A stretch of DNA of 64,000 nucleotides from an uncultured Chloroflexia bacterium (GCA_963707215.1 CAVPPB010000002.1:128001-192000), one strand, 5' to 3'; positions 1 to 64,000 are shown, numbered from the stretch's first letter. The notes: generated by a model not told the origin, from the letters alone. Made by a program: numbers and translations.

Positions 1-563
1 CGCGCCAGTCGAACGTAGAAGGGTCGTCCGCCATCGAGGGAGATGGTCGGCACGCCGAAGATCGCGTACTCGCTGCGGGCGTCGGTCCAGTCATCGGCCA
101 GCCGACGTCGTGCCCGGGCGACCGCGTCCGGATCGGCGAGGGCGGACTCGAGGGCGAGCCGACCCAGCCCGGCGCCGGCGGCGATGGCGAGGAGGGATTC
201 CATGTCGGCGATGTCGCGCCGCTCGTCGTGGCGGGCGGCGTAGATCGCCAGGCGGAGGCGGCGGATCGCGTCGGCGTCGGCGAGCTCCGCGGCGACCAGC
301 GTGAGGAGGTAGGCGGCCAGCGGACGCCGATCCTGTCGCCCGCGATCGTGCTGGTAGTCGAGCGGCTGCTCCCAGAGCCGCCACGTGTCCGCGTCTGCGT
401 CGCGGTTGACCTGCTCCAGCGGGAAGCAGCGGTAGGCGACGTCGACAACGCCGCCGAGACCGTCGAGCCAGGCGGTCGCCCGGTAGCTGTACGGGCACTG
501 GTAGTCGTACCAGAGGGTCGCCTCGATCGGGAGAGGGGCGAGCGCTCCAGCGGCGTCGGTCAT
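1..563 (-). CDS. DsbA/thioredoxin-fold protein (runs off window start)
   Basis: Hand translation from ATG at 563: MTDAAGALAPLPIEATLWYDYQCPYSYR...IFGVPT; DxxCPYS and GVPT cis-Pro motifs; absent from ORF track because no stop lies in the window. Confidence 0.8.
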   Translation of the reverse strand, partial: MTDAAGALAPLPIEATLWYDYQCPYSYRATAWLDGLGGVVDVAYRCFPLEQVNRDADADTWRLWEQPLDYQHDRGRQDRRPLAAYLLTLVAAELADADAIRRLRLAIYAARHDERRDIADMESLLAIAAGAGLGRLALESALADPDAVARARRRLADDWTDARSEYAIFGVPTISLDGGRPFYVRLA

Positions 564-614
564 GGTCGTGGGTCTTGCCTCAACGATCGGGGCGACGGTC
601 AGTGTCCGCCATCG

Positions 615-1196
615 TCACGAGGGCGTGCCGTCGCCGCCGTCGCCGCCGGCTCGGCCCGCCGCCTCGACCTCGGCCTCGACCTCGGCCTCCACCTCCGCGC
701 GGGCGAACGCCGCGTCCTCGACGACGCTCTCGATCGCGTCCTCCAGGTCGCCCCGGGTCGTGATCTCGATGCCCCCGAACACGGCCGTCGCATCGACGAC
801 CAGACGGGGGCCGGGGCCGTCGCCCAGCGTCCGGTCCGTGTCGTCGGTCACCCCGCCCAGGATCGGCCGCCCGTGGACCTCGACCGCCCAGTCCTCCGGC
901 ACGACGATCCGTGCGCCCCCGAAGATCGCCATCGCCCGGAGGTAGGCACCGCCGGGGTCGAGCTCCGCCTCGCGCAGATCGAGGTCCAGGCCGCCGTACC
1001 AGGCGATCGCATCGCCACCCCGGAAGGCGGTCGCCCGGCTGGCCCCCTGCACGCCGTCGAAGATGGCATACAGCTTCAGCTCGTCCGACGACTCGTCGCT
1101 CTCGCCGACGAGGTTGCGTCGGGCCACTGCGGCCACAACGGGCGGGATGACCAGCGCCGCGAGCGCTGCCAGCCCGATCACCCTCCGGATCCCCAT
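615..1196 (-). CDS. LiaF-like (cell-wall-active antibiotic response) domain membrane protein
   Basis: N-terminal hydrophobic helix; FRGGDAIAWYGGLDLDLREA...AIFGGARIVVPEDWAV...AVFGGIEI pattern; start placed at MGIRR. Confidence 0.7.
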   Translation of the reverse strand: MGIRRVIGLAALAALVIPPVVAAVARRNLVGESDESSDELKLYAIFDGVQGASRATAFRGGDAIAWYGGLDLDLREAELDPGGAYLRAMAIFGGARIVVPEDWAVEVHGRPILGGVTDDTDRTLGDGPGPRLVVDATAVFGGIEITTRGDLEDAIESVVEDAAFARAEVEAEVEAEVEAAGRAGGDGGDGTPS

Positions 1197-1326
1197 GGTC
1201 GTCACCTCCGCGGCAGGCTGCCGCCGTCGTCCGTGTCCGCGAACCGTAGCCCGGAACGGCCTCCTTGGTCGAGAGCCGCTCGGCCATGCTGCACGCGCGC
1301 CCCATCCACCGTGAGAAGGAGCCAGG

Positions 1327-2766
1327 ATGCCACCGCTCGCCGCCGGACAACGCTGGACCCGCCTGACCCCGGCCGACTGCGAGCGGATCGATGCCGCCGC
1401 CCTCGCCATCCTGGAACGGACCGGCATCCGCTTCCTCGACGAGGAAGCGGTCGGGATGCTTCGGAAGGCCGGCGCGTCGGTCGCCGACGACGGGACGACC
1501 GTGCGGATCCCGGCCCGGCTCGTCGAGTGGGCGCGATCCGTCGCCCCGTCCTCGTTCGGCATGTACGACCGGCTGGGCCGACCGGCCTGGACCTGGGGCG
1601 GCGACGAGGTCGTCTTCGGGCCCGGCTCCGATTGCCTGAACGTGATCGACCACCGGACCGGCGAGCGTCGGCGGCCGGTGCTCGCCGACGTGGCGGAGGG
1701 CATCTCGCTCGTCGACGCGCTCGACGGGATGGGCTTCGCCATGTCGATGTTCCTGCCGTCGGACGTCGACCAGCGGATCGCCGACCGCTACCAGATGGCC
1801 GTCATGCTGGAGCGGACCACCAAGCCGATCGTCCTCGTCACCTACGAGGTCGACGGGCTGCTCGACGCCCTCGACATGGCCGAGGTGGTCGCCGGGGGCG
1901 CCGACGCCCTTCGCGAGCGTCCCTTCCTGGCCTGCTACATCAACGTGACCCGGGGGCTCCTGGCGGGCGGCGACTCGGTCCGGAAGCTGTTCACCCTGGT
2001 CGACCGGGGCGTCCCAGCGCTGTGGATCCCGGTGACCTCGGGCGGCACCACCGGCCCGGTGACCTCGGCCGGGAACGTGGCCGTCAACACGGCCGGCGTC
2101 CTGGCCGGCGTCGTCCTCGCCCAGCTCCGTCGCGAGGGAGCCCCGATCGTCATCCCGGGGTTCGGCGGCGACGCTCTGGATCTCCGGACCATGGTCGACC
2201 CCTACGCCGAACCCGACCATCGCGGGATGGCCGAGGCGATGGCTCACCACTACGGGTTGCCGATGTTCAGCCTCGCCGCCGGTGGTGAGGCCAAGGTCCC
2301 GGACCAGCAGGCGGCGATGGAGGCATCGCTGACCCTCCTGGTCGACGCGCTCGCCCGCGGCAACGTCATCCACGACTGCGGGTACCTGGAATCCGGCCTG
2401 ACCGGCTCGCTCGCCCAGCTGGTCATCTGCGACGAGATCGTGGCCTGGATCCGCCGGGCCATCGCGCCGATCCGGATCGACGACGAGACCCTGGCCCTGG
2501 ACCTCGTCGACGAGCGCGGCATCGACGGCTCCTTCCTGGAGGCCGACCACACCCTGGCCCACTACCGCGAGCGCTGGTACCCCGACCTCGTCGAGCGGTT
2601 CAACTACGAGGCCTGGCAGTCGCGGGGCGGGCTGACGATGGCCGAGCGGGCGAGTGCCCGGGCCGACGCGCTCCTGGCCGCCCAGCGACCGGTCCCCCTC
2701 GAGCCCGCTGCCCAGGAGACGATCGACGCGGTCATCGCCCGGGCAATGGCCCGCCTGGGAGCCTGA
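1327..2766 (+). CDS. Trimethylamine methyltransferase (MttB) superfamily protein, non-pyrrolysine, copy 1
   Basis: 479 aa; ILERTGIRF, SGGTTGPVTSAG, DLRT, DQQAAME, HDCGYLESG, ETLALDLV, FLEADHT motifs; AGGAG RBS; no internal TAG. Confidence 0.9.
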   Translation: MPPLAAGQRWTRLTPADCERIDAAALAILERTGIRFLDEEAVGMLRKAGASVADDGTTVRIPARLVEWARSVAPSSFGMYDRLGRPAWTWGGDEVVFGPGSDCLNVIDHRTGERRRPVLADVAEGISLVDALDGMGFAMSMFLPSDVDQRIADRYQMAVMLERTTKPIVLVTYEVDGLLDALDMAEVVAGGADALRERPFLACYINVTRGLLAGGDSVRKLFTLVDRGVPALWIPVTSGGTTGPVTSAGNVAVNTAGVLAGVVLAQLRREGAPIVIPGFGGDALDLRTMVDPYAEPDHRGMAEAMAHHYGLPMFSLAAGGEAKVPDQQAAMEASLTLLVDALARGNVIHDCGYLESGLTGSLAQLVICDEIVAWIRRAIAPIRIDDETLALDLVDERGIDGSFLEADHTLAHYRERWYPDLVERFNYEAWQSRGGLTMAERASARADALLAAQRPVPLEPAAQETIDAVIARAMARLGA

Positions 2767-2805
2767 CGCTCGCCTGGGAGCCTGACGCTCGCTGGGTGCC
2801 TGACG
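2752..2805 (+). repeat. Short tandem repeat (19 bp x2 plus a degenerate third copy) spanning the MttB1 stop codon
   Basis: cgcctgggagcctgacgct at 2752 and 2771, then cgctgggtgcctgacg at 2790. Confidence 0.75.
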
Positions 2806-2893
2806 GGGATCTGGACTACACTCGCAGCGCACCGCACCCCAAGTGGCCGTACCTGGCCCCAGGCGCGTGCTCGTCCCGCCGGAGGACTCTTCC

Positions 2894-3319
2894 ATGCGAG
2901 CCACCCCCTTGATCGCGCTCCTTGCGCTCCTTGCGCTGGGGGTCGCCGCCTGCAGCGCGGCGGCGACGCCGACGCCCTCCCCGGTCTGTGCCGCTCTCGA
3001 CGACCTGCAGGCCTCGGTCGACGCCGTCGAGGAAGTGGATCCGCTCGACGAAGGGCTGCAGGGCTACCTCGATGCCGTCGTGGTCATCCGCGGCGAGGTC
3101 TCGGACCTGCGGTGCGCCGCGGGAGATCAGCTCAGCGGGCAGATCGATGCGTTGACGGGGGCGATCGACGACCTCCAGGGCACCCTCGACTCGCTCGGCT
3201 CGGGCAGCCTGGGCGGTGCCCTCCAGGAGATCGGCGGCCGCCTCTCGACTCTTGGTACGGCCCTGACCGACCTGCGGACCGAGGCCCGGACCGCGTTCGG
3301 GGAGTGCGCGGCCGAGTAG
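2894..3319 (+). CDS. Putative lipoprotein, helical
   Basis: GGAGG RBS; signal peptide MRATPLIALLALLALGVAA-C (lipobox) followed by amphipathic helices. Confidence 0.75.
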   Translation: MRATPLIALLALLALGVAACSAAATPTPSPVCAALDDLQASVDAVEEVDPLDEGLQGYLDAVVVIRGEVSDLRCAAGDQLSGQIDALTGAIDDLQGTLDSLGSGSLGGALQEIGGRLSTLGTALTDLRTEARTAFGECAAE

Positions 3320-3356
3320 GACGAGGGCGGGCTCGGCGACCGCGACGCGCTCTCGG

Positions 3357-4811
3357 CTAGTCAGGCAGGCCCGGGAGCTCGGTCAGCCCGTACGGCGCCG
3401 CCTCGAGACGGACCCGGTCGATCAGCTGTCGCTCCACGTCGGCGCTCGGACCGGGCCGCTCGTAGGCTGCCAGGAGCCCGTCGACCCGCAGCCGGGCCCG
3501 GCCGAACGCGTCGACTGCCCCGGCCCCAAGCCATGCGGCCAGCGACGCCCGGTCGATGACGTCCGATGGGAGGTGCTGCTCGCTCCGGAACAGCTTGCGC
3601 GTCTCGACGATCTCCAGGAACCGCCCATCCGGCCCGGCCGCCGCGAAGGACCCGGTGGCGAGCGTCTCGGTCGGCGTCCCGATCCCGCGGACCAGCCGCT
3701 GGGCGGCGGCGATGGCCTCGGCGTCGAGGACCAGCTTCTCCGGACTCTGGCAGCGCAGGAAGTCGAGCATCCCGGCGCCGCTGATGAGGTCGATCCCGGC
3801 CAGGGCGCCGACCATCACGGCCGCCCCGACTTCCATGCCCGCCTGGGCATCGACGACCTTGGCGTCACTCCCGCCGAGGTAGCCATGGGTCGGCAGGCCG
3901 AGCGACCGGCCGACCTGGACGTAGGCGGCGTCGATCATGGCCGTCTCGATCGCCCCGAGGGGCGTGGCCCCGCTGCGCATGTCGACGATCGCCGGAGCCC
4001 CGCCCCAGACGACCGGCGAGCCGGGTCGGGCGAGCTGGTGGATGGCGATGCCGCTGAGGCACTCCGCCGCATGCTGGACGACCGAGCCGATGAGGGTCAC
4101 CGGCGCCGCCGCTCCCGCCAGGGGCATCGAGACGAGCTCGGCCGGGACCCGCGCCCGGGCCAGCTCGATCAGGCTGCGGGCGCCCAGGTCGGACCAGGTC
4201 AGCGGCGGGGTGGGACAGACGTCGAAGACGGCCCGCGGTCGCTCGGCGAGGGCCTCGTGGCCGCCGGTGTCCATGGCCAGGAGGTCGATCATGACCCCGA
4301 GCGTGGGCGCTGCGAACGACCCGGTCACGACCGGCTTCGCGGAGTAGAGAAGGACGAGGAGGAGTCGGTACAGGTCGCCGATCTCGGGCGGCACGTCGTT
4401 GCAGACGATCGAGGTCGACTGGGCCTCGTACTGGGGGAGCCCTTCGGCGACCTTGACCACCCGGACCAGGTCCGCGGCCATCGAGTCGCGGTGCTCCAGC
4501 GTCTCGGGATCCAGGATGTGGATGCCCGACGACCCGGGGTCGAACTGGACGACGCCCTGTCCGTAGCGGACCGCCGGGCGGCCGGAGCGGTCGTACAGGT
4601 CGAACGACCGCGGGGCGGACGCCAGGGCGTCGCGCACGACGCTCGCCGGGATCCGGACGGTCGCCCCGTCGACCCGCGCCCCGGCGCCGGCCAGCAGCTC
4701 GACCGCCTCGGCGTCGTGGACCCGGACGCCGGGCTCCTCCAGCAGCTCGTATGCCTCGCCGAGCACGCGCTCGACGAGGGTCGGGTCCAGCAGCTCGAGG
4801 GTGGGTCGCAT
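3357..4811 (-). CDS. MttB superfamily methyltransferase, non-pyrrolysine, copy 2
   Basis: MRPTLELL...; AGAAAPVTLIGS, DMRSG, SDAKVVDAQAGME, ISGAGMLD motifs; GAGGAG RBS. Confidence 0.9.
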   Translation of the reverse strand: MRPTLELLDPTLVERVLGEAYELLEEPGVRVHDAEAVELLAGAGARVDGATVRIPASVVRDALASAPRSFDLYDRSGRPAVRYGQGVVQFDPGSSGIHILDPETLEHRDSMAADLVRVVKVAEGLPQYEAQSTSIVCNDVPPEIGDLYRLLLVLLYSAKPVVTGSFAAPTLGVMIDLLAMDTGGHEALAERPRAVFDVCPTPPLTWSDLGARSLIELARARVPAELVSMPLAGAAAPVTLIGSVVQHAAECLSGIAIHQLARPGSPVVWGGAPAIVDMRSGATPLGAIETAMIDAAYVQVGRSLGLPTHGYLGGSDAKVVDAQAGMEVGAAVMVGALAGIDLISGAGMLDFLRCQSPEKLVLDAEAIAAAQRLVRGIGTPTETLATGSFAAAGPDGRFLEIVETRKLFRSEQHLPSDVIDRASLAAWLGAGAVDAFGRARLRVDGLLAAYERPGPSADVERQLIDRVRLEAAPYGLTELPGLPD

Positions 4812-4876
4812 CGGTGTCTCCTCGGGGTGGGCGGTGGCAGTGGGACAGCGGATGGCGGCGTCGGGCCTCGGGCGGG

Positions 4877-6403
4877 TCAGCGGGCGCGCCCGGTCGCCTC
4901 GGCCGTCCGGTCGGCGGCGTCCAGCAGCCGACCCAGCTCGGCCTTGAGCCCGTCGTCGAGCGGATCGGGATGGTGCGTCTCCAGCAGCCCGATCGCCCGC
5001 TCGCGGGCGGTCCGGCGGGCCAGGTCCGGATCGGCCTCCCACTGGCTGATCGGACGCCGGTCGAGCAGGCGCGGCTGCCAGAGGCTCCGCATGTGCCGGC
5101 GGGTGTGCGGGTCGGTCAGGTAGTCGCCGCCCGGCCCGACCCGGCGGATCGCCTCGACGGCGAGGCTCTCGTCGTCGGTCGCGATGCCCCGGCGCATCGC
5201 CCGGACGATCCCGACGATCTCGGCGTCGAACATGAGCTGCTCGAAGCTGAACCGCCGGCTGCCGTCGAGCAGGCCGGCGCCCAGGAGCATGTCGGCCCGG
5301 CTGGCCGTGGCCGCCAGGGCCGAGATCGCGTTCTCGAGCCCGGCCTGCCAGTCGGTCGTCTTGGCCCCGGTCGCGAACGCCCCCATGGACAGGGGCACGC
5401 GGTAGCGGTCGGCCAGGGCGTTCGTCGCCGCCCCGAAGAGGAAGTCCTCGGGCCCGCCGCCGGTGTAGGCGCCGCTCCGCAGGTCCATCGCGGTCTGGGC
5501 GGCGGCGTAGTAGACGGGCGCGCCCGGATGGGCCAGCTGCACGAGCACCAGGGCGCTCAGGACCTCGGCGTTGCCGACGACCAGGGTGCCGGCGGGCGTC
5601 GCCGGGCCGCTGAACGCGCACGAGGCCATCGTCATGAAGCCGACCGGGATCCCCGCGGCGGCGCCGACGAGGGCCGCGTCCAGGGCGTGGCCGTCGTGGG
5701 CCAGCGGGCTGATCGTGCAGTGCATCAGCGAGAGGACCGGGCGGGCCCGCAGCGCGTCACGGCCGCCGGCGATCGCTGCCGCCAGCTCGACGGCCACCTC
5801 CGCCTCGGCCGCCGTCACGACGCTCTCGGTCTGGACGTGCTTCGTGGAGGCGCTCCAGATGGCGACCAGCTCGTGGAGGCTCCGGGTCGCGGCCGGGCGG
5901 TCCTGGGCGGAGACGGGCACCCAGTGGAAGGCGAGCTCATCGAGGGCATCGACGAGCCGGGCGATGGCGGCCACGTCCGCCAGCGACGAGCGGTGTGCCT
6001 CACCGGTCAGCGGGTCGAGGACCTCGATCCCGCAGCCGTCGGTCGCGACGTGGACGTGGCGACCGTCGAGCGGCAGGTCCAGCTCGGGATCGCGGGCCCC
6101 CAGGACGTACTCGGAGGGCGCCGTCGCGAGGGCGAGCTCGACGAGCGAAGCCGGGATCCGGACGACCTCGGTGGCCTCGTCGACCGTGGCCCCGTGATCG
6201 GCCAGGATCGCCCGCGCCCTGGCCGACGGGAAGCGGACGCCGACCGTCTCCAGGACCTCGAGTGTCGCGGCGTGGATCCGCTCGACGTCCTCGGCAGTGA
6301 GGACCTCGATGCGGACGCCGTCGCCGACGATCGGGTCGAGGCGTCCGCCCCCGGTCGGCTCGGCGCTGCTGGAACCTCGGTCGGCCACTGCGGTCGTGCT
6401 CAT
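4877..6403 (-). CDS. MttB superfamily methyltransferase, non-pyrrolysine, copy 3
   Basis: VERIHAATLEVLETVGVRF, SPL, SGPATPAGT, MDLRSG, DWQAGLE, GAGLLD, GPGGDYLTDPHT motifs. Confidence 0.9.
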   Translation of the reverse strand: MSTTAVADRGSSSAEPTGGGRLDPIVGDGVRIEVLTAEDVERIHAATLEVLETVGVRFPSARARAILADHGATVDEATEVVRIPASLVELALATAPSEYVLGARDPELDLPLDGRHVHVATDGCGIEVLDPLTGEAHRSSLADVAAIARLVDALDELAFHWVPVSAQDRPAATRSLHELVAIWSASTKHVQTESVVTAAEAEVAVELAAAIAGGRDALRARPVLSLMHCTISPLAHDGHALDAALVGAAAGIPVGFMTMASCAFSGPATPAGTLVVGNAEVLSALVLVQLAHPGAPVYYAAAQTAMDLRSGAYTGGGPEDFLFGAATNALADRYRVPLSMGAFATGAKTTDWQAGLENAISALAATASRADMLLGAGLLDGSRRFSFEQLMFDAEIVGIVRAMRRGIATDDESLAVEAIRRVGPGGDYLTDPHTRRHMRSLWQPRLLDRRPISQWEADPDLARRTARERAIGLLETHHPDPLDDGLKAELGRLLDAADRTAEATGRAR

Positions 6404-6584
6404 CCACCTGCCTCGCAACGAAGTCTCGAAGGACCCGGCACCACCAGGCGGGGCCGGGGAGCCCAGCCTGCCCCCGAGGTCCGCGAGGTCGGTAGGGCCG
6501 TCCGGCCATGCCGTCCGGCCCGAGGTCCGGGACGATGCCGCCATCCGGGCCCCGGAGCCGGGCGAAGGGGGATACGATGGATGA

Positions 6585-6606
6585 ACCGACCGACCGGTCG
6601 GTCGGT
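6585..6606. promoter_or_regulatory. Perfect 22-bp palindrome, probable TetR operator for the tetR-men operon
   Basis: ACCGACCGACC|GGTCGGTCGGT, about 20 bp upstream of the ATG at 6628, in the divergent mttB3/tetR interval. Confidence 0.7.
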
Positions 6607-6627
6607 CCGGATGCCGAGCGAGGATCG

Positions 6628-7299
6628 ATGGCCAGAGGCGAGCGCAGCGACCCGAGCGAGCAGAGCCGCGGCCGGCGGGAGCGCATCCTCGATGCCGCCT
6701 TCACGACCTTCGCCGGGCGCGGCTATCGGGACGCCTCGATGGACGACATCGCGGCCGCCGCCGAGACCTCGAAGGGCGGGGTCTACTTCCACTTTCCGAC
6801 CAAGGACTCGATCTTCCGCGAGCTCATGCGGACGACGGCGGACAAGCTGGTCGGCAAGGTCGAGCGTGCCGTCGCGATCGAGTCCGACCCGATCAGCCGG
6901 GCCGAGATCGCGCTCCAGACGGTCCTGGGGACCTTCGCCGGGCACCGGACGATGGCGCGCCTCCTCTTCCTCGACGTCGTCGGGGCCGGGCGGGTGTTCC
7001 AGGCCGAGGCCAACGGGCTCCACGAGCGCTTCGCCCGGCTGATCCAGGGCTACCTCGACGAGGCCGTCGAGGGCGGCGTCATCCCGCCGACCGACACGCG
7101 GGTGACGAGCATCGCCTGGTTCGGCGCCCTCAACGAGGTCGTCGGGCGCTGGCTCCTCGCCGACCACCCGGAGCGCCTCGAGGACGCCTACCCCGCGCTG
7201 CGGGCTGCCCTTCTCCGAAGCGTCGGGGTGCCCGAGGCGCGGATCGCCGAGCGGCCGGCGCCGACCGAGCCGAGCACCTTCCCGGAGCCCCCGGCATGA
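6628..7299 (+). CDS. TetR/AcrR family transcriptional regulator heading the men operon
   Basis: RERILDAAFTTFAGRGYRDASMDDIAAAAETSKGGVYFHFPTK HTH; stop overlaps menF start (ATGA); alternative start at 6577. Confidence 0.9.
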   Translation: MARGERSDPSEQSRGRRERILDAAFTTFAGRGYRDASMDDIAAAAETSKGGVYFHFPTKDSIFRELMRTTADKLVGKVERAVAIESDPISRAEIALQTVLGTFAGHRTMARLLFLDVVGAGRVFQAEANGLHERFARLIQGYLDEAVEGGVIPPTDTRVTSIAWFGALNEVVGRWLLADHPERLEDAYPALRAALLRSVGVPEARIAERPAPTEPSTFPEPPA

Positions 7300-8744
7300 C
7301 CGTCGTCGAGCGGGCTGACACGGCGGCCCTCCCAGGCGAGCTGGCGGCAGCGCTGCGGGCGCGGCTCGCATCGGCGTCATCACCCGCCGTCCGGGCGGCG
7401 ACGATCCCGATCGACGCGGTCGATCCGATCGGTCTCTACGCCGCCGCCGTCGAACTGGGCCTCGAGGCCGCCCTCTGGTTCCGCCCGGCCGACGACCTCG
7501 CGCTCGTCGGCATCGGTCGGGCATGGTCGGTCGACGCCGATGGCCCGGGCCGGTTCGCGGCGGCCGACGCGGCCTGGCGGGACCTCGTCGCATCCTCGGG
7601 TCTGCTCGATACTGGGGACGAAGCCTGGGAGCTTCCGAGCGGTGTCGGTCCGGTCCTGCTCGGCGGACTCGGCTTCACGGGCCGTCCCCCTGCCGAGGCC
7701 GACGCGTGGGCACCGTTCGGGGCCGCCTCCCTGGTCCTGCCAGAGCTCGTCGCTTCCCGCGTCGCCGACGGTCACTGGCTGACCGGGGCGGCGAGCGATC
7801 CGTCGACCGCCGCGGAGCTCGTCCGCCGCTGGGAGCGCCTCGCCGCCCGGGCCCGTGAGCTGACGCCGGCCCCAGGCGGGCTGGTGGCCCGGCCGGTCGT
7901 GGCGCCCCTGTCGATCGTCGGCGAGCAGCCCGGTGCCGACGCCTGGACCCGATCGGTCGGCCTCTTCGCCGGGGCGGTCGGCCGGGGTCGGCTGGACAAG
8001 GTCGTCCTGGCTCGACGAGTGGACCTGGTCGCCCCGATCGAGCTCGACGTGGTGAACGCGCTGCGGCGGCTGGCGGCCAGCGCTCCCGAGAGCACGGTCT
8101 TCGCCTTCCGACGCGGCGACCGGACCTTCCTGGGCGCCACCCCGGAGCGGCTGGTCCGGACCGCGGGACGAGCCTTCCGGACCGTCGCCATCGCCGGTTC
8201 GACGGGGCGCGGGTCCGATGCCGCAGAGGATGCCGCTCTTGCTGCCGAGCTGCTGGCCTCGGACAAGGAGCGCGAGGAGCACGAGGTGGTCGTCGCCTCG
8301 ATCCGCGAGCGCCTCGGCCCCGTGGCCGAGCGACTCGACATCCAGCCCGAGCCCGGCGTCCTGGTCCTCCGGCACGTCCAGCACCTTGTTACCGAGATCG
8401 AAGGCGTCCTGCGCGAGCGCGAGAGCCTCCTGGCCCTGGCCGAGCGGCTCCACCCCACCCCGGCCGTCGGCGGTGAGCCGCGCGACCTGGCGCTCGCCCT
8501 CATCGACGAGCACGAGGGCTTCGACCGTGGCTGGTACGCCGGCCCCATCGGCTGGCTCGGTGCCGACGGCGACGGCGAGCTCATGGTCGCGCTCCGGAGC
8601 GGACTCGTGGAACGGACCCGGGCCATCCTCTTCGCCGGCTGTGGGATCGTGGCCGACTCCGATGCCGGTCGCGAGTGGGAGGAGTCGCGGATGAAGCTCC
8701 GGGCCGTCGCCTCGGCCCTGGGCCGACCGGGAGATGAGCCGTGA
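7296..8744 (+). CDS. menF: Isochorismate synthase
   Basis: KVVLAR, GATPERL, AIAGS, KEREEH, HVQHL, LHPTPAVGG, RGWYAGPIGW, FAGCGIVADS; men operon context. Confidence 0.93.
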   Translation: MTVVERADTAALPGELAAALRARLASASSPAVRAATIPIDAVDPIGLYAAAVELGLEAALWFRPADDLALVGIGRAWSVDADGPGRFAAADAAWRDLVASSGLLDTGDEAWELPSGVGPVLLGGLGFTGRPPAEADAWAPFGAASLVLPELVASRVADGHWLTGAASDPSTAAELVRRWERLAARARELTPAPGGLVARPVVAPLSIVGEQPGADAWTRSVGLFAGAVGRGRLDKVVLARRVDLVAPIELDVVNALRRLAASAPESTVFAFRRGDRTFLGATPERLVRTAGRAFRTVAIAGSTGRGSDAAEDAALAAELLASDKEREEHEVVVASIRERLGPVAERLDIQPEPGVLVLRHVQHLVTEIEGVLRERESLLALAERLHPTPAVGGEPRDLALALIDEHEGFDRGWYAGPIGWLGADGDGELMVALRSGLVERTRAILFAGCGIVADSDAGREWEESRMKLRAVASALGRPGDEP

Positions 8745-10531
8745 CGCCATCCGCCCCCATCCGGGCCTTCGTCGAGGAACTGGTCCGGGCCGGCGTCCGC
8801 GAGGCGGTCATCTGCCCGGGCTCCCGGTCCGCCCCGATGGCCCTTGCCCTCGCCGCTCACGAGGGACTCCGGGCCACGGTCCTGCTGGACGAGCGGTCGG
8901 CCGGCTACTTCGCCCTCGGCATGGCCCGAACCGCCGGTCGCCCCGTCCTGCTCCTGTCCACCTCCGGCACGGCCGCCGTGAACTTCGCCCCCGCCGTGGT
9001 CGAGGCGTCATCGGTGCGGGCCCCGCTCATCGTCGTGACGGCCGACCGGCCGGTCGAGCTGCGTGACCGCGGCGCCCCCCAGGCCATCGACCAGCGCGAC
9101 CTCTTCGGCCGGCACGCCAAGTGGTGGACCGAGCTGCCCGTCCCCGCGGATGACCCGGTGACGCTCGCACACCTGCGGTACGTCGCCGGGCGGGCGGTGG
9201 CGACCGCGTCCGCCGCCCCCGCCGGACCGGTCCATCTCGATGTGCCGTACCGTGAGCCGCTCGTTCCCGATGGTCCGCTGGGAGCGTGGCCGGAGCTGCC
9301 AGGGCGGTTCGTCGAGGTTGCCGCCGCGGGCCCTCGCCTCGACCCGGCCGTCGCGGCGGCGGTCGGCGCGCGGCTCGCTGCCCGGCCGCGGGGCCTCATC
9401 GTCGCCGGCCCGATCGATGCCGCCGGTCTCGCCGACGCGCTCGTCGAGCTCGCGGCGGCGACCGGCTACCCGATCCTGGCCGATCCGCTGTCGGGGCTCC
9501 GGGCGGGAGCCCACGACCGCTCCCTGGTCCTGGCCAGGGGCGACCAGCTGGTCCGGCCGGGGCCCTGGATCGACGCCCATCGGCCGGACCTGGTCGTCCG
9601 GTTCGGGGCCATGCCGACCTCGAAGCCGCTCGTCGAGCTGCTCGCCGGGGCAGCGCCGGAGCTGTACGTCGTGGATGGCGACGGCGGTTGGCGTGAGGCG
9701 GCGATGGTCCCGGCGACGTTCCTCCATGCCCACGAGATCGTGACGGCCCGTGATCTGGCGGCTGCCGTCGGCGCCGCTCGGGCCTCCGACGACGTTGCGG
9801 CCGAGCCGACCGACGATGGCTGGGGACGGGATTGGCTGGCCGCCGACACGGTGGCCGACCGCGTCATGACCTCCTGGCTGGCGAGCCTGGACGAGCCGTT
9901 CGAGGGCCTGCCGTTCGCGGTTCTCGCCGACGCTCTCCCCGACGGCTCTGTCGTCTGGGCCGGCAACTCCATGCCCGTCCGTGATCTCGACGGCTGGCTG
10001 CCATCCGTCCCGCGGGTCCTGCGACTGCTCTCGAACCGCGGGGCGAACGGCATCGACGGGGTCGTCTCGACGGCGCTCGGGTCGGCCGCGGTGGCCGACG
10101 GACCGGTCGTTCTCGTCGTCGGCGACGTCTCGCTCCTCCACGACCTGGGCGGGTTGGTCACCGCTCGCCTCACCGGGGTGGGCCTCACCATCGTCCTCGT
10201 GGCCAACGACGGCGGCGGGATCTTCTCGTTCCTGCCCCAGGCACGTACCGACGACCAGGCCGTCGGCCTGCCGGAGCGCTACGAGCTGCTGTTCGGCACC
10301 CCGCACGGCATCGAGATCGGCCCGCTCGTCGAGGCCCTGGGCCTCGAGCACCGCCGCGTCGACCGGGCCTCGCTGGCCGATGCGATCCGCGACTCCCTCG
10401 ATCGCCCCGGCCCATCCGTGCTCGAGCTGCGGACCGACCGGGCGCGCAATCTCGAGCTGCACCGGGCGGCGTCGGCCGCCGTCAGCGCCGCGCTCACCGA
10501 GCTGGTCGCGGCGACAGGAGGTACTCCATGA
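8741..10531 (+). CDS. menD: SEPHCHC synthase (ThDP-dependent)
   Basis: CPGSRSAP, DERSAG, TSGTAAVN, TADRP, NSMPVRD, NRGANGIDG, GDVSLLHD, NDGGGIF, FGTPH. Confidence 0.96.
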   Translation: MTPSAPIRAFVEELVRAGVREAVICPGSRSAPMALALAAHEGLRATVLLDERSAGYFALGMARTAGRPVLLLSTSGTAAVNFAPAVVEASSVRAPLIVVTADRPVELRDRGAPQAIDQRDLFGRHAKWWTELPVPADDPVTLAHLRYVAGRAVATASAAPAGPVHLDVPYREPLVPDGPLGAWPELPGRFVEVAAAGPRLDPAVAAAVGARLAARPRGLIVAGPIDAAGLADALVELAAATGYPILADPLSGLRAGAHDRSLVLARGDQLVRPGPWIDAHRPDLVVRFGAMPTSKPLVELLAGAAPELYVVDGDGGWREAAMVPATFLHAHEIVTARDLAAAVGAARASDDVAAEPTDDGWGRDWLAADTVADRVMTSWLASLDEPFEGLPFAVLADALPDGSVVWAGNSMPVRDLDGWLPSVPRVLRLLSNRGANGIDGVVSTALGSAAVADGPVVLVVGDVSLLHDLGGLVTARLTGVGLTIVLVANDGGGIFSFLPQARTDDQAVGLPERYELLFGTPHGIEIGPLVEALGLEHRRVDRASLADAIRDSLDRPGPSVLELRTDRARNLELHRAASAAVSAALTELVAATGGTP

Positions 10532-11349
10532 CGAGGATGCTGGTCGACGGCGCTCGCTACGAGGTGCGGGAGGGTGGCCAGGGGCCGGCCGTGCTGTTCA
10601 TCCACGGCTTCACCGGTCGCGGCTCGAACTGGGCGCCCTTCCTCCGGGGCATCCGGCGGACGAACCGGGCGATCGTGGTCGACCTCCTGGGCCACGGCGA
10701 CTCCGATGCGCCCGCCGACCCGGCCCGCCACGCCCTGGAGCGCCAGGCGGCCGACCTGGCCGAGATCCTGCGGCGGCTCGACGCCGTCCCGGCCGCGATC
10801 GTCGGCTACTCCTTCGGGGCTCGCGTCGCTCTGCAGCTCGCGGTCGACCATCCCGACGCCGTCCGGATGCTCTTCCTCGCGAGCCCCTCGGCCGGGATCG
10901 CCGAGGCCCGGGAACGCGCCAGGCGCCGGACCGCCGAGCGGGAGCTGGTCCGCCACATCGAGGCCGACGGCCTGCCGGCGTTCATCGAGACGTGGGAGTC
11001 GGCCCCGCTCTTCGCTCCCGAGGGTCGCCTGCCGCCCGAGGTCCGGGATCGGATCCATGCCGGTCGCCTGCGGAACCGGCCGGAGGGCCTCATCGCCAGC
11101 CTGCTGGGCGCCGGCCAGGGCGTCATGACCCCGCTCCACGACCGGCTGGGCGAGATCAAGGTGCCGACCGTCATCCTCGCCGGGTCTGCCGACGAGACCG
11201 GGCTTGCCCGGGCCCGGGTCGTCAACGATGCGATCCCGCAGGCCCGCCTGATCGTGCTGCACGGCCACGGTCATGCCCCGCACCGTGAGGCCCCGGTCCT
11301 CTTCCGTGACCTCCTCATCGACCAGATCGCCACCTGGAGCGACGCATGA
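10528..11349 (+). CDS. menH: SHCHC synthase (alpha/beta hydrolase)
   Basis: HGFTG, DLLGHG, GYSFGA nucleophile elbow, GHAPH; located between menD and menB. Confidence 0.88.
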
Positions 11350-12173
11350 CCGACGTCACCTGGACCCCGGTCGTCGAGTACGACGACATCCGCTACGAGC
11401 ACTCGGGCTCCGGCATCGCCAAGATCACCATCGACCGCCCGGAGGTCCGCAACGCCTTCCGCCCGGAGACGGTCCGGGAGCTGATCGACGCCTTCGCCCG
11501 GGTCCGCGACGACGCCACGGTCGGCTGCGTCCTGCTGACCGGCGCCGGCGACATGGCCTTCTGCTCCGGCGGCGACCAGCGCCACAAGAGCGACGCTGGC
11601 GGCTACGTCGGCGACGACGGGATCGCCCGGCTCAACGTCCTCGACCTCCAGCGCCAGATCCGCTCGTTGCCGGTGCCGGTCATCGCCCTTGTCAACGGCT
11701 TCGCGATCGGCGGCGGCCATGTCCTGCACGTCGTCTGCGACCTGTCGATCGCCTCGGAGAACGCGATCTTCGGCCAGGTCGGCCCGCGGGTCGGCAGCTT
11801 CGACGCCGGCTTCGGGATCGGCCTGCTGGCCCGCCTGGTCGGCGACAAGAAGGCCAAGGAGATCTGGTTCCTCTGCCGCCGCTATACGGCCCAGGAGGCG
11901 CTGGACATGGGCCTCGTGAACAAGGTCGTGCCCTTGGCCGAGCTCGAGGCCGAGGGCGTCGCCTGGGCCGACGAGATCCTGGCCATGAGTCCGACGGCCA
12001 TCCGCTTCCTCAAGTCCGCCTTCCTCGTCGCGACCGACGGCCTGGCCGGCCTCCAGGAGTTCGCCGGCAACGCGACCGGGCTCTACTACACGACCGAGGA
12101 AGCCCACGAGGGCTCGCGAGCGTTCCTGGAGAAGCGCCAGCCCGACTACCGACGCTACCCGCGTCGGCCCTGA
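11346..12173 (+). CDS. menB: 1,4-dihydroxy-2-naphthoyl-CoA synthase
   Basis: [57 protein letters not shown]. Confidence 0.97.
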
Positions 12174-12190
12174 CCCGCCTGCTCCAGCCC

Positions 12191-13177
12191 ATGTCGCAGC
12201 AGGGACCGGTACCCCAGGCCCCCGACCTGCCCACGCCCGACCGGCCTTCCGGGAGCGGGTCGGCCCCGCGGCGGCCCTCGGTGCTCGGCACCTGGTGGCT
12301 GGCCATCCGCCCGGCGACCCTGCCGGCCGCGGTCGCGCCGGTGGTCGTCGGCCTCGGCGCCGCCATCGGCCTGGACTACCCCTTCCGGCTGGACACCGCG
12401 CTGGGCTGCCTCGCGGTCGCCCTGCTCCTCCAGGTCGCTGCCAACCTCGCCAACGACCTCTCGGACTTCCGTCGAGGAGCCGACACCCCCGACCGGGTGG
12501 GCCCGACCCGCGTGGCGGCGTCCGGGCTCGTGACGACGCGGCGGCTCGAGATCGCCATCGCCGCGGTCATCGCCCTTGCCGGGCTGGTCGGTCTCTACCT
12601 GGTCTCGATCGGTGGGCTCGTGCTGCTGGCCCTCGGGATCCTCGCGGTGGTCTCAGCGCTCGCCTACACGGGCGGTCCCTGGCCCTACGGCTACCGCGGA
12701 CTCGGGGAGGTCTTCGTCTTCGTCTTCTTCGGCCTGGTCGCCGTCGTGGGGACGGCCTACCTCCAGGCGCTCGACCTCCGGCCGCTGTTCTGGCTCGCGG
12801 CCGTGCCCGTGGGAGCGCTGGTGACCGCGATCCTCGTCGTGAACAACCTCCGCGACGTACCGACCGACCGGGCCGCCGGCAAGCGGACCCTGGCTGTCAT
12901 CCTCGGTGACCGCTTTGCGAAGGCTGAGTACCTGGCGCTCCTCGCGGCGGGCCTGGTGGCCCCGGTCGTGATGATCCTGGCGGACCTGGCCGGATCGAGC
13001 GCTCTCCTGCCCCTCCTCGCCCTGCCGCTCGCCGTTCCGCCGACCCGGGAGGTCCTGGGTGTCACCGACGGCAGCGACCGACGGCGGCTCAACCCGGCGC
13101 TCCGGGCGACGGCCCGCCTGTCGCTGGCCTACGCCGGCCTGCTGGCGATCGGGCTGGCGGCTTCGGGGCTGACGTGA
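12191..13177 (+). CDS. menA: 1,4-dihydroxy-2-naphthoate polyprenyltransferase
   Basis: AIRPATL, NLANDLSDFRRGAD, YTGGPWPYGYRGLGE, NNLRDVPTDRAAGKRTLAV; multiple TM segments. Confidence 0.95.
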   Translation: MSQQGPVPQAPDLPTPDRPSGSGSAPRRPSVLGTWWLAIRPATLPAAVAPVVVGLGAAIGLDYPFRLDTALGCLAVALLLQVAANLANDLSDFRRGADTPDRVGPTRVAASGLVTTRRLEIAIAAVIALAGLVGLYLVSIGGLVLLALGILAVVSALAYTGGPWPYGYRGLGEVFVFVFFGLVAVVGTAYLQALDLRPLFWLAAVPVGALVTAILVVNNLRDVPTDRAAGKRTLAVILGDRFAKAEYLALLAAGLVAPVVMILADLAGSSALLPLLALPLAVPPTREVLGVTDGSDRRRLNPALRATARLSLAYAGLLAIGLAASGLT

Positions 13178-14349
13178 CCGGCCGTCCCAGGCCGTCCACC
13201 GCCGCGGCGGGGGGCCTTCCCATCGAGATCGTGGCTGCGACGGCCGACCGGCTGGCGATCCCCTTCCGTCGCCCCTTCTCGACCGCTGCCGGGACGTGGC
13301 GAAGGCGCGACACCTGGCTGCTGCGCCTCCGCGACTCGACCGGTCGCGAGGGGCTCGGCGAGGCCTGCCTGGACCCGTCCGCCGGTCCCGACGATCTGGA
13401 GCCGCTGGCCGAGCTCGTCCGGGCCGCGACCGCCGATCTGCTCTCGCCGGGAGGCCCGGACCGCTGGGCGGCCGGCGGAGACGACGGTGCCCCGCGTGCG
13501 GCCGTGGCCGCCGCGGTCGCATCGGCGCTCGTCGACCTGGGGTCGCCGCGAGCCGGCTCGTGGGGCGCGGGCGTCCAGGCGATCGAGTCCGTGCCCGTCA
13601 ACGCGACGATCGCCACCGAGGACCCGGAGGAGACCGTGAGGGCGGCGGTGGAGGCCGTGGCGGCGGGATTCGGCAGCATCAAGCTCAAGGGCGGCACCGA
13701 GCGTTCCACCTCCGACCTCGTCGAGCGCCTGCGGGCTATCCGGGGGGCGGTCGGGCCGGACATCGAGCTTCGCCTCGACGTCAACGGGGCCTGGGACGCG
13801 GGCGTCGCCCGGGAGCGGCTCGCCGCCCTCGGCGATGTCGCCCTCGCTTACGTCGAGCAGCCGATCGCCCCGGGCGACCCGGCCGATCTCGCCGCGCTAC
13901 GCGCCGATTCGTCCGTGGCGATCGCGGCCGATGAATTGGTCACCTCGATCCAGGCCGCCCGGGACCTCATCCGGACCTGTGCAGCGGACGTCCTGGTGGT
14001 CAAGCCGACGCGGGTAGGCGGGATCGACCGCGCCGTGGAGATCGCCCAGGACGCCGCAGCCGCCGGCGTCCCGGTCGTCGTCTCGACCCTGCTCGAGACC
14101 GGCGTCGGGCTGGCCGCCGCGCTCCGGGCGGCGGTCATCGCGACCGTTGCCTCCGGGTCCACAGGTGCCCCCCGTCCGCCGGCCCACGGGCTGGCCACCG
14201 CGGAGGTCCTCGTCGACGACCTGCTCCTGGTGCCGCTCGCGGTCGCCGGCGGGCGGATGACCGTGCCGGCCGGGCCGGGGCTGGGCGTGAAGGTGGATCG
14301 CAACGCGCTCGACCGCTGGTCGATCGAGCGGGTGGAGGCGATCCGATGA
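13174..14349 (+). CDS. menC: o-succinylbenzoate synthase (enolase superfamily)
   Basis: KLK, LRLDVNG, YVEQP, AADE, VVKP motifs; men operon context. Confidence 0.88.
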   Translation: MTGRPRPSTAAAGGLPIEIVAATADRLAIPFRRPFSTAAGTWRRRDTWLLRLRDSTGREGLGEACLDPSAGPDDLEPLAELVRAATADLLSPGGPDRWAAGGDDGAPRAAVAAAVASALVDLGSPRAGSWGAGVQAIESVPVNATIATEDPEETVRAAVEAVAAGFGSIKLKGGTERSTSDLVERLRAIRGAVGPDIELRLDVNGAWDAGVARERLAALGDVALAYVEQPIAPGDPADLAALRADSSVAIAADELVTSIQAARDLIRTCAADVLVVKPTRVGGIDRAVEIAQDAAAAGVPVVVSTLLETGVGLAAALRAAVIATVASGSTGAPRPPAHGLATAEVLVDDLLLVPLAVAGGRMTVPAGPGLGVKVDRNALDRWSIERVEAIR

Positions 14350-16718
14350 GCGGCGTGGCGGCCCCGCCGCCCTCCACCGATCCAGTGCACCGGAACGCCT
14401 CCCGGCGACCCCATGCGCCGGCCGTCCTCGCCGACCGCGAGATCTGGACGTGGTCCCAGCTCGACGCCCGCGCGGACACCGTCGCTGCGGCCGTCGCCGG
14501 GTACGGCGGTGCTCCAGGCGACCGGGTCGGCCTCATGGTCACCGCGTCGCCGCTCGGTGTGGCCGCTGTCCACGGCCTTCCCCGGGCCGCCGTCGTACCC
14601 GTCGTCGTCCATCCCCGGCTCGCCGGACCGGAGATCGCCGCGCTCCTGCGTATGGCCGGCTGTCGCCTGCTGGTGACCGACGACCCGACCGCCGAGCGGG
14701 TCCCGACGGGGGTGGCCCACGTGCCGCTCACCGAAGTCTCGGTCCAGGGAGGGCCAGCCTCGGTCGGGGTCGACGGTGCGTCATCGGCCGGCGAGCTCAT
14801 CGTCCCAACCTCCGGCACGACGGCACGTCCGAAGCTGGCCCGCCTGCCGCTCCGGGCGATCCGGGCCAGCGCGGAGGCCTGGAACGCGTTCCTCCCTCCG
14901 GCGACGGCCTGGCTCCTCTCGCTGGGTCTCGGTCACGTCGCCGGGATCGGCGTCGTCGCCCGGGCGGCGGCCGGCGCCGTGCCGGTCGTCGTGCCCCGGG
15001 ACGCGGCCAGCCGAGCGCTCCTCGAGGCGATCCAAGGCGCTCGGGCCCGGGGTGTCATCGTGAGCCATCTGTCGCTCGTCGCGACCCAGCTCGAGCGGCT
15101 CATCGGCCACGCCGGCTCCGCCGGCCTGCCGGAGGGGCTGCGGGCCGTCCTGGTCGGCGGCGGCCCGATCCCGGAGGAACTGGTCGTCCGGGCGCTCGAT
15201 GCCGGCTGGCCGATCGTGCCCACGTACGGGATGACCGAGACCGCGTCCGGGGTCGCCGCGCTGTTGCCGGAGGAGGCCCGCCGGTCTCCCTGGTCCGCGG
15301 GTCGGGCGCTGCCGGGGACGGAGCTCCGGGTCGACTGCGACGAGCCGTCTGGCGGACCCGCCCGGCCGGACGAGCCGGCGGAGATCATGGTCCGTGGTCC
15401 CTCCGTCTTCGCGGGGTACCTCGACGACCCCGAGGCGACGGCGGCGTCCCTGGGTCCCGACGGCTGGCTCCGGACCGGCGATCTCGGCGATCTCGATCCC
15501 GCTGGCCGTCTCCGGGTCGTGGACCGCCGCGACGACCTCATCGTGTCCGGCGGGGAGAACGTCGCCCCGGCCGAGGTGGAAGCGGCCCTGGCGTCCCATC
15601 CCGGGGTGCTCGAGGTCGGGGTCGTCGGTGCTCCGGACCCCGAGTGGGACCGGATCCCGGTCGCCTACGTCGTGCCCCGCCCCGGTGCGGCGCCGACGGA
15701 CGAGGAGCTGACGGCCCACGTCCGGCTGCGGCTGGCCCCGTACAAGGTGCCCGCCCGCTTCGTCCGGGTCGCCGAGCTGCCGCGCTCACCGTCCGGCAAG
15801 CTGCTCCGCCGCCGCCTGGCGAGCATGGTCGAGGCCCGATCGCCCGGTTCGACGCGGTCGCACGCCGTGACCGTCGACGACGGCCAGCGCATCGCGGTGA
15901 GGCTCGTACCGGGTCCCTCGGGGCCTGTCGACGGGCCGGCCGGCCGCCCCGTCGACTCCGGGCTTCCGGTCGTCCTCCTCCACGCGACGCTTTCGTCCAC
16001 GGCCCAGCTCCTGCCCCTCGCTCGGCGACTCAGCGAGACCACGGGGGTGGTCCTCGTGGACCGTCGTGGCAGCGGGGCGAGCCGGATGCCCGATCCGCGG
16101 CCGGTCCCGCTCGACCGCCATGTCGCCGACGTCGTGGGAGTCCTCGACGATCTCGGGCTTCGTCGCGTGGCGCTCGTCGGCCACAGCTTCGGTGGGGTCG
16201 TCGCCCTGGAGGTCGCGGCCCGCCACCCCGACCGGGTCGCTGCCGTCTTCGCCTGGGAGCCGCCCTACCTGCCCCTCGCGGACGGGGTGGCCCGGGCGGC
16301 GCTGGACGCCGTCGCCGACCGGGTCGCCGAGGCCTACGCGGAGGGTGGCTCGGAGGCTGCGGCCCGGACCTTCCTCGGCATCGTCGCCGGGCCCGCCGCC
16401 TGGGATCGTCTCCACCCGCGACAGCGGGCGGCCATCGCCGAGGGGGGCGCGGGCGCCCTGGCCGACGTTTCGATGGAGGGCCTGGATCCGGGTGGCCTCG
16501 CACGGATCGTGGCCCCGACGATCCTGGCGACGGGGTCCGCGAGCGAGCCGTTCTATGCTCCGATCGCCGACGCGCTGGCCGATCGCATCGGTCCGGCCAC
16601 CCGGATCGACCTCGACGGCCTCCGCCATCCCGCGCCCATCACCGACCCCGCCCGCGTCGCCGATCTCGTCATCGACCTCCTCGTGCGAGCGGCCGCCGCC
16701 AGGGAGTCCGACCAGTGA
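14346..16718 (+). CDS. menE: o-succinylbenzoate-CoA ligase fused to a C-terminal alpha/beta hydrolase
   Basis: TSGTTARPK, YGMTET, RTGDLG, SGGENV, SGKLLR in the first ~500 aa, then LHA..DRRGSG..GHSFGG..WEPP..H hydrolase domain in the same 790-aa frame. Confidence 0.9.
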   Translation: MSGVAAPPPSTDPVHRNASRRPHAPAVLADREIWTWSQLDARADTVAAAVAGYGGAPGDRVGLMVTASPLGVAAVHGLPRAAVVPVVVHPRLAGPEIAALLRMAGCRLLVTDDPTAERVPTGVAHVPLTEVSVQGGPASVGVDGASSAGELIVPTSGTTARPKLARLPLRAIRASAEAWNAFLPPATAWLLSLGLGHVAGIGVVARAAAGAVPVVVPRDAASRALLEAIQGARARGVIVSHLSLVATQLERLIGHAGSAGLPEGLRAVLVGGGPIPEELVVRALDAGWPIVPTYGMTETASGVAALLPEEARRSPWSAGRALPGTELRVDCDEPSGGPARPDEPAEIMVRGPSVFAGYLDDPEATAASLGPDGWLRTGDLGDLDPAGRLRVVDRRDDLIVSGGENVAPAEVEAALASHPGVLEVGVVGAPDPEWDRIPVAYVVPRPGAAPTDEELTAHVRLRLAPYKVPARFVRVAELPRSPSGKLLRRRLASMVEARSPGSTRSHAVTVDDGQRIAVRLVPGPSGPVDGPAGRPVDSGLPVVLLHATLSSTAQLLPLARRLSETTGVVLVDRRGSGASRMPDPRPVPLDRHVADVVGVLDDLGLRRVALVGHSFGGVVALEVAARHPDRVAAVFAWEPPYLPLADGVARAALDAVADRVAEAYAEGGSEAAARTFLGIVAGPAAWDRLHPRQRAAIAEGGAGALADVSMEGLDPGGLARIVAPTILATGSASEPFYAPIADALADRIGPATRIDLDGLRHPAPITDPARVADLVIDLLVRAAAARESDQ

Positions 16719-17488
16719 CCGAGCCCCAGCGCCCGCCATCCGAGCCGCACGACGTCGCCACCCCGTCGGGTCTCGCCTCCGAGCAGGGCAATGCCGCCTC
16801 GCAGCGCGAGGTCGGGGCGATGTTCGACCGGATATCCGGCGTCTACGACGTCATGAACGCCGTCATCAGCGGCTTCCAGGAACCCCGCTGGCGACATCGG
16901 GCGGTCGCCCTGACCGGTCTCGAGCCGGGTGGTACGGCCATCGACGTCGCGACCGGCACGGGCAAGGTGGCGCGCTCGCTCAAGGATCGTGTCGGCCCCG
17001 GGGGCCGCGTGCTCGGCGTCGACCTCGCGCCCCGGATGATCGACCGGGCCCGGGCGGCCTACGGGCGCCGCCCCGGGGTCGAGTTCCTGGTCGGCGACGC
17101 GATGCAGCTGCCCGCCCAGGATGCGACCTTCGACGCGGCCACCATCGCCTTCGGGATGCGCAACCTGCCCGACTACGGGCACGGATTCGCCGAGATGCGG
17201 CGCGTCGTCCGGCCGGGCGGGCGGGTCGTTTGCCTCGAGATCGCTCGGCCCGACCACCTGGTCGCCCGGCTCAGCCGGGTCTGGTTCGAGGGCGCCGTCC
17301 CGTTCCTGGGGCGACTGGCCGGCCAGGGCGACGCGTACGCCTACCTGGTCGAGAGCGTCCGCAACTACCCGCCGCCGGAGCGGATCGCCGCGATCATGGC
17401 GTCGGCCGGTCTCGTGGACGTGCGTTGGGTCCCGATGACCCTCGGGATGGTGACGATCCACGTCGGGACGCGTCCGCACGAGGGCTGA
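16715..17488 (+). CDS. menG: Demethylmenaquinone methyltransferase (UbiE/MenG)
   Basis: MFDRISGVYDVMN, DVATGTG, GDAMQLP, FGMRN, RPGGRVVCLE; GTGA overlap with menE. Confidence 0.92.
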   Translation: MTEPQRPPSEPHDVATPSGLASEQGNAASQREVGAMFDRISGVYDVMNAVISGFQEPRWRHRAVALTGLEPGGTAIDVATGTGKVARSLKDRVGPGGRVLGVDLAPRMIDRARAAYGRRPGVEFLVGDAMQLPAQDATFDAATIAFGMRNLPDYGHGFAEMRRVVRPGGRVVCLEIARPDHLVARLSRVWFEGAVPFLGRLAGQGDAYAYLVESVRNYPPPERIAAIMASAGLVDVRWVPMTLGMVTIHVGTRPHEG

Positions 17489-17569
17489 AGCCCGGGAGGC
17501 GCCGGGACCGGCGAGCCCGGATGCCCGACGGGCCGCTCGTGTCGTTCGACCGTCTGGCACGATGGCGCC

Positions 17570-18862
17570 ATGAGCGATCCGTCGAGCGGTGCCCGCCCCC
17601 CGTATCCCATCCGGTCGGCGGAGCCCGACGAGCTCCGACACTTCCTCTCCCCGATGGGGCCGGCATTCGGCGAGGACTTCAGCGATGCCGAGTTCGAGGC
17701 CGAGCGGCCCATCCTGGAGCCGGAGCGGATCATCGCGGCCTTCGACGGTGACGAGCCGGTCGGCTGCGCCGGCGCGCTGTCACGGTGCCTCACGATCCCC
17801 GGCGGAACGGTCGCGGCGGCGGCCGTGACCCTCGTCGGCGTGAAGCCGAGCCACCGTCGCCAGGGGATCCTGCGCTCGCTGATGCTCCACCAGCTGGCCG
17901 ATGTCGCCGATCGCGGCGAGCCGGTGGCCATCCTGTGGGCCTCGGAGGGCTCCATCTACCAGCGCTTCGGCTACGGCCCCGGGACCGTCCAGGGGCGGAT
18001 CGAGGTGGAGCGGGCCCACGCCGGCCTGCTGCGACCGGTCCGCTGGTCCGGGCGGATCCGCCTCGTCGAGGCCGACGAGGCGCTGCGGACGTTCCCGGCC
18101 ATCCACGACGCCGTCAAGGCGGTGACCCCGGGCATGATCGATCGCTCGGCGACCTGGTGGGAGCATCTCGGCGTCAGCGACCTGCCGGCCTGGCGGGACG
18201 GCGCTGGCCCCAGGGCGTTCGCTCTCCACGAGACCGACGGCGTGCCGGACGGCTACGCGATGTACCGGGTGAAGTCCGACTGGGAGCCCCGCGGGGCCAG
18301 GAACCGGCTGATCGTCGGAGAGGTCCTCGCTGCCGACCCGGCCGTCGAGCGGACCTTGTGGGCATGGCTCCTTGACCTCGACCTGATCGGCACGATCCAG
18401 GCCGGCCGGCAGCCGCTCCCGCACCCGCTGCAACTGATGGTGGCCGACCCGCGTCGCCTCGGCCTGCTGGTCGGCGACGGGCTCTGGCTGCGGCTCGTGG
18501 ACGTGCCCGCCGCCCTGGCCGCCCGCTCGTACGCCGATACCGGGTCGCTGGTCATCGAGCTGACCGACGCGACGCTGCCGGACAACGCCGGCCGCTGGCG
18601 GATCTCCGCGTCTGCGGACGCTGCCGGGGCCGCCGGTCCGGACGGCCACCCTGCCGACATCCGGGCCGCCGTCGCCCGGAGCGACGACGAGCCCGATCTC
18701 CGTCTCGACGTGGCGGATCTGGCGGCCGTCTACCTGGGGGCCTTCCGGTTCGCCGACCTGGCCCGGGCCGGCCGGGTCGTGGAGGTTCGGCCGGGCACGC
18801 TCGCACGGGCTGACCGGCTCTTCGTGACGACCGTGCCGGCCTGCTGCTCGACGATGTTCTGA
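17570..18862 (+). CDS. Eis-like GNAT acetyltransferase with C-terminal SCP2-like domain
   Basis: VGVKPSHRRQG, LWASEGSIYQRFGYG, LWLRLVDVPAALAARSY, C-terminal Phe. Confidence 0.9.
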   Translation: MSDPSSGARPPYPIRSAEPDELRHFLSPMGPAFGEDFSDAEFEAERPILEPERIIAAFDGDEPVGCAGALSRCLTIPGGTVAAAAVTLVGVKPSHRRQGILRSLMLHQLADVADRGEPVAILWASEGSIYQRFGYGPGTVQGRIEVERAHAGLLRPVRWSGRIRLVEADEALRTFPAIHDAVKAVTPGMIDRSATWWEHLGVSDLPAWRDGAGPRAFALHETDGVPDGYAMYRVKSDWEPRGARNRLIVGEVLAADPAVERTLWAWLLDLDLIGTIQAGRQPLPHPLQLMVADPRRLGLLVGDGLWLRLVDVPAALAARSYADTGSLVIELTDATLPDNAGRWRISASADAAGAAGPDGHPADIRAAVARSDDEPDLRLDVADLAAVYLGAFRFADLARAGRVVEVRPGTLARADRLFVTTVPACCSTMF

Positions 18863-18974
18863 TCGCCGCGGCGTGGTCCAGTCCCGCCGCCGGTCCGGAT
18901 GCCCCGCTAGACTCGCTGCGAGATCGGCCGCCGCTGGCAATGTCCGGGCGGAGACCTGAGGAGGAGGATGAGCG

Positions 18975-19739
18975 GTGCAGGACGAGCCGCGCCCGAGCGA
19001 CGCCGGGCCGGAGGAGCTTGGCGGCGCGGAAGCTGACGACGAGCCCGGGTTCGCCGGCCGCCAGCGTGACCGCTTCGTCGGTATGGCCGGCTCGGCGCGC
19101 GACGAGATCGCCGATCGGATGGAGAAGACCGACCGCCTGGAGATCCTGGCGGCGGTCCTGCTCGCCCTGGCGACCATCAGCTCGGCCTGGTCGGCCTACC
19201 AGGCGACCCGCTGGACGGGCGTCCAGGCGACCGAGTTCGGGCGGGCTGGATCGCTGCGGCAGGAGTCGGTCCGCCAGTCGAACCTCGGCAACACCCAGGC
19301 CCAGATCGACATCGGCCTCTACACATCGTTCCTGGACGCCTACGTGACGGGGGAGGCCCGCCTGGCCGACTTCTACCGGAACCAGTTCAGGGCCGAGTTC
19401 AAGCCGGCCTTCGAGGCCTGGTTCGGCACCGTGACGATCGGGACACCCCCGACGGACACGCCGTTCCAGCGTCCGGAGTGGAGGATCGCGGCCTGGGAAG
19501 AGGCCGACCGCCTATCCGAGGAAGCCACTGCCGCCTTCGACGCGGCCAAGGATGCCAACCAGACCAGCGACAACTTCGTCTTGACCGCCGTCCTCTTCGC
19601 ATCGGTCCTCTTCTTCGCCGGCGTCGGGACACGGTTCAGGACGGCCGGGATCCGGCGGGCGATGGTCGGCCTGGCCGGAGTCATGTTCGCTAGCGCCCTG
19701 GTCGTCGTGTTCAGCCTGCCCCAGAACGTCGGGTTCTGA
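18975..19739 (+). CDS. Hypothetical membrane protein (3 TM plus extracytoplasmic helical domain)
   Basis: LLALATISSAWSAYQATRW and DNFVLTAVLFASVLFFAG segments; GAGGAGG RBS. Confidence 0.7.
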   Translation: MQDEPRPSDAGPEELGGAEADDEPGFAGRQRDRFVGMAGSARDEIADRMEKTDRLEILAAVLLALATISSAWSAYQATRWTGVQATEFGRAGSLRQESVRQSNLGNTQAQIDIGLYTSFLDAYVTGEARLADFYRNQFRAEFKPAFEAWFGTVTIGTPPTDTPFQRPEWRIAAWEEADRLSEEATAAFDAAKDANQTSDNFVLTAVLFASVLFFAGVGTRFRTAGIRRAMVGLAGVMFASALVVVFSLPQNVGF

Positions 19740-19748
19740 CGGCGGCGA

Positions 19749-20792
19749 TCAGGCGGCGGGCGCCTCGATCGCTTCGAGCAGGAGGGCCCCAGCGCGGCCG
19801 CACTCCGCTGCCGAGACGTCGAGGTGCGTGACGGCCCGGACGAGACGAGGGCCGAAGGCGAAGACGAGGACCCCTCGATCCCTGGCCCGGGCGACGACGG
19901 TGGGGGCGTCGGGTCCGTCGTCAGCCAGCTGGAAGACCAGGATGTTCGTCCGCACCGAGGCCGGGTCGAGGACGACGTGGCGGCACTCGGCGACCCGGTC
20001 GGCGATCCGTCGGGCGTTGGCGTGGTCATCGGCCAGGCGATCCACGTTGTGGTCGAGGGCGTAGAGCCCGGCCGCGGCGAAGATGCCGACCTGGCGCATG
20101 GCACCGCCGCTCATCCGGCGATACCGGACGGCTTCCGCGATGTGGTCGCGGGTCCCTGCCAGCAGCGAGCCGCCCGGTGCGCCGAGCCCCTTCGACAGGG
20201 CGATCGTGACGAGGTCGAAGGGCGCCGCGACCTCGGCGGGGGTCCGCCCGCCGGCGATCGAGGTGTTGAAGAGCCGGGCGCCGTCGAGGTACGAGGCGAC
20301 CCCCACCTCGCGGGCGGCAGCGCCGATGGCCGCAGCGTCCGCGGACGGGAAGACCACCCCTCCGGCCCGGTTGTGGGTGTCCTCGACCTGGACCAGCGTC
20401 GTCGGCGGGTACAGCAGGTGGCCGTGGGGCTTGCGAGCCGCCAGGAAGTCGGCGGCCGTGAACGTCCCGCCCGAGCCGACCTCGGTGAACTGGATGCCCG
20501 CGTTCGCTGCCGCCGCCCCGGTCTCGTGCCACATGGCATGACTCTCGCGCGAGACGATGACGTCGTCGCCTGGTCGAGTGAAGACCCGCAAGGCGACCTG
20601 GTTGGCCATCGTGCCGGTCGGCAGCCAGAGGGCGGCCTCCTTGCCGAGCAGGTCGGCGACCCGCTCCTGGAGGCGGTTGACGGTGGGGTCCTCGCCGTAC
20701 TGGTCGTCGCCGACCTCGGCCGCAGCCATCGCCGCGCGCATCTGGGCCGAGGGACGGGTGACGGTATCCGAGCGCAGGTCGATCAGGGCCAT
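19749..20792 (-). CDS. ltaE: Low-specificity L-threonine aldolase
   Basis: [54 protein letters not shown]. Confidence 0.93.
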
Positions 20793-20888
20793 ACGCCGAT
20801 CGTAGCGCGAGGACCGCGGCCCCGACCGGGAGGATCGCTTCGATCGCACGGCCGGACGACCGTACGGGCGACCCGGCAGGGCCGCCGA

Positions 20889-21776
20889 CTAGGGGTTCGA
20901 CCCGCGGTAGGAGACCGTGGCCTCCGACCCGTCGGCGAGGGCCAGCCAGCAGACCATGCCCCGATCGCCCTCGGCCCAGCCGGCCTCCACCGGCATGAAC
21001 CAGCCGATGTCCAGGAGGTCCTGATCGGCCCAGGCCGATCCGGTGTAGTCGTCGAAGGCGGGATCGCAGTTGACCTCGACCCAGCGCTCGAACAGCGCGT
21101 CGGTCGGGAAGCCGCCCGGGTCGCCGTCGAAGTCGCGGACGAGGAAGACCTCGCCGCCGTGGGGTTCCCCGCAGTCGAGGACCCGGATCTCCTCGAACTC
21201 GCCCAGCGGCGGCACCTCGAAGCAGTCGCCGACGGCCAGGGTGTCGGGATCGACGAGGGAGCCGACGCCGCCTCCCGCGTCTCCCGTGCTGCCGTCCTCG
21301 CTCGAAGCCCCAAGGACCCCAAGGAGGAACAGGCCGATCCCGAAGACCGCGGCGATGACCCCGATGAGGGTCCGAACGGTCCGACCGTGGCCGCTGGCCG
21401 GTTCCTCCCAGCCGGTCGGGACGGTCGACCCGTCGGCGGGCGAGCCGTGGGACAACCCCGGGAGCCCGGACTCGTAGGTCTGACCGGGCTCCCCGCCGGG
21501 GGCGGCCCAGCCGGCGACGGCCGGTGCCGGCCGGTCGGCGGAGGTCGATGCCACGGGCCAGCCGCCCTCGTCGAGCGGCTCGGAGGCCGCGTGCCCGGCA
21601 CCGCGGAGGTAGAGGAAGCCCTGGCGCTCGATCACCTCGTCGCCGAGCAGCTTCACCTCGTCCTCGAGCTGCTGCTCGGTCATGGCCGGGTCGATCCGCA
21701 GCCGGCACCAGGCGAGCAGACCAGGGCGCGAGATGCCGCTGGGGTTGTCGGCGAGGAGGTCCCTGACGGTCGTCAT
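20889..21776 (-). CDS. Single-TM protein with C-terminal septum-formation-family (Cys-paired) domain
   Basis: LAVGDCF...LDCGEPHGGEVF...C...WAEGDRGMVCW after one TM helix; N-terminal ~60-aa cytoplasmic domain. Confidence 0.7.
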   Translation of the reverse strand: MTTVRDLLADNPSGISRPGLLAWCRLRIDPAMTEQQLEDEVKLLGDEVIERQGFLYLRGAGHAASEPLDEGGWPVASTSADRPAPAVAGWAAPGGEPGQTYESGLPGLSHGSPADGSTVPTGWEEPASGHGRTVRTLIGVIAAVFGIGLFLLGVLGASSEDGSTGDAGGGVGSLVDPDTLAVGDCFEVPPLGEFEEIRVLDCGEPHGGEVFLVRDFDGDPGGFPTDALFERWVEVNCDPAFDDYTGSAWADQDLLDIGWFMPVEAGWAEGDRGMVCWLALADGSEATVSYRGSNP

Positions 21777-21951
21777 CGTTCCCTCGGGGCGGGCACCGGC
21801 CCGAGTGTAGGCCCTCCGATCCAGGCAGACACCTGCCGAACGGGACCGACCGGACCCGAGGTGCCCGATGGGTCATGCTGACGGGACTCCCGGCCCGGTC
21901 CGCGGTCGACCGTGGCCGGTACCGTTTGGGGACGCGCGAGGGAGGTATCCG

Positions 21952-23142
21952 ATGGTCACGGAGTCGGGTCGGCTCACGGTCGGCTTCCCCCGGATGCACA
22001 AGGAGCCGGGGGAGCACCGGGACTTCCTGCCGCCGCTCATCGGGCTCCTGGCCGGGATCGGGGCGGAGATCTACGTCGAGGAAGGCATCGGCTCCGGTAT
22101 GGGCTACACCGACCTCGACTACACGTCGCTGTCGCCGCACGTCCACGTCACCGACGAGGACACCGCCTACGCCCAGGACATGGTCGTCGTCCTCCGGGCT
22201 CCCGAGGGCCACTACGAGAAGCTCCGCAAGGGGGCCATCCTCGTCTCGATGCTCCACTTCCCGACCCGCCCCGCGCGGGTCGCGATGCTCGCCGAGGGTG
22301 GCATCGAGGCGGTCAGCCTGGACACCATCGTCAACGACGAGGGTCGGCGCCTCATCGAGAACCTCCGCAGCGTCGCCTGGAACGGCGTCGGATCGGCCTT
22401 CCAGGCCCTCGAGCGGCGCTGGCCGGCCCTGACGGTGCGCGGTCGACCGCCGGTCCGGGTGACGATCATGGGCGCCGGGACGATCGGCAAGCACGCCGTC
22501 GAGTTCGCCACCAAGTACGGCGACGACGCACGCAACGAGTCCTTCATGCGGCTCGGCCTGGCCGGCGTGGAGGTCATCACGACCGGGCGCAACCTGACCC
22601 GCGACCCGGAGTACCTGCGTGCCCGACTGACGGCCACCGACATCCTGGTCGACGCCACGCAGCGCCACGATCCATCGGTCCCGCTCGTGCCGAACGACTG
22701 GATCGGGCTGATGCCGGAGCACGCGGTCATCTGCGACCTCGTCGTCGACCCCTACCTCCTCGACGCCGACCCGAAGGTCGTCCGCGGCATCGAGGGCATC
22801 CCCCAGGGTGACCTGGACCAGTGGGAGTTCGGGCCCGACGACCCGGCCTGGGGGGCGGTGCCGCCGGAGATCCCGACGGGGGAGCGACGGACCGTCGTCT
22901 CCTGCTACTCCTGGCCGGGCGTTCGGCCGGAGCCGTGCATGCACGTCTACGGCTCCCAGCTGGCACCGATCCTCGAGGCGATCGTCCATGCCGGCGGTCT
23001 CGACGGCGTCCGTCCCAACGGCTCCTACCACGAGCGGGCGGTCTGGCGAGCGAGCCTGCGGGCCTGGCTGGCCGGCGAGGGTGCCTCGATCGGCACGCCA
23101 CCGGTGGCCACCGGCGTGGCGCCGCCGGTCGTCGGCGCCTGA
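21952..23142 (+). CDS. Alanine dehydrogenase/PNT-superfamily NAD(P)-dependent oxidoreductase (divergent)
   Basis: GFPRMHKEPGE.R, YVEEGIG, GAGTIG Rossmann motif, VICDLVVD; GGAGG RBS. Confidence 0.7.
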   Translation: MVTESGRLTVGFPRMHKEPGEHRDFLPPLIGLLAGIGAEIYVEEGIGSGMGYTDLDYTSLSPHVHVTDEDTAYAQDMVVVLRAPEGHYEKLRKGAILVSMLHFPTRPARVAMLAEGGIEAVSLDTIVNDEGRRLIENLRSVAWNGVGSAFQALERRWPALTVRGRPPVRVTIMGAGTIGKHAVEFATKYGDDARNESFMRLGLAGVEVITTGRNLTRDPEYLRARLTATDILVDATQRHDPSVPLVPNDWIGLMPEHAVICDLVVDPYLLDADPKVVRGIEGIPQGDLDQWEFGPDDPAWGAVPPEIPTGERRTVVSCYSWPGVRPEPCMHVYGSQLAPILEAIVHAGGLDGVRPNGSYHERAVWRASLRAWLAGEGASIGTPPVATGVAPPVVGA

Positions 23143-23160
23143 CCGATACAGCCCTTCGCC

Positions 23161-23883
23161 CTAGGCCCCTGCGTTGCCGTCCAGAGGTCGGCGGACGTCG
23201 CGGCGGGCTCGGCGGACGACCCGGACGAAGCCCCGGAGATGCTGGATCGGGCGGATGTGACTGCCCTCACCGGCGTAGATCGTCTGGATCGGCACCCAGT
23301 CGAGCCGATAGCCGGCGCGGATGCAGACCGTGATCATCTCGACGTCGAACTCGAAGCCGGTCTCCTCGGCGTCGACGAGGTGCTGCATCAGGCGCCTCGA
23401 GAGGAGGCGGTAGCCCGATTGGTTGTCGGGTATGGAACGACCGACCGCCCAGGAGAAGACCCAGCCGCCGACGGTGTTGGACAGCCGTCGGATCGCCGGC
23501 ATCCCGGCGAAGTCCCGCCGGCCGATGATCAGGTCGCCGCGCCGCTCCGCGTAGGCCCGCAGGAAGGCGGCCAGCTCGGCCGGATCGTGCTGGCCGTCGG
23601 CATCCAGGATGACGATCGCATCGAGGCCATGGTCCAGGGCCCACCGGAAGCCTGCCCGGACCGCCGCACCCTTGCCCTGGTTCGGGCGCTGGCGGATGAC
23701 CGTCGCACCGGCCGCCTGGGCTCGCTCCGCCGTATCGTCGGATGACCCGTCGTCCACGACGAGGACGGGCAGGTGCTCGATCGCCCCGGCCACGACGGCC
23801 GCGACGCGCTCGCCTTCCTGGTAGGCGGGGATGAGCGCCTGGATGGGCGGTCTCGTAGTCGGGGCGGGGGTGCTGGAGTCGAT
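23161..23883 (-). CDS. Glycosyltransferase family 2 (DPM-synthase-like), probable ATC start
   Basis: IQALIPAYQE, VVDDGSSD, NQGKG, LDADGQH, DNQSGYR; first canonical start (GTG 23793) lies downstream of the conserved IPAY motif. Confidence 0.85.
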   Translation of the reverse strand: MDSSTPAPTTRPPIQALIPAYQEGERVAAVVAGAIEHLPVLVVDDGSSDDTAERAQAAGATVIRQRPNQGKGAAVRAGFRWALDHGLDAIVILDADGQHDPAELAAFLRAYAERRGDLIIGRRDFAGMPAIRRLSNTVGGWVFSWAVGRSIPDNQSGYRLLSRRLMQHLVDAEETGFEFDVEMITVCIRAGYRLDWVPIQTIYAGEGSHIRPIQHLRGFVRVVRRARRDVRRPLDGNAGA

Positions 23884-23992
23884 CGCGGGCCTCCGGGGAA
23901 CGGTGGGAGTGGGAGTGTACCCGGCTTCCCTCGGCGGTTCGACGGCCCGTTAGGATGGGTCTCCATTCGCGGGGACGCCGAGGAGGGCGACG

Positions 23993-24304
23993 ATGACGGA
24001 GCGGATCAGGTCGAGCTTGCGACGGCTGGGAGGCCTCGCGGGAGGACCCGACCCGGGCTGCTCCCATCTCGACCAGGCCCGGAACGTCGATCCCCGGACG
24101 GACGGCTGCGGCGAGTGCCTGGCGATCGGTGGCGAGTGGGTCCACCTGCGCCTCTGTCTGGCCTGCGGCAGCGTGGGCTGCTGCGATGCCTCGCCGAACC
24201 GGCACGCGCGGGCCCACTTCGAGGCGAGCGGCCATCCGATCATCCGCTCCCACGAGCCCGGCGAGACCTGGGCCTGGTGCTGGATCGACGAGGTGGTGCT
24301 CTAG
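23993..24304 (+). CDS. UBP-type zinc finger protein
   Basis: CSH..CGEC..WVHLRLCLACGSVGCCD.SPNRHARAH..GHPIIRS.EPGETWAWC. Confidence 0.9.
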   Translation: MTERIRSSLRRLGGLAGGPDPGCSHLDQARNVDPRTDGCGECLAIGGEWVHLRLCLACGSVGCCDASPNRHARAHFEASGHPIIRSHEPGETWAWCWIDEVVL

Positions 24305-24393
24305 GCCGCGAGCCCGCCGGGCCCGACGACCGCCGGCAGAGCGCGGCCGCGGCCCGGTCACTGCGACACCCATCGGGATGCCGAAACATCGGC

Positions 24394-24422
24394 TTGACAG
24401 ACTAGTTAGTAGTCACTATCTT
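24394..24422 (+). promoter_or_regulatory. Sigma70-type promoter overlapping a TetR operator; probable leaderless tetR transcript
   Basis: TTGACA (24394) - 17 bp - TATCTT (24417); ATG 6 nt later; operator ctagttagtagtcactatct at 24402-24421. Confidence 0.75.
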
Positions 24423-24428
24423 CTGAGC

Positions 24429-25019
24429 ATGCCAGCCATCGGATCAGCCTCGACCCCCACCGTCGTCCGCCGGACGCGCATGAGCGCCGACGATCGCCGC
24501 GCCGAGGTGATCGAGGCGGCCGTGCGCGCCTTCGGCTCGGGTGGCTATGCGGGCACCTCGACCGAGGAGATCGCCCGGCTCGCCGGCGTCTCGCAGCCGT
24601 ACCTCTTCCGGCTCTTCGGCACCAAGCGGGAGCTGTTCATCGCGGCGGTTGGTCGCGCCTTCGAGCGGATCCGGCTCGCCTTCGAGGAGGGTGCCCGTCA
24701 CCCGGTCGCCGGCCTGCCCGCGGATGTCGATCCGGTCCTGGCCGGGATCGGTCGAGCCTACGGGGACCTCCTCGCCGATACGTCGCTGCTCCGACTCCAG
24801 CTCCACGCGTTCGCGGCCTGCGACGATCCGGCGATCCGGTCGTTCGTCCGCCGCGAGTTCGCGGAGCTGGTGCATCGGGTGAGTGGGCTCTCGGGTGTCG
24901 CCGCCGCGGACCTGCGGGCGTTCTTCGCCGAGGGCATGCTCCTGAACGTCGCGGCCGCCATGGAGCTCACCGAGGCCGACGTGGCCTGGGACCGGATCTG
25001 CGAGGAGGAGCCCGGCTGA
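24429..25019 (+). CDS. TetR/AcrR family regulator
   Basis: RMSADDRRAEVIEAAVRAF..GYAGTSTEEIARLAGVSQPYLFRLFGTK. Confidence 0.92.
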   Translation: MPAIGSASTPTVVRRTRMSADDRRAEVIEAAVRAFGSGGYAGTSTEEIARLAGVSQPYLFRLFGTKRELFIAAVGRAFERIRLAFEEGARHPVAGLPADVDPVLAGIGRAYGDLLADTSLLRLQLHAFAACDDPAIRSFVRREFAELVHRVSGLSGVAAADLRAFFAEGMLLNVAAAMELTEADVAWDRICEEEPG

Positions 25020-25050
25020 CCAGGAGCGAGTCCCCCCTTTTCCGGACTGT

Positions 25051-25070
25051 AGATAGTGACTGATAACTAG
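25051..25070. promoter_or_regulatory. Second copy (inverted) of the TetR operator upstream of the MFS gene
   Basis: agatagtgactgataactag; its reverse complement matches 24402-24421 at 18/20. Confidence 0.75.
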
Positions 25071-25140
25071 CAAGACCATGGCCGGCCCGGACCGAGCATC
25101 GAAAGGATCCCGGGACCGGGATCGGAAGGGAGAAGGAGCA

Positions 25141-26595
25141 ATGACCGAACGACGCACCGCCATCTGGACCTTTGCGATCACCTCGATCGCCCTCTTCATG
25201 GTCGCTCTCGACAACCTCGTCGTCACGACCGCCCTGCCGGTCATCAGGGCCGACCTCGGGGCCACCCTGGCCCAGCTCGAGTGGACGGTCAACGCCTACA
25301 CGCTGACCTTCGCCGTGCTCCTGCTGACCGGCGCCGCGCTCGGCGACCGGTTCGGTCGGCGGCGGGTGTTCATCGTCGGCCTGGCCGTCTTCACGGCCGC
25401 CTCGGCCTTCGCGGCGATGGCCCCGACCGGGGACGCCCTGGTGCTCGCCCGAGCCATCCAGGGGGCGGGCGCGGCGATCGTGATGCCGCTCACCCTGACG
25501 ATCCTCTCGGCGGCCGTCCCGCCCGAGCGCCGCGGCGTCGCCCTTGGCGCCTGGGGTGCCATCTCAGGGCTCGCGATCGCTCTCGGCCCACTGGTCGGTG
25601 GCGCCATCGTCGAGGGCCTCAGCTGGCAGTGGATCTTCTGGCTCAACGTGCCGATCGGGATCGTCGCCGTCCCGCTCGCCGCGCGCTGGCTCCGCGAGTC
25701 TCGCGGCCCCGACGGCCGTCTCGATCTGGCGGGCCTGGGGCTTGTATCGGTCGGCCTGTTCGCCCTCGTCTGGGCGCTCATCAACGGCAACGAGGACGGC
25801 TGGACCAGCGCCCCGATCCTGCTCGCGCTCGCCGTCGCCGGCGTCGCCCTGGCCGCCTTCGTCGCCTGGGAGGCGCGGACGAGCTCCCCGATGCTCCCGC
25901 TGCGCTTCTTCCGCAGCCGCCAGTTCAGCTCGGCCAACGTCGTCAGCCTGCTGATGTCGTTCGGCGTGTTCGGGGCCATCTTCCTCCTGGCCCAGTTCTT
26001 CCAGGTCGTCCAGGGCTACTCGCCGTTCGAGGCGGGAGTGCGGACGCTCCCGTGGACCGCCATGCCGATCTTCGTCGCCCCGATCGCCGGGGTGCTCTCG
26101 GACCGGATCGGCGGGCGCCCGCTCCTTGTCGCCGGGATGGGCCTGATGGCGGCTGGCCTGGCCTGGGTCGCCGCCCTCGCCACGCCGACGGTCGAGTACC
26201 TCGTCCTGGTGCCGGGCTTCCTCATGGCAGGGATCGGCATGTCGCTCTTCTTCGCCCCGACGGCGAACCTCGTGCTCTCGGCCGTCCGCCGCGACGAGGA
26301 GGGCCGGGCATCCGGCGCCAACAACACGATCCGCGAGGTCGGCGGCGTCTTCGGGGTGGCGGTGCTGGCCTCGGTCTTCTCGGCCAGCGGCAGCTACGCG
26401 TCGCCGCAGGCGTTCGTCGACGGCATGGTCCCGGCGATCTGGGTCGGGGCAGCGGTCGTCGCGGTCGGTGCGCTGGTGGCGCTGGCGATCCCGGCCCACC
26501 GTCGGGTCGCCGCGATCGAGCTCCCCGGCTCCGGACGGCTCGTCCCCGGTGGCGAGGCGGCGCTGGTCCCCGAGCCGGTCCTCGTACGCGACTGA
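25141..26595 (+). CDS. DHA2 (EmrB/QacA) family MFS efflux transporter
   Basis: LDNLVVTTALP, WTVNAYTL, LGDRFGRRR, WQWIFWLNVPIG; 14-TM pattern; AGGAG RBS. Confidence 0.92.
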   Translation: MTERRTAIWTFAITSIALFMVALDNLVVTTALPVIRADLGATLAQLEWTVNAYTLTFAVLLLTGAALGDRFGRRRVFIVGLAVFTAASAFAAMAPTGDALVLARAIQGAGAAIVMPLTLTILSAAVPPERRGVALGAWGAISGLAIALGPLVGGAIVEGLSWQWIFWLNVPIGIVAVPLAARWLRESRGPDGRLDLAGLGLVSVGLFALVWALINGNEDGWTSAPILLALAVAGVALAAFVAWEARTSSPMLPLRFFRSRQFSSANVVSLLMSFGVFGAIFLLAQFFQVVQGYSPFEAGVRTLPWTAMPIFVAPIAGVLSDRIGGRPLLVAGMGLMAAGLAWVAALATPTVEYLVLVPGFLMAGIGMSLFFAPTANLVLSAVRRDEEGRASGANNTIREVGGVFGVAVLASVFSASGSYASPQAFVDGMVPAIWVGAAVVAVGALVALAIPAHRRVAAIELPGSGRLVPGGEAALVPEPVLVRD

Positions 26596-26608
26596 GCCCC
26601 GCTCACTC

Positions 26609-26642
26609 GAGCCCGGGTGGCGCGTCTGCGTCGCCCGGGCTC
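26609..26642. terminator. GC-rich hairpin between convergent genes
   Basis: gagcccgggtggcgc-gtct-gcgtcgcccgggctc, 14 nt after the MFS stop; no U-tract. Confidence 0.45.
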
Positions 26643-26728
26643 ACTCGCGCACGGGGCCGGGACGCCGTCCGGTGGGCGATCGGACTCGGCGAGCGATCGG
26701 ACGTCGCGATGATCGACCCCGACCAGGG

Positions 26729-27970
26729 TCAGGCCCGGCCGTCGGCCAGCGCCTCCGCCACCGCGATCGCCCCGGCTCGCTGGAGGTCGGCGAGTCCGAC
26801 GTCCCAGGCCGTCGGCCACGTGGAGAGCTTGGCGACGACGGTCCCCGACGGCCCGTGGACCAGCAGCTGCTGGCCGTTGATGCCGGCACCGGCGTAGATC
26901 CCGCGCCCCGGATCCAGGACCCACCACTGGAGGTGGTAGCGGGCGTCGGGGAAGCCCGGGAACTCGCTGGCGTCGGCGGCGGCCACGAAGGCGGCCCGCA
27001 GGTCCGGGTCGGGATCGACGATGGACCGCACCCAGGTTCGCGCGACGACCTGGCGCCCGCCCGCCCGACCCCCGCGCAGGTGGAGCAGGCCGACCCGGGC
27101 AAGGTCGCGCAGCGTCGCGCAGATGCCGCCGTCCGGGAGCGGACAGCCGTGCGGGTCGACGGTGATCTCGGCGTCGTGCTCGGCTCCCATCGGAGCCCAG
27201 ACGTAGCGCGAGAAGAGATCCGCGAACCGCTCGCCGCCGGCTCGCTCCAGGACCCAGCCAAGCACGTCGGTCAGGATCGAGCGGTACTCGAACGGGCCGC
27301 CGTGGGTGCGTCCGTTGACGAGGCCGAGCATGTACGCGTACCCATCGACGGCCAGGTCGGCCCGGGATCGCGGGCGCCAACCCCAGACCTGCTCGTAGAC
27401 CCGGACGTCGGCGTCGAGGTCCTCGTAGTCCTCATCGAATCGGGTGCCGGCCCGCATGTCGAGGAGGTCGCGGACGGTGCAGCCTCCGAAGGGGCCGGCG
27501 AGCTCCGGGACGACGGTCGGCACCTCCGCATCGATGTCCAGGTGGCCCGCGCCGACCAGCGCCCCTGCCAGGGTCGCGGTCAGCGACTTCGAGACCGACA
27601 TCAGGAGGTGCGTCGTGCTCGGCGTCAGGCCGTTGCGGTATTCCTCGGCCACGACCCGACCCCGATGGACGACGATCCAGCCGTCGGTCCACGTCTCCGC
27701 GAGCATCTGGTCGACGGAGAGCGACCGGCCGGCCGACCGGAAGCGGATCCCGCCGACGGCCCGCGGCGCCGAAGGCAGCCGCATCGGCGGCCCGTCGCCC
27801 CGGGCGATCCGCGCCGTCGGGATGAGGTCGCGGACGTGCTGGAAGGCCCAGCGGTTGCCCGGCGGCTCCTGCCAGTCGGCCAGGCTGACCCGTCGATCCG
27901 CCGGCACCGGCGCGCCGGTCATCAGGCCCAGCTCCTCGGCCGTGGGTCGGTCGGTGGTCCCTCGTGGCAT
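26729..27970 (-). CDS. Serine hydrolase, beta-lactamase class C / NylB (6-aminohexanoate-dimer hydrolase)-like
   Basis: HLLMSVSKS (SxxK), LLDMRAG, FEYRS, GGICATLRDLARVG, GINGQ. Confidence 0.88.
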   Translation of the reverse strand: MPRGTTDRPTAEELGLMTGAPVPADRRVSLADWQEPPGNRWAFQHVRDLIPTARIARGDGPPMRLPSAPRAVGGIRFRSAGRSLSVDQMLAETWTDGWIVVHRGRVVAEEYRNGLTPSTTHLLMSVSKSLTATLAGALVGAGHLDIDAEVPTVVPELAGPFGGCTVRDLLDMRAGTRFDEDYEDLDADVRVYEQVWGWRPRSRADLAVDGYAYMLGLVNGRTHGGPFEYRSILTDVLGWVLERAGGERFADLFSRYVWAPMGAEHDAEITVDPHGCPLPDGGICATLRDLARVGLLHLRGGRAGGRQVVARTWVRSIVDPDPDLRAAFVAAADASEFPGFPDARYHLQWWVLDPGRGIYAGAGINGQQLLVHGPSGTVVAKLSTWPTAWDVGLADLQRAGAIAVAEALADGRA

Positions 27971-28051
27971 GCCGACAGCCTATCCGGATGGTAGGGTCGG
28001 AGGGCGGGCACCGAGCGGCGGGTCCGCCTACGACCGGGAGGATCGAGCGCG

Positions 28052-28357
28052 ATGGCCGAGCCGGGCGAGCAGCTGATCGTCGTCGACGTGCCGGCCACGC
28101 GCCGCTACGAGGCCCGACTGGGCGGGCAGGTCGCCGGATTCGCCGAGTACCGCCGGAGCCCGGGCCGGATCACCTTCATCCACACGGTCGTCGGCCCGGA
28201 GTTCGAGGGCCGGGGGGTCGGTGGGCGGCTGGCCCGGGCCGCCCTCGACGCCGCCCGGGGGGAGGGGCTGAGGGTGACACCCCGGTGCCCGTTCTTCGCC
28301 GCCTACATCCAGCGCCACCCCGAGTACGCTGACCTGGTCGGGTCCGCCGCGAGCTGA
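28052..28357 (+). CDS. Small GNAT acetyltransferase (YjdJ-like)
   Basis: FIHTVV..EFEGRGVG..LARAALD..PRCPF...YIQRHPEY. Confidence 0.88.
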   Translation: MAEPGEQLIVVDVPATRRYEARLGGQVAGFAEYRRSPGRITFIHTVVGPEFEGRGVGGRLARAALDAARGEGLRVTPRCPFFAAYIQRHPEYADLVGSAAS

Positions 28358-28369
28358 CCGCGACCAGGC

Positions 28370-30016
28370 TCAGGGTCGCGCCGCTCGGAGGTCCGGCGCC
28401 GTACCCGTCCGTCGCGTGCGGGGCGCCCGCCGCCCGACGAGGTACCAGGTCGGCATCGGGCCCTTGCCCTTGACCTCGATCAGCCCCCGGGGCTCCAGGA
28501 CGAAGCGGTCGCGGAGCCGGGCCTCGACGGCGCCGGTCACCTGGATCCGGCCGGGCACGCCGAGGGACTCCATCCGGCTGGCCAGGTTGACCGTGTCGCC
28601 CCAGACGTCGTAGATGAACTTCTTCGTCCCGATCACCCCGGCCACGACCGGCCCGCTGTGGAGGCCGATCCGGAAGCGGACGCCGAGCCTCGACGCGGTC
28701 TCGATGCCGGCGACCTGCTCGGCGAGGTCGAGGGCCATCTCGGCCATCCGCTGGGTGTGGTCGTCGGACCGCTCCGGGAGCCCGCCGACGACCATGTATG
28801 CGTCGCCGATGGTCTTCACCTTCTCCAGCCCGTACGTGTCGACGAGCTGGTCGAAGACGGTGAAGACCTCGTTCAGCACGGTGACGAGCTCGTCCGGCGT
28901 CATCTCGCTCGACATCCGGGTGAACTCGACGATGTCGGCGAAGAGCAGGGTGACGTCGTCGTAGCGATCGGCGATCAGGCCCTCGCCCTGCCGGAGCCGC
29001 TCGGCGATCGGCCCGGGCAGGATGTTGAGGAGGAGGCGCTCGTTCTCGCGGTGGAGCCGTTCGAGCTCACGGGCGGCCGTGATGTCGGTGCCGTAGACGT
29101 TGATGAAGCCGAACTCCGGGACGTCGATCGCCAGGAGCGAGTAGAGCCGGCCTCCGCTGGTGATCTCGACGGTCTCGGCTTCCTCCGTAGCGGCGGCGGC
29201 CAGGAGCGGCTCCAGCAGCTCCGGTACGAGCGTCCGCCCGAGGCTGCAGCCCAGGCCGTCGATGAGCAGGGCGCTGGCCGCGTTGGCGTAGACCAGGGCC
29301 CCCTGCCAGTCGATCCGGAAGACGGGGTGGGGATTCTGGTCCGGGAACTTGACGATCGCCTTCTGGGCCGTCACGTCGGTCGCGTAGACGTTGATCTGCT
29401 CGAGCTCGACCGACCGGACCGGGGTCAGGACGAAGGTCCGGCCGTCGCACAGGATCTCGATCGGCGCGTCCGCAGCGCCGGTCAGCCGGTCGAAGATGGC
29501 GGTGCGGATGGCATCGGGCAGCGGGTCGCCGACGCTCCGGCCCAGGTCGTCGAGCAGGCGCCGGCTGGCGGGGTTCCCGTAGAGGATCCGGCCATCTTCG
29601 GCTACCCGCAGGACCGGGTTCGGGTTCAGGTCCGGCAGCTTGTCGACGATCCTGGCCACGGTGACGTCGGTGCCGTAAACGTTGAAGAAGCCGAGCTCCG
29701 GGACGCCCACGGCGAGCAGAGCGTAGGTCCGGTCGCCGTACCGGTCCTCGTGGGGCCGGCCGGTGTCGACCTGCGACCGGAGCTCCTCGAGGGCTCCATG
29801 GGGGACCGCGCCGCCCACGGCGATGCCCCAGGTCTCGACGATCCGTCCGGCGGCCGGATTGGCGTACAGCAACCGCCCGTCCTCGGTGATCCGGAGCACC
29901 GGGTTCGGGTTCTGGTCCGGGAAGCGGTTGATGGCCTGGATCTGCTCGCCCGTTAGCGGCGGCGGCGTGGCGGCTGCCGGGGACGCTGGGGGGCGGCTTC
30001 CGCCGCGGGATCCCAT
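28370..30016 (-). CDS. Class III adenylate cyclase with three tandem PAS-like domains
   Basis: Three FPDQNPNPVLRI...YGTDVT-like repeats; LLLNILP S-helix; LFADIVEFT, EKVKTIGDAYM, YDVWGDTVNLASRMES (K/D pattern of ATP-specific enzymes). Confidence 0.93.
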   Translation of the reverse strand: MGSRGGSRPPASPAAATPPPLTGEQIQAINRFPDQNPNPVLRITEDGRLLYANPAAGRIVETWGIAVGGAVPHGALEELRSQVDTGRPHEDRYGDRTYALLAVGVPELGFFNVYGTDVTVARIVDKLPDLNPNPVLRVAEDGRILYGNPASRRLLDDLGRSVGDPLPDAIRTAIFDRLTGAADAPIEILCDGRTFVLTPVRSVELEQINVYATDVTAQKAIVKFPDQNPHPVFRIDWQGALVYANAASALLIDGLGCSLGRTLVPELLEPLLAAAATEEAETVEITSGGRLYSLLAIDVPEFGFINVYGTDITAARELERLHRENERLLLNILPGPIAERLRQGEGLIADRYDDVTLLFADIVEFTRMSSEMTPDELVTVLNEVFTVFDQLVDTYGLEKVKTIGDAYMVVGGLPERSDDHTQRMAEMALDLAEQVAGIETASRLGVRFRIGLHSGPVVAGVIGTKKFIYDVWGDTVNLASRMESLGVPGRIQVTGAVEARLRDRFVLEPRGLIEVKGKGPMPTWYLVGRRAPRTRRTGTAPDLRAARP

Positions 30017-30072
30017 CGACCCATCCTAGGCGAACCGCTGCCGGAGGGGAACCCCGGAGCGCCCGCCGATGA

Positions 30073-30540
30073 TCAGGCGCCGGCGAGTCGGTCGACGGCT
30101 TCCATCGCCTCGTCGAGTCCCCAGGCGAGCTTGCCGCTGGCGGCGACCGCTCCGGCCACGAAGAGATTCAGGCCCTCGCCGGGCGTGCCCCGTCGACGGA
30201 CGGCCCGCCAGTCGGTGACCAGGCCGACGATCCCCACGTAGCGACGGTCGCCCGACGAGACGAGCTCGGCGAAGAGACCCACCTCGCAGGCGGTGCCGTC
30301 ATCGATCGTCGGTCCGTCGAGCCATGCGAAGAGCAGCTCGGCGCTGCGCACACCGTCCGCGTCCACACGGAACACCTCGATCGGATCGAGGTCGATCGGA
30401 TCGTCCGAGAACTGCTCGTGGGGGACGAACACGTCGTGCCCGCGGGCTCGCAGGCGGGACGCGAGGTCATCGAGGAAGGTCCGGTCGGCCTCCGAGAAGA
30501 GCGGACCGGCGAGGTAGATCCGAAGCGACCGGCCGCTCAT
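30073..30540 (-). CDS. Nucleoside 2-deoxyribosyltransferase family protein
   Basis: IYLAGPLFS, VFVPHE, DG..IDDGTACEVG. Confidence 0.85.
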   Translation of the reverse strand: MSGRSLRIYLAGPLFSEADRTFLDDLASRLRARGHDVFVPHEQFSDDPIDLDPIEVFRVDADGVRSAELLFAWLDGPTIDDGTACEVGLFAELVSSGDRRYVGIVGLVTDWRAVRRRGTPGEGLNLFVAGAVAASGKLAWGLDEAMEAVDRLAGA

Positions 30541-31109
30541 CCGGTCGGCCCCGCGACGATCCGGGCCAGCTGGGCGAGATGGTTGTCGTCGTGCCAGGCA
30601 AGGACGGCGGTCCAGTCATCGAAGGTGAGCCGCCCGTAGAGGGGATGGATGCTGCCGCGGGCCCACTGCCCGGCGCCCAGCCGATCGAGGAAGGCCAGTG
30701 TCCGGACCCGGTTGCGGGTGAATGCTGTGATGGACTCCGCGGGATCGTCACGGCCGTACTGACGATCCTGGGCCCAGCGCTCCGGATCGAACAGCCAGGC
30801 CCCGTCCTCGATCAGCCCCCAGGCGACCGGGTCGACCGGCATGCCGGCAGCCGGAACGGACGGATCGGCCATCCGGAGCATCATCCGGAAGCGGACGAGG
30901 GAGAACTCCTCGATGTCGCGGACGTGGCCGATGACGTGGACGGCCGCCCAGCCTTCGGCCGGCGATGGCGTCGTGAGATCGGCCTCGGACCGTCCCTCGA
31001 CCTGCGCCGCGAGGTCGGCGGGTGTCGAGGCCATCCGGGCCAGACGGTCGCGGCGCGGCCGGCGCGCCCAGGCGGCGATCGCATCAGGCAGTCGGTTCGT
31101 ATCGTCCAT
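30537..31109 (-). CDS. DinB family protein
   Basis: W...HVIGHVRDIE and HDDNHLAQ His motifs; ATGA overlap with the NDT gene. Confidence 0.85.
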   Translation of the reverse strand: MDDTNRLPDAIAAWARRPRRDRLARMASTPADLAAQVEGRSEADLTTPSPAEGWAAVHVIGHVRDIEEFSLVRFRMMLRMADPSVPAAGMPVDPVAWGLIEDGAWLFDPERWAQDRQYGRDDPAESITAFTRNRVRTLAFLDRLGAGQWARGSIHPLYGRLTFDDWTAVLAWHDDNHLAQLARIVAGPTG

Positions 31110-31323
31110 CGGGACAGCCTACCTATCCGACGGTCGACCGCGCTGGCTTGGCTGGGTCGGTTCGGATCGCGGTTGACAGTACGGGCGCATCGTGCCGAAC
31201 ATGGCCGTCCGGACGGGAGACCTGACGCGCGCGTCCCAGCGTCGGCCACCCAGACCGAGCGGACCGAACGACGAAACCGCCCGTCGGCAGGCCGTCGAGC
31301 GTCGACGGCGAAGGAGGCGCGTC

Positions 31324-31572
31324 GTGCCGAAGTCCATGGACGTCCACACCGGCATGAAGGGGGTCACCCCGGATCAGTTGCGCGAGGCGCACGAGGCGGA
31401 TCTCGCGATCCAGGGCGAGGAGGGCGTGGACTTCCAGCATGCCTGGGCCGATCCCGTGTCTGGCCTGGTCTGGTGCGTCTCCGAAGCCCCCGACGCCGAT
31501 GCCGTGCGGCGTATCCACGAGCGGGCCGGCCATCCGGCAGCCGAGGTCTACCCGGTCCCGGTCGAGGCCTGA
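31324..31572 (+). CDS. SCO4226/DUF4242 family (nickel-binding) small protein
   Basis: MPKSMDVH..AHEADLAIQGEEGV...CVSEAPDADAVRRIHERAGHPA; AAGGAGG RBS. Confidence 0.88.
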   Translation: MPKSMDVHTGMKGVTPDQLREAHEADLAIQGEEGVDFQHAWADPVSGLVWCVSEAPDADAVRRIHERAGHPAAEVYPVPVEA

Positions 31573-31673
31573 CCTCGAGCACCGTCGGGCGGGGCCGGCG
31601 AACCCCCGATCCATCGGCAGCGCGCGAGCGCAGGATCCGACCCGGCCGTCGGGTCTGACCGCAGGTATGGGCC

Positions 31674-33878
31674 TCAGCCGCCCGCGGCAGCCGCCGCGGC
31701 CGTGCGGACAGCCTCGCTCACGACCGCGGTCCCGCCGAGAACGACCACCTTCGATGGCTTGAGGCGGGCGAGTTCGGTCGCCGTCGCGGACGGGAGGGTC
31801 GTCCGACCGACCAGCAGCACCGGACCACCGGCCCGTGCCGCAGCGACGGTCCCGGCCAGGGCATCGGGGAAGTCGAGCCCGGTGGCGAGGTAGGCGACCG
31901 GAGCTCCGGATGGGAAGGCGGCCCGGCTGATGGCCGCCGCGGTCGCGTAGCGATCGCCGCCGGCGAGACGGGACGAGGCGACGCCGCCCGCGGCAGCCGC
32001 CGCGGCCGTGCGGACAGCCTCGCTCACGACCGCGGTCCCGCCGAGAACGACCACCTTCGATGGCTTGAGGCGGGCGAGTTCGGTCGCCGTCGCGGACGGG
32101 AGGGTCGTCCGACCGACCAGCAGCACCGGACCACCGGCCCGTGCCGCAGCGACGGTCCCGGCCAGGGCATCGGGGAAGTCGAGCCCGGTGGCGAGGTAGG
32201 CGACCGGAGCTCCGGATGGGAAGGCGGCCCGGCTGATGGCCGCCGCGGTCGCGTAGCGATCGCCGCCGGCGAGACGGGACGAGGCGACGCCGCCCGCGGC
32301 AGCCGCCGCGGCCGTGCGGACAGCCTCGCTCACGACCGCGGTCCCGCCGAGAACGACCACCTTCGATGGCTTGAGGCGGGCGAGTTCGGTCGCCGTCGCG
32401 GACGGGAGGGTCGTCCGACCGACCAGCAGCACCGGACCACCGGCCCGTGCCGCAGCGACGGTCCCGGCCAGGGCATCGGGGAAGTCGAGCCCGGTGGCGA
32501 GGTAGGCGACCGGAGCTCCGGATGGGAAGGCGGCCCGGCTGATGGCCGCCGCGGTCGCGTAGCGATCGCCGCCGGCGAGACGGGACGAGGCGACGCTCGG
32601 GTCAGGAAGCATCGAGCCGTCGTCGAGTGGGATGCCCCAGCTACCCAGGACGGCATCACGCTGGGTCCGGCTCAGGTAGACAGCACCCTCTTCTCCCGGC
32701 GTTCCGTTGTACGCGCCGAGCGTGCTGCGGCCCCCCGACCATTCGAAGCGGTACGAGGAGGGCTCCGGGGCTCCGATCCAGTAGCGGCCGCCATAGCCCC
32801 GGTTGCCGTTCGCGGCGGCGAACAGGGTTCCACCGTGGTCGTCGTACCAACCGGCGACACGATCCGCGCTGCTGCTGATGACGATGTTGTCGTGGACGAC
32901 ATTGTGGTCGTGCGGTTGGAGCTGTCGGGCCTGGCTGATCACGCTGATACCGCGCCCGTTCCAGGCCACGACGTTGTCCCGGACCTCGGCCCCGTCCGAC
33001 GAGCTGATGGTGATGCCTGCCCCGTAGCCCCAGGCGACGAACGACCAGCCGTTCTCCCAGACCGCGTTGTCGTGGATCTGCGCGCCACGACTGATCTCGA
33101 AGAAGATGCCCTCCCGGTCATTGTGGTGGACTCGGTTCTCGCGAACGATGGCGTTCTGGACGTCGTTGTCGAACCAGATCCCTGGGCCGCGGTTGTGGTC
33201 GACCTCGTTCCCCTCGAACGTGACCCTCTGGCTGGCCATGACCTTGCCGCCGCCCGCCTCGACCATCCGGTCGAACCGAAGTGCCATGTTGTTGTGGTGG
33301 ATGCGGTTCCGGGCGAACAGGGTGTCCGAGACCCCGTTGGCGAAGTAGCCTTCCTTGCCGCACCCGGTGAGCTCGCTATCAAGGATCCGATGGCCGGTCC
33401 CGCCATTGAGCGATACGCAGATCGTGGCGCTGTCGCGGGCGATGCCGTCGCGGAAGGTGAACCGGGAGACGCCGGTCGTCCAGACGGCGCCCTTGTGGGT
33501 CTCGCTGCTCACCCTTGTCACGGTGAGCCCGTTGACGGTCACGTCGTTGGCCGTGATCGCCAACCCGAGCGAGCGGGTGTTCTCGCCGTCGATCGTGGCC
33601 CCATGGGCATTCACCGTCAGCGGCTTGGAGATGGTCACGGTCTCGCGGTAGACGCACGCCGGCACCGTGATGGTCCCGCCACTCGGAGCGGCGCTGACCA
33701 GGGCCTGGAATGAGGGACACGCGGCGAGGGCCGGGGCCATGGTGGCCTCGCCCGGTCCGCCGGGGACCCACGATGCGAGGCTGACCCCCATCGCGGTCAC
33801 CAGGCCTAGCACGGCGAAGGCTCCGCGGCGAGCGCGGCTGCGACGGGAGGCGTCGAGCGGCAAGGAAGTGGCGGACAT
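31674..33878 (-). CDS. Secreted right-handed beta-helix protein with three C-terminal cell-wall-binding-2 (CWB2) repeats
   Basis: N-terminal signal/TM; beta-helix motifs (NRGPGIWFD, NDREGIFFEIS); 3x RLAGGDRYATAAAIS..ATGLDFPDALAG..GPVLLV..LGGTAVVS. Confidence 0.9.
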   Translation of the reverse strand: MSATSLPLDASRRSRARRGAFAVLGLVTAMGVSLASWVPGGPGEATMAPALAACPSFQALVSAAPSGGTITVPACVYRETVTISKPLTVNAHGATIDGENTRSLGLAITANDVTVNGLTVTRVSSETHKGAVWTTGVSRFTFRDGIARDSATICVSLNGGTGHRILDSELTGCGKEGYFANGVSDTLFARNRIHHNNMALRFDRMVEAGGGKVMASQRVTFEGNEVDHNRGPGIWFDNDVQNAIVRENRVHHNDREGIFFEISRGAQIHDNAVWENGWSFVAWGYGAGITISSSDGAEVRDNVVAWNGRGISVISQARQLQPHDHNVVHDNIVISSSADRVAGWYDDHGGTLFAAANGNRGYGGRYWIGAPEPSSYRFEWSGGRSTLGAYNGTPGEEGAVYLSRTQRDAVLGSWGIPLDDGSMLPDPSVASSRLAGGDRYATAAAISRAAFPSGAPVAYLATGLDFPDALAGTVAAARAGGPVLLVGRTTLPSATATELARLKPSKVVVLGGTAVVSEAVRTAAAAAAGGVASSRLAGGDRYATAAAISRAAFPSGAPVAYLATGLDFPDALAGTVAAARAGGPVLLVGRTTLPSATATELARLKPSKVVVLGGTAVVSEAVRTAAAAAAGGVASSRLAGGDRYATAAAISRAAFPSGAPVAYLATGLDFPDALAGTVAAARAGGPVLLVGRTTLPSATATELARLKPSKVVVLGGTAVVSEAVRTAAAAAAGG
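31677..32594 (-). repeat. Three identical 306-bp tandem repeats (CWB2-coding)
   Basis: Units start at 31677, 31983 and 32289; no mismatches seen by eye. Confidence 0.92.
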
Positions 33879-34035
33879 CGCGCTCCCATCGAGGCGCCGA
33901 CCGACGTTGGGAGGGCGTCGACCGGCGGGGTGGACTCACCGGCAAGGCTAACCCAGATCGTGTTTCGCGGGCCCCGACGAGGGCCGCTGGGACGAGGGAC
34001 CCCGCCGACGGACCCGACCGCGGCATACTCCCGTC

Positions 34036-35373
34036 GTGGTCCGACGGCTGGTCGGTGGCTCGCCGCTTCAGCGACTTCGGGCGCTGCGTGCCGAATTCGA
34101 CCGCGCCGTCTGGGTCCTCGCATTCGGCGACCTCGTCGCGAGCTTCGGCTTCAGCCTGATCTTCCCGTTCCTGACGATCTACCTCACCGCCGAGCTGGGT
34201 GGATCGGCCGCCCAGGCTGGTCTGATCCTGGGGCTCTACTCGATCGTCTCGATCGGCTCGAACGCCGTCGGCGGCTGGCTCGCCGACCGGGTCGGCCGCA
34301 AGGCCGTGATGGTCGTCTCGATCACGCTCACCGCGATCGTCATCGCGATGATGGGCATGGTCCGCGACCTTGCCTGGGTGGCGGCCCTCACGCTGGTCCT
34401 CGGGCTGGTGGATCCTCCGTTCATCCCGGCTGCCAGGGCCGCCGTGGCCGACGTGGTGCCGGAGCCGAGGCGACCGAGAGCCTATGGCCTGCTGGGAGTG
34501 GCGGCCAGCATCGGCTGGATCGCCGGGCCGTCCGTGGGTGCCGGGCTCTCGGGGCTGGGCTATGGCCTCCTGTTCGTGGCCTCGGGAATCATCGTCGGCG
34601 CCTATGCAGTCATCCTGATCGTTGCCTTCCGGGAGACCAGGCCGGGACCGGTGGGAGCGTCGATCTCCGCCGCGGGGGTCGAACCGGCTCCGGTCGATGC
34701 TGCCTCCGCCCGCGTCACCGCCGATCCGCCGGCCACCGCCGGGGCGCACCCGCCGGCCCCGCCCGGAGGGCTGAGCAGCGAGCGCCTGCTCATCTTCGGG
34801 GTCTTCCTGCTGCTCGCCGTGGCGATCCATGCGACGGCGTTCCAGTGGGTCGTCACCCTGCCGATCCACGCCTACGCCGATCTAGGGCTCTCGACCGCTA
34901 CCTGGGGTCTTCTGTTCGCTGTCAACGGGGTCCTGATCCTGCTCTTCCAGCTGCGGATCACGAGCGCCGCCGAGACCCGCAACCGTCCGCGGTTCATGGC
35001 CGTGGGCGCCCTCTGGTATGCGCTCGGCTATCTCCTCGTCGCGCTCATCCCGGGAGCCGCGATCGCTGCGCCGGCACTCGCCGCCACGGTCGTCCTGGTG
35101 ACCATCGGCGAGATGTGCATCTACCCGATCGAACCGTCCTTCGTCTCCGAGCTGTCGCCGCCCTCGCAGCGCGGTCGTGATCAGGGTCTGCTCGGCGCGG
35201 CGATGGGCCTTGGGACGGCGATCGGCCCGGTGGTCGGCGGCGTGGTCCTCGACGCGGCGCCCGGACCGGGTCTCTGGCTCGGCACCGCCGGGGTATGCGC
35301 AGTCACGGCCGCCGGCTTGTGGTGGCTCGGCGGCCGCGTGGTGCGGATCCGCCCCCTCTCGATCGCCGCGTGA
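34036..35373 (+). CDS. MFS transporter (MdtH/DHA1-like)
   Basis: PFLTIYL, GGWLADRVGRK motif A, 12 hydrophobic segments. Confidence 0.88.
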   Translation: MVRRLVGGSPLQRLRALRAEFDRAVWVLAFGDLVASFGFSLIFPFLTIYLTAELGGSAAQAGLILGLYSIVSIGSNAVGGWLADRVGRKAVMVVSITLTAIVIAMMGMVRDLAWVAALTLVLGLVDPPFIPAARAAVADVVPEPRRPRAYGLLGVAASIGWIAGPSVGAGLSGLGYGLLFVASGIIVGAYAVILIVAFRETRPGPVGASISAAGVEPAPVDAASARVTADPPATAGAHPPAPPGGLSSERLLIFGVFLLLAVAIHATAFQWVVTLPIHAYADLGLSTATWGLLFAVNGVLILLFQLRITSAAETRNRPRFMAVGALWYALGYLLVALIPGAAIAAPALAATVVLVTIGEMCIYPIEPSFVSELSPPSQRGRDQGLLGAAMGLGTAIGPVVGGVVLDAAPGPGLWLGTAGVCAVTAAGLWWLGGRVVRIRPLSIAA

Positions 35374-35443
35374 CGTCGCCGCGCTGGCGTCGACCGCGCC
35401 CGTAACGCGTCCGTCGGCCTGGGCGCCTGCTAGCGTACGGGGC

Positions 35444-36241
35444 ATGACCGAGACGACCGGACCGAAGCCTCCAGCCGGTTCCCGCTCGGCACGCGGCCAC
35501 TCGGTCTGGGTCCCCCGCCAGCACGGCGCCTGGGCGATGCTCGCCCTGCCGCTCCTGCTGGGTGTCGCGGCGAGCCGTCCCGACGCCTGGCAGGTCGTCC
35601 TCGCCGGCGCGGCTCTCTCCGCGTATCTCGGCTCCGCGGCGTTCCAGGCCTGGTCCCGTGCCCGCCGGCCGCCGGAGTACCGTGTCCCGATCCTGGTCTA
35701 CGGCGTGACGTTCGTCGTGCTGGGCGGTCTGCTGGTCCTCGCCTGGCCAGCCCTGCTCCTGGCCGGGCTCGTGGTGGTGCCGGCCGGGCTGGTCGTCTTC
35801 GGCGGAGCCCGACCGGGGACCCGGCGCGACCTCGCCAACAGCTTCGCCCAGGTCGCCCAGGCGCTCGTCCTGGTGCCGGCGACGGCCTATGTCTCTGGGG
35901 CGTTCGAGTCCGAGCGGGTCGCGGCCTACCTCGCCGTGGCTGCCGCGTACCTGATCGGGACCGTCCTCGTCGTCCGTTCCGTGCTCCGCGAGCGGGGCAA
36001 CGACCGGTTCGCCGCGATCTCCGTCGGCTTCCATCTCGCGACCGTCGTCGGGGCCGTCCTCTTCCTGCCCTGGCCGTACACGGTCGTCGCTGCAGGGTTG
36101 ACCGCCCGGGCCGTCGCCTTGCCGGTCGTCCAGCGCCGACGCGCTGGGACCCCGAGCCCGCTCCGCCCGGTCCAGGTGGGGATCGTCGAGATCGCCGCCT
36201 CGGCCGCCGTCGTGCTGGTCTCGTTCCTGGTCCCTCTCTAG
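35444..36241 (+). CDS. YwiC-like membrane protein
   Basis: WVPRQHGAWAML signature, GTVLVVRSVLRER, VGIVE. Confidence 0.85.
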   Translation: MTETTGPKPPAGSRSARGHSVWVPRQHGAWAMLALPLLLGVAASRPDAWQVVLAGAALSAYLGSAAFQAWSRARRPPEYRVPILVYGVTFVVLGGLLVLAWPALLLAGLVVVPAGLVVFGGARPGTRRDLANSFAQVAQALVLVPATAYVSGAFESERVAAYLAVAAAYLIGTVLVVRSVLRERGNDRFAAISVGFHLATVVGAVLFLPWPYTVVAAGLTARAVALPVVQRRRAGTPSPLRPVQVGIVEIAASAAVVLVSFLVPL

Positions 36242-36291
36242 GTCCGCCCGGCCCCACGGCAGCAGCGGGGCACGGTCGTCGACCGCGACCC

Positions 36292-36987
36292 TCAGAGATC
36301 GGCGACGTCGACGATGCCGCGGCGGACCGCGAACTTGAGCAGGTCGATCCGGTCGTGGAGGTCGAGCTTCTCCATGACCGATGCCCGGTAGTTGTGGATC
36401 GTCTGCTCGCTCAGGTGGAAGACCTTGGCGATCTCGCGGTTGGTGTGGCCGACGGCGGCGAGGAGGAGGACCTCCTTCTCGCGCTCGGTCAGGGTGTCGT
36501 AGGCGTCCTCGATCGGGGCGCCCGGGGTCCGCAGGACGTAGGTGTTGACCATCCGGGTCACGATCGCCGGGGACACGTAGGTCTCGCCCCGGGCGACGCA
36601 GCGGAGGGCAGCGACGATGTCGGCGGCCTGGGCCTCGCGGGTCAGGTAGCCGTCGGCCCCGGCCTTGAGGGCGAGGCTGAACTGCTCGCTCCCGCAGCGG
36701 CACTCGAGGGCGATGATCCGGACGGCCGGCTTGAGCGAGCGGATCGTCTCGATCGACTCGAAGCTCGCGCAGCCGGCGGCGGTGATCGGCTGGCACTCGG
36801 TGATGACGACATCGGTCGCGATCGTCTCGATCGCCGCCCGCAGGCCCTCGCGCTCGACGACCTCGCCGACGACCGCCATCCCGGGCTCGGCGTCGATGAC
36901 GCTGCGCAGCCCGGTCGTGAGCATCGGGAAGTCGAAGACCGCCAGGAGCACCCGGAGCCGATCGCCGACGGGCGCGGACCCGTTCAT
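36292..36987 (-). CDS. Atypical NarL/LuxR response regulator, Cys-rich pseudo-receiver (copy 2)
   Basis: REC-like N-terminus plus LTEREKEVL..GHTNREIA..SEQTIHNYRASVMEKL HTH; alternative GTG start at 37005. Confidence 0.9.
   Translation of the reverse strand: MNGSAPVGDRLRVLLAVFDFPMLTTGLRSVIDAEPGMAVVGEVVEREGLRAAIETIATDVVITECQPITAAGCASFESIETIRSLKPAVRIIALECRCGSEQFSLALKAGADGYLTREAQAADIVAALRCVARGETYVSPAIVTRMVNTYVLRTPGAPIEDAYDTLTEREKEVLLLAAVGHTNREIAKVFHLSEQTIHNYRASVMEKLDLHDRIDLLKFAVRRGIVDVADL
36428..36985. repeat. 558-bp direct repeat, copy A (identical to 40919-41476)
   Basis: Both ends match at a constant offset of 4491; translations identical across the block. Confidence 0.92.
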
Positions 36988-37219
36988 AACGTCACCACCG
37001 TTCACCGAGGGTCATCGGCCACGACGACCCGCGGGACGCAACGCAACTATCCGTCGACGCCCGTGGTGTCCGGATGGGCCATCCGTCCCGGTGGGCGGGC
37101 ACGCCGGCCCGGCTCCCGCGGGTCGCTCGTACCGCCCGACCCTGCCGAGTGGGCCCGTGCCGCGTGGGCAGCGTGCTCGACCTGGGACGGCCGGCAACGG
37201 TCCCGGAAGCAGGTGCGCC

Positions 37220-37969
37220 CTACTGCGACGCGATCGTCTCGCTGTGGCAGAAGGCGCACATCCCCTCGCGACGGGCCAGCTCGTGCGGTGCCTCGGGTGC
37301 CTCGTCGACCGTGCCATGGCAGGAGATGCACGTCTCGTCGGTCCAGCCGTCGTGGCTGGCCGGCAGCGCACCCGCCTCACCGGGATCGTGGCAGTCGGTG
37401 CACGGTTGGTCCGGTGAGAGCCGGTGGAGGAAGTGCGGCTCCTGGAAGGACACCGACTGGTGGCAGACGAAGCACGCCGACTCGGGGCGCTCCGCCATGG
37501 CCGGCGGCAACGGGGCGCTGCTGCCGTGGCAGTCGAGGCAGTCCTGGCTCTGCGTCGGAGGGTGCGGGCGCGAGGGCGCGAGGGCGGTGCTCTCCTTGTG
37601 GCACGAGAGGCACTGCTCGGCATGGATGCCGTCGTGGCCCGGGGCCGTCTGGACCAGCCGCTGCGGGGAGTGGCATTCGGTGCAATCGTCCCAGCCCTCG
37701 AGTGGGTGGGCCAGGGGCGGAACGGGGTTCGTCCCGATCGTCCCGTCGGCGGTCATGTGGCAGCCGAGGCAGTCGTCGCCGAGGGCCATCGACAGGTCGC
37801 CGCCCATCAGGGGGAGCGACGGCTTTGGGCTCGGCGAGGCCTCCGCATCGATGTAGCCGCCCGGGTCGCGCAGCCCGAAGGCCACGATCGCGATCGTGGC
37901 CAGGATCGCCAGGAAGCCGAACCAGGCCCCGACGGCCAGCCAGCGGGAGTGCCGTCGGACGAAGGCCAT
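37220..37969 (-). CDS. Membrane-anchored octaheme cytochrome c
   Basis: N-terminal TM; CLGCH, CTECH, CLSCH, CLDCH, CFVCH, CTDCH, CISCH, CAFCH in 249 aa; start overlaps the nrfD stop. Confidence 0.93.
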   Translation of the reverse strand: MAFVRRHSRWLAVGAWFGFLAILATIAIVAFGLRDPGGYIDAEASPSPKPSLPLMGGDLSMALGDDCLGCHMTADGTIGTNPVPPLAHPLEGWDDCTECHSPQRLVQTAPGHDGIHAEQCLSCHKESTALAPSRPHPPTQSQDCLDCHGSSAPLPPAMAERPESACFVCHQSVSFQEPHFLHRLSPDQPCTDCHDPGEAGALPASHDGWTDETCISCHGTVDEAPEAPHELARREGMCAFCHSETIASQ

Positions 37970-39243
37970 CAGAGGACCCCCTCGGTCGCGGCCGGGGCGA
38001 AGACCGTGACCTCGATCTCGCTCGGCTGCTGGTGGCCCAGGTGCGGGCGCATGTCGAGGAACCGCTCGGCGAGCGTGTACATGAGCGCGATGAAGGCGCC
38101 ACCACCGACGAGGATGCTGATCTCCACGAGCGTCGGCATGTACTCGGCGAACGGCGACGAGACGACGCCCGAGGCCGTCGTGGTGGGGACGATCTGGCCG
38201 GCGTGGACGAAGAGCGCGCGGTCGGCGATGAGGCCGATGAAGGCGAGGACAGAGGCGGCCATGATGCCGTCGGGCGTCCGCGTCCGCGGCACGACCAGCA
38301 GGACGAGCGGGACGACCAGGCCCAGGCCGACCCGGACGACCCAGAACGGCAGGGCCAGTGGCCCGTCGACCAGCGTCGCCGTCGACTCGGCCAGGTACGG
38401 GGTCGTGCTCTGGAGGTCGGTAACCAGCTTGGCGGCGAGGAGGACGAGCGTGGCCACGACGGCGATGACGAGCAGGAAGCGGGCTGCCGGCAGGGCGATG
38501 GTCGCGGCCCGCTCGAAGTCGGCCAGGCGGTAGCGGTGGACCCCCCAGAAGACGATGCCCAGGAGGGCGGTCCCGGACAGGAAGGCCGACAGGATCATGT
38601 ACGGCGGGGTCAGGGCGCCGTGCCAGAACGGATGGGCCGCCAGCACCGCGAACACCGCGCCCAGGGTCAGCGGCGCGAAGACCGCCGTGACCGAGGAGCA
38701 GACGCAGGAGATCCGGTGGATCGTGTAGTGGTTGGTGAACATGCTGCCGACCTCGACGACGAGGAACAGCAGGTAGGCCCCGTAGAAGACGCCCATCCAC
38801 CACATCGGGGAGAACGGGCTGGGACTCAGGACGGCCCCGAAGACCATCCGCACCGGGAAGTGCAGGTCGAGGGCGATGATCCCGAAGGCGGTGACGAGCG
38901 AGAGCAGGGCAAGGACCGCGTGTCGCTTCTCGAAGGGCAGGAAGCGCTCGATGTTGAAGACCGTCCCCAGGGACGAGGCCAGGCACAGCCCGCTCGTGGT
39001 GACGGCGAAGAAGACGTAGCCGGTGATCAGGATGCCCCACTCGAAGCTCGGGCTCGTCCCGAAGACCTCCCAGCCGGGCGGCAAGGCGATGAGCGCGCCG
39101 GCCGCTCCGAGCAGGCAGAGGGCCGTCAGGAAGGCGAACCAGAGCTTGAGGGCGAACGGCTGGCTGAGGACCTCGCCGCGGACCGCGCCGTAGACGGAGC
39201 GGGGCAGGGTAGCCAGGTCGTGGGTCGTGACATGGACGGCCAT
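37969..39243 (-). CDS. nrfD: NrfD/PsrC family membrane quinol-interacting subunit
   Basis: WGILITGYVFF, DLHFPVR, SPMWWM, LGAVFAVLAAHPFW, YMPTLVE; about 10 TM. Confidence 0.9.
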   Translation of the reverse strand: MAVHVTTHDLATLPRSVYGAVRGEVLSQPFALKLWFAFLTALCLLGAAGALIALPPGWEVFGTSPSFEWGILITGYVFFAVTTSGLCLASSLGTVFNIERFLPFEKRHAVLALLSLVTAFGIIALDLHFPVRMVFGAVLSPSPFSPMWWMGVFYGAYLLFLVVEVGSMFTNHYTIHRISCVCSSVTAVFAPLTLGAVFAVLAAHPFWHGALTPPYMILSAFLSGTALLGIVFWGVHRYRLADFERAATIALPAARFLLVIAVVATLVLLAAKLVTDLQSTTPYLAESTATLVDGPLALPFWVVRVGLGLVVPLVLLVVPRTRTPDGIMAASVLAFIGLIADRALFVHAGQIVPTTTASGVVSSPFAEYMPTLVEISILVGGGAFIALMYTLAERFLDMRPHLGHQQPSEIEVTVFAPAATEGVL

Positions 39244-40082
39244 CAGCTCACCTCGCCCTCGAGACCGAGGTAGTAGACGCGCGGCTCGGTACCCTGCTCG
39301 GGCTTCATCACCCGGATGCGCGGATCCTGGAGCAGCTCGTTCACCGGGGCCGCCGGATCGGCCCGGTCACCGAAGCTCCGGGCGCCGACCGGGCAGACAC
39401 CGACGCAAGCTGGCTGGAGCCCGCGGGTGGTCCGGTGGTAGCAGAACGTGCACTTGTCGGCGACGCCCGGGTAGCCGCCCGGCATCTCGTCGCCCGCCGG
39501 CACGATGTAGCGGGCGCCGTACGGGCAGGCGACGACGCAGTAGCCGCAGCCGATGCAGCGGGCCGGGTCGACGAGGACGACGCCGTCCTCCGTCTTGTAG
39601 GTCGCGCTGACCGGACAGACCGAGACGCACGGCGGGTCGTCGCACTGCATGCAGAGGCGCGGCACGAAGTACGCCTCGTGGGCGCGATCGCCGACCTCGC
39701 CGTCGGTCGCGACCGCCGGCGGGAAGCCCTCGATGCCGCCATCCGGCGAGTCGATGACCACCGCGCCGTCCGCGGCGACCGTGTGGCGCTCGACCCAGGT
39801 CCGGTTGCACTCGGGCTCGAGAGGGACCTCGTTCTCCAACTTGCAGGCCTCGACACAGAGGCCGCAGCCGATGCACTTCGTGGCGTCGCACACGAAGACC
39901 CAGTCGTGGCTGGCCGGGTCGTAGGCCAACGGCTCGGGCAGCGGCTCGGCTGCCTGGGCGGTCGGATCGACCGGCGAGGCGAGCAGGGCCGAGAGCAGGT
40001 GGACACCGCCGAGCGCGGGCAGGGCCATGACGCCGGCCTTGAGGACCGCCCGGCGCGAGCAGGTCGGGAGGGTCGGGTTCAT
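39243..40082 (-). CDS. NrfC/DmsB-like 4Fe-4S electron-transfer subunit with Tat signal
   Basis: SRRAVLK twin-arginine motif; CIGCGLCVEAC, CMQCDDPPCVSVCP, CIGCGYCVVACPY, KCTFC..ACVGVCP. Confidence 0.92.
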   Translation of the reverse strand: MNPTLPTCSRRAVLKAGVMALPALGGVHLLSALLASPVDPTAQAAEPLPEPLAYDPASHDWVFVCDATKCIGCGLCVEACKLENEVPLEPECNRTWVERHTVAADGAVVIDSPDGGIEGFPPAVATDGEVGDRAHEAYFVPRLCMQCDDPPCVSVCPVSATYKTEDGVVLVDPARCIGCGYCVVACPYGARYIVPAGDEMPGGYPGVADKCTFCYHRTTRGLQPACVGVCPVGARSFGDRADPAAPVNELLQDPRIRVMKPEQGTEPRVYYLGLEGEVS

Positions 40083-40786
40083 CGGCCGTCTCCATGGAGT
40101 CCGTCGGCTCCGTCTGCGTGGCAGCCGAGGCAGATCGCGTCGTCGGCCTCCTCGTGCCCGGTCGGCAACTCCTTCAGGCCCTCGGGCTTGTGGCAGACCG
40201 TGCAGGCTGGCAGCTTGACCATCGGGTGGACCACGACGGGCGGCCGCACGACCGCCGTCGAGTGCGCGTCATGGCAGGCTCGGCATTCGCCGGAGCGGAA
40301 GTGCGTCGAGAGGTCCACCTGGGGGAAGCCGATCGGGCGGCCGCTCGTCGCTGCGTGGCACTGGGCACACATGCCAGCCGGGGGGATCTCCAGCGGGAGC
40401 TTCGCGACCGCCGCGTCGGTCGAGTGGGCCGCGAGGGGTCCATGGCAGCTCTCGCAGCTGATCGAGCGATGCTGCGAGGTCGCCTGGCGTCCGTACTCGG
40501 CGGCGTGGCAGGTCTGGCAGATGCCCGCCTGGGCGAAGGCCGGCTCGTGGGCGGCCCACTCTCGGGCGTCGGCTTCCGGGTGGAAGCCGTACTCCTCGTA
40601 GAAGGTCACCGCGGCGAGCGCGGCGGCGAACGAGCCGATCGTCAGCACGGCGACCATCGCCAGCCCGCCGGCGACCGCGAGGGCGTAGCCGCGCGGGGTG
40701 CGGGGGCGGAACCGTTCGAGCCGGGAGGCGGCCGAGCCGCCGAGCTGCCGGATCCGCTCGCTGTGGGGGAGGGTCGGTCGCTTCAC
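40079..40786 (-). CDS. Membrane-anchored hexaheme cytochrome c
   Basis: TM then CQTCH, CESCH, CAQCH, CRACH, CTVCH, CLGCH; GTG start overlaps the upstream regulator stop (GTGA). Confidence 0.9.
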   Translation of the reverse strand: MKRPTLPHSERIRQLGGSAASRLERFRPRTPRGYALAVAGGLAMVAVLTIGSFAAALAAVTFYEEYGFHPEADAREWAAHEPAFAQAGICQTCHAAEYGRQATSQHRSISCESCHGPLAAHSTDAAVAKLPLEIPPAGMCAQCHAATSGRPIGFPQVDLSTHFRSGECRACHDAHSTAVVRPPVVVHPMVKLPACTVCHKPEGLKELPTGHEEADDAICLGCHADGADGLHGDGR

Positions 40787-41502
40787 AGGTCGGCCACCCC
40801 GATGACCCCGCGCCGCAGCGAGTACTTGAGGAGCTCGACCCGGTCGTGGAAGCCGAGCTTTTCCATGCCGCTCGCGCGCAGATGATGGATCGTCCGCTCC
40901 GAGCGCTCCAGCCGGCCTGCGATCTCGCGGTTGGTGTGGCCGACGGCGGCGAGGAGGAGGACCTCCTTCTCGCGCTCGGTCAGGGTGTCGTAGGCGTCCT
41001 CGATCGGGGCGCCCGGGGTCCGCAGGACGTAGGTGTTGACCATCCGGGTCACGATCGCCGGGGACACGTAGGTCTCGCCCCGGGCGACGCAGCGGAGGGC
41101 AGCGACGATGTCGGCGGCCTGGGCCTCGCGGGTCAGGTAGCCGTCGGCCCCGGCCTTGAGGGCGAGGCTGAACTGCTCGCTCCCGCAGCGGCACTCGAGG
41201 GCGATGATCCGGACGGCCGGCTTGAGCGAGCGGATCGTCTCGATCGACTCGAAGCTCGCGCAGCCGGCGGCGGTGATCGGCTGGCACTCGGTGATGACGA
41301 CATCGGTCGCGATCGTCTCGATCGCCGCCCGCAGGCCCTCGCGCTCGACGACCTCGCCGACGACCGCCATCCCGGGCTCGGCGTCGATGACGCTGCGCAG
41401 CCCGGTCGTGAGCATCGGGAAGTCGAAGACCGCCAGGAGCACCCGGAGCCGATCGCCGACGGGCGCGGACCCGTTCGTCGCCTTCTCGTTCATCACGGTC
41501 AC
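40783..41502 (-). CDS. Atypical NarL/LuxR response regulator, Cys-rich pseudo-receiver (copy 1)
   Basis: Same N-terminal ~186 aa as copy 2; distinct HTH end GRLERSERTIHHLRASGMEKLGFHDRVELLKYSLRRG. Confidence 0.9.
   Translation of the reverse strand: MTVMNEKATNGSAPVGDRLRVLLAVFDFPMLTTGLRSVIDAEPGMAVVGEVVEREGLRAAIETIATDVVITECQPITAAGCASFESIETIRSLKPAVRIIALECRCGSEQFSLALKAGADGYLTREAQAADIVAALRCVARGETYVSPAIVTRMVNTYVLRTPGAPIEDAYDTLTEREKEVLLLAAVGHTNREIAGRLERSERTIHHLRASGMEKLGFHDRVELLKYSLRRGVIGVADL
40919..41476. repeat. 558-bp direct repeat, copy B
   Basis: Identical to 36428-36985. Confidence 0.92.
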
Positions 41503-41524
41503 CAGCGGATCCAGGACGCGACGA

Positions 41525-41842
41525 TCAGGCGTGGACGGACGGCCGATGCGCCCAGCCGCGGATCACCACGGCCCAGGCGACCGGGATCGCGACCAGGGCG
41601 ACCAGGCTCGCCACGAAGGCGATGGCAGCGGCCGGCTCACCGAGCGTGAACAGGACCGCGTGGACCGCCACGAACAGGATCGTGAAGGCCGCGCCCGTGG
41701 TCACGGCGGAGAGCACGAACCAGGTCACGACGAGCGTGCTCGTTCGGTGGCTGCGGCTGACCTGCGGCCCGAAGACGAGCACGGCTCCGAGCATCAGCAG
41801 GGCTGACACGATGAGTGCCAGCTGCACCATGGTGGTGTCCAT
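41525..41842 (-). CDS. Small 3-TM hypothetical membrane protein, first gene of the regulator-cytochrome operon
   Basis: Three hydrophobic helices; AGGGG RBS; 22 bp upstream of regulator copy 1. Confidence 0.7.
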   Translation of the reverse strand: MDTTMVQLALIVSALLMLGAVLVFGPQVSRSHRTSTLVVTWFVLSAVTTGAAFTILFVAVHAVLFTLGEPAAAIAFVASLVALVAIPVAWAVVIRGWAHRPSVHA

Positions 41843-41983
41843 CGTCGTCCCCTGTTCCCATTGCGTTCATCCCCGGGCCGGCTGGTCCGGGTCTCGGGTC
41901 GAGGCTAGGCGTCCGGGATGGGCGGATGAACGGCATGGCCGGGCGGGGTGGCTGGCACGGAGAGCCTGAAGTGGTACGACGGT

Positions 41984-42060
41984 CGTCGGAAACGCAGCCA
42001 CACCGCAGGTAGGCGACGACGACGGCCGTCGGAATGGACCCCCACGCGCGTCGGAATGGA
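41984..42060. promoter_or_regulatory. Phased direct repeats upstream of the cytochrome operon
   Basis: cgtcggaatgga at 42027 and 42049 (22-bp period) plus partial cgtcggaa at 41984. Confidence 0.45.
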
Positions 42061-42216
42061 GTAGGCCGTCCGTGCCCTCCGGTACCGCGGGCCGCCCAAT
42101 GGGGCCGCTCGTGTCGAGTCGATGGGTCGGGAGGCCCACGCTTGACGTGGGCCGTTCATGGCGCCGGCGAGGCCGGCCGTGTCCTTCGACTCCTACGATC
42201 GCGGGGGGAGGGGCCG

Positions 42217-42369
42217 ATGGAGCGCTACATCCGCAGCTTCGCTGCGCCGAACGAGGTCATCGCGCTCGAGACGACCGGCTTGGCCGGCGACATCGGGACC
42301 GGGCTCGAGGATCGTGGGGAGCACGAGCTCCGGGGGATAGGGGACCGCCGCCTCTTCGCCATCCGGTAG
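42217..42369 (+). pseudogene. Internally deleted remnant ending in a class III cyclase-like C-terminus
   Basis: GGAGG RBS; 50 aa MERYIRSFAAPNEVIALETTGLAGDIGTGLEDRGEHELRGIGDRRLFAIR; EDRGEHEL.G..RLF resembles cyclase C-termini. Confidence 0.6.
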
Positions 42370-42402
42370 CCCGGCTCGGCGGCTCCTCCGGCCCCGCCAC
42401 GG

Positions 42403-42960
42403 TCAGCCCGTAGGCCCGGCCCGCCGTCGCGCCCGCTCGCGATCCTCGACCACGAGGATCGTCGTCATCTCGACGACGCGGCTCAACGTGCAGTGCACGT
42501 AGCAGAGTCGTTCGGCGCGCTCCACCAGGCCCTGGGCCAGCTCGTCCGACAGCTCGCCGCGGGCGTGGATCTCGCAGGTGATCCGCTGGAAACCCCCGCC
42601 CGACTCGCGCCGGAACTCGCCCCTGGCCGTCGCTCCGGTGAAGTCCATGGCGTAGCGCTCGGCAGCCGCGATCCGGACGAACTGGTTGAGCAGGCAGGCC
42701 GCCGTCCCGGTGAGGAAGTGCGAGAGCGGGCTGGAGCCGATTCCACTGCCACCGCGCTCCACGGGTTCGCCGATCCGCATCAGGCCTGCCGGCTCGTGGG
42801 GGTTCCGGGCCTCGTACGCAAGGCCTCCGACGACCTCGATCTCGATCCGCTCGATACCTCGCATGCCGATCGGGTCGGCGGTCTCCTCGCGCGTTCGAAG
42901 TCCCGCCCGGATCCGCTCGACCTGTGCCTGCGTCAGGGCTCGTTTGGCATGCTCGCTCAT
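42403..42960 (-). CDS. OsmC/Ohr family protein
   Basis: EPVERGGSGIGSSP..F..AAC and AERLCYVHCTL two-Cys pattern. Confidence 0.8.
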   Translation of the reverse strand: MSEHAKRALTQAQVERIRAGLRTREETADPIGMRGIERIEIEVVGGLAYEARNPHEPAGLMRIGEPVERGGSGIGSSPLSHFLTGTAACLLNQFVRIAAAERYAMDFTGATARGEFRRESGGGFQRITCEIHARGELSDELAQGLVERAERLCYVHCTLSRVVEMTTILVVEDRERARRRAGPTG

Positions 42961-43118
42961 CGGCTCGATTCTAGGTGCCCGGCGACACGACGTCCGAGCA
43001 TGCGGCGGGTCCGCCGGATCGGTGACCGATGGCCGGTCCCGGGGCGTCGGAAGCGCCCTTGGCAGGCCGGTGCACTGCCCCGATGGTGATCGGGCCACAC
43101 CGCCGGGTGGAGGGGACC

Positions 43119-44435
43119 ATGGCGCACGCGACGACCCAGGGTGCCTACCGGAGGCTGGCCGACCGCCTGGACCGCTTCCCGCAGGGCGCGCCGGCTTCGG
43201 ACCTCCTCTTCCGGATCCTCGCGCTTCTCTTCAGCGAGCGGGAGGCGGAACTCGTCGCCCGGATCCCGATCCGACCCTTCGACGCTCGTCAGGCCGCACG
43301 GATATGGGGGATCGGCCGAGCCGAGGCGCAGCGGATCCTCGACGGCCTGGCCTCGAGGGCGATCCTCCTCGACATGGAGACGCCACGCGGGACCGTCTAC
43401 ATCCTGCCCCCGCCGATGGCCGGCTTCTTCGAGTTCTCGATGATGCGGGTCCGCGACGACGTCGACCAGCAGCTGCTCAGCGAGCTCTTCTACCAGTACA
43501 TCACCGTCGAGGACGACTTCATCCTGGCCCTCTTCACGAACGGCGAGACGCAGCTGGGCCGGGTCTTCGTCAACGAGCCGGCCCTCGAGGCGAGTCGCTC
43601 GGTGGATGCCGGTGCCTCATCGGCCGACGGCAGCGCGCTCCGCGTCCTCGACTACGAGCGGGCGAGCGAGGTCGTCCGGACGGCCGAGCACATGGGCGTG
43701 GGTCTCTGCTACTGCCGTCGGAAGGTCGAGGCCATCGACCGAGCCTGCCCCGCGCCGATGGCGATCTGCATGACCTTCGGCGGCACCGCCGACTCGCTCA
43801 TCCGCCATGGCTATGCTCGCCGGGTGGACCGGGTGGAGGGGATGGACCTCCTCCAGCAGGCCTATGACAGCCACCTCGTCCAGTTCGGCGAGAACGTCCA
43901 GCAGCAGCCCGCCTTCATCTGCAACTGCTGCGGCTGCTGCTGCGAGGCGATGATCGCGGCCCGTCGCTTCGGGCTCCTGCAGCCGGTCCTGACGACGAAC
44001 TTCGAGCCGCGGGTGGATGCCGAGGCCTGCAACGGCTGTGGCAAGTGCGCCGACGCCTGTCCGGTGGAGGCGATGACGCTCGTCTCGGCCAATGATCCTC
44101 GGCGGCCTCGCAAACGCAGGGCGGTCCTCGACGCGCGGCGCTGCCTGGGCTGCGGCGTCTGCACCCGCGTCTGCCCGACCGACGGCATCCGGCTCGCAGC
44201 CCGCGCCGAGCGTGTCATGACGCCGGTCGACACGCTCCACCGGACCGTCCTCATGGCGATCGAGCGAGGCAAGCTCCAGGACTGCATCTTCGACAACCGG
44301 GCCCTCTGGAGCCATCGGGCGATGGCAGCCGTCCTCGGCGTCATCCTCCGGCTGCCGCCGACGAAGCAGGTCCTCGCGACGGAGCAGTTCCGGTCGCGCT
44401 ACCTGGTCAGGATCCTCGAGCACGTGCAGCCCTGA
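43119..44435 (+). CDS. Cys-rich 4Fe-4S dicluster domain protein
   Basis: CYCR..C....C, ICNCCGCCC, CNGCGKCADACP, CLGCGVCTRVCP; GGAGG RBS. Confidence 0.88.
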   Translation: MAHATTQGAYRRLADRLDRFPQGAPASDLLFRILALLFSEREAELVARIPIRPFDARQAARIWGIGRAEAQRILDGLASRAILLDMETPRGTVYILPPPMAGFFEFSMMRVRDDVDQQLLSELFYQYITVEDDFILALFTNGETQLGRVFVNEPALEASRSVDAGASSADGSALRVLDYERASEVVRTAEHMGVGLCYCRRKVEAIDRACPAPMAICMTFGGTADSLIRHGYARRVDRVEGMDLLQQAYDSHLVQFGENVQQQPAFICNCCGCCCEAMIAARRFGLLQPVLTTNFEPRVDAEACNGCGKCADACPVEAMTLVSANDPRRPRKRRAVLDARRCLGCGVCTRVCPTDGIRLAARAERVMTPVDTLHRTVLMAIERGKLQDCIFDNRALWSHRAMAAVLGVILRLPPTKQVLATEQFRSRYLVRILEHVQP

Positions 44436-44513
44436 CGGGCAGGCACGCGGGTCCTTGACGCCGCTACGACGATTCGATGTGGGGCGGCAGACGCCGCCCG
44501 AGGAGGGTGTTCC

Positions 44514-44894
44514 ATGAACGGATATCTGATCTCGACCACGGACCGACCGGGCCTGGCCGCTCAGCTCCTCGAAGCCGCCGCCGCCCGGGGCGTCAATGTC
44601 TCCCCGGCGTATGGGCTCAGCGATGGGGCGACCGGGATCCTCTGCGTGGGCTCGGACGACGAGGCCGGGCTCCAGGCGGCCATCGCCGATGCCGGCCTGT
44701 CTGCCGTGGCGCTCGAGATGGTCGTCACCGAGCTCGAGAACCGACCCGGGACCGGTGCCGCGCTGTTCCGCAGGCTCGCCGATGCGGGCGTCGACCTGCG
44801 AGTGGCGGTCCCGATCGGCATGAGCGGCGACAAGATGCAGATCGCCCTCGCCGCCAGCGACCCGGCGGCGCTGCGGAGTGCGCTCGGCGGTTGA
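44514..44894 (+). CDS. Tandem ACT-domain protein
   Basis: DRPGLAAQL..AARGVNV and ENRPGTGAALFRRLADAGVDL; GGAGG RBS. Confidence 0.8.
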   Translation: MNGYLISTTDRPGLAAQLLEAAAARGVNVSPAYGLSDGATGILCVGSDDEAGLQAAIADAGLSAVALEMVVTELENRPGTGAALFRRLADAGVDLRVAVPIGMSGDKMQIALAASDPAALRSALGG

Positions 44895-44935
44895 CGCCGC
44901 CCGAAGACGGCGTGTCCCGGGCACGTGCGGCGGGG

Positions 44936-45088
44936 ATGACCCGGTCGGCGATCCCGCGGGCGCTGGCGCTCGTCGGCGGCATCGGTCCGATCGCCTACAT
45001 CGGTCTGGTCACCGTCCTCGGGCTGCTCTGGTCGGGGTACGACCCGATCCACCAGACGCAGAGCGAGCTCATCGGCGACCGACCATAG
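44936..45088 (+). pseudogene. Truncated DUF998-like membrane protein (N-terminal 50 aa only)
   Basis: TM helix followed by GYDPIHQTQSEL (GY.P..Q.ISEL-like), then an immediate stop. Confidence 0.6.
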
Positions 45089-45097
45089 GAGGAACGC

Positions 45098-46021
45098 ATG
45101 CGGATCGGGCTGTACATCCGCCTCTACGGACGACCCGGCGGGGCGACGCCCGCACCGACCTGGGCGGACATCCGTGAACAGGCGCTTGCCGCGGAGGCGG
45201 CCGGCTTCGACATCGTCGTCCTCGAGGACGCCCTCTGGATGCCGGATGACGCCGGAAGCGTCGGCCTCTGGGAGAGCGTATCCGTCGCGGCGGCCCTGGC
45301 GGCCGCGACATCGACGATCGGGATCGGACACGCGGTCATCAACAGCCCGTACCGGAACCCGGCCCTGGTGGCCAAGACCGCCGAGACGCTCGACGAGATC
45401 TCCGGTGGTCGCTACACGCTCGGCATCGGCCTGGGCAACACCCCCGACGACTACGGCCCGTTCGGGTTCGCCGACGACCGCCGCTACTCGCGGTTCGCCG
45501 AGGCCATCCGGATCATCCACGGCCTCCTGCGCGACGGCCGGGTCGACTTCGAGGGCGAGTTCTACCGGGCGCCCGGCGCCGAGCTGGTGCTCCGCGGGCC
45601 CCGCCCGGCCGGTCCGCCGATCGCCATCGCCGGGGCGAAGCCGAAGATGCTGCGCCTCGCGGCCCGGTACGGGGACGAGTGGAACTGGTGGACCGGCGAA
45701 CCGGGCGATCCTGGCACGTTGCGGCCGATCGTGGACGAGCTGGGTCGGGCCTGCCAGGAGGTCGGCCGTGACCCGGCGACCCTGCGGCGTTCGATCGACG
45801 TGTTCTCGGTGGCCGCGCCGCCCGAGGGGGCCGACACGTCCGACCTGGCCGCCGAGGGCGTCCTCGGCGGTCCACCCGGGGCGGTCGCCGAGGGCCTCCT
45901 CGCCTACCGCGACCTGGGCTTCGAGGAGGTCCGCTGCAACCTCGCATTCGCAGCTGGTGCCCGGAAGCCGGAGGCCATCGCCGCCATGACCGACGTCGTC
46001 GGCCTGGTCCAGGCCGGCTAG
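45098..46021 (+). CDS. LLM class flavin-dependent oxidoreductase
   Basis: AEAAGFD, YRNPALVAKTAETLDEISGGRYTLGIG, MLRLAARYGDEWN; AGGAGG RBS. Confidence 0.92.
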   Translation: MRIGLYIRLYGRPGGATPAPTWADIREQALAAEAAGFDIVVLEDALWMPDDAGSVGLWESVSVAAALAAATSTIGIGHAVINSPYRNPALVAKTAETLDEISGGRYTLGIGLGNTPDDYGPFGFADDRRYSRFAEAIRIIHGLLRDGRVDFEGEFYRAPGAELVLRGPRPAGPPIAIAGAKPKMLRLAARYGDEWNWWTGEPGDPGTLRPIVDELGRACQEVGRDPATLRRSIDVFSVAAPPEGADTSDLAAEGVLGGPPGAVAEGLLAYRDLGFEEVRCNLAFAAGARKPEAIAAMTDVVGLVQAG

Positions 46022-46046
46022 CCGATCCCTCGCCTCCGAGCCCTCC

Positions 46047-47255
46047 CTAGACCGGGGCGCACTCGGCGACGCAATCCTCCGGGCCCACGACGGCCGGCTC
46101 GGCAGCCGGCACGGGCCGCTGCCGTGGCAGCAGGACGAAGGCGGCGACGAAGGCGAGCACGGCGATGATCGCCGTGTAGGTCCCCAGGATCCTGAAGTCG
46201 CCGGCGGCCAGGATCGCCCCCGCGATGGTCGGCGAGATGACCGCCGCCAGGTTCAGGGCGCTGCTGTTGAAGGCCAGGATCGTCCCCCGGGCCCGCGGGT
46301 TGAGCCCGGCCGCGATCGACTGCTGGGCCGGCAGCCCGAACCAGGTCCCGAAGACCCAGACCCCGAAGACCAGGAGCGAGAGGGCGAGGAACGGCGGGGT
46401 CGACGGCAGGATGAAGACCGCCGTCCCGAAGCAGGCGATGGCGATGAGGACCACCTGGCGGGCGCCGAGCCGGGCCGTCAGGCGACCGCTCGTTCGGGCC
46501 GAGATCACGCCGATGGCCCCCAGGACCATGAACACGAAGCCGACCTGGGCCGTGTCCAGCCCGTACGACGACTGGAAGAACTCCCCGACGAAGACGAACA
46601 TCCCGAAGGGGCCCAGGAACCAGACGAAGGTGACCACGAGGACCGACAGGACCGCTCGGTCCCCGATCGCGAGGCGCAGGCCCTCCGTGTAGCCGACGAC
46701 CGCGGAGCCCTTCGGGCGGTCCGCCGGCAGGCGCCAGATCAGGATCAGCGCGACGGCCGAGAGCACGGCTACCGCCAGGAACGTCGCCCGCCAGCTGACG
46801 AGCCCGGCCAGGAAGGCGCCGAGCGGCAGGCCGAGCAGGGCGGCCAGCGGGAAGCCCATGGCCAGGTTCCCCATCGCCCGCGAGCGCTGGGTCGCCGTCG
46901 GCAGGTCGCCCGCGTAGGCGAAGGCCGCCGGCATGACGACCGCCGCGCCGAGCCCGTTGAGGACCCGCATCAGGGCGAGGATCAGGAGGTTCGGGGCGAT
47001 CGCACTGCCCGCGACCGTCACCGCGAAGAAGCCCATCCCGCCGAGCAGCGCCAGGCGACGCCCCAGCCGATCCGACAGCGGCCCGAAGACCGGCGCCAGG
47101 AGCGCGTTCGGCAGGGCGTACGCGCTGACGAGCAGGCCAAGCGCGGCGACCTGCTCGTCGAGCTCCGTCGCGATCGTCGGGATCAGGGCGGCCACGACGT
47201 ACATGTCGATGCCCAGGCAGAACACGGCCAGGAGCAGGGGGATGGTGGACGACAT
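46047..47255 (-). CDS. MFS transporter (DHA1-like)
   Basis: GPLSDRLGRR motif A, LGLPLGAFL, SWRATF; 12 TM. Confidence 0.9.
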   Translation of the reverse strand: MSSTIPLLLAVFCLGIDMYVVAALIPTIATELDEQVAALGLLVSAYALPNALLAPVFGPLSDRLGRRLALLGGMGFFAVTVAGSAIAPNLLILALMRVLNGLGAAVVMPAAFAYAGDLPTATQRSRAMGNLAMGFPLAALLGLPLGAFLAGLVSWRATFLAVAVLSAVALILIWRLPADRPKGSAVVGYTEGLRLAIGDRAVLSVLVVTFVWFLGPFGMFVFVGEFFQSSYGLDTAQVGFVFMVLGAIGVISARTSGRLTARLGARQVVLIAIACFGTAVFILPSTPPFLALSLLVFGVWVFGTWFGLPAQQSIAAGLNPRARGTILAFNSSALNLAAVISPTIAGAILAAGDFRILGTYTAIIAVLAFVAAFVLLPRQRPVPAAEPAVVGPEDCVAECAPV

Positions 47256-47393
47256 CGCCTTCCTCCGCGGGCGGCAGCCCTCGGGTGGGCGAAGGCCGCG
47301 CCGTTCGGAGCGCCGCAGCCAGGGCGAGCTGCCTTTGGCCGATCGTAGGACCGCCGTCAACCGGGCCCCGGTCCGGTCGGAGGAGCCCCTCGG

Positions 47394-49016
47394 TCAGCGA
47401 CCCAGCGGCACCCCGGCCATCCGCTCGGCGATGGCGTCCCGGCGTACCTTCCGGGTGTGGGTCCGGGGATAGTCGGGCTCCGGGAAGGGCGCCCGGCCCA
47501 CGATCCGCTGGTGATCGGCCAGCCGGCGGTTCGCGGCCCGTACCGCCGTCGCCAGGCCGGCGGCCTCGTCCGCGGGCGGGACGCTGAAGGCCGCTCCCTC
47601 CCGGTAGGTCATCGCGATCCGGCCCGAGGCCTCGAAGACGACGGGCTCCACGAGCCCCTCGGCCACCAGGGCCGCCTCGACATCCTCGGGGTGGACGTTC
47701 ATGCCGTTGGGGAGCGCGATCAGCGAGCGCGCCCTCCCGATGAGGCGAAGGGCACCGGACGCATCGAGCTCGCCGATGTCGCCGGTCCGGTACCAGCCAT
47801 CGGCCGTGAAGGCAGCTGCCGTCGCGACGGGGTCGTGCCAATAGCCCGTGAAGACCGAAGGGCCCCGGACGACGACCTCGCCATCCGGTTCGATCCGCAT
47901 CTCGAGGGGCGGCAGGGTCCAGCCGACCCGGTCCACCGGAGTCCGGCCGCGGAAGTTCGTGGTCACCAGGCCGGCCTCGGTGGAGCCGTACCCCTGGACA
48001 ACCTCGACCCCGAGCGCCTCCCAGCTGCGCTGGAGGGTGGGTGACAGGTGGGCGGCCGAGCAGAGCACCAGTCGCAGCTCGCCCCCCAGCGCCTCGTGCA
48101 CCTTGGCGAACAACCGCCGTCGCGCGGCCACCGGCAGGTACGGGGCGATCCGCAAGGCCCGCTGGAACGTGGCGCCGCTGCCGGCTCGCTCGGCCTCCCG
48201 GCGGATCGCCCCGAACAGGAGCTCGAGGACCTGGGGGACGACGACGAGGGCGGTCGCCCGGTGGCCCTTGATGGCGGCCGCGATGACGTCGGGTCGAAGC
48301 GTCGTGATGTACTCGGTCTCGGCGCCGGACGCCACCGCGTACACCAGCCCGGCGACCTGTTCCATGATGTGGGAGAGCGGCAGGATCGAGACGAACCGAT
48401 GGCCGCTCGGCGGGATGGTCACCAGGCAGCGCTCGGTCGACGCGATGAGCATCGCCTGGGTGACCGTGACCCCCTTGGGATCGCCCGTCGAGCCCGACGT
48501 GCAGAGGATCTCGATCGGTTCGTCGGGGCCGGCCGGCTGGCGGGACGCCAGGGCCCGGACCGCCTCGGGACCGGCGGGCTCGACGATCGCGTCGAGGTCG
48601 AGGACCGGCAGGTTCGCGAGCTTGGGACTGGTGACCGGCTCCAGCGTCGCCCCGGTTCCCAGCAGGATCGCCGAGGGTTCCGTCAGCGCCGCGATCCGCT
48701 CGACCGTGTCGGGCGTCATCCGCGCGTCGAGGGGGACGAGGACGACGTTCGCTCGAGCCGCGGCGAACAGCGCGGCCGCGAACCCTGGGCCAGGTGCCCC
48801 CTGCACCAGCACTCGTTCGCCGGGTCGAAGGGCCGCGGCCAGGCGGGCGGCGGCATGCTCCACGGCGACGCCGAAGGCGTCGAGGGACAGCGACTGCTCG
48901 CGGGCAGCGGAGCTGCGGACCCCGAGGAACGGCGCCGTGCCGCCGGTGGCGACGGCGCCCTCGAGGAGCTGCGGCAGCGTCGGTGGGAGCGCCCGCACGG
49001 CGGTGGGATCGGGCAT
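47394..49016 (-). CDS. Long-chain fatty acid-CoA ligase / AMP-binding enzyme
   Basis: TSGSTGDPKGV, LPLSHIME, QGYGSTE, GWYRTGDIG, NGMNVHPEDVE; AAGGAGG RBS. Confidence 0.9.
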   Translation of the reverse strand: MPDPTAVRALPPTLPQLLEGAVATGGTAPFLGVRSSAAREQSLSLDAFGVAVEHAAARLAAALRPGERVLVQGAPGPGFAAALFAAARANVVLVPLDARMTPDTVERIAALTEPSAILLGTGATLEPVTSPKLANLPVLDLDAIVEPAGPEAVRALASRQPAGPDEPIEILCTSGSTGDPKGVTVTQAMLIASTERCLVTIPPSGHRFVSILPLSHIMEQVAGLVYAVASGAETEYITTLRPDVIAAAIKGHRATALVVVPQVLELLFGAIRREAERAGSGATFQRALRIAPYLPVAARRRLFAKVHEALGGELRLVLCSAAHLSPTLQRSWEALGVEVVQGYGSTEAGLVTTNFRGRTPVDRVGWTLPPLEMRIEPDGEVVVRGPSVFTGYWHDPVATAAAFTADGWYRTGDIGELDASGALRLIGRARSLIALPNGMNVHPEDVEAALVAEGLVEPVVFEASGRIAMTYREGAAFSVPPADEAAGLATAVRAANRRLADHQRIVGRAPFPEPDYPRTHTRKVRRDAIAERMAGVPLGR

Positions 49017-49271
49017 CGGCGGGGGCCTCCTTGGTCGACCGCCGGGGCATCCTGGCGGGCGTGCGTCCCGGACGGGTCGGTCGTGCCGGGGACGGCGAGG
49101 ATACCCCGGGGGCCCGGCGGGCGCTCGGGACGGCCTGGGCTCGCGCGGATCCGCGATCGCGCATACCATCCCCCGGACGCCCGGGAGACCCCGGGCCACC
49201 AGGATCGAGGGACGATGACGCTACCGCTACCCGATCGGGACGGCGCCGACCGGCGCCGCGTGTCCTAGCCC

Positions 49272-49712
49272 GTGCGCCGCCGCAAGGTCACCTACCCGCC
49301 GCCCAAGACCGCCACCAGGAAGGCGCCGTCGCCTCTCGGGGCCGCCGATCCCCGGACATCGGCGAACCGAACGGTGGTCTCCATCAACACCGAGGCCATG
49401 CTCGGTCGGGCCGAGATCGGTCTCGGAGACCGGGTCCGGATCCTGAGCGGCCTCTACGAGGGCGAGCTCGCCACGGTCGAGACGGTCGCCAGCGGGGTGA
49501 TCCCCGCGGCGATGGTCCGCACGGACGCCGGGCGGACCAGGCGTGCCAGGACCATCGACCTCGAGCCGCTGCCGCCGGGTTCCGAGGCCCCGCGCGCGCC
49601 CGACGCCCCGGTCGAGGCGGATGCGGCGCCCGCCCCGGTCACCGAGCCGCCCGCCCCGGTCGAGGCGGATGCGGCGCCCGCGCCGGTCTCGAAGGGCGCT
49701 GCCACCTCCTAG
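49272..49712 (+). CDS. Small KOW/SH3-like domain protein with Pro/Ala tail
   Basis: GDRVRILSGLYEGELATV KOW-like motif; basic N-terminus; duplicated APVEADAAPAPV. Confidence 0.6.
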   Translation: MRRRKVTYPPPKTATRKAPSPLGAADPRTSANRTVVSINTEAMLGRAEIGLGDRVRILSGLYEGELATVETVASGVIPAAMVRTDAGRTRRARTIDLEPLPPGSEAPRAPDAPVEADAAPAPVTEPPAPVEADAAPAPVSKGAATS

Positions 49713-49914
49713 CGGCCCGCGGACGCTCGCATCCGTTCCGTTTGTCGGGAAGCCGCTGGGCACCTACACTCGGCGGACCCCGGCTCACTCGTCGACGGCA
49801 CCCTCGTGCTGCGAGATGCCCTGGGGCGGGGGTTCCCTTGATGACGATGGATGGCGTTCCGGGCTGCGCGGCGGTCGCCGCGACGCGTGGCCTCGGCAAG
49901 CGAGCGGGCAGGGC

Positions 49915-50169
49915 ATGAGCCTCGGATGGGCCGTCGCGCTCCTGGGTTGGATGTCGGCCCGCGGCGGGCACCCGACACACCTCCCCGACACGGGAGGGCT
50001 GCCCGCCATCAGAGACGGAGCCTGGGCGGCCTGGGCACAGGCATACCCGGCCGCCGATCACGACCACACGGATACCGGCTACGCCTGCCGGATGCCGGAC
50101 GGCCGAATGGGTCGGGTCCACGCGGTGCTGGCGGATGGCGAATGGACTCTCGTCTGCGCGGTCGCCTGA
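49915..50169 (+). CDS. Hypothetical small protein
   Basis: 84 aa with CRMPDGRMGRV..GEWTLVC two-Cys hairpin; start uncertain. Confidence 0.45.
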   Translation: MSLGWAVALLGWMSARGGHPTHLPDTGGLPAIRDGAWAAWAQAYPAADHDHTDTGYACRMPDGRMGRVHAVLADGEWTLVCAVA

Positions 50170-50194
50170 GCCCGAGGGCCTCGCGGGTCCTCCG

Positions 50195-50686
50195 TCAGCG
50201 GGCCGTGACGGGGGCCACCATCTCGACGACGGGGAACTCGATCACCGTCCTGATCCGCTCGGGCGGGGTGTCCGGCGGGCTGAGGTAGACCTCGCGGGGT
50301 GGTCCGGCGGCCTCGAGGCCGTGCGCCTCGATCCACGCCCCCATGGTCTCGTAGGAGGCCCCGACCGTGTCGTAGGGGCCGACGTGGACGAGGGTCGCGA
50401 ACGTCCCGGCCGGGAGCTCCTGGACACACCAGCCGTCTGGCGCCTCGTCGGTCGCCCGGCCGATCGGGGCGCAGATCTCGATGTCGAACGGCAGGTCGGC
50501 CTGCGGCATGCCGTGGTAGATGACGAACGGCTCGCCCGCCGGCTCGATGCCGCGGGCGCCCAGGTGGCCGTAGACCTCGCCGAACGCGCTTCCCATGACC
50601 CGGCCGATCTCCGAGAGCCGGACCGCGACCCGCTTCGCCATGACGAGGGCAGCTTCTCGCTGCCCGACCTTGACCTCGTGCTCCAC
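50195..50686 (-). CDS. GyrI-like small-molecule-binding domain protein
   Basis: LPAGTFATLVHVGPYD..Y..WIEAHG..GPPREVYL; AAGGAGG RBS before GTG. Confidence 0.9.
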   Translation of the reverse strand: MEHEVKVGQREAALVMAKRVAVRLSEIGRVMGSAFGEVYGHLGARGIEPAGEPFVIYHGMPQADLPFDIEICAPIGRATDEAPDGWCVQELPAGTFATLVHVGPYDTVGASYETMGAWIEAHGLEAAGPPREVYLSPPDTPPERIRTVIEFPVVEMVAPVTAR

Positions 50687-50874
50687 GTGACGCCTCCTTG
50701 CCGGTCCGGTCACTCGACCCACCGGCCGACGGTCCATCTTGGGGCCGGCGGAATGGGCCGACCAGAGTCGTCCGGCTCGAACCGCCGCCCGGCGTTGCCT
50801 CGATGCCGGGCCCGGACTAGGCTGGGGGTTCGGCCGCACCGGCCCGCGTCCCGGTGGCCGAGAGGAGGGCACCC

Positions 50875-51675
50875 ATGGCCGTGACCGACACTCAGCGTAT
50901 CCACGAGCTCCTGGCTCGCTTCAGCGAAGGCGACCCGGGTGCGGTGAGCGAGCTCATCGCCCGGGAGTTCTTCACCTACGATCCCGGCGACGGCGAGGAA
51001 ACGGCTACCGAGGTCTTCGCCCGGTTCGCCGCCGATCTCAAGGCGGCCGCCCCGGACCTGCGGGTCGAGATCCCCGACCTCGACGTCCGGGAGGACGGCC
51101 GGCTCCACGGGACGGCGATCGTGACGGGCACCCACTCGGCGCCGCTCTGGGGCGTTCCACCGAGCGGTCGCCGCCACCGGTTCGAGATCCCGGTCACGTT
51201 CCGGCCCGTCGACGGACGCTACGCCGTCAACCTCGACCTCGCCGTCCCGGCCATCCTGGCGATCCTCCGCGAGCTGGACCTGGTGAACCCGCCGGACCAG
51301 ATGCACCTACCCCCCGCACACCCGGTCGTGATCGACGACTTCATGGTCAAGGTCCTCTTCACCGGCCAGGTCGCCGACAAGCCGTGTCCCCATCTTGCCG
51401 ACGTGCGGGTGACCCGGCCTACGGCCGACCTCTGCGACGACTGCGGTCCCGACGACATCTGGCCGGCGCTCCGGATGTGCCTGACGTGTGGCAACGTCGG
51501 CTGCTGCGACACGTCGACGAACAAGCACGCCAAGGCGCACTGGGAGCAGACCGGCCATCCGCTGATGCGCTCGATCAGGACCGACGAGGCCTGGATCTGG
51601 TGCTACGCCGACAACGCCCTGTTCCAGCGGCGAACGCTGGAGGCGATCGAGTCGCGCCTGGCGGCGGCGTCCTGA
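50875..51675 (+). CDS. SnoaL-like ester cyclase domain fused to a UBP-type zinc finger
   Basis: AAAPDL..TGTH..LWGVPPSGRR N-domain; CPH..CDDC..LRMCLTCGNVGCCD..HAKAH..GHPLMRS..WIWC C-domain; GAGGAGG RBS. Confidence 0.85.
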   Translation: MAVTDTQRIHELLARFSEGDPGAVSELIAREFFTYDPGDGEETATEVFARFAADLKAAAPDLRVEIPDLDVREDGRLHGTAIVTGTHSAPLWGVPPSGRRHRFEIPVTFRPVDGRYAVNLDLAVPAILAILRELDLVNPPDQMHLPPAHPVVIDDFMVKVLFTGQVADKPCPHLADVRVTRPTADLCDDCGPDDIWPALRMCLTCGNVGCCDTSTNKHAKAHWEQTGHPLMRSIRTDEAWIWCYADNALFQRRTLEAIESRLAAAS

Positions 51676-51914
51676 TGGCCTACATGGTCTACCAGCAGTA
51701 CGCCTCGGCGATCCGTGACGCCTATGGACACGGTCGCGATCCGGACGAGCTGCGCAGGCACCTGGCCGAGGCGCGCCGGGCACGAGCCTGGCTGGCCCTG
51801 CTCGAGGTCGACCCGACGATCCGGGCCTCGCTCGTCGAGCCGATGGCTGTCGTCGAGGATGCCTTCGCCGGGCTGCTGGGCAGCGCCGGAACGGACGGCT
51901 CGGTGCGGCGCTGA
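51675..51914 (+). CDS. Hypothetical small helical protein
   Basis: TGATG coupling to the upstream gene; 79 aa; GC-rich third positions. Confidence 0.6.
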   Translation: MAYMVYQQYASAIRDAYGHGRDPDELRRHLAEARRARAWLALLEVDPTIRASLVEPMAVVEDAFAGLLGSAGTDGSVRR

Positions 51915-51930
51915 CGGCGGCCCTGGACCG

Positions 51931-52509
51931 CTACTCGATCGGCATCTCCATCGTCACGCACTCGACCCGGACGCCGTCCGGCAGCTCGATGTCCACGCGC
52001 GCTCCTGCCCGGAAGCCGTAGCGCTCGTACAGCCGGAGACCCGGCAACGTCGCCATCAGCGAGAGCTTGCGGAAGCCTTCGCTTCGAGCCGCTGCCCGGC
52101 AGGCGTCGAGGATCCGCGTTCCCAGGCCGCGGCGTGTCCAGTCGGCACGCACGAACATCGCCCGCACCCGGGCGGCCTCGGACGATGGATCGAGGAGCCG
52201 GACCAGGCCCTCCTGGTCGGCCGATCCGCTGAAGAGCTTGTCCCGCCGGCTCCAGCCCCCACAGGCGACGATCGCGCCATCGGCCTCGAGGACGAAGTAG
52301 GTCCCGTCGTCGATGAGCATCGGGTCGACGTGGGAGATGTGGACGATGCTCGATTCGGTCTGCCGCGCATCGTAGAAGCCCGGGAAGATGTCCCGGATCG
52401 ACGCCTTCATCAGGGCATCGATGGCCTCGGCGTCCGCGGGAGCGGCCATCCGCAGTACCGGCTCGCCCGGTCGCGAGGGTACGGATGTCTCTTCGGGACG
52501 GGACGCCAT
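51931..52509 (-). CDS. GNAT family N-acetyltransferase
   Basis: ACGGWS, RVRAMFVRADWTRRGLG, MATLPG.RLYERYGF. Confidence 0.9.
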   Translation of the reverse strand: MASRPEETSVPSRPGEPVLRMAAPADAEAIDALMKASIRDIFPGFYDARQTESSIVHISHVDPMLIDDGTYFVLEADGAIVACGGWSRRDKLFSGSADQEGLVRLLDPSSEAARVRAMFVRADWTRRGLGTRILDACRAAARSEGFRKLSLMATLPGLRLYERYGFRAGARVDIELPDGVRVECVTMEMPIE

Positions 52510-53056
52510 CCGCGCATCATGGGCGATCGGACGGACGCGAGGAAGCCTCGGGCCGGAGCCGGCCGACGTCGGCACCCCGCCACTGCCGTGTGATGCCGCA
52601 GCGCCCGCGGACATGCGTGACGGGCGGCCCGCGGGCCGCCCGTCACGGTTCCCTCCCTCCGAAGCCGGTCGCCTAGTGGCTCTTCTCGATCCAGCCGAGC
52701 ATGCCGCTGGTCATCAGCCGCCTGGTCCCGTGGGCCGCACGCTCGACCACGGACGCACCGGCGGCGACATCCAGGCTCATGCTCACGACACCCAAGAGAT
52801 GCCGCTGGACCACCGAAGCGATTCAGGGCATCGCGGAGGGGCGCGGGGATCGAGCGCCCGCGGCCGCTACAGGCGATGGGATCACGTACCTAGGGTGTCC
52901 AGATGCGTCCGTCGCGAAACCGCGCGAGCGGCCGTACCCACCCGGGAGGGGGCGCCGGTCGGGAGGGCCGACGGCGCGGTATCGTCCCCCCATGCCGTTC
53001 GCCGTCGCCGACCCGGACGGGCGACCTCCTGGCGCCGCCGCAAGCCTGATCATCCG

Positions 53057-53995
53057 ATGACCGGGCGGTACAAGCTGCGCCTCCGCCGTCCCCGGTTCAC
53101 CGGCGCCACGACCCCGCTGGCGACCCCGCGCCAGAGCGCCGGGCGCCTCGTCGGGCTCGGGCTCGTCGCAGTCGTCATCGCCGTCGTCGTCTGGGTGGGC
53201 ACGACCCAGACGCTGACCGGCCAGCGACTCGCCGACGTCATCCTGTGGGGCCGCTTCGCCGCCGATCTCTCGATCCTCGAGGCCGCCAACGACGCGCTGG
53301 CGCTCGTGGGCCTGACCTCGGCCGTGATCGCCGGCCTGGGGCTGGCCACCATCGCCCTTGCTCATGGTGGCTTCGGGCTGGTCGGCGCCATGACGGTCCT
53401 GCTCGCGGGCGCGAACCTCACGAGCCTCGGCCTGAAGCTCGTCCTCGAGCGCCCGGACCTGCTCGGCAGCGTGGCCTACGCCTTCGGCAACAGCTTCCCG
53501 AGCGGTACGGTCACCCTTGCCGCGTCGATCGGCCTGGCCGCCGTGCTGGTGGTGCCCCGGCGCCTCCGGACGCCGACCGCGGTCCTCGCGGCCGTCCTCG
53601 TCGCCGTGATCGGGGCCAGCACCATCGTGGCCGGCTGGCATCGCCTCGCCGACGTCGTCGGTGCGATCGCGATCGCCCTCGCCTGGGCCTCGCTCGTCGC
53701 CGGCGCCCTCGTCGTCGCCCAGGGCTGGATGCCCCGACGGACCTGGGGACACGGCCGTGGCGGACGGACCGCCCAGGTGATCGGTCTCGTCGGACTCATG
53801 GCCGTGGTCGCAGGCGGTCTCGGTGTCGCCCTCGTGATCGCGGATCAGCCGGGGCTGGCGGAGCTGATCGCCGCCCGGGCCTCCTCGCCGGGTCCGTTCA
53901 TCGCGGCCCTGGCGATCGCCATCGGGACGGCGTTGATCGCGTTCGCTGCGTATGTCTGGGCGATGCGTGGGGTCGCCTTCGAGCTAAAGGGCTGA
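53057..53995 (+). CDS. PAP2 family membrane phosphatase-like protein
   Basis: KLVLERP, NSFPSGT, GWHRLADV motifs; multiple TM. Confidence 0.8.
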   Translation: MTGRYKLRLRRPRFTGATTPLATPRQSAGRLVGLGLVAVVIAVVVWVGTTQTLTGQRLADVILWGRFAADLSILEAANDALALVGLTSAVIAGLGLATIALAHGGFGLVGAMTVLLAGANLTSLGLKLVLERPDLLGSVAYAFGNSFPSGTVTLAASIGLAAVLVVPRRLRTPTAVLAAVLVAVIGASTIVAGWHRLADVVGAIAIALAWASLVAGALVVAQGWMPRRTWGHGRGGRTAQVIGLVGLMAVVAGGLGVALVIADQPGLAELIAARASSPGPFIAALAIAIGTALIAFAAYVWAMRGVAFELKG

Positions 53996-54050
53996 CACGG
54001 AAGAACGGTCGGCGGGACGAAGGCCGACGCGACCCGGCGCGGACACGAGC

Positions 54051-54085
54051 GGACCGGCGGGTCGGTTCCGACGACCTGCCGGTCC
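54051..54085. terminator. Strong 14-bp hairpin downstream of the PAP2 gene
   Basis: GGACCGGCGGGTCG-GTTCCGA-CGACCTGCCGGTCC. Confidence 0.45.
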
Positions 54086-54304
54086 TACTCGATCTCCCGG
54101 CTAAGGAGGACCGAGCGCGGCTCAGCCTACACGGGGTGGCGTCCCCCCGCCACGGTGGCCGGACCCTTGGGGCGTCGCGGGGTCCTTCCGTCCCGCGCCG
54201 TGCCGGCGAACCATGACGTCCGATACTCGCGGCCGGGTGTAGCCTCGAACCGAAGGTCGGCCCGGGCCGACCGATCCGGTGCCACTGCAGCGAGAGACCC
54301 TTTC

Positions 54305-55369
54305 ATGTCGGGACCGACGTTCACTACGACCGCGGAGGCTATCGTGGCGGCCCGCGCGAACCTCGACCCGGCCGAGTGGGACGACCTCATGGGGGGGGCC
54401 GAGAGCGAGACGACCCTCAGGCGGAACCAGCTCGGGTACGACGCGCTCGCCTTCCGTCCTCGGGTCCAGGCGCAGGATGCCCTCGTCGACCCATCGACGA
54501 GCTTCCTGGGCCACGCCCTGCGCATCCCCGTCCTCCTGGGCCCGCTGGGTTCGCCGCAACGCCTGACACCCGATGGGCCGATCGCGCTCGCGCGGGCTGC
54601 CGCGGCGTTCGGAACCGTGCCCTTCGTCAGCACCGCCTCGCGGCCGGACTTCGAGGAGGTCGCCCGCGACGTGGCGGGCCCCCGGATCCTCCACCTGGCG
54701 ATCCGCCAGGGATTCGACTGGTGCGCCGACGTGTTGGCCCGGGCGCGGGCCTCCGGCTACGTCGCCGTGAACCTGACGGTCGGCAGCCCGCGACTCGGGC
54801 GGATGGAGCGACAGGCCGGCGGCGCGCGGCGGGCCAAGCCACCCGAGGACCCGTTCCGCTCGGGGCTGACCTGGGCCGACGTCGACCGGATCCGCGATCT
54901 TGCAGAGCTTCCGCTGATCGTCAAGGGCATCTCGACGGGGGAGGACGCGCGGATCGCGCTCGACCACGGCGTCGACGCGATCTGCGTCTCGAACCACGGC
55001 GGTCGGACCCTCGACCATGCCCAGGCGACGATCGATGCCCTGCCCGAAGTCGTGGACGCGGTCTCCGGCCGGGTCGAGGTGCTGGTGGACGGCGGGGTCA
55101 TGCGGGGATCCGACGTGATCAAGGCCGTGGCCCTTGGGGCCCGGGCGACGACCATCGGCAAGCTCGAGGGCATCGGCCTCGCGGCGGGCGGCGAAGCCGG
55201 ACTCGTCTCCGTGCTCGAGATCCTGGAGGACGAGATCGTGACGGCCATGGAGCTGCTCGGGGTCGCCGGCCTCGTCGAACTGACCCCCGAGCATCTCCGG
55301 CCGGCCCGACCGGTCCGCTTCCCCCGCGACCTCGGCGGCTTCCCGACCCTGGTGGAGTCGAGCCGATGA
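54305..55369 (+). CDS. FMN-dependent alpha-hydroxy acid oxidase family protein A
   Basis: GGAESETTLRRN, FRPRV, PLIVKGI, VSNHGGRTLD, DGGVMRGSDVIKAVALGA. Confidence 0.9.
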   Translation: MSGPTFTTTAEAIVAARANLDPAEWDDLMGGAESETTLRRNQLGYDALAFRPRVQAQDALVDPSTSFLGHALRIPVLLGPLGSPQRLTPDGPIALARAAAAFGTVPFVSTASRPDFEEVARDVAGPRILHLAIRQGFDWCADVLARARASGYVAVNLTVGSPRLGRMERQAGGARRAKPPEDPFRSGLTWADVDRIRDLAELPLIVKGISTGEDARIALDHGVDAICVSNHGGRTLDHAQATIDALPEVVDAVSGRVEVLVDGGVMRGSDVIKAVALGARATTIGKLEGIGLAAGGEAGLVSVLEILEDEIVTAMELLGVAGLVELTPEHLRPARPVRFPRDLGGFPTLVESSR

Positions 55370-56469
55370 GCACGAGCGAGCCGTTGACCACGACCGAGCC
55401 GGACTTCGCGACCAGCGCGGAGGCGATCGCGGCGGCCCGCGCCAGGCTCTCCGACGTGGCGTGGGATCGCCTCGTCGGGGCCGCGGAGTCCGAGTCGACG
55501 GCGCTCCGGAACCGCCTGGCGCTGGACTGCATCGCGTTGCGGCCGCGCGTGCTCGTGGGGGTGGCCGACGTGGACCCGTCAACGACCGTCCTGGGGCAGC
55601 GCGTCCGCATCCCGGTCCTGCTCGCCAACATCGGCGATCCGGAGGCCCTGTCGCCGGCTGGCTACGAGGCCGTGATGGAGGTCGCATCAGGGGCCGGAAG
55701 CATCCCGTTCGTGGCCCGGAGGGCAGAGGCTCGACCCGGGGCGAGAGCCGGGTCGCACGTCGTCACGTCGGGCTCACCGCGTCCGATCCTGGAGCTCCCG
55801 GCCCACGACCCGGACACCCTGTCGTCCGACCTCGTCGAGCGTGCAGCGGACCGCGGCTACGCGGCGCTGTGCCTCAGCCTGGTCCCGCACCGGGCCGGTC
55901 GACGGGAGCGCGAGCCATGCGAACCGCGGCCGCTACCGCGACGGCTCCGCGATGTCTGGCGGGTCGTGGCGGAGGTCCGTGGGCGCACCACGCTCCCGCT
56001 CGTGGTCAAGGGGGTGATGGGTGGGGAGGATGCCCGGATGGCGATCGACCAGGGCTGTGCCGGGATCTACGTCTCCAACCTCGGAGGTCGCGCACTCGAC
56101 CACGCCGAGGGGACGATCGACGTGCTGCCCGAGGTCGTGGCCGCGGTGAACGGCCGAGCCGAGGTGATCGTGGACGGCGGGTTCACGCGAGGCACCGACA
56201 TGGTCAAGGCGCTGGCCTGCGGTGCCCGAGCGGTCGCCATCGGACGCCTCCAGGGCTTCGGACTGGCGGCCGGTGGGGCTGCCGGCCTTGGGAGGATCCT
56301 CGAGATCCTGGAGGACGAGCTGCGGATCGCGATGTCGCTGCTGGGCGCGCAGACGGTCGGTGACCTCGGTCCGGGCAACCTCGCCCACGACGCCCTCCCG
56401 GTCCAGCTCCCGGGCGAGCCCGGCGCCCCCGCTCGGAACGCGGCCGGTCCCGGGAGGCCGACCGCCTGA
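55366..56469 (+). CDS. FMN-dependent alpha-hydroxy acid oxidase family protein B (catalytic His replaced by Leu)
   Basis: GAAESESTALRN, LRPRVL, PLVVKGV, VSNLGGRALD, DGGFTRGTDMVKALACGA; ATGA overlap with A. Confidence 0.88.
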   Translation: MSTSEPLTTTEPDFATSAEAIAAARARLSDVAWDRLVGAAESESTALRNRLALDCIALRPRVLVGVADVDPSTTVLGQRVRIPVLLANIGDPEALSPAGYEAVMEVASGAGSIPFVARRAEARPGARAGSHVVTSGSPRPILELPAHDPDTLSSDLVERAADRGYAALCLSLVPHRAGRREREPCEPRPLPRRLRDVWRVVAEVRGRTTLPLVVKGVMGGEDARMAIDQGCAGIYVSNLGGRALDHAEGTIDVLPEVVAAVNGRAEVIVDGGFTRGTDMVKALACGARAVAIGRLQGFGLAAGGAAGLGRILEILEDELRIAMSLLGAQTVGDLGPGNLAHDALPVQLPGEPGAPARNAAGPGRPTA

Positions 56470-56498
56470 CGGTCTCCCGGTGCCAGCAGTCGGCCGGT

Positions 56499-57171
56499 TC
56501 AGCCCGAGCGCAGCAGCAGGTGCCAGTAGGCCCAGCCGCCCTGGGCCTCGCTGTCCGCGTCGACGATCTCGAGCCCCTCGGTCTCGAGCCAGCGGGTCAC
56601 CCGCTGGCGACCCGGGTAGTAGTGGTAGCCGGCGACGTCGCCCTCGACGACCTCGCCGCGGACCGCGGGCAGGCCCCGGCCAGTGAGCTCCGCGACCGCC
56701 TCGTCGATCACGGCCTCGTCGACCTCCTCGACGGTCAGGTAGAGGTGGCCGCCCGGCCGGACGGCACGGTGGACGTTGGCAAGGACGAGCGGCCAGTCCT
56801 CGGGCGCGACGTTCTCCATCGCATCGATCGTCATGACCGCGTCGAACTCGCGCTCGAAGGCCAGCTCCTGGAGGCCGATCCGGTGCAGGTCAAGGGCGAT
56901 CCCCTTGCGCGCCGCCTGCTCGAGCATCCGGGCCGACTGGTCGATGCCGACGACCCGACGTCCCGCCGCGGCCACGAGCGGGAAGTACCGGCCGGTGCCG
57001 CACGGTGCGTCGAGGACCAGCCCGTCCGCTGGGCACGTGGCCAGGAGGCGGTCCACGAAGACGCGCTGCATCTCGGCGGGGTAGGGATCGTCGTCGAAGG
57101 TCGGAGGCCTCCGCGTCGTAGGCCGCCCGGGTCGCGGCCCGCCGCTCGTCCAGCCAGGCTCGGCGATCCAC
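56499..57171 (-). pseudogene. Class I SAM-dependent methyltransferase with a +1 frameshift near 57105 (possibly a sequencing error)
   Basis: MDRRAWLDERRAATRAAYDAEA joins PTFDDDPYPAEMQ..VLDAPCGTGRY..GIDQS if one base is removed. Confidence 0.75.
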
Positions 57172-57172
57172 C

Positions 57173-57877
57173 TCAGGACCTCCCCGGCTCGACGGGTCCG
57201 GCGCCGGGGTCTCGATCCGCTTCCAGGAGGCGCTCGAGGCCGTCGAGGATGAGGTCGAGCCCGAACTCGAAGTCGATCCGGAGGGCCTGCGGGGCGGAGG
57301 TGACCAGCTCGATCATGGCGACCAGGTTGGGGTACTCGCCCGCCGGGAGCTCCCGGCCCATCGCCGCGGCCATCTCCGGGCCATCCTCCATGTCGTACGA
57401 CCAGCTCTGCTCCTGGAGCGTGAAGCCGTAGGTGTGGCTGTCGAGGGCCATGAATGCCCGCCCGATGACCGGCATCGCGAACCCCGCCTTGGCCAGCACG
57501 CCGATCACCGAATCGACGTAGCGGAGCCTGGCCGGTCCCAGATGGAGCCGCGACTCCAGCAGGCCGCTGGCCCAGGGGTGCCGCCGGAGGACCTCGTGGG
57601 CCGAGATCGCGCTTCGTCGGATGGCGGTCCTCCAGTAGGTCTCGAACGAGGGGACCTCGAACTCGGCCGTGATCAGGTCGGCCACCCCGTCGAGGAGGTC
57701 CTCCTTGTTCCGGACGTGGTTGTAGAGGGACATCGCCTCGACCCCGAGGGCCTGGCCGAGCCTGCGCATGCTGAGGGACCCGATCCCGCGTTCGTCGGCA
57801 AGGTCGACCGCAGTCCGAAGGACCCGGTCCCGGGTCAGGGGGGCGCGTGGGGCGGGAACCTGCTCGGTGGACGTCAT
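57173..57877 (-). CDS. TetR family regulator with TetR_C domain
   Basis: LTRDRVLRTAVDLADERG..LSMRRLGQALGVEAMSLYNHV; FEFGLDLILDGL. Confidence 0.93.
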   Translation of the reverse strand: MTSTEQVPAPRAPLTRDRVLRTAVDLADERGIGSLSMRRLGQALGVEAMSLYNHVRNKEDLLDGVADLITAEFEVPSFETYWRTAIRRSAISAHEVLRRHPWASGLLESRLHLGPARLRYVDSVIGVLAKAGFAMPVIGRAFMALDSHTYGFTLQEQSWSYDMEDGPEMAAAMGRELPAGEYPNLVAMIELVTSAPQALRIDFEFGLDLILDGLERLLEADRDPGAGPVEPGRS

Positions 57878-57899
57878 CGGCGTGGGCCTCGGATAGGGC

Positions 57900-57950
57900 T
57901 TGACAAACTTACGGTGTACATATACCTTACACCGTACGCTTACAGTGTAC
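57900..57950 (+). promoter_or_regulatory. Sigma70 promoter with three TetR-type operator repeats
   Basis: TTGACA (57900) - 17 bp - TACCTT (57923); CTTACGGTGTAC (57908), CTTACACCGTAC (57926), CTTACAGTGTAC (57939). Confidence 0.8.
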
Positions 57951-58011
57951 ACCCTGACCTGCGGGACGGCTACCGGACCAGGCAGGTCGCATCGATGCGA
58001 GGGGAGCCGAC

Positions 58012-58998
58012 ATGCCGACCACCATGACCGCCATCGTCCAGGACCGCTACGGCCCGCTCGACCGGGTCCTCGAGCTCGCCGAGGTCGATCGACCCACGGT
58101 CGGCGACAGCGAGGTCCTGGTCCGCGTCCACGCCGCGTCCATCCACGTCGGCGACGTGTTCGTCGCGAAGGGCGTCCCGTACCTGTTCCGCCCCACGTAC
58201 GGGCTGCGCCGCCCCAAGCAGCGGATCCCGGGGACGGACCTCGCCGGGACCGTCGAGGCGGTCGGTCCGAAGGCAGGCCGCTTCAAGCCAGGGGACACCG
58301 TGTTCGGCTGGTGTAGCGGCGCTTTCGCGGAGTACGTCGCGGTCGCCGAGGAGGCGCTGGCGCTGATGCCGGCCGATCTCACGTTCGAGGAGGCTGCCGC
58401 GCTCGGAGTCTCGGCGATGACCGCGCTCCAGGCGCTCCGTGACCAGGCCGGGGTCCGACCGGGCCAGAAGATCCTGGTCAACGGGGCGGCCGGCGGCGTC
58501 GGCACCTTCGCGGTGCAGATCGCCAAGTCCCTCGGTGCCGAGGTCACCGGCGTGTGCAGCACCCGGAGCGTGGATCTCGTCCGGTCCCTCGGCGCCGACC
58601 GCGTCATCGACTACACGCGCCAGGATTTCACCAAGGGTGGCGAGCGGTACGACGTCATCCTCGACAACGTCGGCAACCACTCGCTGAGGGCCACTCGTCG
58701 AGCCCTCGCCCCGGACGGGATCCTGCTCGCCAACGGGTCCGACGTCGGCGGCTGGCTCGTTGGGATCGGCCGCCCGATCAAGGCGATGGTCTCGTCGATC
58801 TTCGTGCGCCAGCAGGGCCGCCCGTTCTTGTCGACGCCGACCGCTGCCGACCTCTTCCACCTGAAGGAGCTCGCTGAGTCGGGCCGGGTCAGGCCGGTCA
58901 TCGATCGCACCTATCCCCTGGTCGAGGGGGCCCGGGCCATGCTCTACGTCGCCGAGCGACATGCCCAGGGGACGACCGTCATCACCACCGCCTCATAG
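58012..58998 (+). CDS. NAD(P)-dependent MDR oxidoreductase (zinc-independent, quinone-reductase-like)
   Basis: PGTDLAGTVEAVG, GAFAEY, NGAAGGVGTFAVQIAK, PVIDRTYPL. Confidence 0.92.
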   Translation: MPTTMTAIVQDRYGPLDRVLELAEVDRPTVGDSEVLVRVHAASIHVGDVFVAKGVPYLFRPTYGLRRPKQRIPGTDLAGTVEAVGPKAGRFKPGDTVFGWCSGAFAEYVAVAEEALALMPADLTFEEAAALGVSAMTALQALRDQAGVRPGQKILVNGAAGGVGTFAVQIAKSLGAEVTGVCSTRSVDLVRSLGADRVIDYTRQDFTKGGERYDVILDNVGNHSLRATRRALAPDGILLANGSDVGGWLVGIGRPIKAMVSSIFVRQQGRPFLSTPTAADLFHLKELAESGRVRPVIDRTYPLVEGARAMLYVAERHAQGTTVITTAS

Positions 58999-59016
58999 CA
59001 CCAGGAGAAGCCTCCG

Positions 59017-59532
59017 ATGTTCATCCAGCTGCTCGTCCTCGCCGGCGCCGCGCTGGTCGCGATCGCCGCCGCGCTCGCTCTCTTCCTGCTCGGGATGCGG
59101 GCGAAGTCGCCGCTCGTGATGAAGCCCGTCATCTGGCTCAGCCGGGCCTTCATGAACCCGATGCAGATGCGCACGGCGGGCACGCCCGGCGCCTACGCCT
59201 CGGTGATCCGTCACCGTGGGCGGGTATCGGGCAAGCCCTACGAGACTCCTGTCGGCGTCCTCGCCGTCGATGACGACTTCCTCATCACCCTGCCGTATGG
59301 GACGTCCGCCCAGTGGCTCCGGAACGTGCTCGCGGCCGGGTCGGCGACCCTGGTCACCGAGGGCCGGACCTACGAGGTCGACCACCCCGAGCTCGTCCCG
59401 ATGGCGACGGTCGAGGCTCACTTCCCGGCCAGCGAGATCCGGAGCGCCCGTCTCTTCCGGGTCGACCAGTGCCTCCGGCTCCACCGGGCCGGCGCCACCG
59501 CGTGGGAACCGTCGTCCGCCCGGGCCGCATAG
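59017..59532 (+). CDS. Deazaflavin(F420)-dependent nitroreductase-like (Ddn/split beta-barrel) protein with N-terminal TM
   Basis: HRGRVSGKPYETPV, LPYG..AQWLRNVLAAG. Confidence 0.8.
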   Translation: MFIQLLVLAGAALVAIAAALALFLLGMRAKSPLVMKPVIWLSRAFMNPMQMRTAGTPGAYASVIRHRGRVSGKPYETPVGVLAVDDDFLITLPYGTSAQWLRNVLAAGSATLVTEGRTYEVDHPELVPMATVEAHFPASEIRSARLFRVDQCLRLHRAGATAWEPSSARAA

Positions 59533-59592
59533 GCGGGCGGCCCGCCGACAGGAGCGTCGCGGCGGCCGACCCGAGACCGGCCGCCGGCGCGA

Positions 59593-60210
59593 TCAGGCCG
59601 GCGGCATCGCGAGGATAGCCTCGAGCGCCGGCACGGCCCGGTCGAAGGTGCTCGCCACGGCCTCGGCCGGGTCACCCTCACCGTCCCCGCCAAGCCACGC
59701 CGCGATCCCCGCCCTCAGGACTGCGACCGTGGCGTGGGCGACGATCCGGGGGCGCGGATCCTGCTCGAGGTCGACGCCAAGATCGGTGGCGACCTCGGCT
59801 GCCAGGGCATCCTCCCAGCGGACCTGGTACGCGAACGCCGCGGCCGCCACCGCCGGCTCCAGCTGCCCGACACGAACCTCGGCGCGAACGAGCTCGGGTT
59901 CGAAGTAGGCGGTCGCCAGGGCGACGACCCCGCGGCGCAGGGCGGCGATCGTCGGCTCCTCGGGCGGGCCGTCCGCGAGGGCGACGTGGAGCGCGGCGAG
60001 CTTGCCCTCGGGGTCGACGATGAAGACCTCCTCCTTGCTGGCGAAGTAGCGGAAGAAGGTCCGCCGCGAGACGTTCGCCGCGGCGGCGATGTCGTCGATC
60101 GTCGTCGCCGCATAGCCCCGCTCCTCGAAGAGGCGCATCGCGGCCCGCGCCAGCGCGAGCCTGGTCGCGATCTTCTTGCGCTCGCGGAGTCCCCGGGGGA
60201 TCGGCTCCAT
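59593..60210 (-). CDS. TetR family regulator
   Basis: GLRERKK..F.ERGY..TTIDDIAAAANVSRRTFFRYFASKE. Confidence 0.93.
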   Translation of the reverse strand: MEPIPRGLRERKKIATRLALARAAMRLFEERGYAATTIDDIAAAANVSRRTFFRYFASKEEVFIVDPEGKLAALHVALADGPPEEPTIAALRRGVVALATAYFEPELVRAEVRVGQLEPAVAAAAFAYQVRWEDALAAEVATDLGVDLEQDPRPRIVAHATVAVLRAGIAAWLGGDGEGDPAEAVASTFDRAVPALEAILAMPPA

Positions 60211-60216
60211 GCCCCG

Positions 60217-60294
60217 ACCGTACGGCCGGTGTCCGGGAGTGTCAAGTGCCACAATGTGCCAACTGGCACTAGATGCATATGGCACGGAGTGCCA
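60217..60294. promoter_or_regulatory. Divergent tetR/MFS control region: minus-strand promoter and GTGCCA-based palindromes
   Basis: Minus-strand TTGACA (60245-60240) - 17 bp - TACGGT (60222-60217), ATG 6 nt later; GTGCCAACTGGCAC (60256), TGGCACGGAGTGCCA (60280). Confidence 0.7.
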
Positions 60295-60386
60295 CCATCC
60301 ACGACGTCGCGGGTCACCGGTGCGGACAGGTCGCCGCGACGACGGTGCGTCGCTCAACGGGTCCGTCAGTGCGAAGGAGGCCCGTG

Positions 60387-62085
60387 ATGGCGCTCCGGAC
60401 ATCTCGTCCCAGCCCCTCCGCTGCCGAGCTGGCCGACCGCTACGTCGAGCTGCCCACGCGGGCCCTGCGCGGCGTCCTGGCCAGCCTTGCGCTGGTGATG
60501 CTGGCGGCATCGCTCGACTCGACCGCGGTCGGCACCGCCCTGCCGCGGATCGTGGCCGATCTGCACGGCAACGAGCTGTACGCCTGGGTCTTCACCATCT
60601 ACCTGCTGACCATGACGGCGACGATGCCGGTCTGGGGCTCGCTGTCCGACCGGTTCGGGCGGCGGACCGTCCTCTTCATCGGGGTCGTCATCTTCCTCGC
60701 CGGGTCGATGCTCTGCGGCCTGAGCCAGGAGATGTGGCAGCTCATCCTCTTCCGTGGTCTCCAGGGCCTGGGTGCCGGGGCCATCGTGCCGATCTCTCTG
60801 GCGACCATCGGCGACCTGTTCCCACCCGCCGACCGGGCGCGCCTGCAGGCCGCCTTCAGCTCGCTCTTCGTGCTGGCCTTCCTCATCGGACCCACGCTGG
60901 GCGGCGTCCTGACGGACACCATCGGGTGGCGCTGGGTCTTCTACATCAACCTGCCCGGTCGGCCTGGTCGCCCTCGCGGTCATGGGTCGGTTCATGCCGC
61001 CGCTCCGCAGCACCGTCGAGCGACGGGCCTTCGACCGGCTCGGTGTCGTGCTCTTCACGGCTGCGGTCGTGCCCTTCCTCATCGGCGTCCGGAACCTCCC
61101 GGACGGCGCCATCGCGGACCCGACCGTCGGCGGCCTCATGCTGCTGGGCCTCGGGTTCGCGGCCGCCTTCCTGGTCGCCGAGATGCGGGCGACCGAGCCG
61201 ATCGTGCCGGTCCGCCTCTTCCGTGACCCTACCTTCGCGGTGGCGTCGATCGTCGTGCTCCTGGCGGTGGCCGGGCTGTTCGTCTCGATCGTCTTCATGC
61301 CGCGGTACTTCCAGTTCGTCCACGGCGCCAGTGCCACCGAGTCCGGCTGGCAGATCATGACCCTGCTGCTCGGGCTGATCGTGGGCGCGGTCGGCTGCGG
61401 CCAGATCGTGGCCAGGACGGGGCGCTGGAAGGTCCTGCTCCTCGGAGCGATGGCGCTCGGCACGGGCGGCATGCTCCTGCTCTCGCAGCTCCGGGCCGAC
61501 ACACCGATGCCGCTCGTCTGGGCCGCGATGTTCCTCACCGGCCTCGGGCTCGGTCCCATCTCGTCGGTGCTCACGGCTGTCGTCCAGACGACGGTGCCGG
61601 CGGCCGTCATGGGCGTCGCGACCAGCACCCTGACCTTCTTCCGCCAGCTGGGTGCATCGATCTGGCTGGCCATCAGCGGCTCGGTCTTCTCGGCCGCGTT
61701 CCGGGACCTGCTGCCGGTCCGGATGACCGAGAACGGTGTCCCGAGCGAGCTGGCCACCGGCCTCACCTCGGGAACCGGTGCCGTGGCCTCGGAGGCATCG
61801 GCGAACGTCGGCGACCTCGGCGCCTCCATCCTGGCCGCGCTTCCGACCGAGGCCCGAGCGGTCGTCGAGCCGCTGATCGGCGGCATCGTGACGGCGATGC
61901 ACGAGGCCTTCAGCCTGGCCACCGGAACGGCGTTCTGGATCGGGATCGTGGCCGTGCTGGCCGCCTTCGTGATCCTCCTGCCGCTCCAGGAAACGCGTCT
62001 GCCGCTCGAGCGCCTGGCCGAGATCCGGGGTCGGGCGAGCTCGACCCCGGGATCTGCTCCCGCCGAGGCGCCGGCCGCGTCATAG
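60387..62085 (+). pseudogene. DHA2 family MFS transporter with a +1 frameshift near 60957 (possibly a sequencing error)
   Basis: LDSTAVGTALP..SDRFGRR..WRWVFYINLP continues as VGLVALAVMGRF.. in another frame; ctgcccGgtcggc has one extra base. Confidence 0.8.
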
Positions 62086-62193
62086 CGGGCGACGTACGGG
62101 ACCGCCGTCGACGGGTCGGTTGGCCCTGTCGACGGCGGTCGGCCGCTCGCTAGGGTCGTCACCGTCGATGGTCTTCCGTGGAGGTGCCGGCCG

Positions 62194-62616
62194 GTGAGAG
62201 TGGCGATCGTCTACGACAGCGAGACGGGCACGACGCGGAGGGCGGCCGAGGCGATGGCCGACATCGTCCGGGCGGCCGGCCACGACTGCAGCGTCGGCCC
62301 GATCCACGAGGCCGACGCCGCGTCGGTCGCCGCGGCCGATGCCATCTGCGTCGGCTGCTGGACCCAGGGCCTCTTCATCGTGGCCCAGCATCCGACCGAC
62401 CGGGCGATGCTCTTCATCGACCGGCTGCCGCCGCTCGAGGGCAGGCCGGCCGCTGTCTTCACGACGTACAAGCTGGCCGTGGGCTCGATGCTGGATCAGC
62501 TGGCGACCCGGCTGGAGGGCCGAGGTGCCCGGGTCAGCGGCCGGTTCAAGGCCCGCGGCGGTCGGGCAGGGAAGGGCTTCGATGCCTGGGCGCGGAGCCT
62601 CCCCGGCAGCGCCTGA
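62194..62616 (+). CDS. Flavodoxin-like protein
   Basis: IVYDSETGTTRRAAEAM FMN loop; ADAICVG; AAVFTTY; GGAGG RBS. Confidence 0.82.
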   Translation: MRVAIVYDSETGTTRRAAEAMADIVRAAGHDCSVGPIHEADAASVAAADAICVGCWTQGLFIVAQHPTDRAMLFIDRLPPLEGRPAAVFTTYKLAVGSMLDQLATRLEGRGARVSGRFKARGGRAGKGFDAWARSLPGSA

Positions 62617-62638
62617 CCGCTCGGGCGCTGACGCGAGC

Positions 62639-63469
62639 GTGAGACCCAGGTCGAGTCGCGACGCCGCGCCTGCGCGGCCGGGAGTCGCCGCCACCGAGAT
62701 CGCCCCGGACGTCTTCTGCATCGGCCCGCACGGCCGGACTCAGACCAACGTCTACCTCGTCCGCGACGGATCGTCGTGGGCCCTGGTCGACGCGGGCTGG
62801 GCGGGCGACGCGTCCCGCATCCGCGCCGCCGTCGGGTCGCTGCTGGGCCCGGACTCGACGCCGGCGGCGATCCTGCTGACCCACGTCCACCCCGACCACG
62901 AGGGGTCGGCCCGCGAGCTGGCGCAGGCCTGGGGCTGCCCGGTGCTGGTCCACCCGGCCGAGCTGGCGATCGCCACCGGCGACTTCGCCGTGATGCAGCG
63001 CTTCGCGGGCCCGCTCGACCGCTGGCTGATCCTGCCGACGATGCGGGCGATCGGGAGGCGTCGCCGGGAGGCGATCCTCGCCCGTGGCAGCCTGGCCGGG
63101 GTGGTGGCGGCCCTCGAGCCGGACGGCGCGATCCCGGGCCTGGGTGCCTGGCGCTGGATCCCCACGCCTGGCCACACCCCCGGTCACGTCTCATACGTCC
63201 GGGTCGCGGATCGAATCGCCATCACCGGCGATGCGCTGGTGACGCTGGCCGTGAACTCCGTCGCCGGTGCTCTGGCGGGTCGTCAGGGCTTGTCCGCGCC
63301 ACCGTGGTACACGACCTGGGATCGGGCGGCCGCGACCCGGTCGATCGAGGCGATCGCCGCGCTCGAACCGACGGTCCTGGGCGGCGGCCACGGTCGCCCG
63401 TTGACCGGACCCGGCACGGCGGAAGCCGTCCGTGGGTTCGCCTCCCGCGTCGCTCGCCGATCGGGCTGA
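62639..63469 (+). CDS. MBL-fold metallo-hydrolase
   Basis: NVYLV, LVDAG, THVHPDH, TPGHTPGH, GDA, GGHG; start approximate. Confidence 0.9.
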   Translation: MRPRSSRDAAPARPGVAATEIAPDVFCIGPHGRTQTNVYLVRDGSSWALVDAGWAGDASRIRAAVGSLLGPDSTPAAILLTHVHPDHEGSARELAQAWGCPVLVHPAELAIATGDFAVMQRFAGPLDRWLILPTMRAIGRRRREAILARGSLAGVVAALEPDGAIPGLGAWRWIPTPGHTPGHVSYVRVADRIAITGDALVTLAVNSVAGALAGRQGLSAPPWYTTWDRAAATRSIEAIAALEPTVLGGGHGRPLTGPGTAEAVRGFASRVARRSG

Positions 63470-63504
63470 CCCACCGTCGCCCGGAGAGGGCGCATCATGG
63501 GCCC

Positions 63505-64000
63505 ATGCGGATCCGTGATTTCGGCGTCGAGCAGTGGATGAACCGCTGGGAGACCCGCTGCACCCATAACCTGGCAGAGACGTGCGTGGCCTCGATCACG
63601 GTCGATGAGCTGCTGGACCTGGCCGGCATCACGCGCGAGGAGCTGACCGCCGAGCTCGCCCCGCTGCGCCTGACGTACGGGGCGATCGAGGGTTCGGAGC
63701 GGCTGCGGGCGGCGATCGCCGACCTCTACGAGACGGCGCGGGCCGAGGACGTCCTCGTCATGCATGGGGCCATCGGGGCCAACGCCCTGGCCTGGCAGTC
63801 GCTCGTCGAGTCGGGCGACGTGGTGATCTCGCTCGTCCCGACGTACCAGCAGCACACCGCGATCCCGGAGAGCCTGGGTGCCGAGGTCCGCGAGCTGCGC
63901 CTGCGCGAGGATGACGGCTGGCTGCCCGACATGGACGAGCTCCGTCGCCTGGCAGCGGACGGGGTCCGGGCCATCGCCCTGGTCAACCCGAACAATCCGA
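63505..64000 (+). CDS. PLP-dependent aminotransferase class I/II (runs off window end)
   Basis: Hand translation MRIRDFGVEQWMN..NLAETC..YGAIEGS..GAIGAN..PTYQQH..LVNPNNP. Confidence 0.88.
   Translation, partial: MRIRDFGVEQWMNRWETRCTHNLAETCVASITVDELLDLAGITREELTAELAPLRLTYGAIEGSERLRAAIADLYETARAEDVLVMHGAIGANALAWQSLVESGDVVISLVPTYQQHTAIPESLGAEVRELRLREDDGWLPDMDELRRLAADGVRAIALVNPNNP

Follow-up and report, generated by a model that had tools for sequence, protein, structure and literature searches.

The window, by which we mean the whole 64-kb stretch of DNA analysed, from an uncultured Chloroflexota bacterium, contains a men operon in the order TetR-MenF-D-H-B-A-C-(MenE-hydrolase)-MenG, headed by a TetR-family gene as in relatives (Table 1). 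Pfam and NCBIfam searches recovered every gene that had been read from the sequence alone, namely F, D, H, B, A, C, E and G with a separate menH. The overlap between menC and menE is ATGA, and that between the fusion gene and menG is GTGA; the GTG start of menG overlaps the stop of the fusion, with an alternative ATG at 16821. The operon genes cover the steps of F, D, H, C, E, B, A and G, and the sole step without an operon gene is the hydrolysis of DHNA-CoA. The sequence-only reading had also described the operon as devoid of a hotdog thioesterase, which agrees with our finding of no hotdog domain anywhere within the 64-kb window.

Table 1. Genes, domains and conserved residues of the men operon, in window coordinates
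Feature	Position (nt)	Strand	Basis
TetR-family regulator, first operon gene	6508..7299	+	Pfam TetR_N 57.8 bits
MenF (isochorismate synthase)	7296..8744	+	Pfam Chorismate_bind 254 bits
MenD (SEPHCHC synthase)	8741..10531	+	TPP_enzyme_N, _M_2 and _C domains; operon position
MenH (SHCHC synthase), separate alpha/beta hydrolase	10528..11349	+	TIGR03695 186.6 bits, model 2-247/252, cut-off 208.55
MenB (DHNA-CoA synthase)	11346..12173	+	NF005637 449.5 bits, TIGR01929 400.4 bits, both above cut-offs
MenA (DHNA prenyltransferase)	about 12170..13177, start codon uncertain	+	Pfam UbiA 111.5 bits
MenC (OSB synthase)	13174..14349	+	MR_MLE_C 165 bits; OSB synthase models 126 and 108 bits, below cut-offs
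MenE part of fusion	14346..15830	+	aa 1-495; Pfam AMP-binding and AMP-binding_C
Variable linker	15831..15968	+	aa 496-541; gap profile of 106-sequence alignment
Second alpha/beta hydrolase domain	15966..16718	+	aa 541-790; Pfam Abhydrolase_1 and _6
Ser614	16185-16187	+	conserved
Glu638	16257-16259	+	conserved
Asp707	16464-16466	+	conserved
His761	16626-16628	+	conserved
MenG/UbiE methyltransferase	16715..17488	+	TIGR01934 193.4 bits, cut-off 158.35

As had been proposed, MenE runs in frame into a second hydrolase, and a single frame of 790 residues (14346-16718) comprises the MenE part, a variable linker and an alpha/beta-hydrolase domain. Pfam places AMP-binding at residues 15-359, AMP-binding_C at 410-485 and the alpha/beta hydrolase at 541-773. 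The linker includes a stretch of 13 residues (529-541) that is absent from all 105 other full-length homologues in the alignment. The N-terminal part matches PF00501 at 172 bits and PF13193 at 79 bits, and its catalytic lysine K485 is kept in 106 of 106 full-length homologues. We call this part MenE, an o-succinylbenzoate-CoA ligase of the ANL superfamily, because of the operon context and because its top NCBIfam models are MenE models, with scores below the curated cut-offs in both cases (NF002966, 297.6 bits against 556; TIGR01923, 285 bits against 330.15).

The fusion is real. Twelve of the 14 relatives' loci that hold both parts encode them in one open frame, and the AMP-binding_C and hydrolase domains occur together in all 120 database homologues listed, out of at least 120, 115 of which also have AMP-binding; an artefact of sequencing that joins two genes is therefore rejected. 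NCBI names these homologues only “alpha/beta fold hydrolase”. The public reads neither confirm nor question the junction. One 220-nt contig is identical to 15628-15847, and the short contigs from four runs leave 15848-15996 unbridged; in six public read runs the share of sequence words was at most 0.20. Two relatives (G125 and G042) have the hydrolase as a separate gene directly after menE. The fusion probably arose from menE and hydrolase genes that were already adjacent and translationally coupled, as they still are in those two.

The hydrolase domain looks catalytically competent from its sequence. It has both the GHSFGG nucleophile elbow (G612-H-S614-F-G-G) and the C-terminal histidine in GLRHPAP (His761) noted earlier, and S614 and H761 show 100% conservation across the 106 full-length homologues, as do E638-P639-P640, D707, R573 and R630. 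In an alignment of 27 family members, the serine and histidine are invariant together with 16 further positions. The AF2 model of the domain has a mean pLDDT of 94.1, and Foldseek retrieved generic alpha/beta hydrolases, with TM scores of 0.66-0.75 to solved hydrolases. Neither MenH nor a dedicated acyl-CoA thioesterase was prominent among the Foldseek matches, where the curacin TE domain ranked 27 and RhlA 34. The predicted fold, the G-x-S-x-G elbow and the catalytic histidine all agree with a serine hydrolase of the alpha/beta-hydrolase fold. The canonical site for the catalytic acid, after β7, is occupied by Ser733 (99%), and Glu638, which follows β6, is therefore the likelier candidate acid; both it and Asp707 are 100% conserved.

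Sequence-profile and fold searches place the domain nearest to PDB entries 3r0v, 3om8, 2xua and 4uhc (Foldseek E values of 1e-15 to 1e-17). Of these, 3r0v (150.9 bits) is an alpha/beta hydrolase from Sphaerobacter thermophilus that is uncharacterised and has the DRRG, EPPY and G-x-x-S-P motifs in common with the domain. The best NCBIfam models are PcaDC (76 bits) and PcaD (61 bits), all lactonase models scoring far below their cut-offs; the domain falls outside the 3-oxoadipate enol-lactonases (PcaD), since TIGR02427 reaches 61 bits, far from the 255.85 of its cut-off, and covers the N-terminal part only. In contrast to the domain, neither 3r0v nor the PcaD-type enol-lactonases and small esterases (3om8, 2xua, 4uhc) are fused to MenE. 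As an alpha/beta hydrolase, the domain does not belong to the hotdog-fold class (PF03061, PF13279, TIGR00369), and it could be a functional analogue only, not a member, of the hotdog DHNA-CoA thioesterases.

At E <= 1e-20, orthologues were found in 18 of the 151 class genomes. All 18 belong to the 22 genomes with MenB, and none of the 129 genomes without MenB has one; in the relatives' loci the hydrolase always lies directly 3' of menE. The family is thus confined to men operons and dedicated to the pathway. A search for related loci with the single domain returned six close Chloroflexota MAG loci only, and “MenE-like” matches in families f3 and f4 (L051-L058, 33-36% identity) were rejected as men operons since they have no men neighbours. 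A profile search across the phylum gave orthologues at 284 bits or more and then a continuum of generic hydrolases at 157 bits and less, so that operon adjacency, not score, was taken as the criterion; with the search reaching down to about 89 bits, some post-menE hydrolases may be missed. Elsewhere in the Chloroflexota, five genomes from four further families, namely G406 (f67), G482 (f82), G396 and G261 (f44) and G375 (f52), likewise have a second hydrolase after menE in addition to MenH. The gene order is B-A-E-hydrolase in G406 and G375, and B-A-C-E-hydrolase in f1, f44 and f82. In the tree, the post-menE hydrolases form two separate clades, and it is therefore not obvious that they share one conserved function. 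Two genomes, G122 and G146, from a genus that also includes four fused genomes, keep the operon with no hydrolase anywhere (best scores 42-46 bits), and their PF03061 inventory equals that of the fused congeners, with no visible replacement. The operon looks intact in G122; menC is in two frames in G146.

Hotdog thioesterases do occur outside the operon. The window's genome, 84.8% complete, contains three PF03061 matches, one PF13279 match and one weak TIGR00369 match, at C2:467 kb, C4:71 kb and C3:509 kb. These searches found no strong YdiI/PaaI-type hotdog, but a YbgC/FadM-family protein (C2:466954-467424; TIGR00051 74.2 bits, cut-off 68.7) and a weak PaaI-like one with a Zn-ribbon are present. 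The neighbours of the YbgC-type protein are a TPP enzyme, a flavodoxin-like protein and a Macro-domain protein, none linked to men. The broad YbgC/FadM class includes Slr0204, and YbgC-family members are found in 122 of the 151 class genomes. The text available of the paper on S. aureus SaDHNA compares this enzyme with YbgC enzymes and 4-hydroxybenzoyl-CoA thioesterase, which puts SaDHNA in the same broad class. Because a YbgC/FadM hotdog is encoded, the hydrolysis of DHNA-CoA is not demonstrably missing from the genome. In the genus of G122 and G146, a YciA-like hotdog tracks MenB (6/6 genomes with MenB, 0/3 without) and so could carry out the step there. The Zn-ribbon PaaI-like hotdog is present in all nine genomes of genus g5, with or without men genes, and in G035, G140, G071 and G042. 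As G035 and G140, each of which also has a fragmentary YbgC-like piece, still hold hotdogs, a complete lack of them can be claimed for no genome.

The two protein types were compared among the 155 MenB-positive genomes of the phylum sample, with a strong YdiI/PaaI-type hotdog defined as a TIGR00369 match at E <= 1e-15. Where a post-menE hydrolase is present, none of the 17 genomes has such a hotdog, against 82 of the 138 others, an anti-correlation of the kind expected by the sequence-only reading, most of which comes from a single lineage that contributes 11 of the 17. Counted by family, the comparison is 0/6 against 20/32. Within the class, strong TIGR00369 hotdogs are rare both with and without men genes, and 53 of the 138 other genomes have neither the strong hotdog nor the hydrolase. 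One genome without the second hydrolase, G236 (f40), has an operon that ends in a YdiI/MenI-type hotdog (TIGR00369 132.4 bits; PRK10293 140.7 bits), in the same end-of-operon slot as the hydrolase.

From the restriction to men operons, the anti-correlation with hotdogs and the hotdog in the same slot in G236, we consider the hydrolysis of DHNA-CoA to DHNA (EC 3.1.2.28) the best reading of the domain, a tentative one to which we assign a probability of roughly 0.45; the support is comparative and the substrate is inferred. In such a scheme, DHNA-CoA produced by MenB would be hydrolysed by the fused domain to DHNA for MenA, and an alpha/beta hydrolase would replace the hotdog MenI/YdiI, Slr0204 or DHNAT with a different fold. 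The original proposal that the domain fills the one missing step thus holds as regards the operon, the dedication to men and the anti-correlation, and is weakened by the hotdogs elsewhere in the genome and by G122 and G146, which do without the hydrolase. Also against it, the domain most resembles enol-lactonases and esterases, in family models as in fold, rather than thioesterases. Non-homologous enzymes are no novelty at this step, as the DHNA-CoA thioesterases of plants and those of cyanobacteria are unrelated, according to the available text of PMC5299476. In the literature searched we found no DHNA-CoA thioesterase, characterised or otherwise described, with an alpha/beta-hydrolase fold, nor any account of MenE being fused to a hydrolase.

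Other functions were weighed against this one. A paralogue of MenH acting as a second SHCHC synthase, or else a scaffold domain without catalytic activity, is suggested by the MenH superfamily fold, the location in the same operon and 35% identity to the operon MenH in BLASTP. The match spans only 103 N-terminal residues, however, and TIGR03695 gives the domain 36.2 bits over residues 42-135 of the 291-residue query (94 N-terminal residues), compared with 186.6 bits over the full length of the operon MenH. Moreover, the 13 MenH rows of the tree, including the operon's own, form one clade (SH-aLRT 99) with every post-menE hydrolase outside it, contrary to the grouping with MenH that was named beforehand as a counter-argument, and a regular MenH accompanies the hydrolase in every operon. 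MenH shares the alpha/beta-hydrolase fold, the Ser-His pair and the location in men operons, but it has Asp at the acid position where the domain has Ser733, and S-P-S after β6 where the domain has E-P-P. By its sequence the domain is distinct from MenH and a paralogue is rejected; a dead scaffold is at odds with the invariant serine and histidine and the 16 other invariant positions, and the two options together are very improbable. Alternatively, the domain could have another menaquinone-linked role, either editing mis-activated acyl-CoA or acyl-adenylates from MenE or acting as a broad acyl-CoA thioesterase or esterase that is simply carried along with the operon, while a housekeeping hotdog hydrolyses DHNA-CoA. 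This would be consistent with the hotdog thioesterases in every genome inspected, with the loss of the hydrolase in G122 and G146 and with the two clades of post-menE hydrolases. Yet the strict co-occurrence with MenB and the fixed position 3' of menE in six families point to a pathway-specific function, and the housekeeping hotdogs are not associated with men genes, which makes such a role quite unlikely.

A further candidate is a metabolite-repair esterase. The compound that MenE makes, OSB-CoA, decays spontaneously. At physiological pH it is unstable and converts to a spirodilactone, the recycling of which would need an esterase, as stated in the available text of PMC6210188; the domain could open this decay product and return OSB to the tethered MenE. 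Its best relatives, 3-oxoadipate enol-lactonases and small-molecule esterases, are in line with this chemistry, the gene stays with menE in particular, however the remaining men genes are arranged, and a dispensable role would suit the losses in G122 and G146. On the other hand, repair gives no reason for the absence of the domain from genomes with YdiI/PaaI-type hotdogs, nor would a repair enzyme be expected in the slot used by the MenI-type hotdog of G236. All lactonase models, moreover, score well short of their cut-offs, and Ser733 stands where PcaD-like enzymes have the canonical Asp. We regard repair as rather unlikely. Were the domain such an esterase, the fusion would be a self-repairing ligase and would give the menaquinone/phylloquinone pathway its first metabolite-repair enzyme, which on present evidence is doubtful; no gene for a spirodilactone-recycling esterase is named in the literature searched.

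As a putative DHNA-CoA thioesterase, the domain would resemble E. coli YdiI/MenI, Listeria MenI, S. aureus SaDHNA, Synechocystis Slr0204 and Arabidopsis DHNAT1/2 in the reaction proposed for it and in its pathway position, and it would be a further independent recruitment to this step. These enzymes have a hotdog fold and an Asp/Glu general base or nucleophile, whereas the domain is predicted to use a Ser-His pair via an acyl-enzyme, and it is fused to MenE. A precedent for joining consecutive men genes is PHYLLO, the plant and algal fusion of MenF, MenD, MenC and MenH (PMC5299476, in the text available), although it unites four early steps and includes neither MenE nor a second hydrolase.

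The hydrolysis of DHNA-CoA was the last step of vitamin K biosynthesis to be identified, and many genomes have no gene assigned to it, e.g. the 53 of 155 MenB-positive genomes with neither strong hotdog nor hydrolase. Should the domain serve in the repair of OSB spirodilactone, an activity so far postulated and never found would be identified. If the thioesterase assignment is correct, a serine alpha/beta hydrolase would be the third structural solution for DHNA-CoA hydrolysis, the MenE-thioesterase fusion would offer a compact module for pathway engineering, and the annotation of the pathway would be improved for uncultured Chloroflexota of soil and freshwater, which form a large group.

The window has a G+C content of ~75% and spurious open frames are therefore abundant; a single clear co-directional gene row, the men operon, was picked out with Pfam and NCBIfam. 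Stop and start codons overlap as ATGA between menC and menE, and as GTGA between the fusion and menG. The sequence-only reading had described one frame encoding MenE and a second α/β hydrolase, and its coordinates, its GHSFGG nucleophile elbow (nucleophile S614) and its GLRHPAP histidine (H761) were all right. The protein comprises AMP-binding (aa 15-359), AMP-binding_C (410-485) and α/β-hydrolase (541-773) domains. An MttB-superfamily gene lies close by upstream of the operon, and an acetyltransferase gene directly 3' of menG on the same strand.

Coordinates of the men operon and its neighbours in the window, and of features at loci of other Chloroflexota genomes
Locus	Feature	Position (strand)	Evidence or remark
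Window	MttB-superfamily (trimethylamine methyltransferase-like) domain	3357-5621 (-)	754-aa frame, 277 bits
Window	TetR	6508-7299	Pfam TetR_N
Window	MenF	7296-8744	Chorismate_bind
Window	MenD	8741-10531	TPP enzyme domains
Window	MenH	10528-11349	TIGR03695 186.6 bits
Window	MenB	11346-12173	exceeds two curated cut-offs
Window	MenA	about 12170-13177	UbiA
Window	MenC	13174-14349	MR_MLE_C
Window	MenE-hydrolase	14346-16718 (+)	790-aa frame
Window	MenG/UbiE	16715-17488	TIGR01934 193 bits
Window	Eis-like GNAT acetyltransferase	17570-18862 (+)	Acetyltransf_9, Acetyltransf_17, SCP2_2
L046 (G042:C16:1-17900)	operon extension	894-5880 (-)	SDR, DAHP synthase/chorismate mutase, EPSP synthase, chorismate synthase
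L046	isochorismatase-domain gene	9000-9704 (-)	between menA and menE
L047 (G146:C8:355374-375300)	menC	about 10814-10861	matches in two reading frames
L050 (G022:C32:34505-54400)	ISL3 transposase fragment and CofH/MqnC-like C-terminal region	1492-3140 (+)	adjoin men operon
L101 (G236:C1:1519500-1539400)	operon hotdog	7335-7778 (-)	YdiI/MenI type

Comparison with relatives, not reads, rules out that the fusion is a sequencing artefact of two genes. MenE and hydrolase share one open frame in 12 of the 14 relatives' loci holding both parts; they lie in different frames in genome G125, and in G042 they are separate genes whose stop and start codons overlap. In three more genomes of the window's family (G002, G035, G140), a single match spans the junction. 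A search with fusion residues 500-790 only returned 195 proteins, and all of the best 120 listed contain both AMP-binding_C and the hydrolase family; 115 of them also have AMP-binding, the remaining five being pieces of 434-464 aa. Those few of the 120 that bear a name belong to MAGs of Limnocylindrales, Chloroflexota or Anaerolinea. Between the two parts, the linker (aa 496-541) varies, and the window's version carries a 13-residue stretch absent from all 105 other full-length homologues.

Within the class, 151 evenly sampled genomes (including seven flagged unpublished, all MenB-negative) were compared. MenB occurs in 22 of them, namely 18/44 of the window's family, the window's own genome, and G022, G042 and G150 outside the family. 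Orthologues of the hydrolase (E ≤ 1e-20) were found in 18 genomes, all MenB-positive, and in 0/129 MenB-negative ones. At every fetched class locus with the hydrolase, it directly follows menE in the order TetR-F-D-H-B-A-C-E-hydrolase(-G). This co-occurrence with MenB and the fixed place after menE show that the domain is part of the menaquinone pathway. Two outlying operons differ in composition: that of G042 has an isochorismatase-domain gene at the relatives' menC position and extends into further genes (see table); that of G022, the sole MenB-positive genome found among 49 sampled of its family (f3), has no menC, second hydrolase or menG nearby.

Across the phylum, MenB is present in 155 of 401 sampled genomes, and men loci were examined in 20 cases from 19 families and then in five more. 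A second hydrolase lies directly 3' of menE, in addition to a regular MenH, in G406 (f67), G482 (f82), G396 and G261 (f44) and G375 (f52). The operon of G236 (f40), in contrast, runs TetR-MenF-MenD-MenB-MenE-MenH-hotdog, and its last gene matches TIGR00369 at 132.4 bits, MenI_Listeria at 110 bits and PRK10293 ('1,4-dihydroxy-2-naphthoyl-CoA hydrolase') at 140.7 bits, below the cut-off of 226; it is likely the bona fide MenI of that lineage. Cross-tabulation of the 155 genomes revealed strong (E ≤ 1e-15), weak and no TIGR00369 matches in 0, 3 and 14 of the 17 with a post-menE hydrolase (matches listed only at about 89 bits or more), compared to 82, 3 and 53 of the other 138 (81, 3 and 51 without the unpublished G185, G354 and G393). 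An anti-correlation of the kind suggested for checking is seen in the counts for post-menE hydrolases and strong TIGR00369 hotdogs (0/17 versus 82/138), but 11 of the 17 belong to one family, whose class generally lacks strong TIGR00369 hotdogs. By family the strong matches number 0/6 versus 20/32 (one-sided Fisher p = 0.007, families not being independent), and TIGR00369 hotdogs also occur in 78/246 MenB-negative genomes.

The window's genome, 84.8% complete, encodes three PF03061 hotdog proteins. One is a YbgC/FadM-family thioesterase that exceeds the TIGR00051 cut-off (74.2 bits) but reaches just 23.5 bits with the MenI_Staph model. The second is weakly PaaI-like (TIGR00369 25 bits, under cut-off), its N-terminus resembling a zinc ribbon, and the third is a 3-aminobutyryl-CoA ammonia lyase. 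Close orthologues (at least 63% identity) of the YbgC-type protein occur in only four MenB-positive genomes of two sister genera, and distant relatives in 122/151 class genomes irrespective of men genes; its neighbours have no men link. G122 and G146 keep a men operon without the hydrolase: MenE stops at the usual C-terminal end with genes for histidine biosynthesis next in line, no hydrolase orthologue lies elsewhere in either genome, and the sets of PF03061 proteins do not differ from those of congeners with the fusion. The G122 operon looks intact; in G146, menC is split, owing to a frameshift or to faulty assembly. All 6 MenB-positive genomes of this genus (g5), these two included, carry a YciA-like hotdog acyl-CoA thioesterase, and none of its 3 MenB-negative genomes does (loci L060-L063, L074, L075); the family of this hotdog is common in MenB-negative genomes of two other families. 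Loss of the hydrolase is therefore possible, and there are hotdog candidates. The earlier proposal that the fused domain supplies the one missing step stands as to its pathway link; the step is not demonstrably missing, given the YbgC/FadM-family hotdog.

The domain is no MenH: the equivalog model for that enzyme matches just the N-terminal third of the domain (36.2 bits), compared to 186.6 bits over the whole model for the operon's MenH, with which the domain is alignable over 103 residues only. A quickly computed maximum-likelihood tree groups 13 MenH sequences from operons of Chloroflexota in a single clade (SH-aLRT 99) without any post-menE hydrolase, and a MenH paralogue or scaffold domain is very improbable. 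The post-menE hydrolases fall into two well-supported clades, one of the window's class (L034-L049) and one of f44, f52, f67 and f82 (L092, L097, L110-L112) that also holds a copy from f63, located outside the operon and in three genomes ~20 kb from menB. Generic hydrolases sit nearer the former. A hydrolase may have been recruited twice to this slot, unless the tree fails to resolve the groups. Among curated families, the domain best matches models of 3-oxoadipate enol-lactonase, but at 76 and 61 bits it stays far under their cut-offs. Structural similarity search using Foldseek with a confident AF2 model (pLDDT 94.1) revealed generic hydrolases, esterases and enol-lactonases only, and the nearest solved protein by profile is 3r0v, an uncharacterised hydrolase of Sphaerobacter thermophilus (Chloroflexota) that shares the DRRG, EPPY and G-x-x-S-P motifs. 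Residues G612, S614, G616, H761, E638-P639-P640, D707, D572-R573 and R630 are 100% conserved in 106 full-length fusions. Most α/β hydrolases, including the operon's MenH, have the catalytic Asp after strand β7, whereas the fused domain has Ser733 there. Glu638, directly after β6 in the model, is kept in distant post-menE hydrolases of other families and is Ser in MenH; it is the putative catalytic acid, at a non-canonical site.

We propose, at a probability of about 0.45, that the fused domain is a DHNA-CoA thioesterase, which is the best reading of these comparisons. MenE would make OSB-CoA, MenB would cyclise it to DHNA-CoA, and the tethered Ser614/His761 hydrolase would free DHNA for MenA via an acyl-enzyme intermediate. 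DHNA-CoA is the suggested substrate because of elimination, the operon position common with the MenI-type hotdog, and the complementary distribution. The main rival, unlikely on balance, is a repair esterase for OSB spirodilactone fused to MenE: PMC6210188 describes OSB-CoA turning into the spirodilactone at physiological pH, whose recycling would require an esterase. The lactonase-like relatives of the domain and its strict tie to menE fit such a role, whereas the anti-correlation with hotdogs argues against it. A passenger or editing hydrolase appears somewhat less likely still.

In the searchable literature, DHNA-CoA thioesterases are all hotdog-fold (Slr0204, DHNAT1/2, YdiI, Listeria MenI, SaDHNA) and no MenE-hydrolase fusion is mentioned, a passing mention elsewhere being possible. 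Beyond the fusion itself, the present comparisons add hydrolases 3' of menE in four further families, a MenI-type hotdog in that slot, two hydrolase-less operons, the hotdog inventories, the phylum-wide cross-tabulation, the non-canonical acid and the repair-esterase rival. The fused domain is a candidate analogous enzyme for an already known pathway step.
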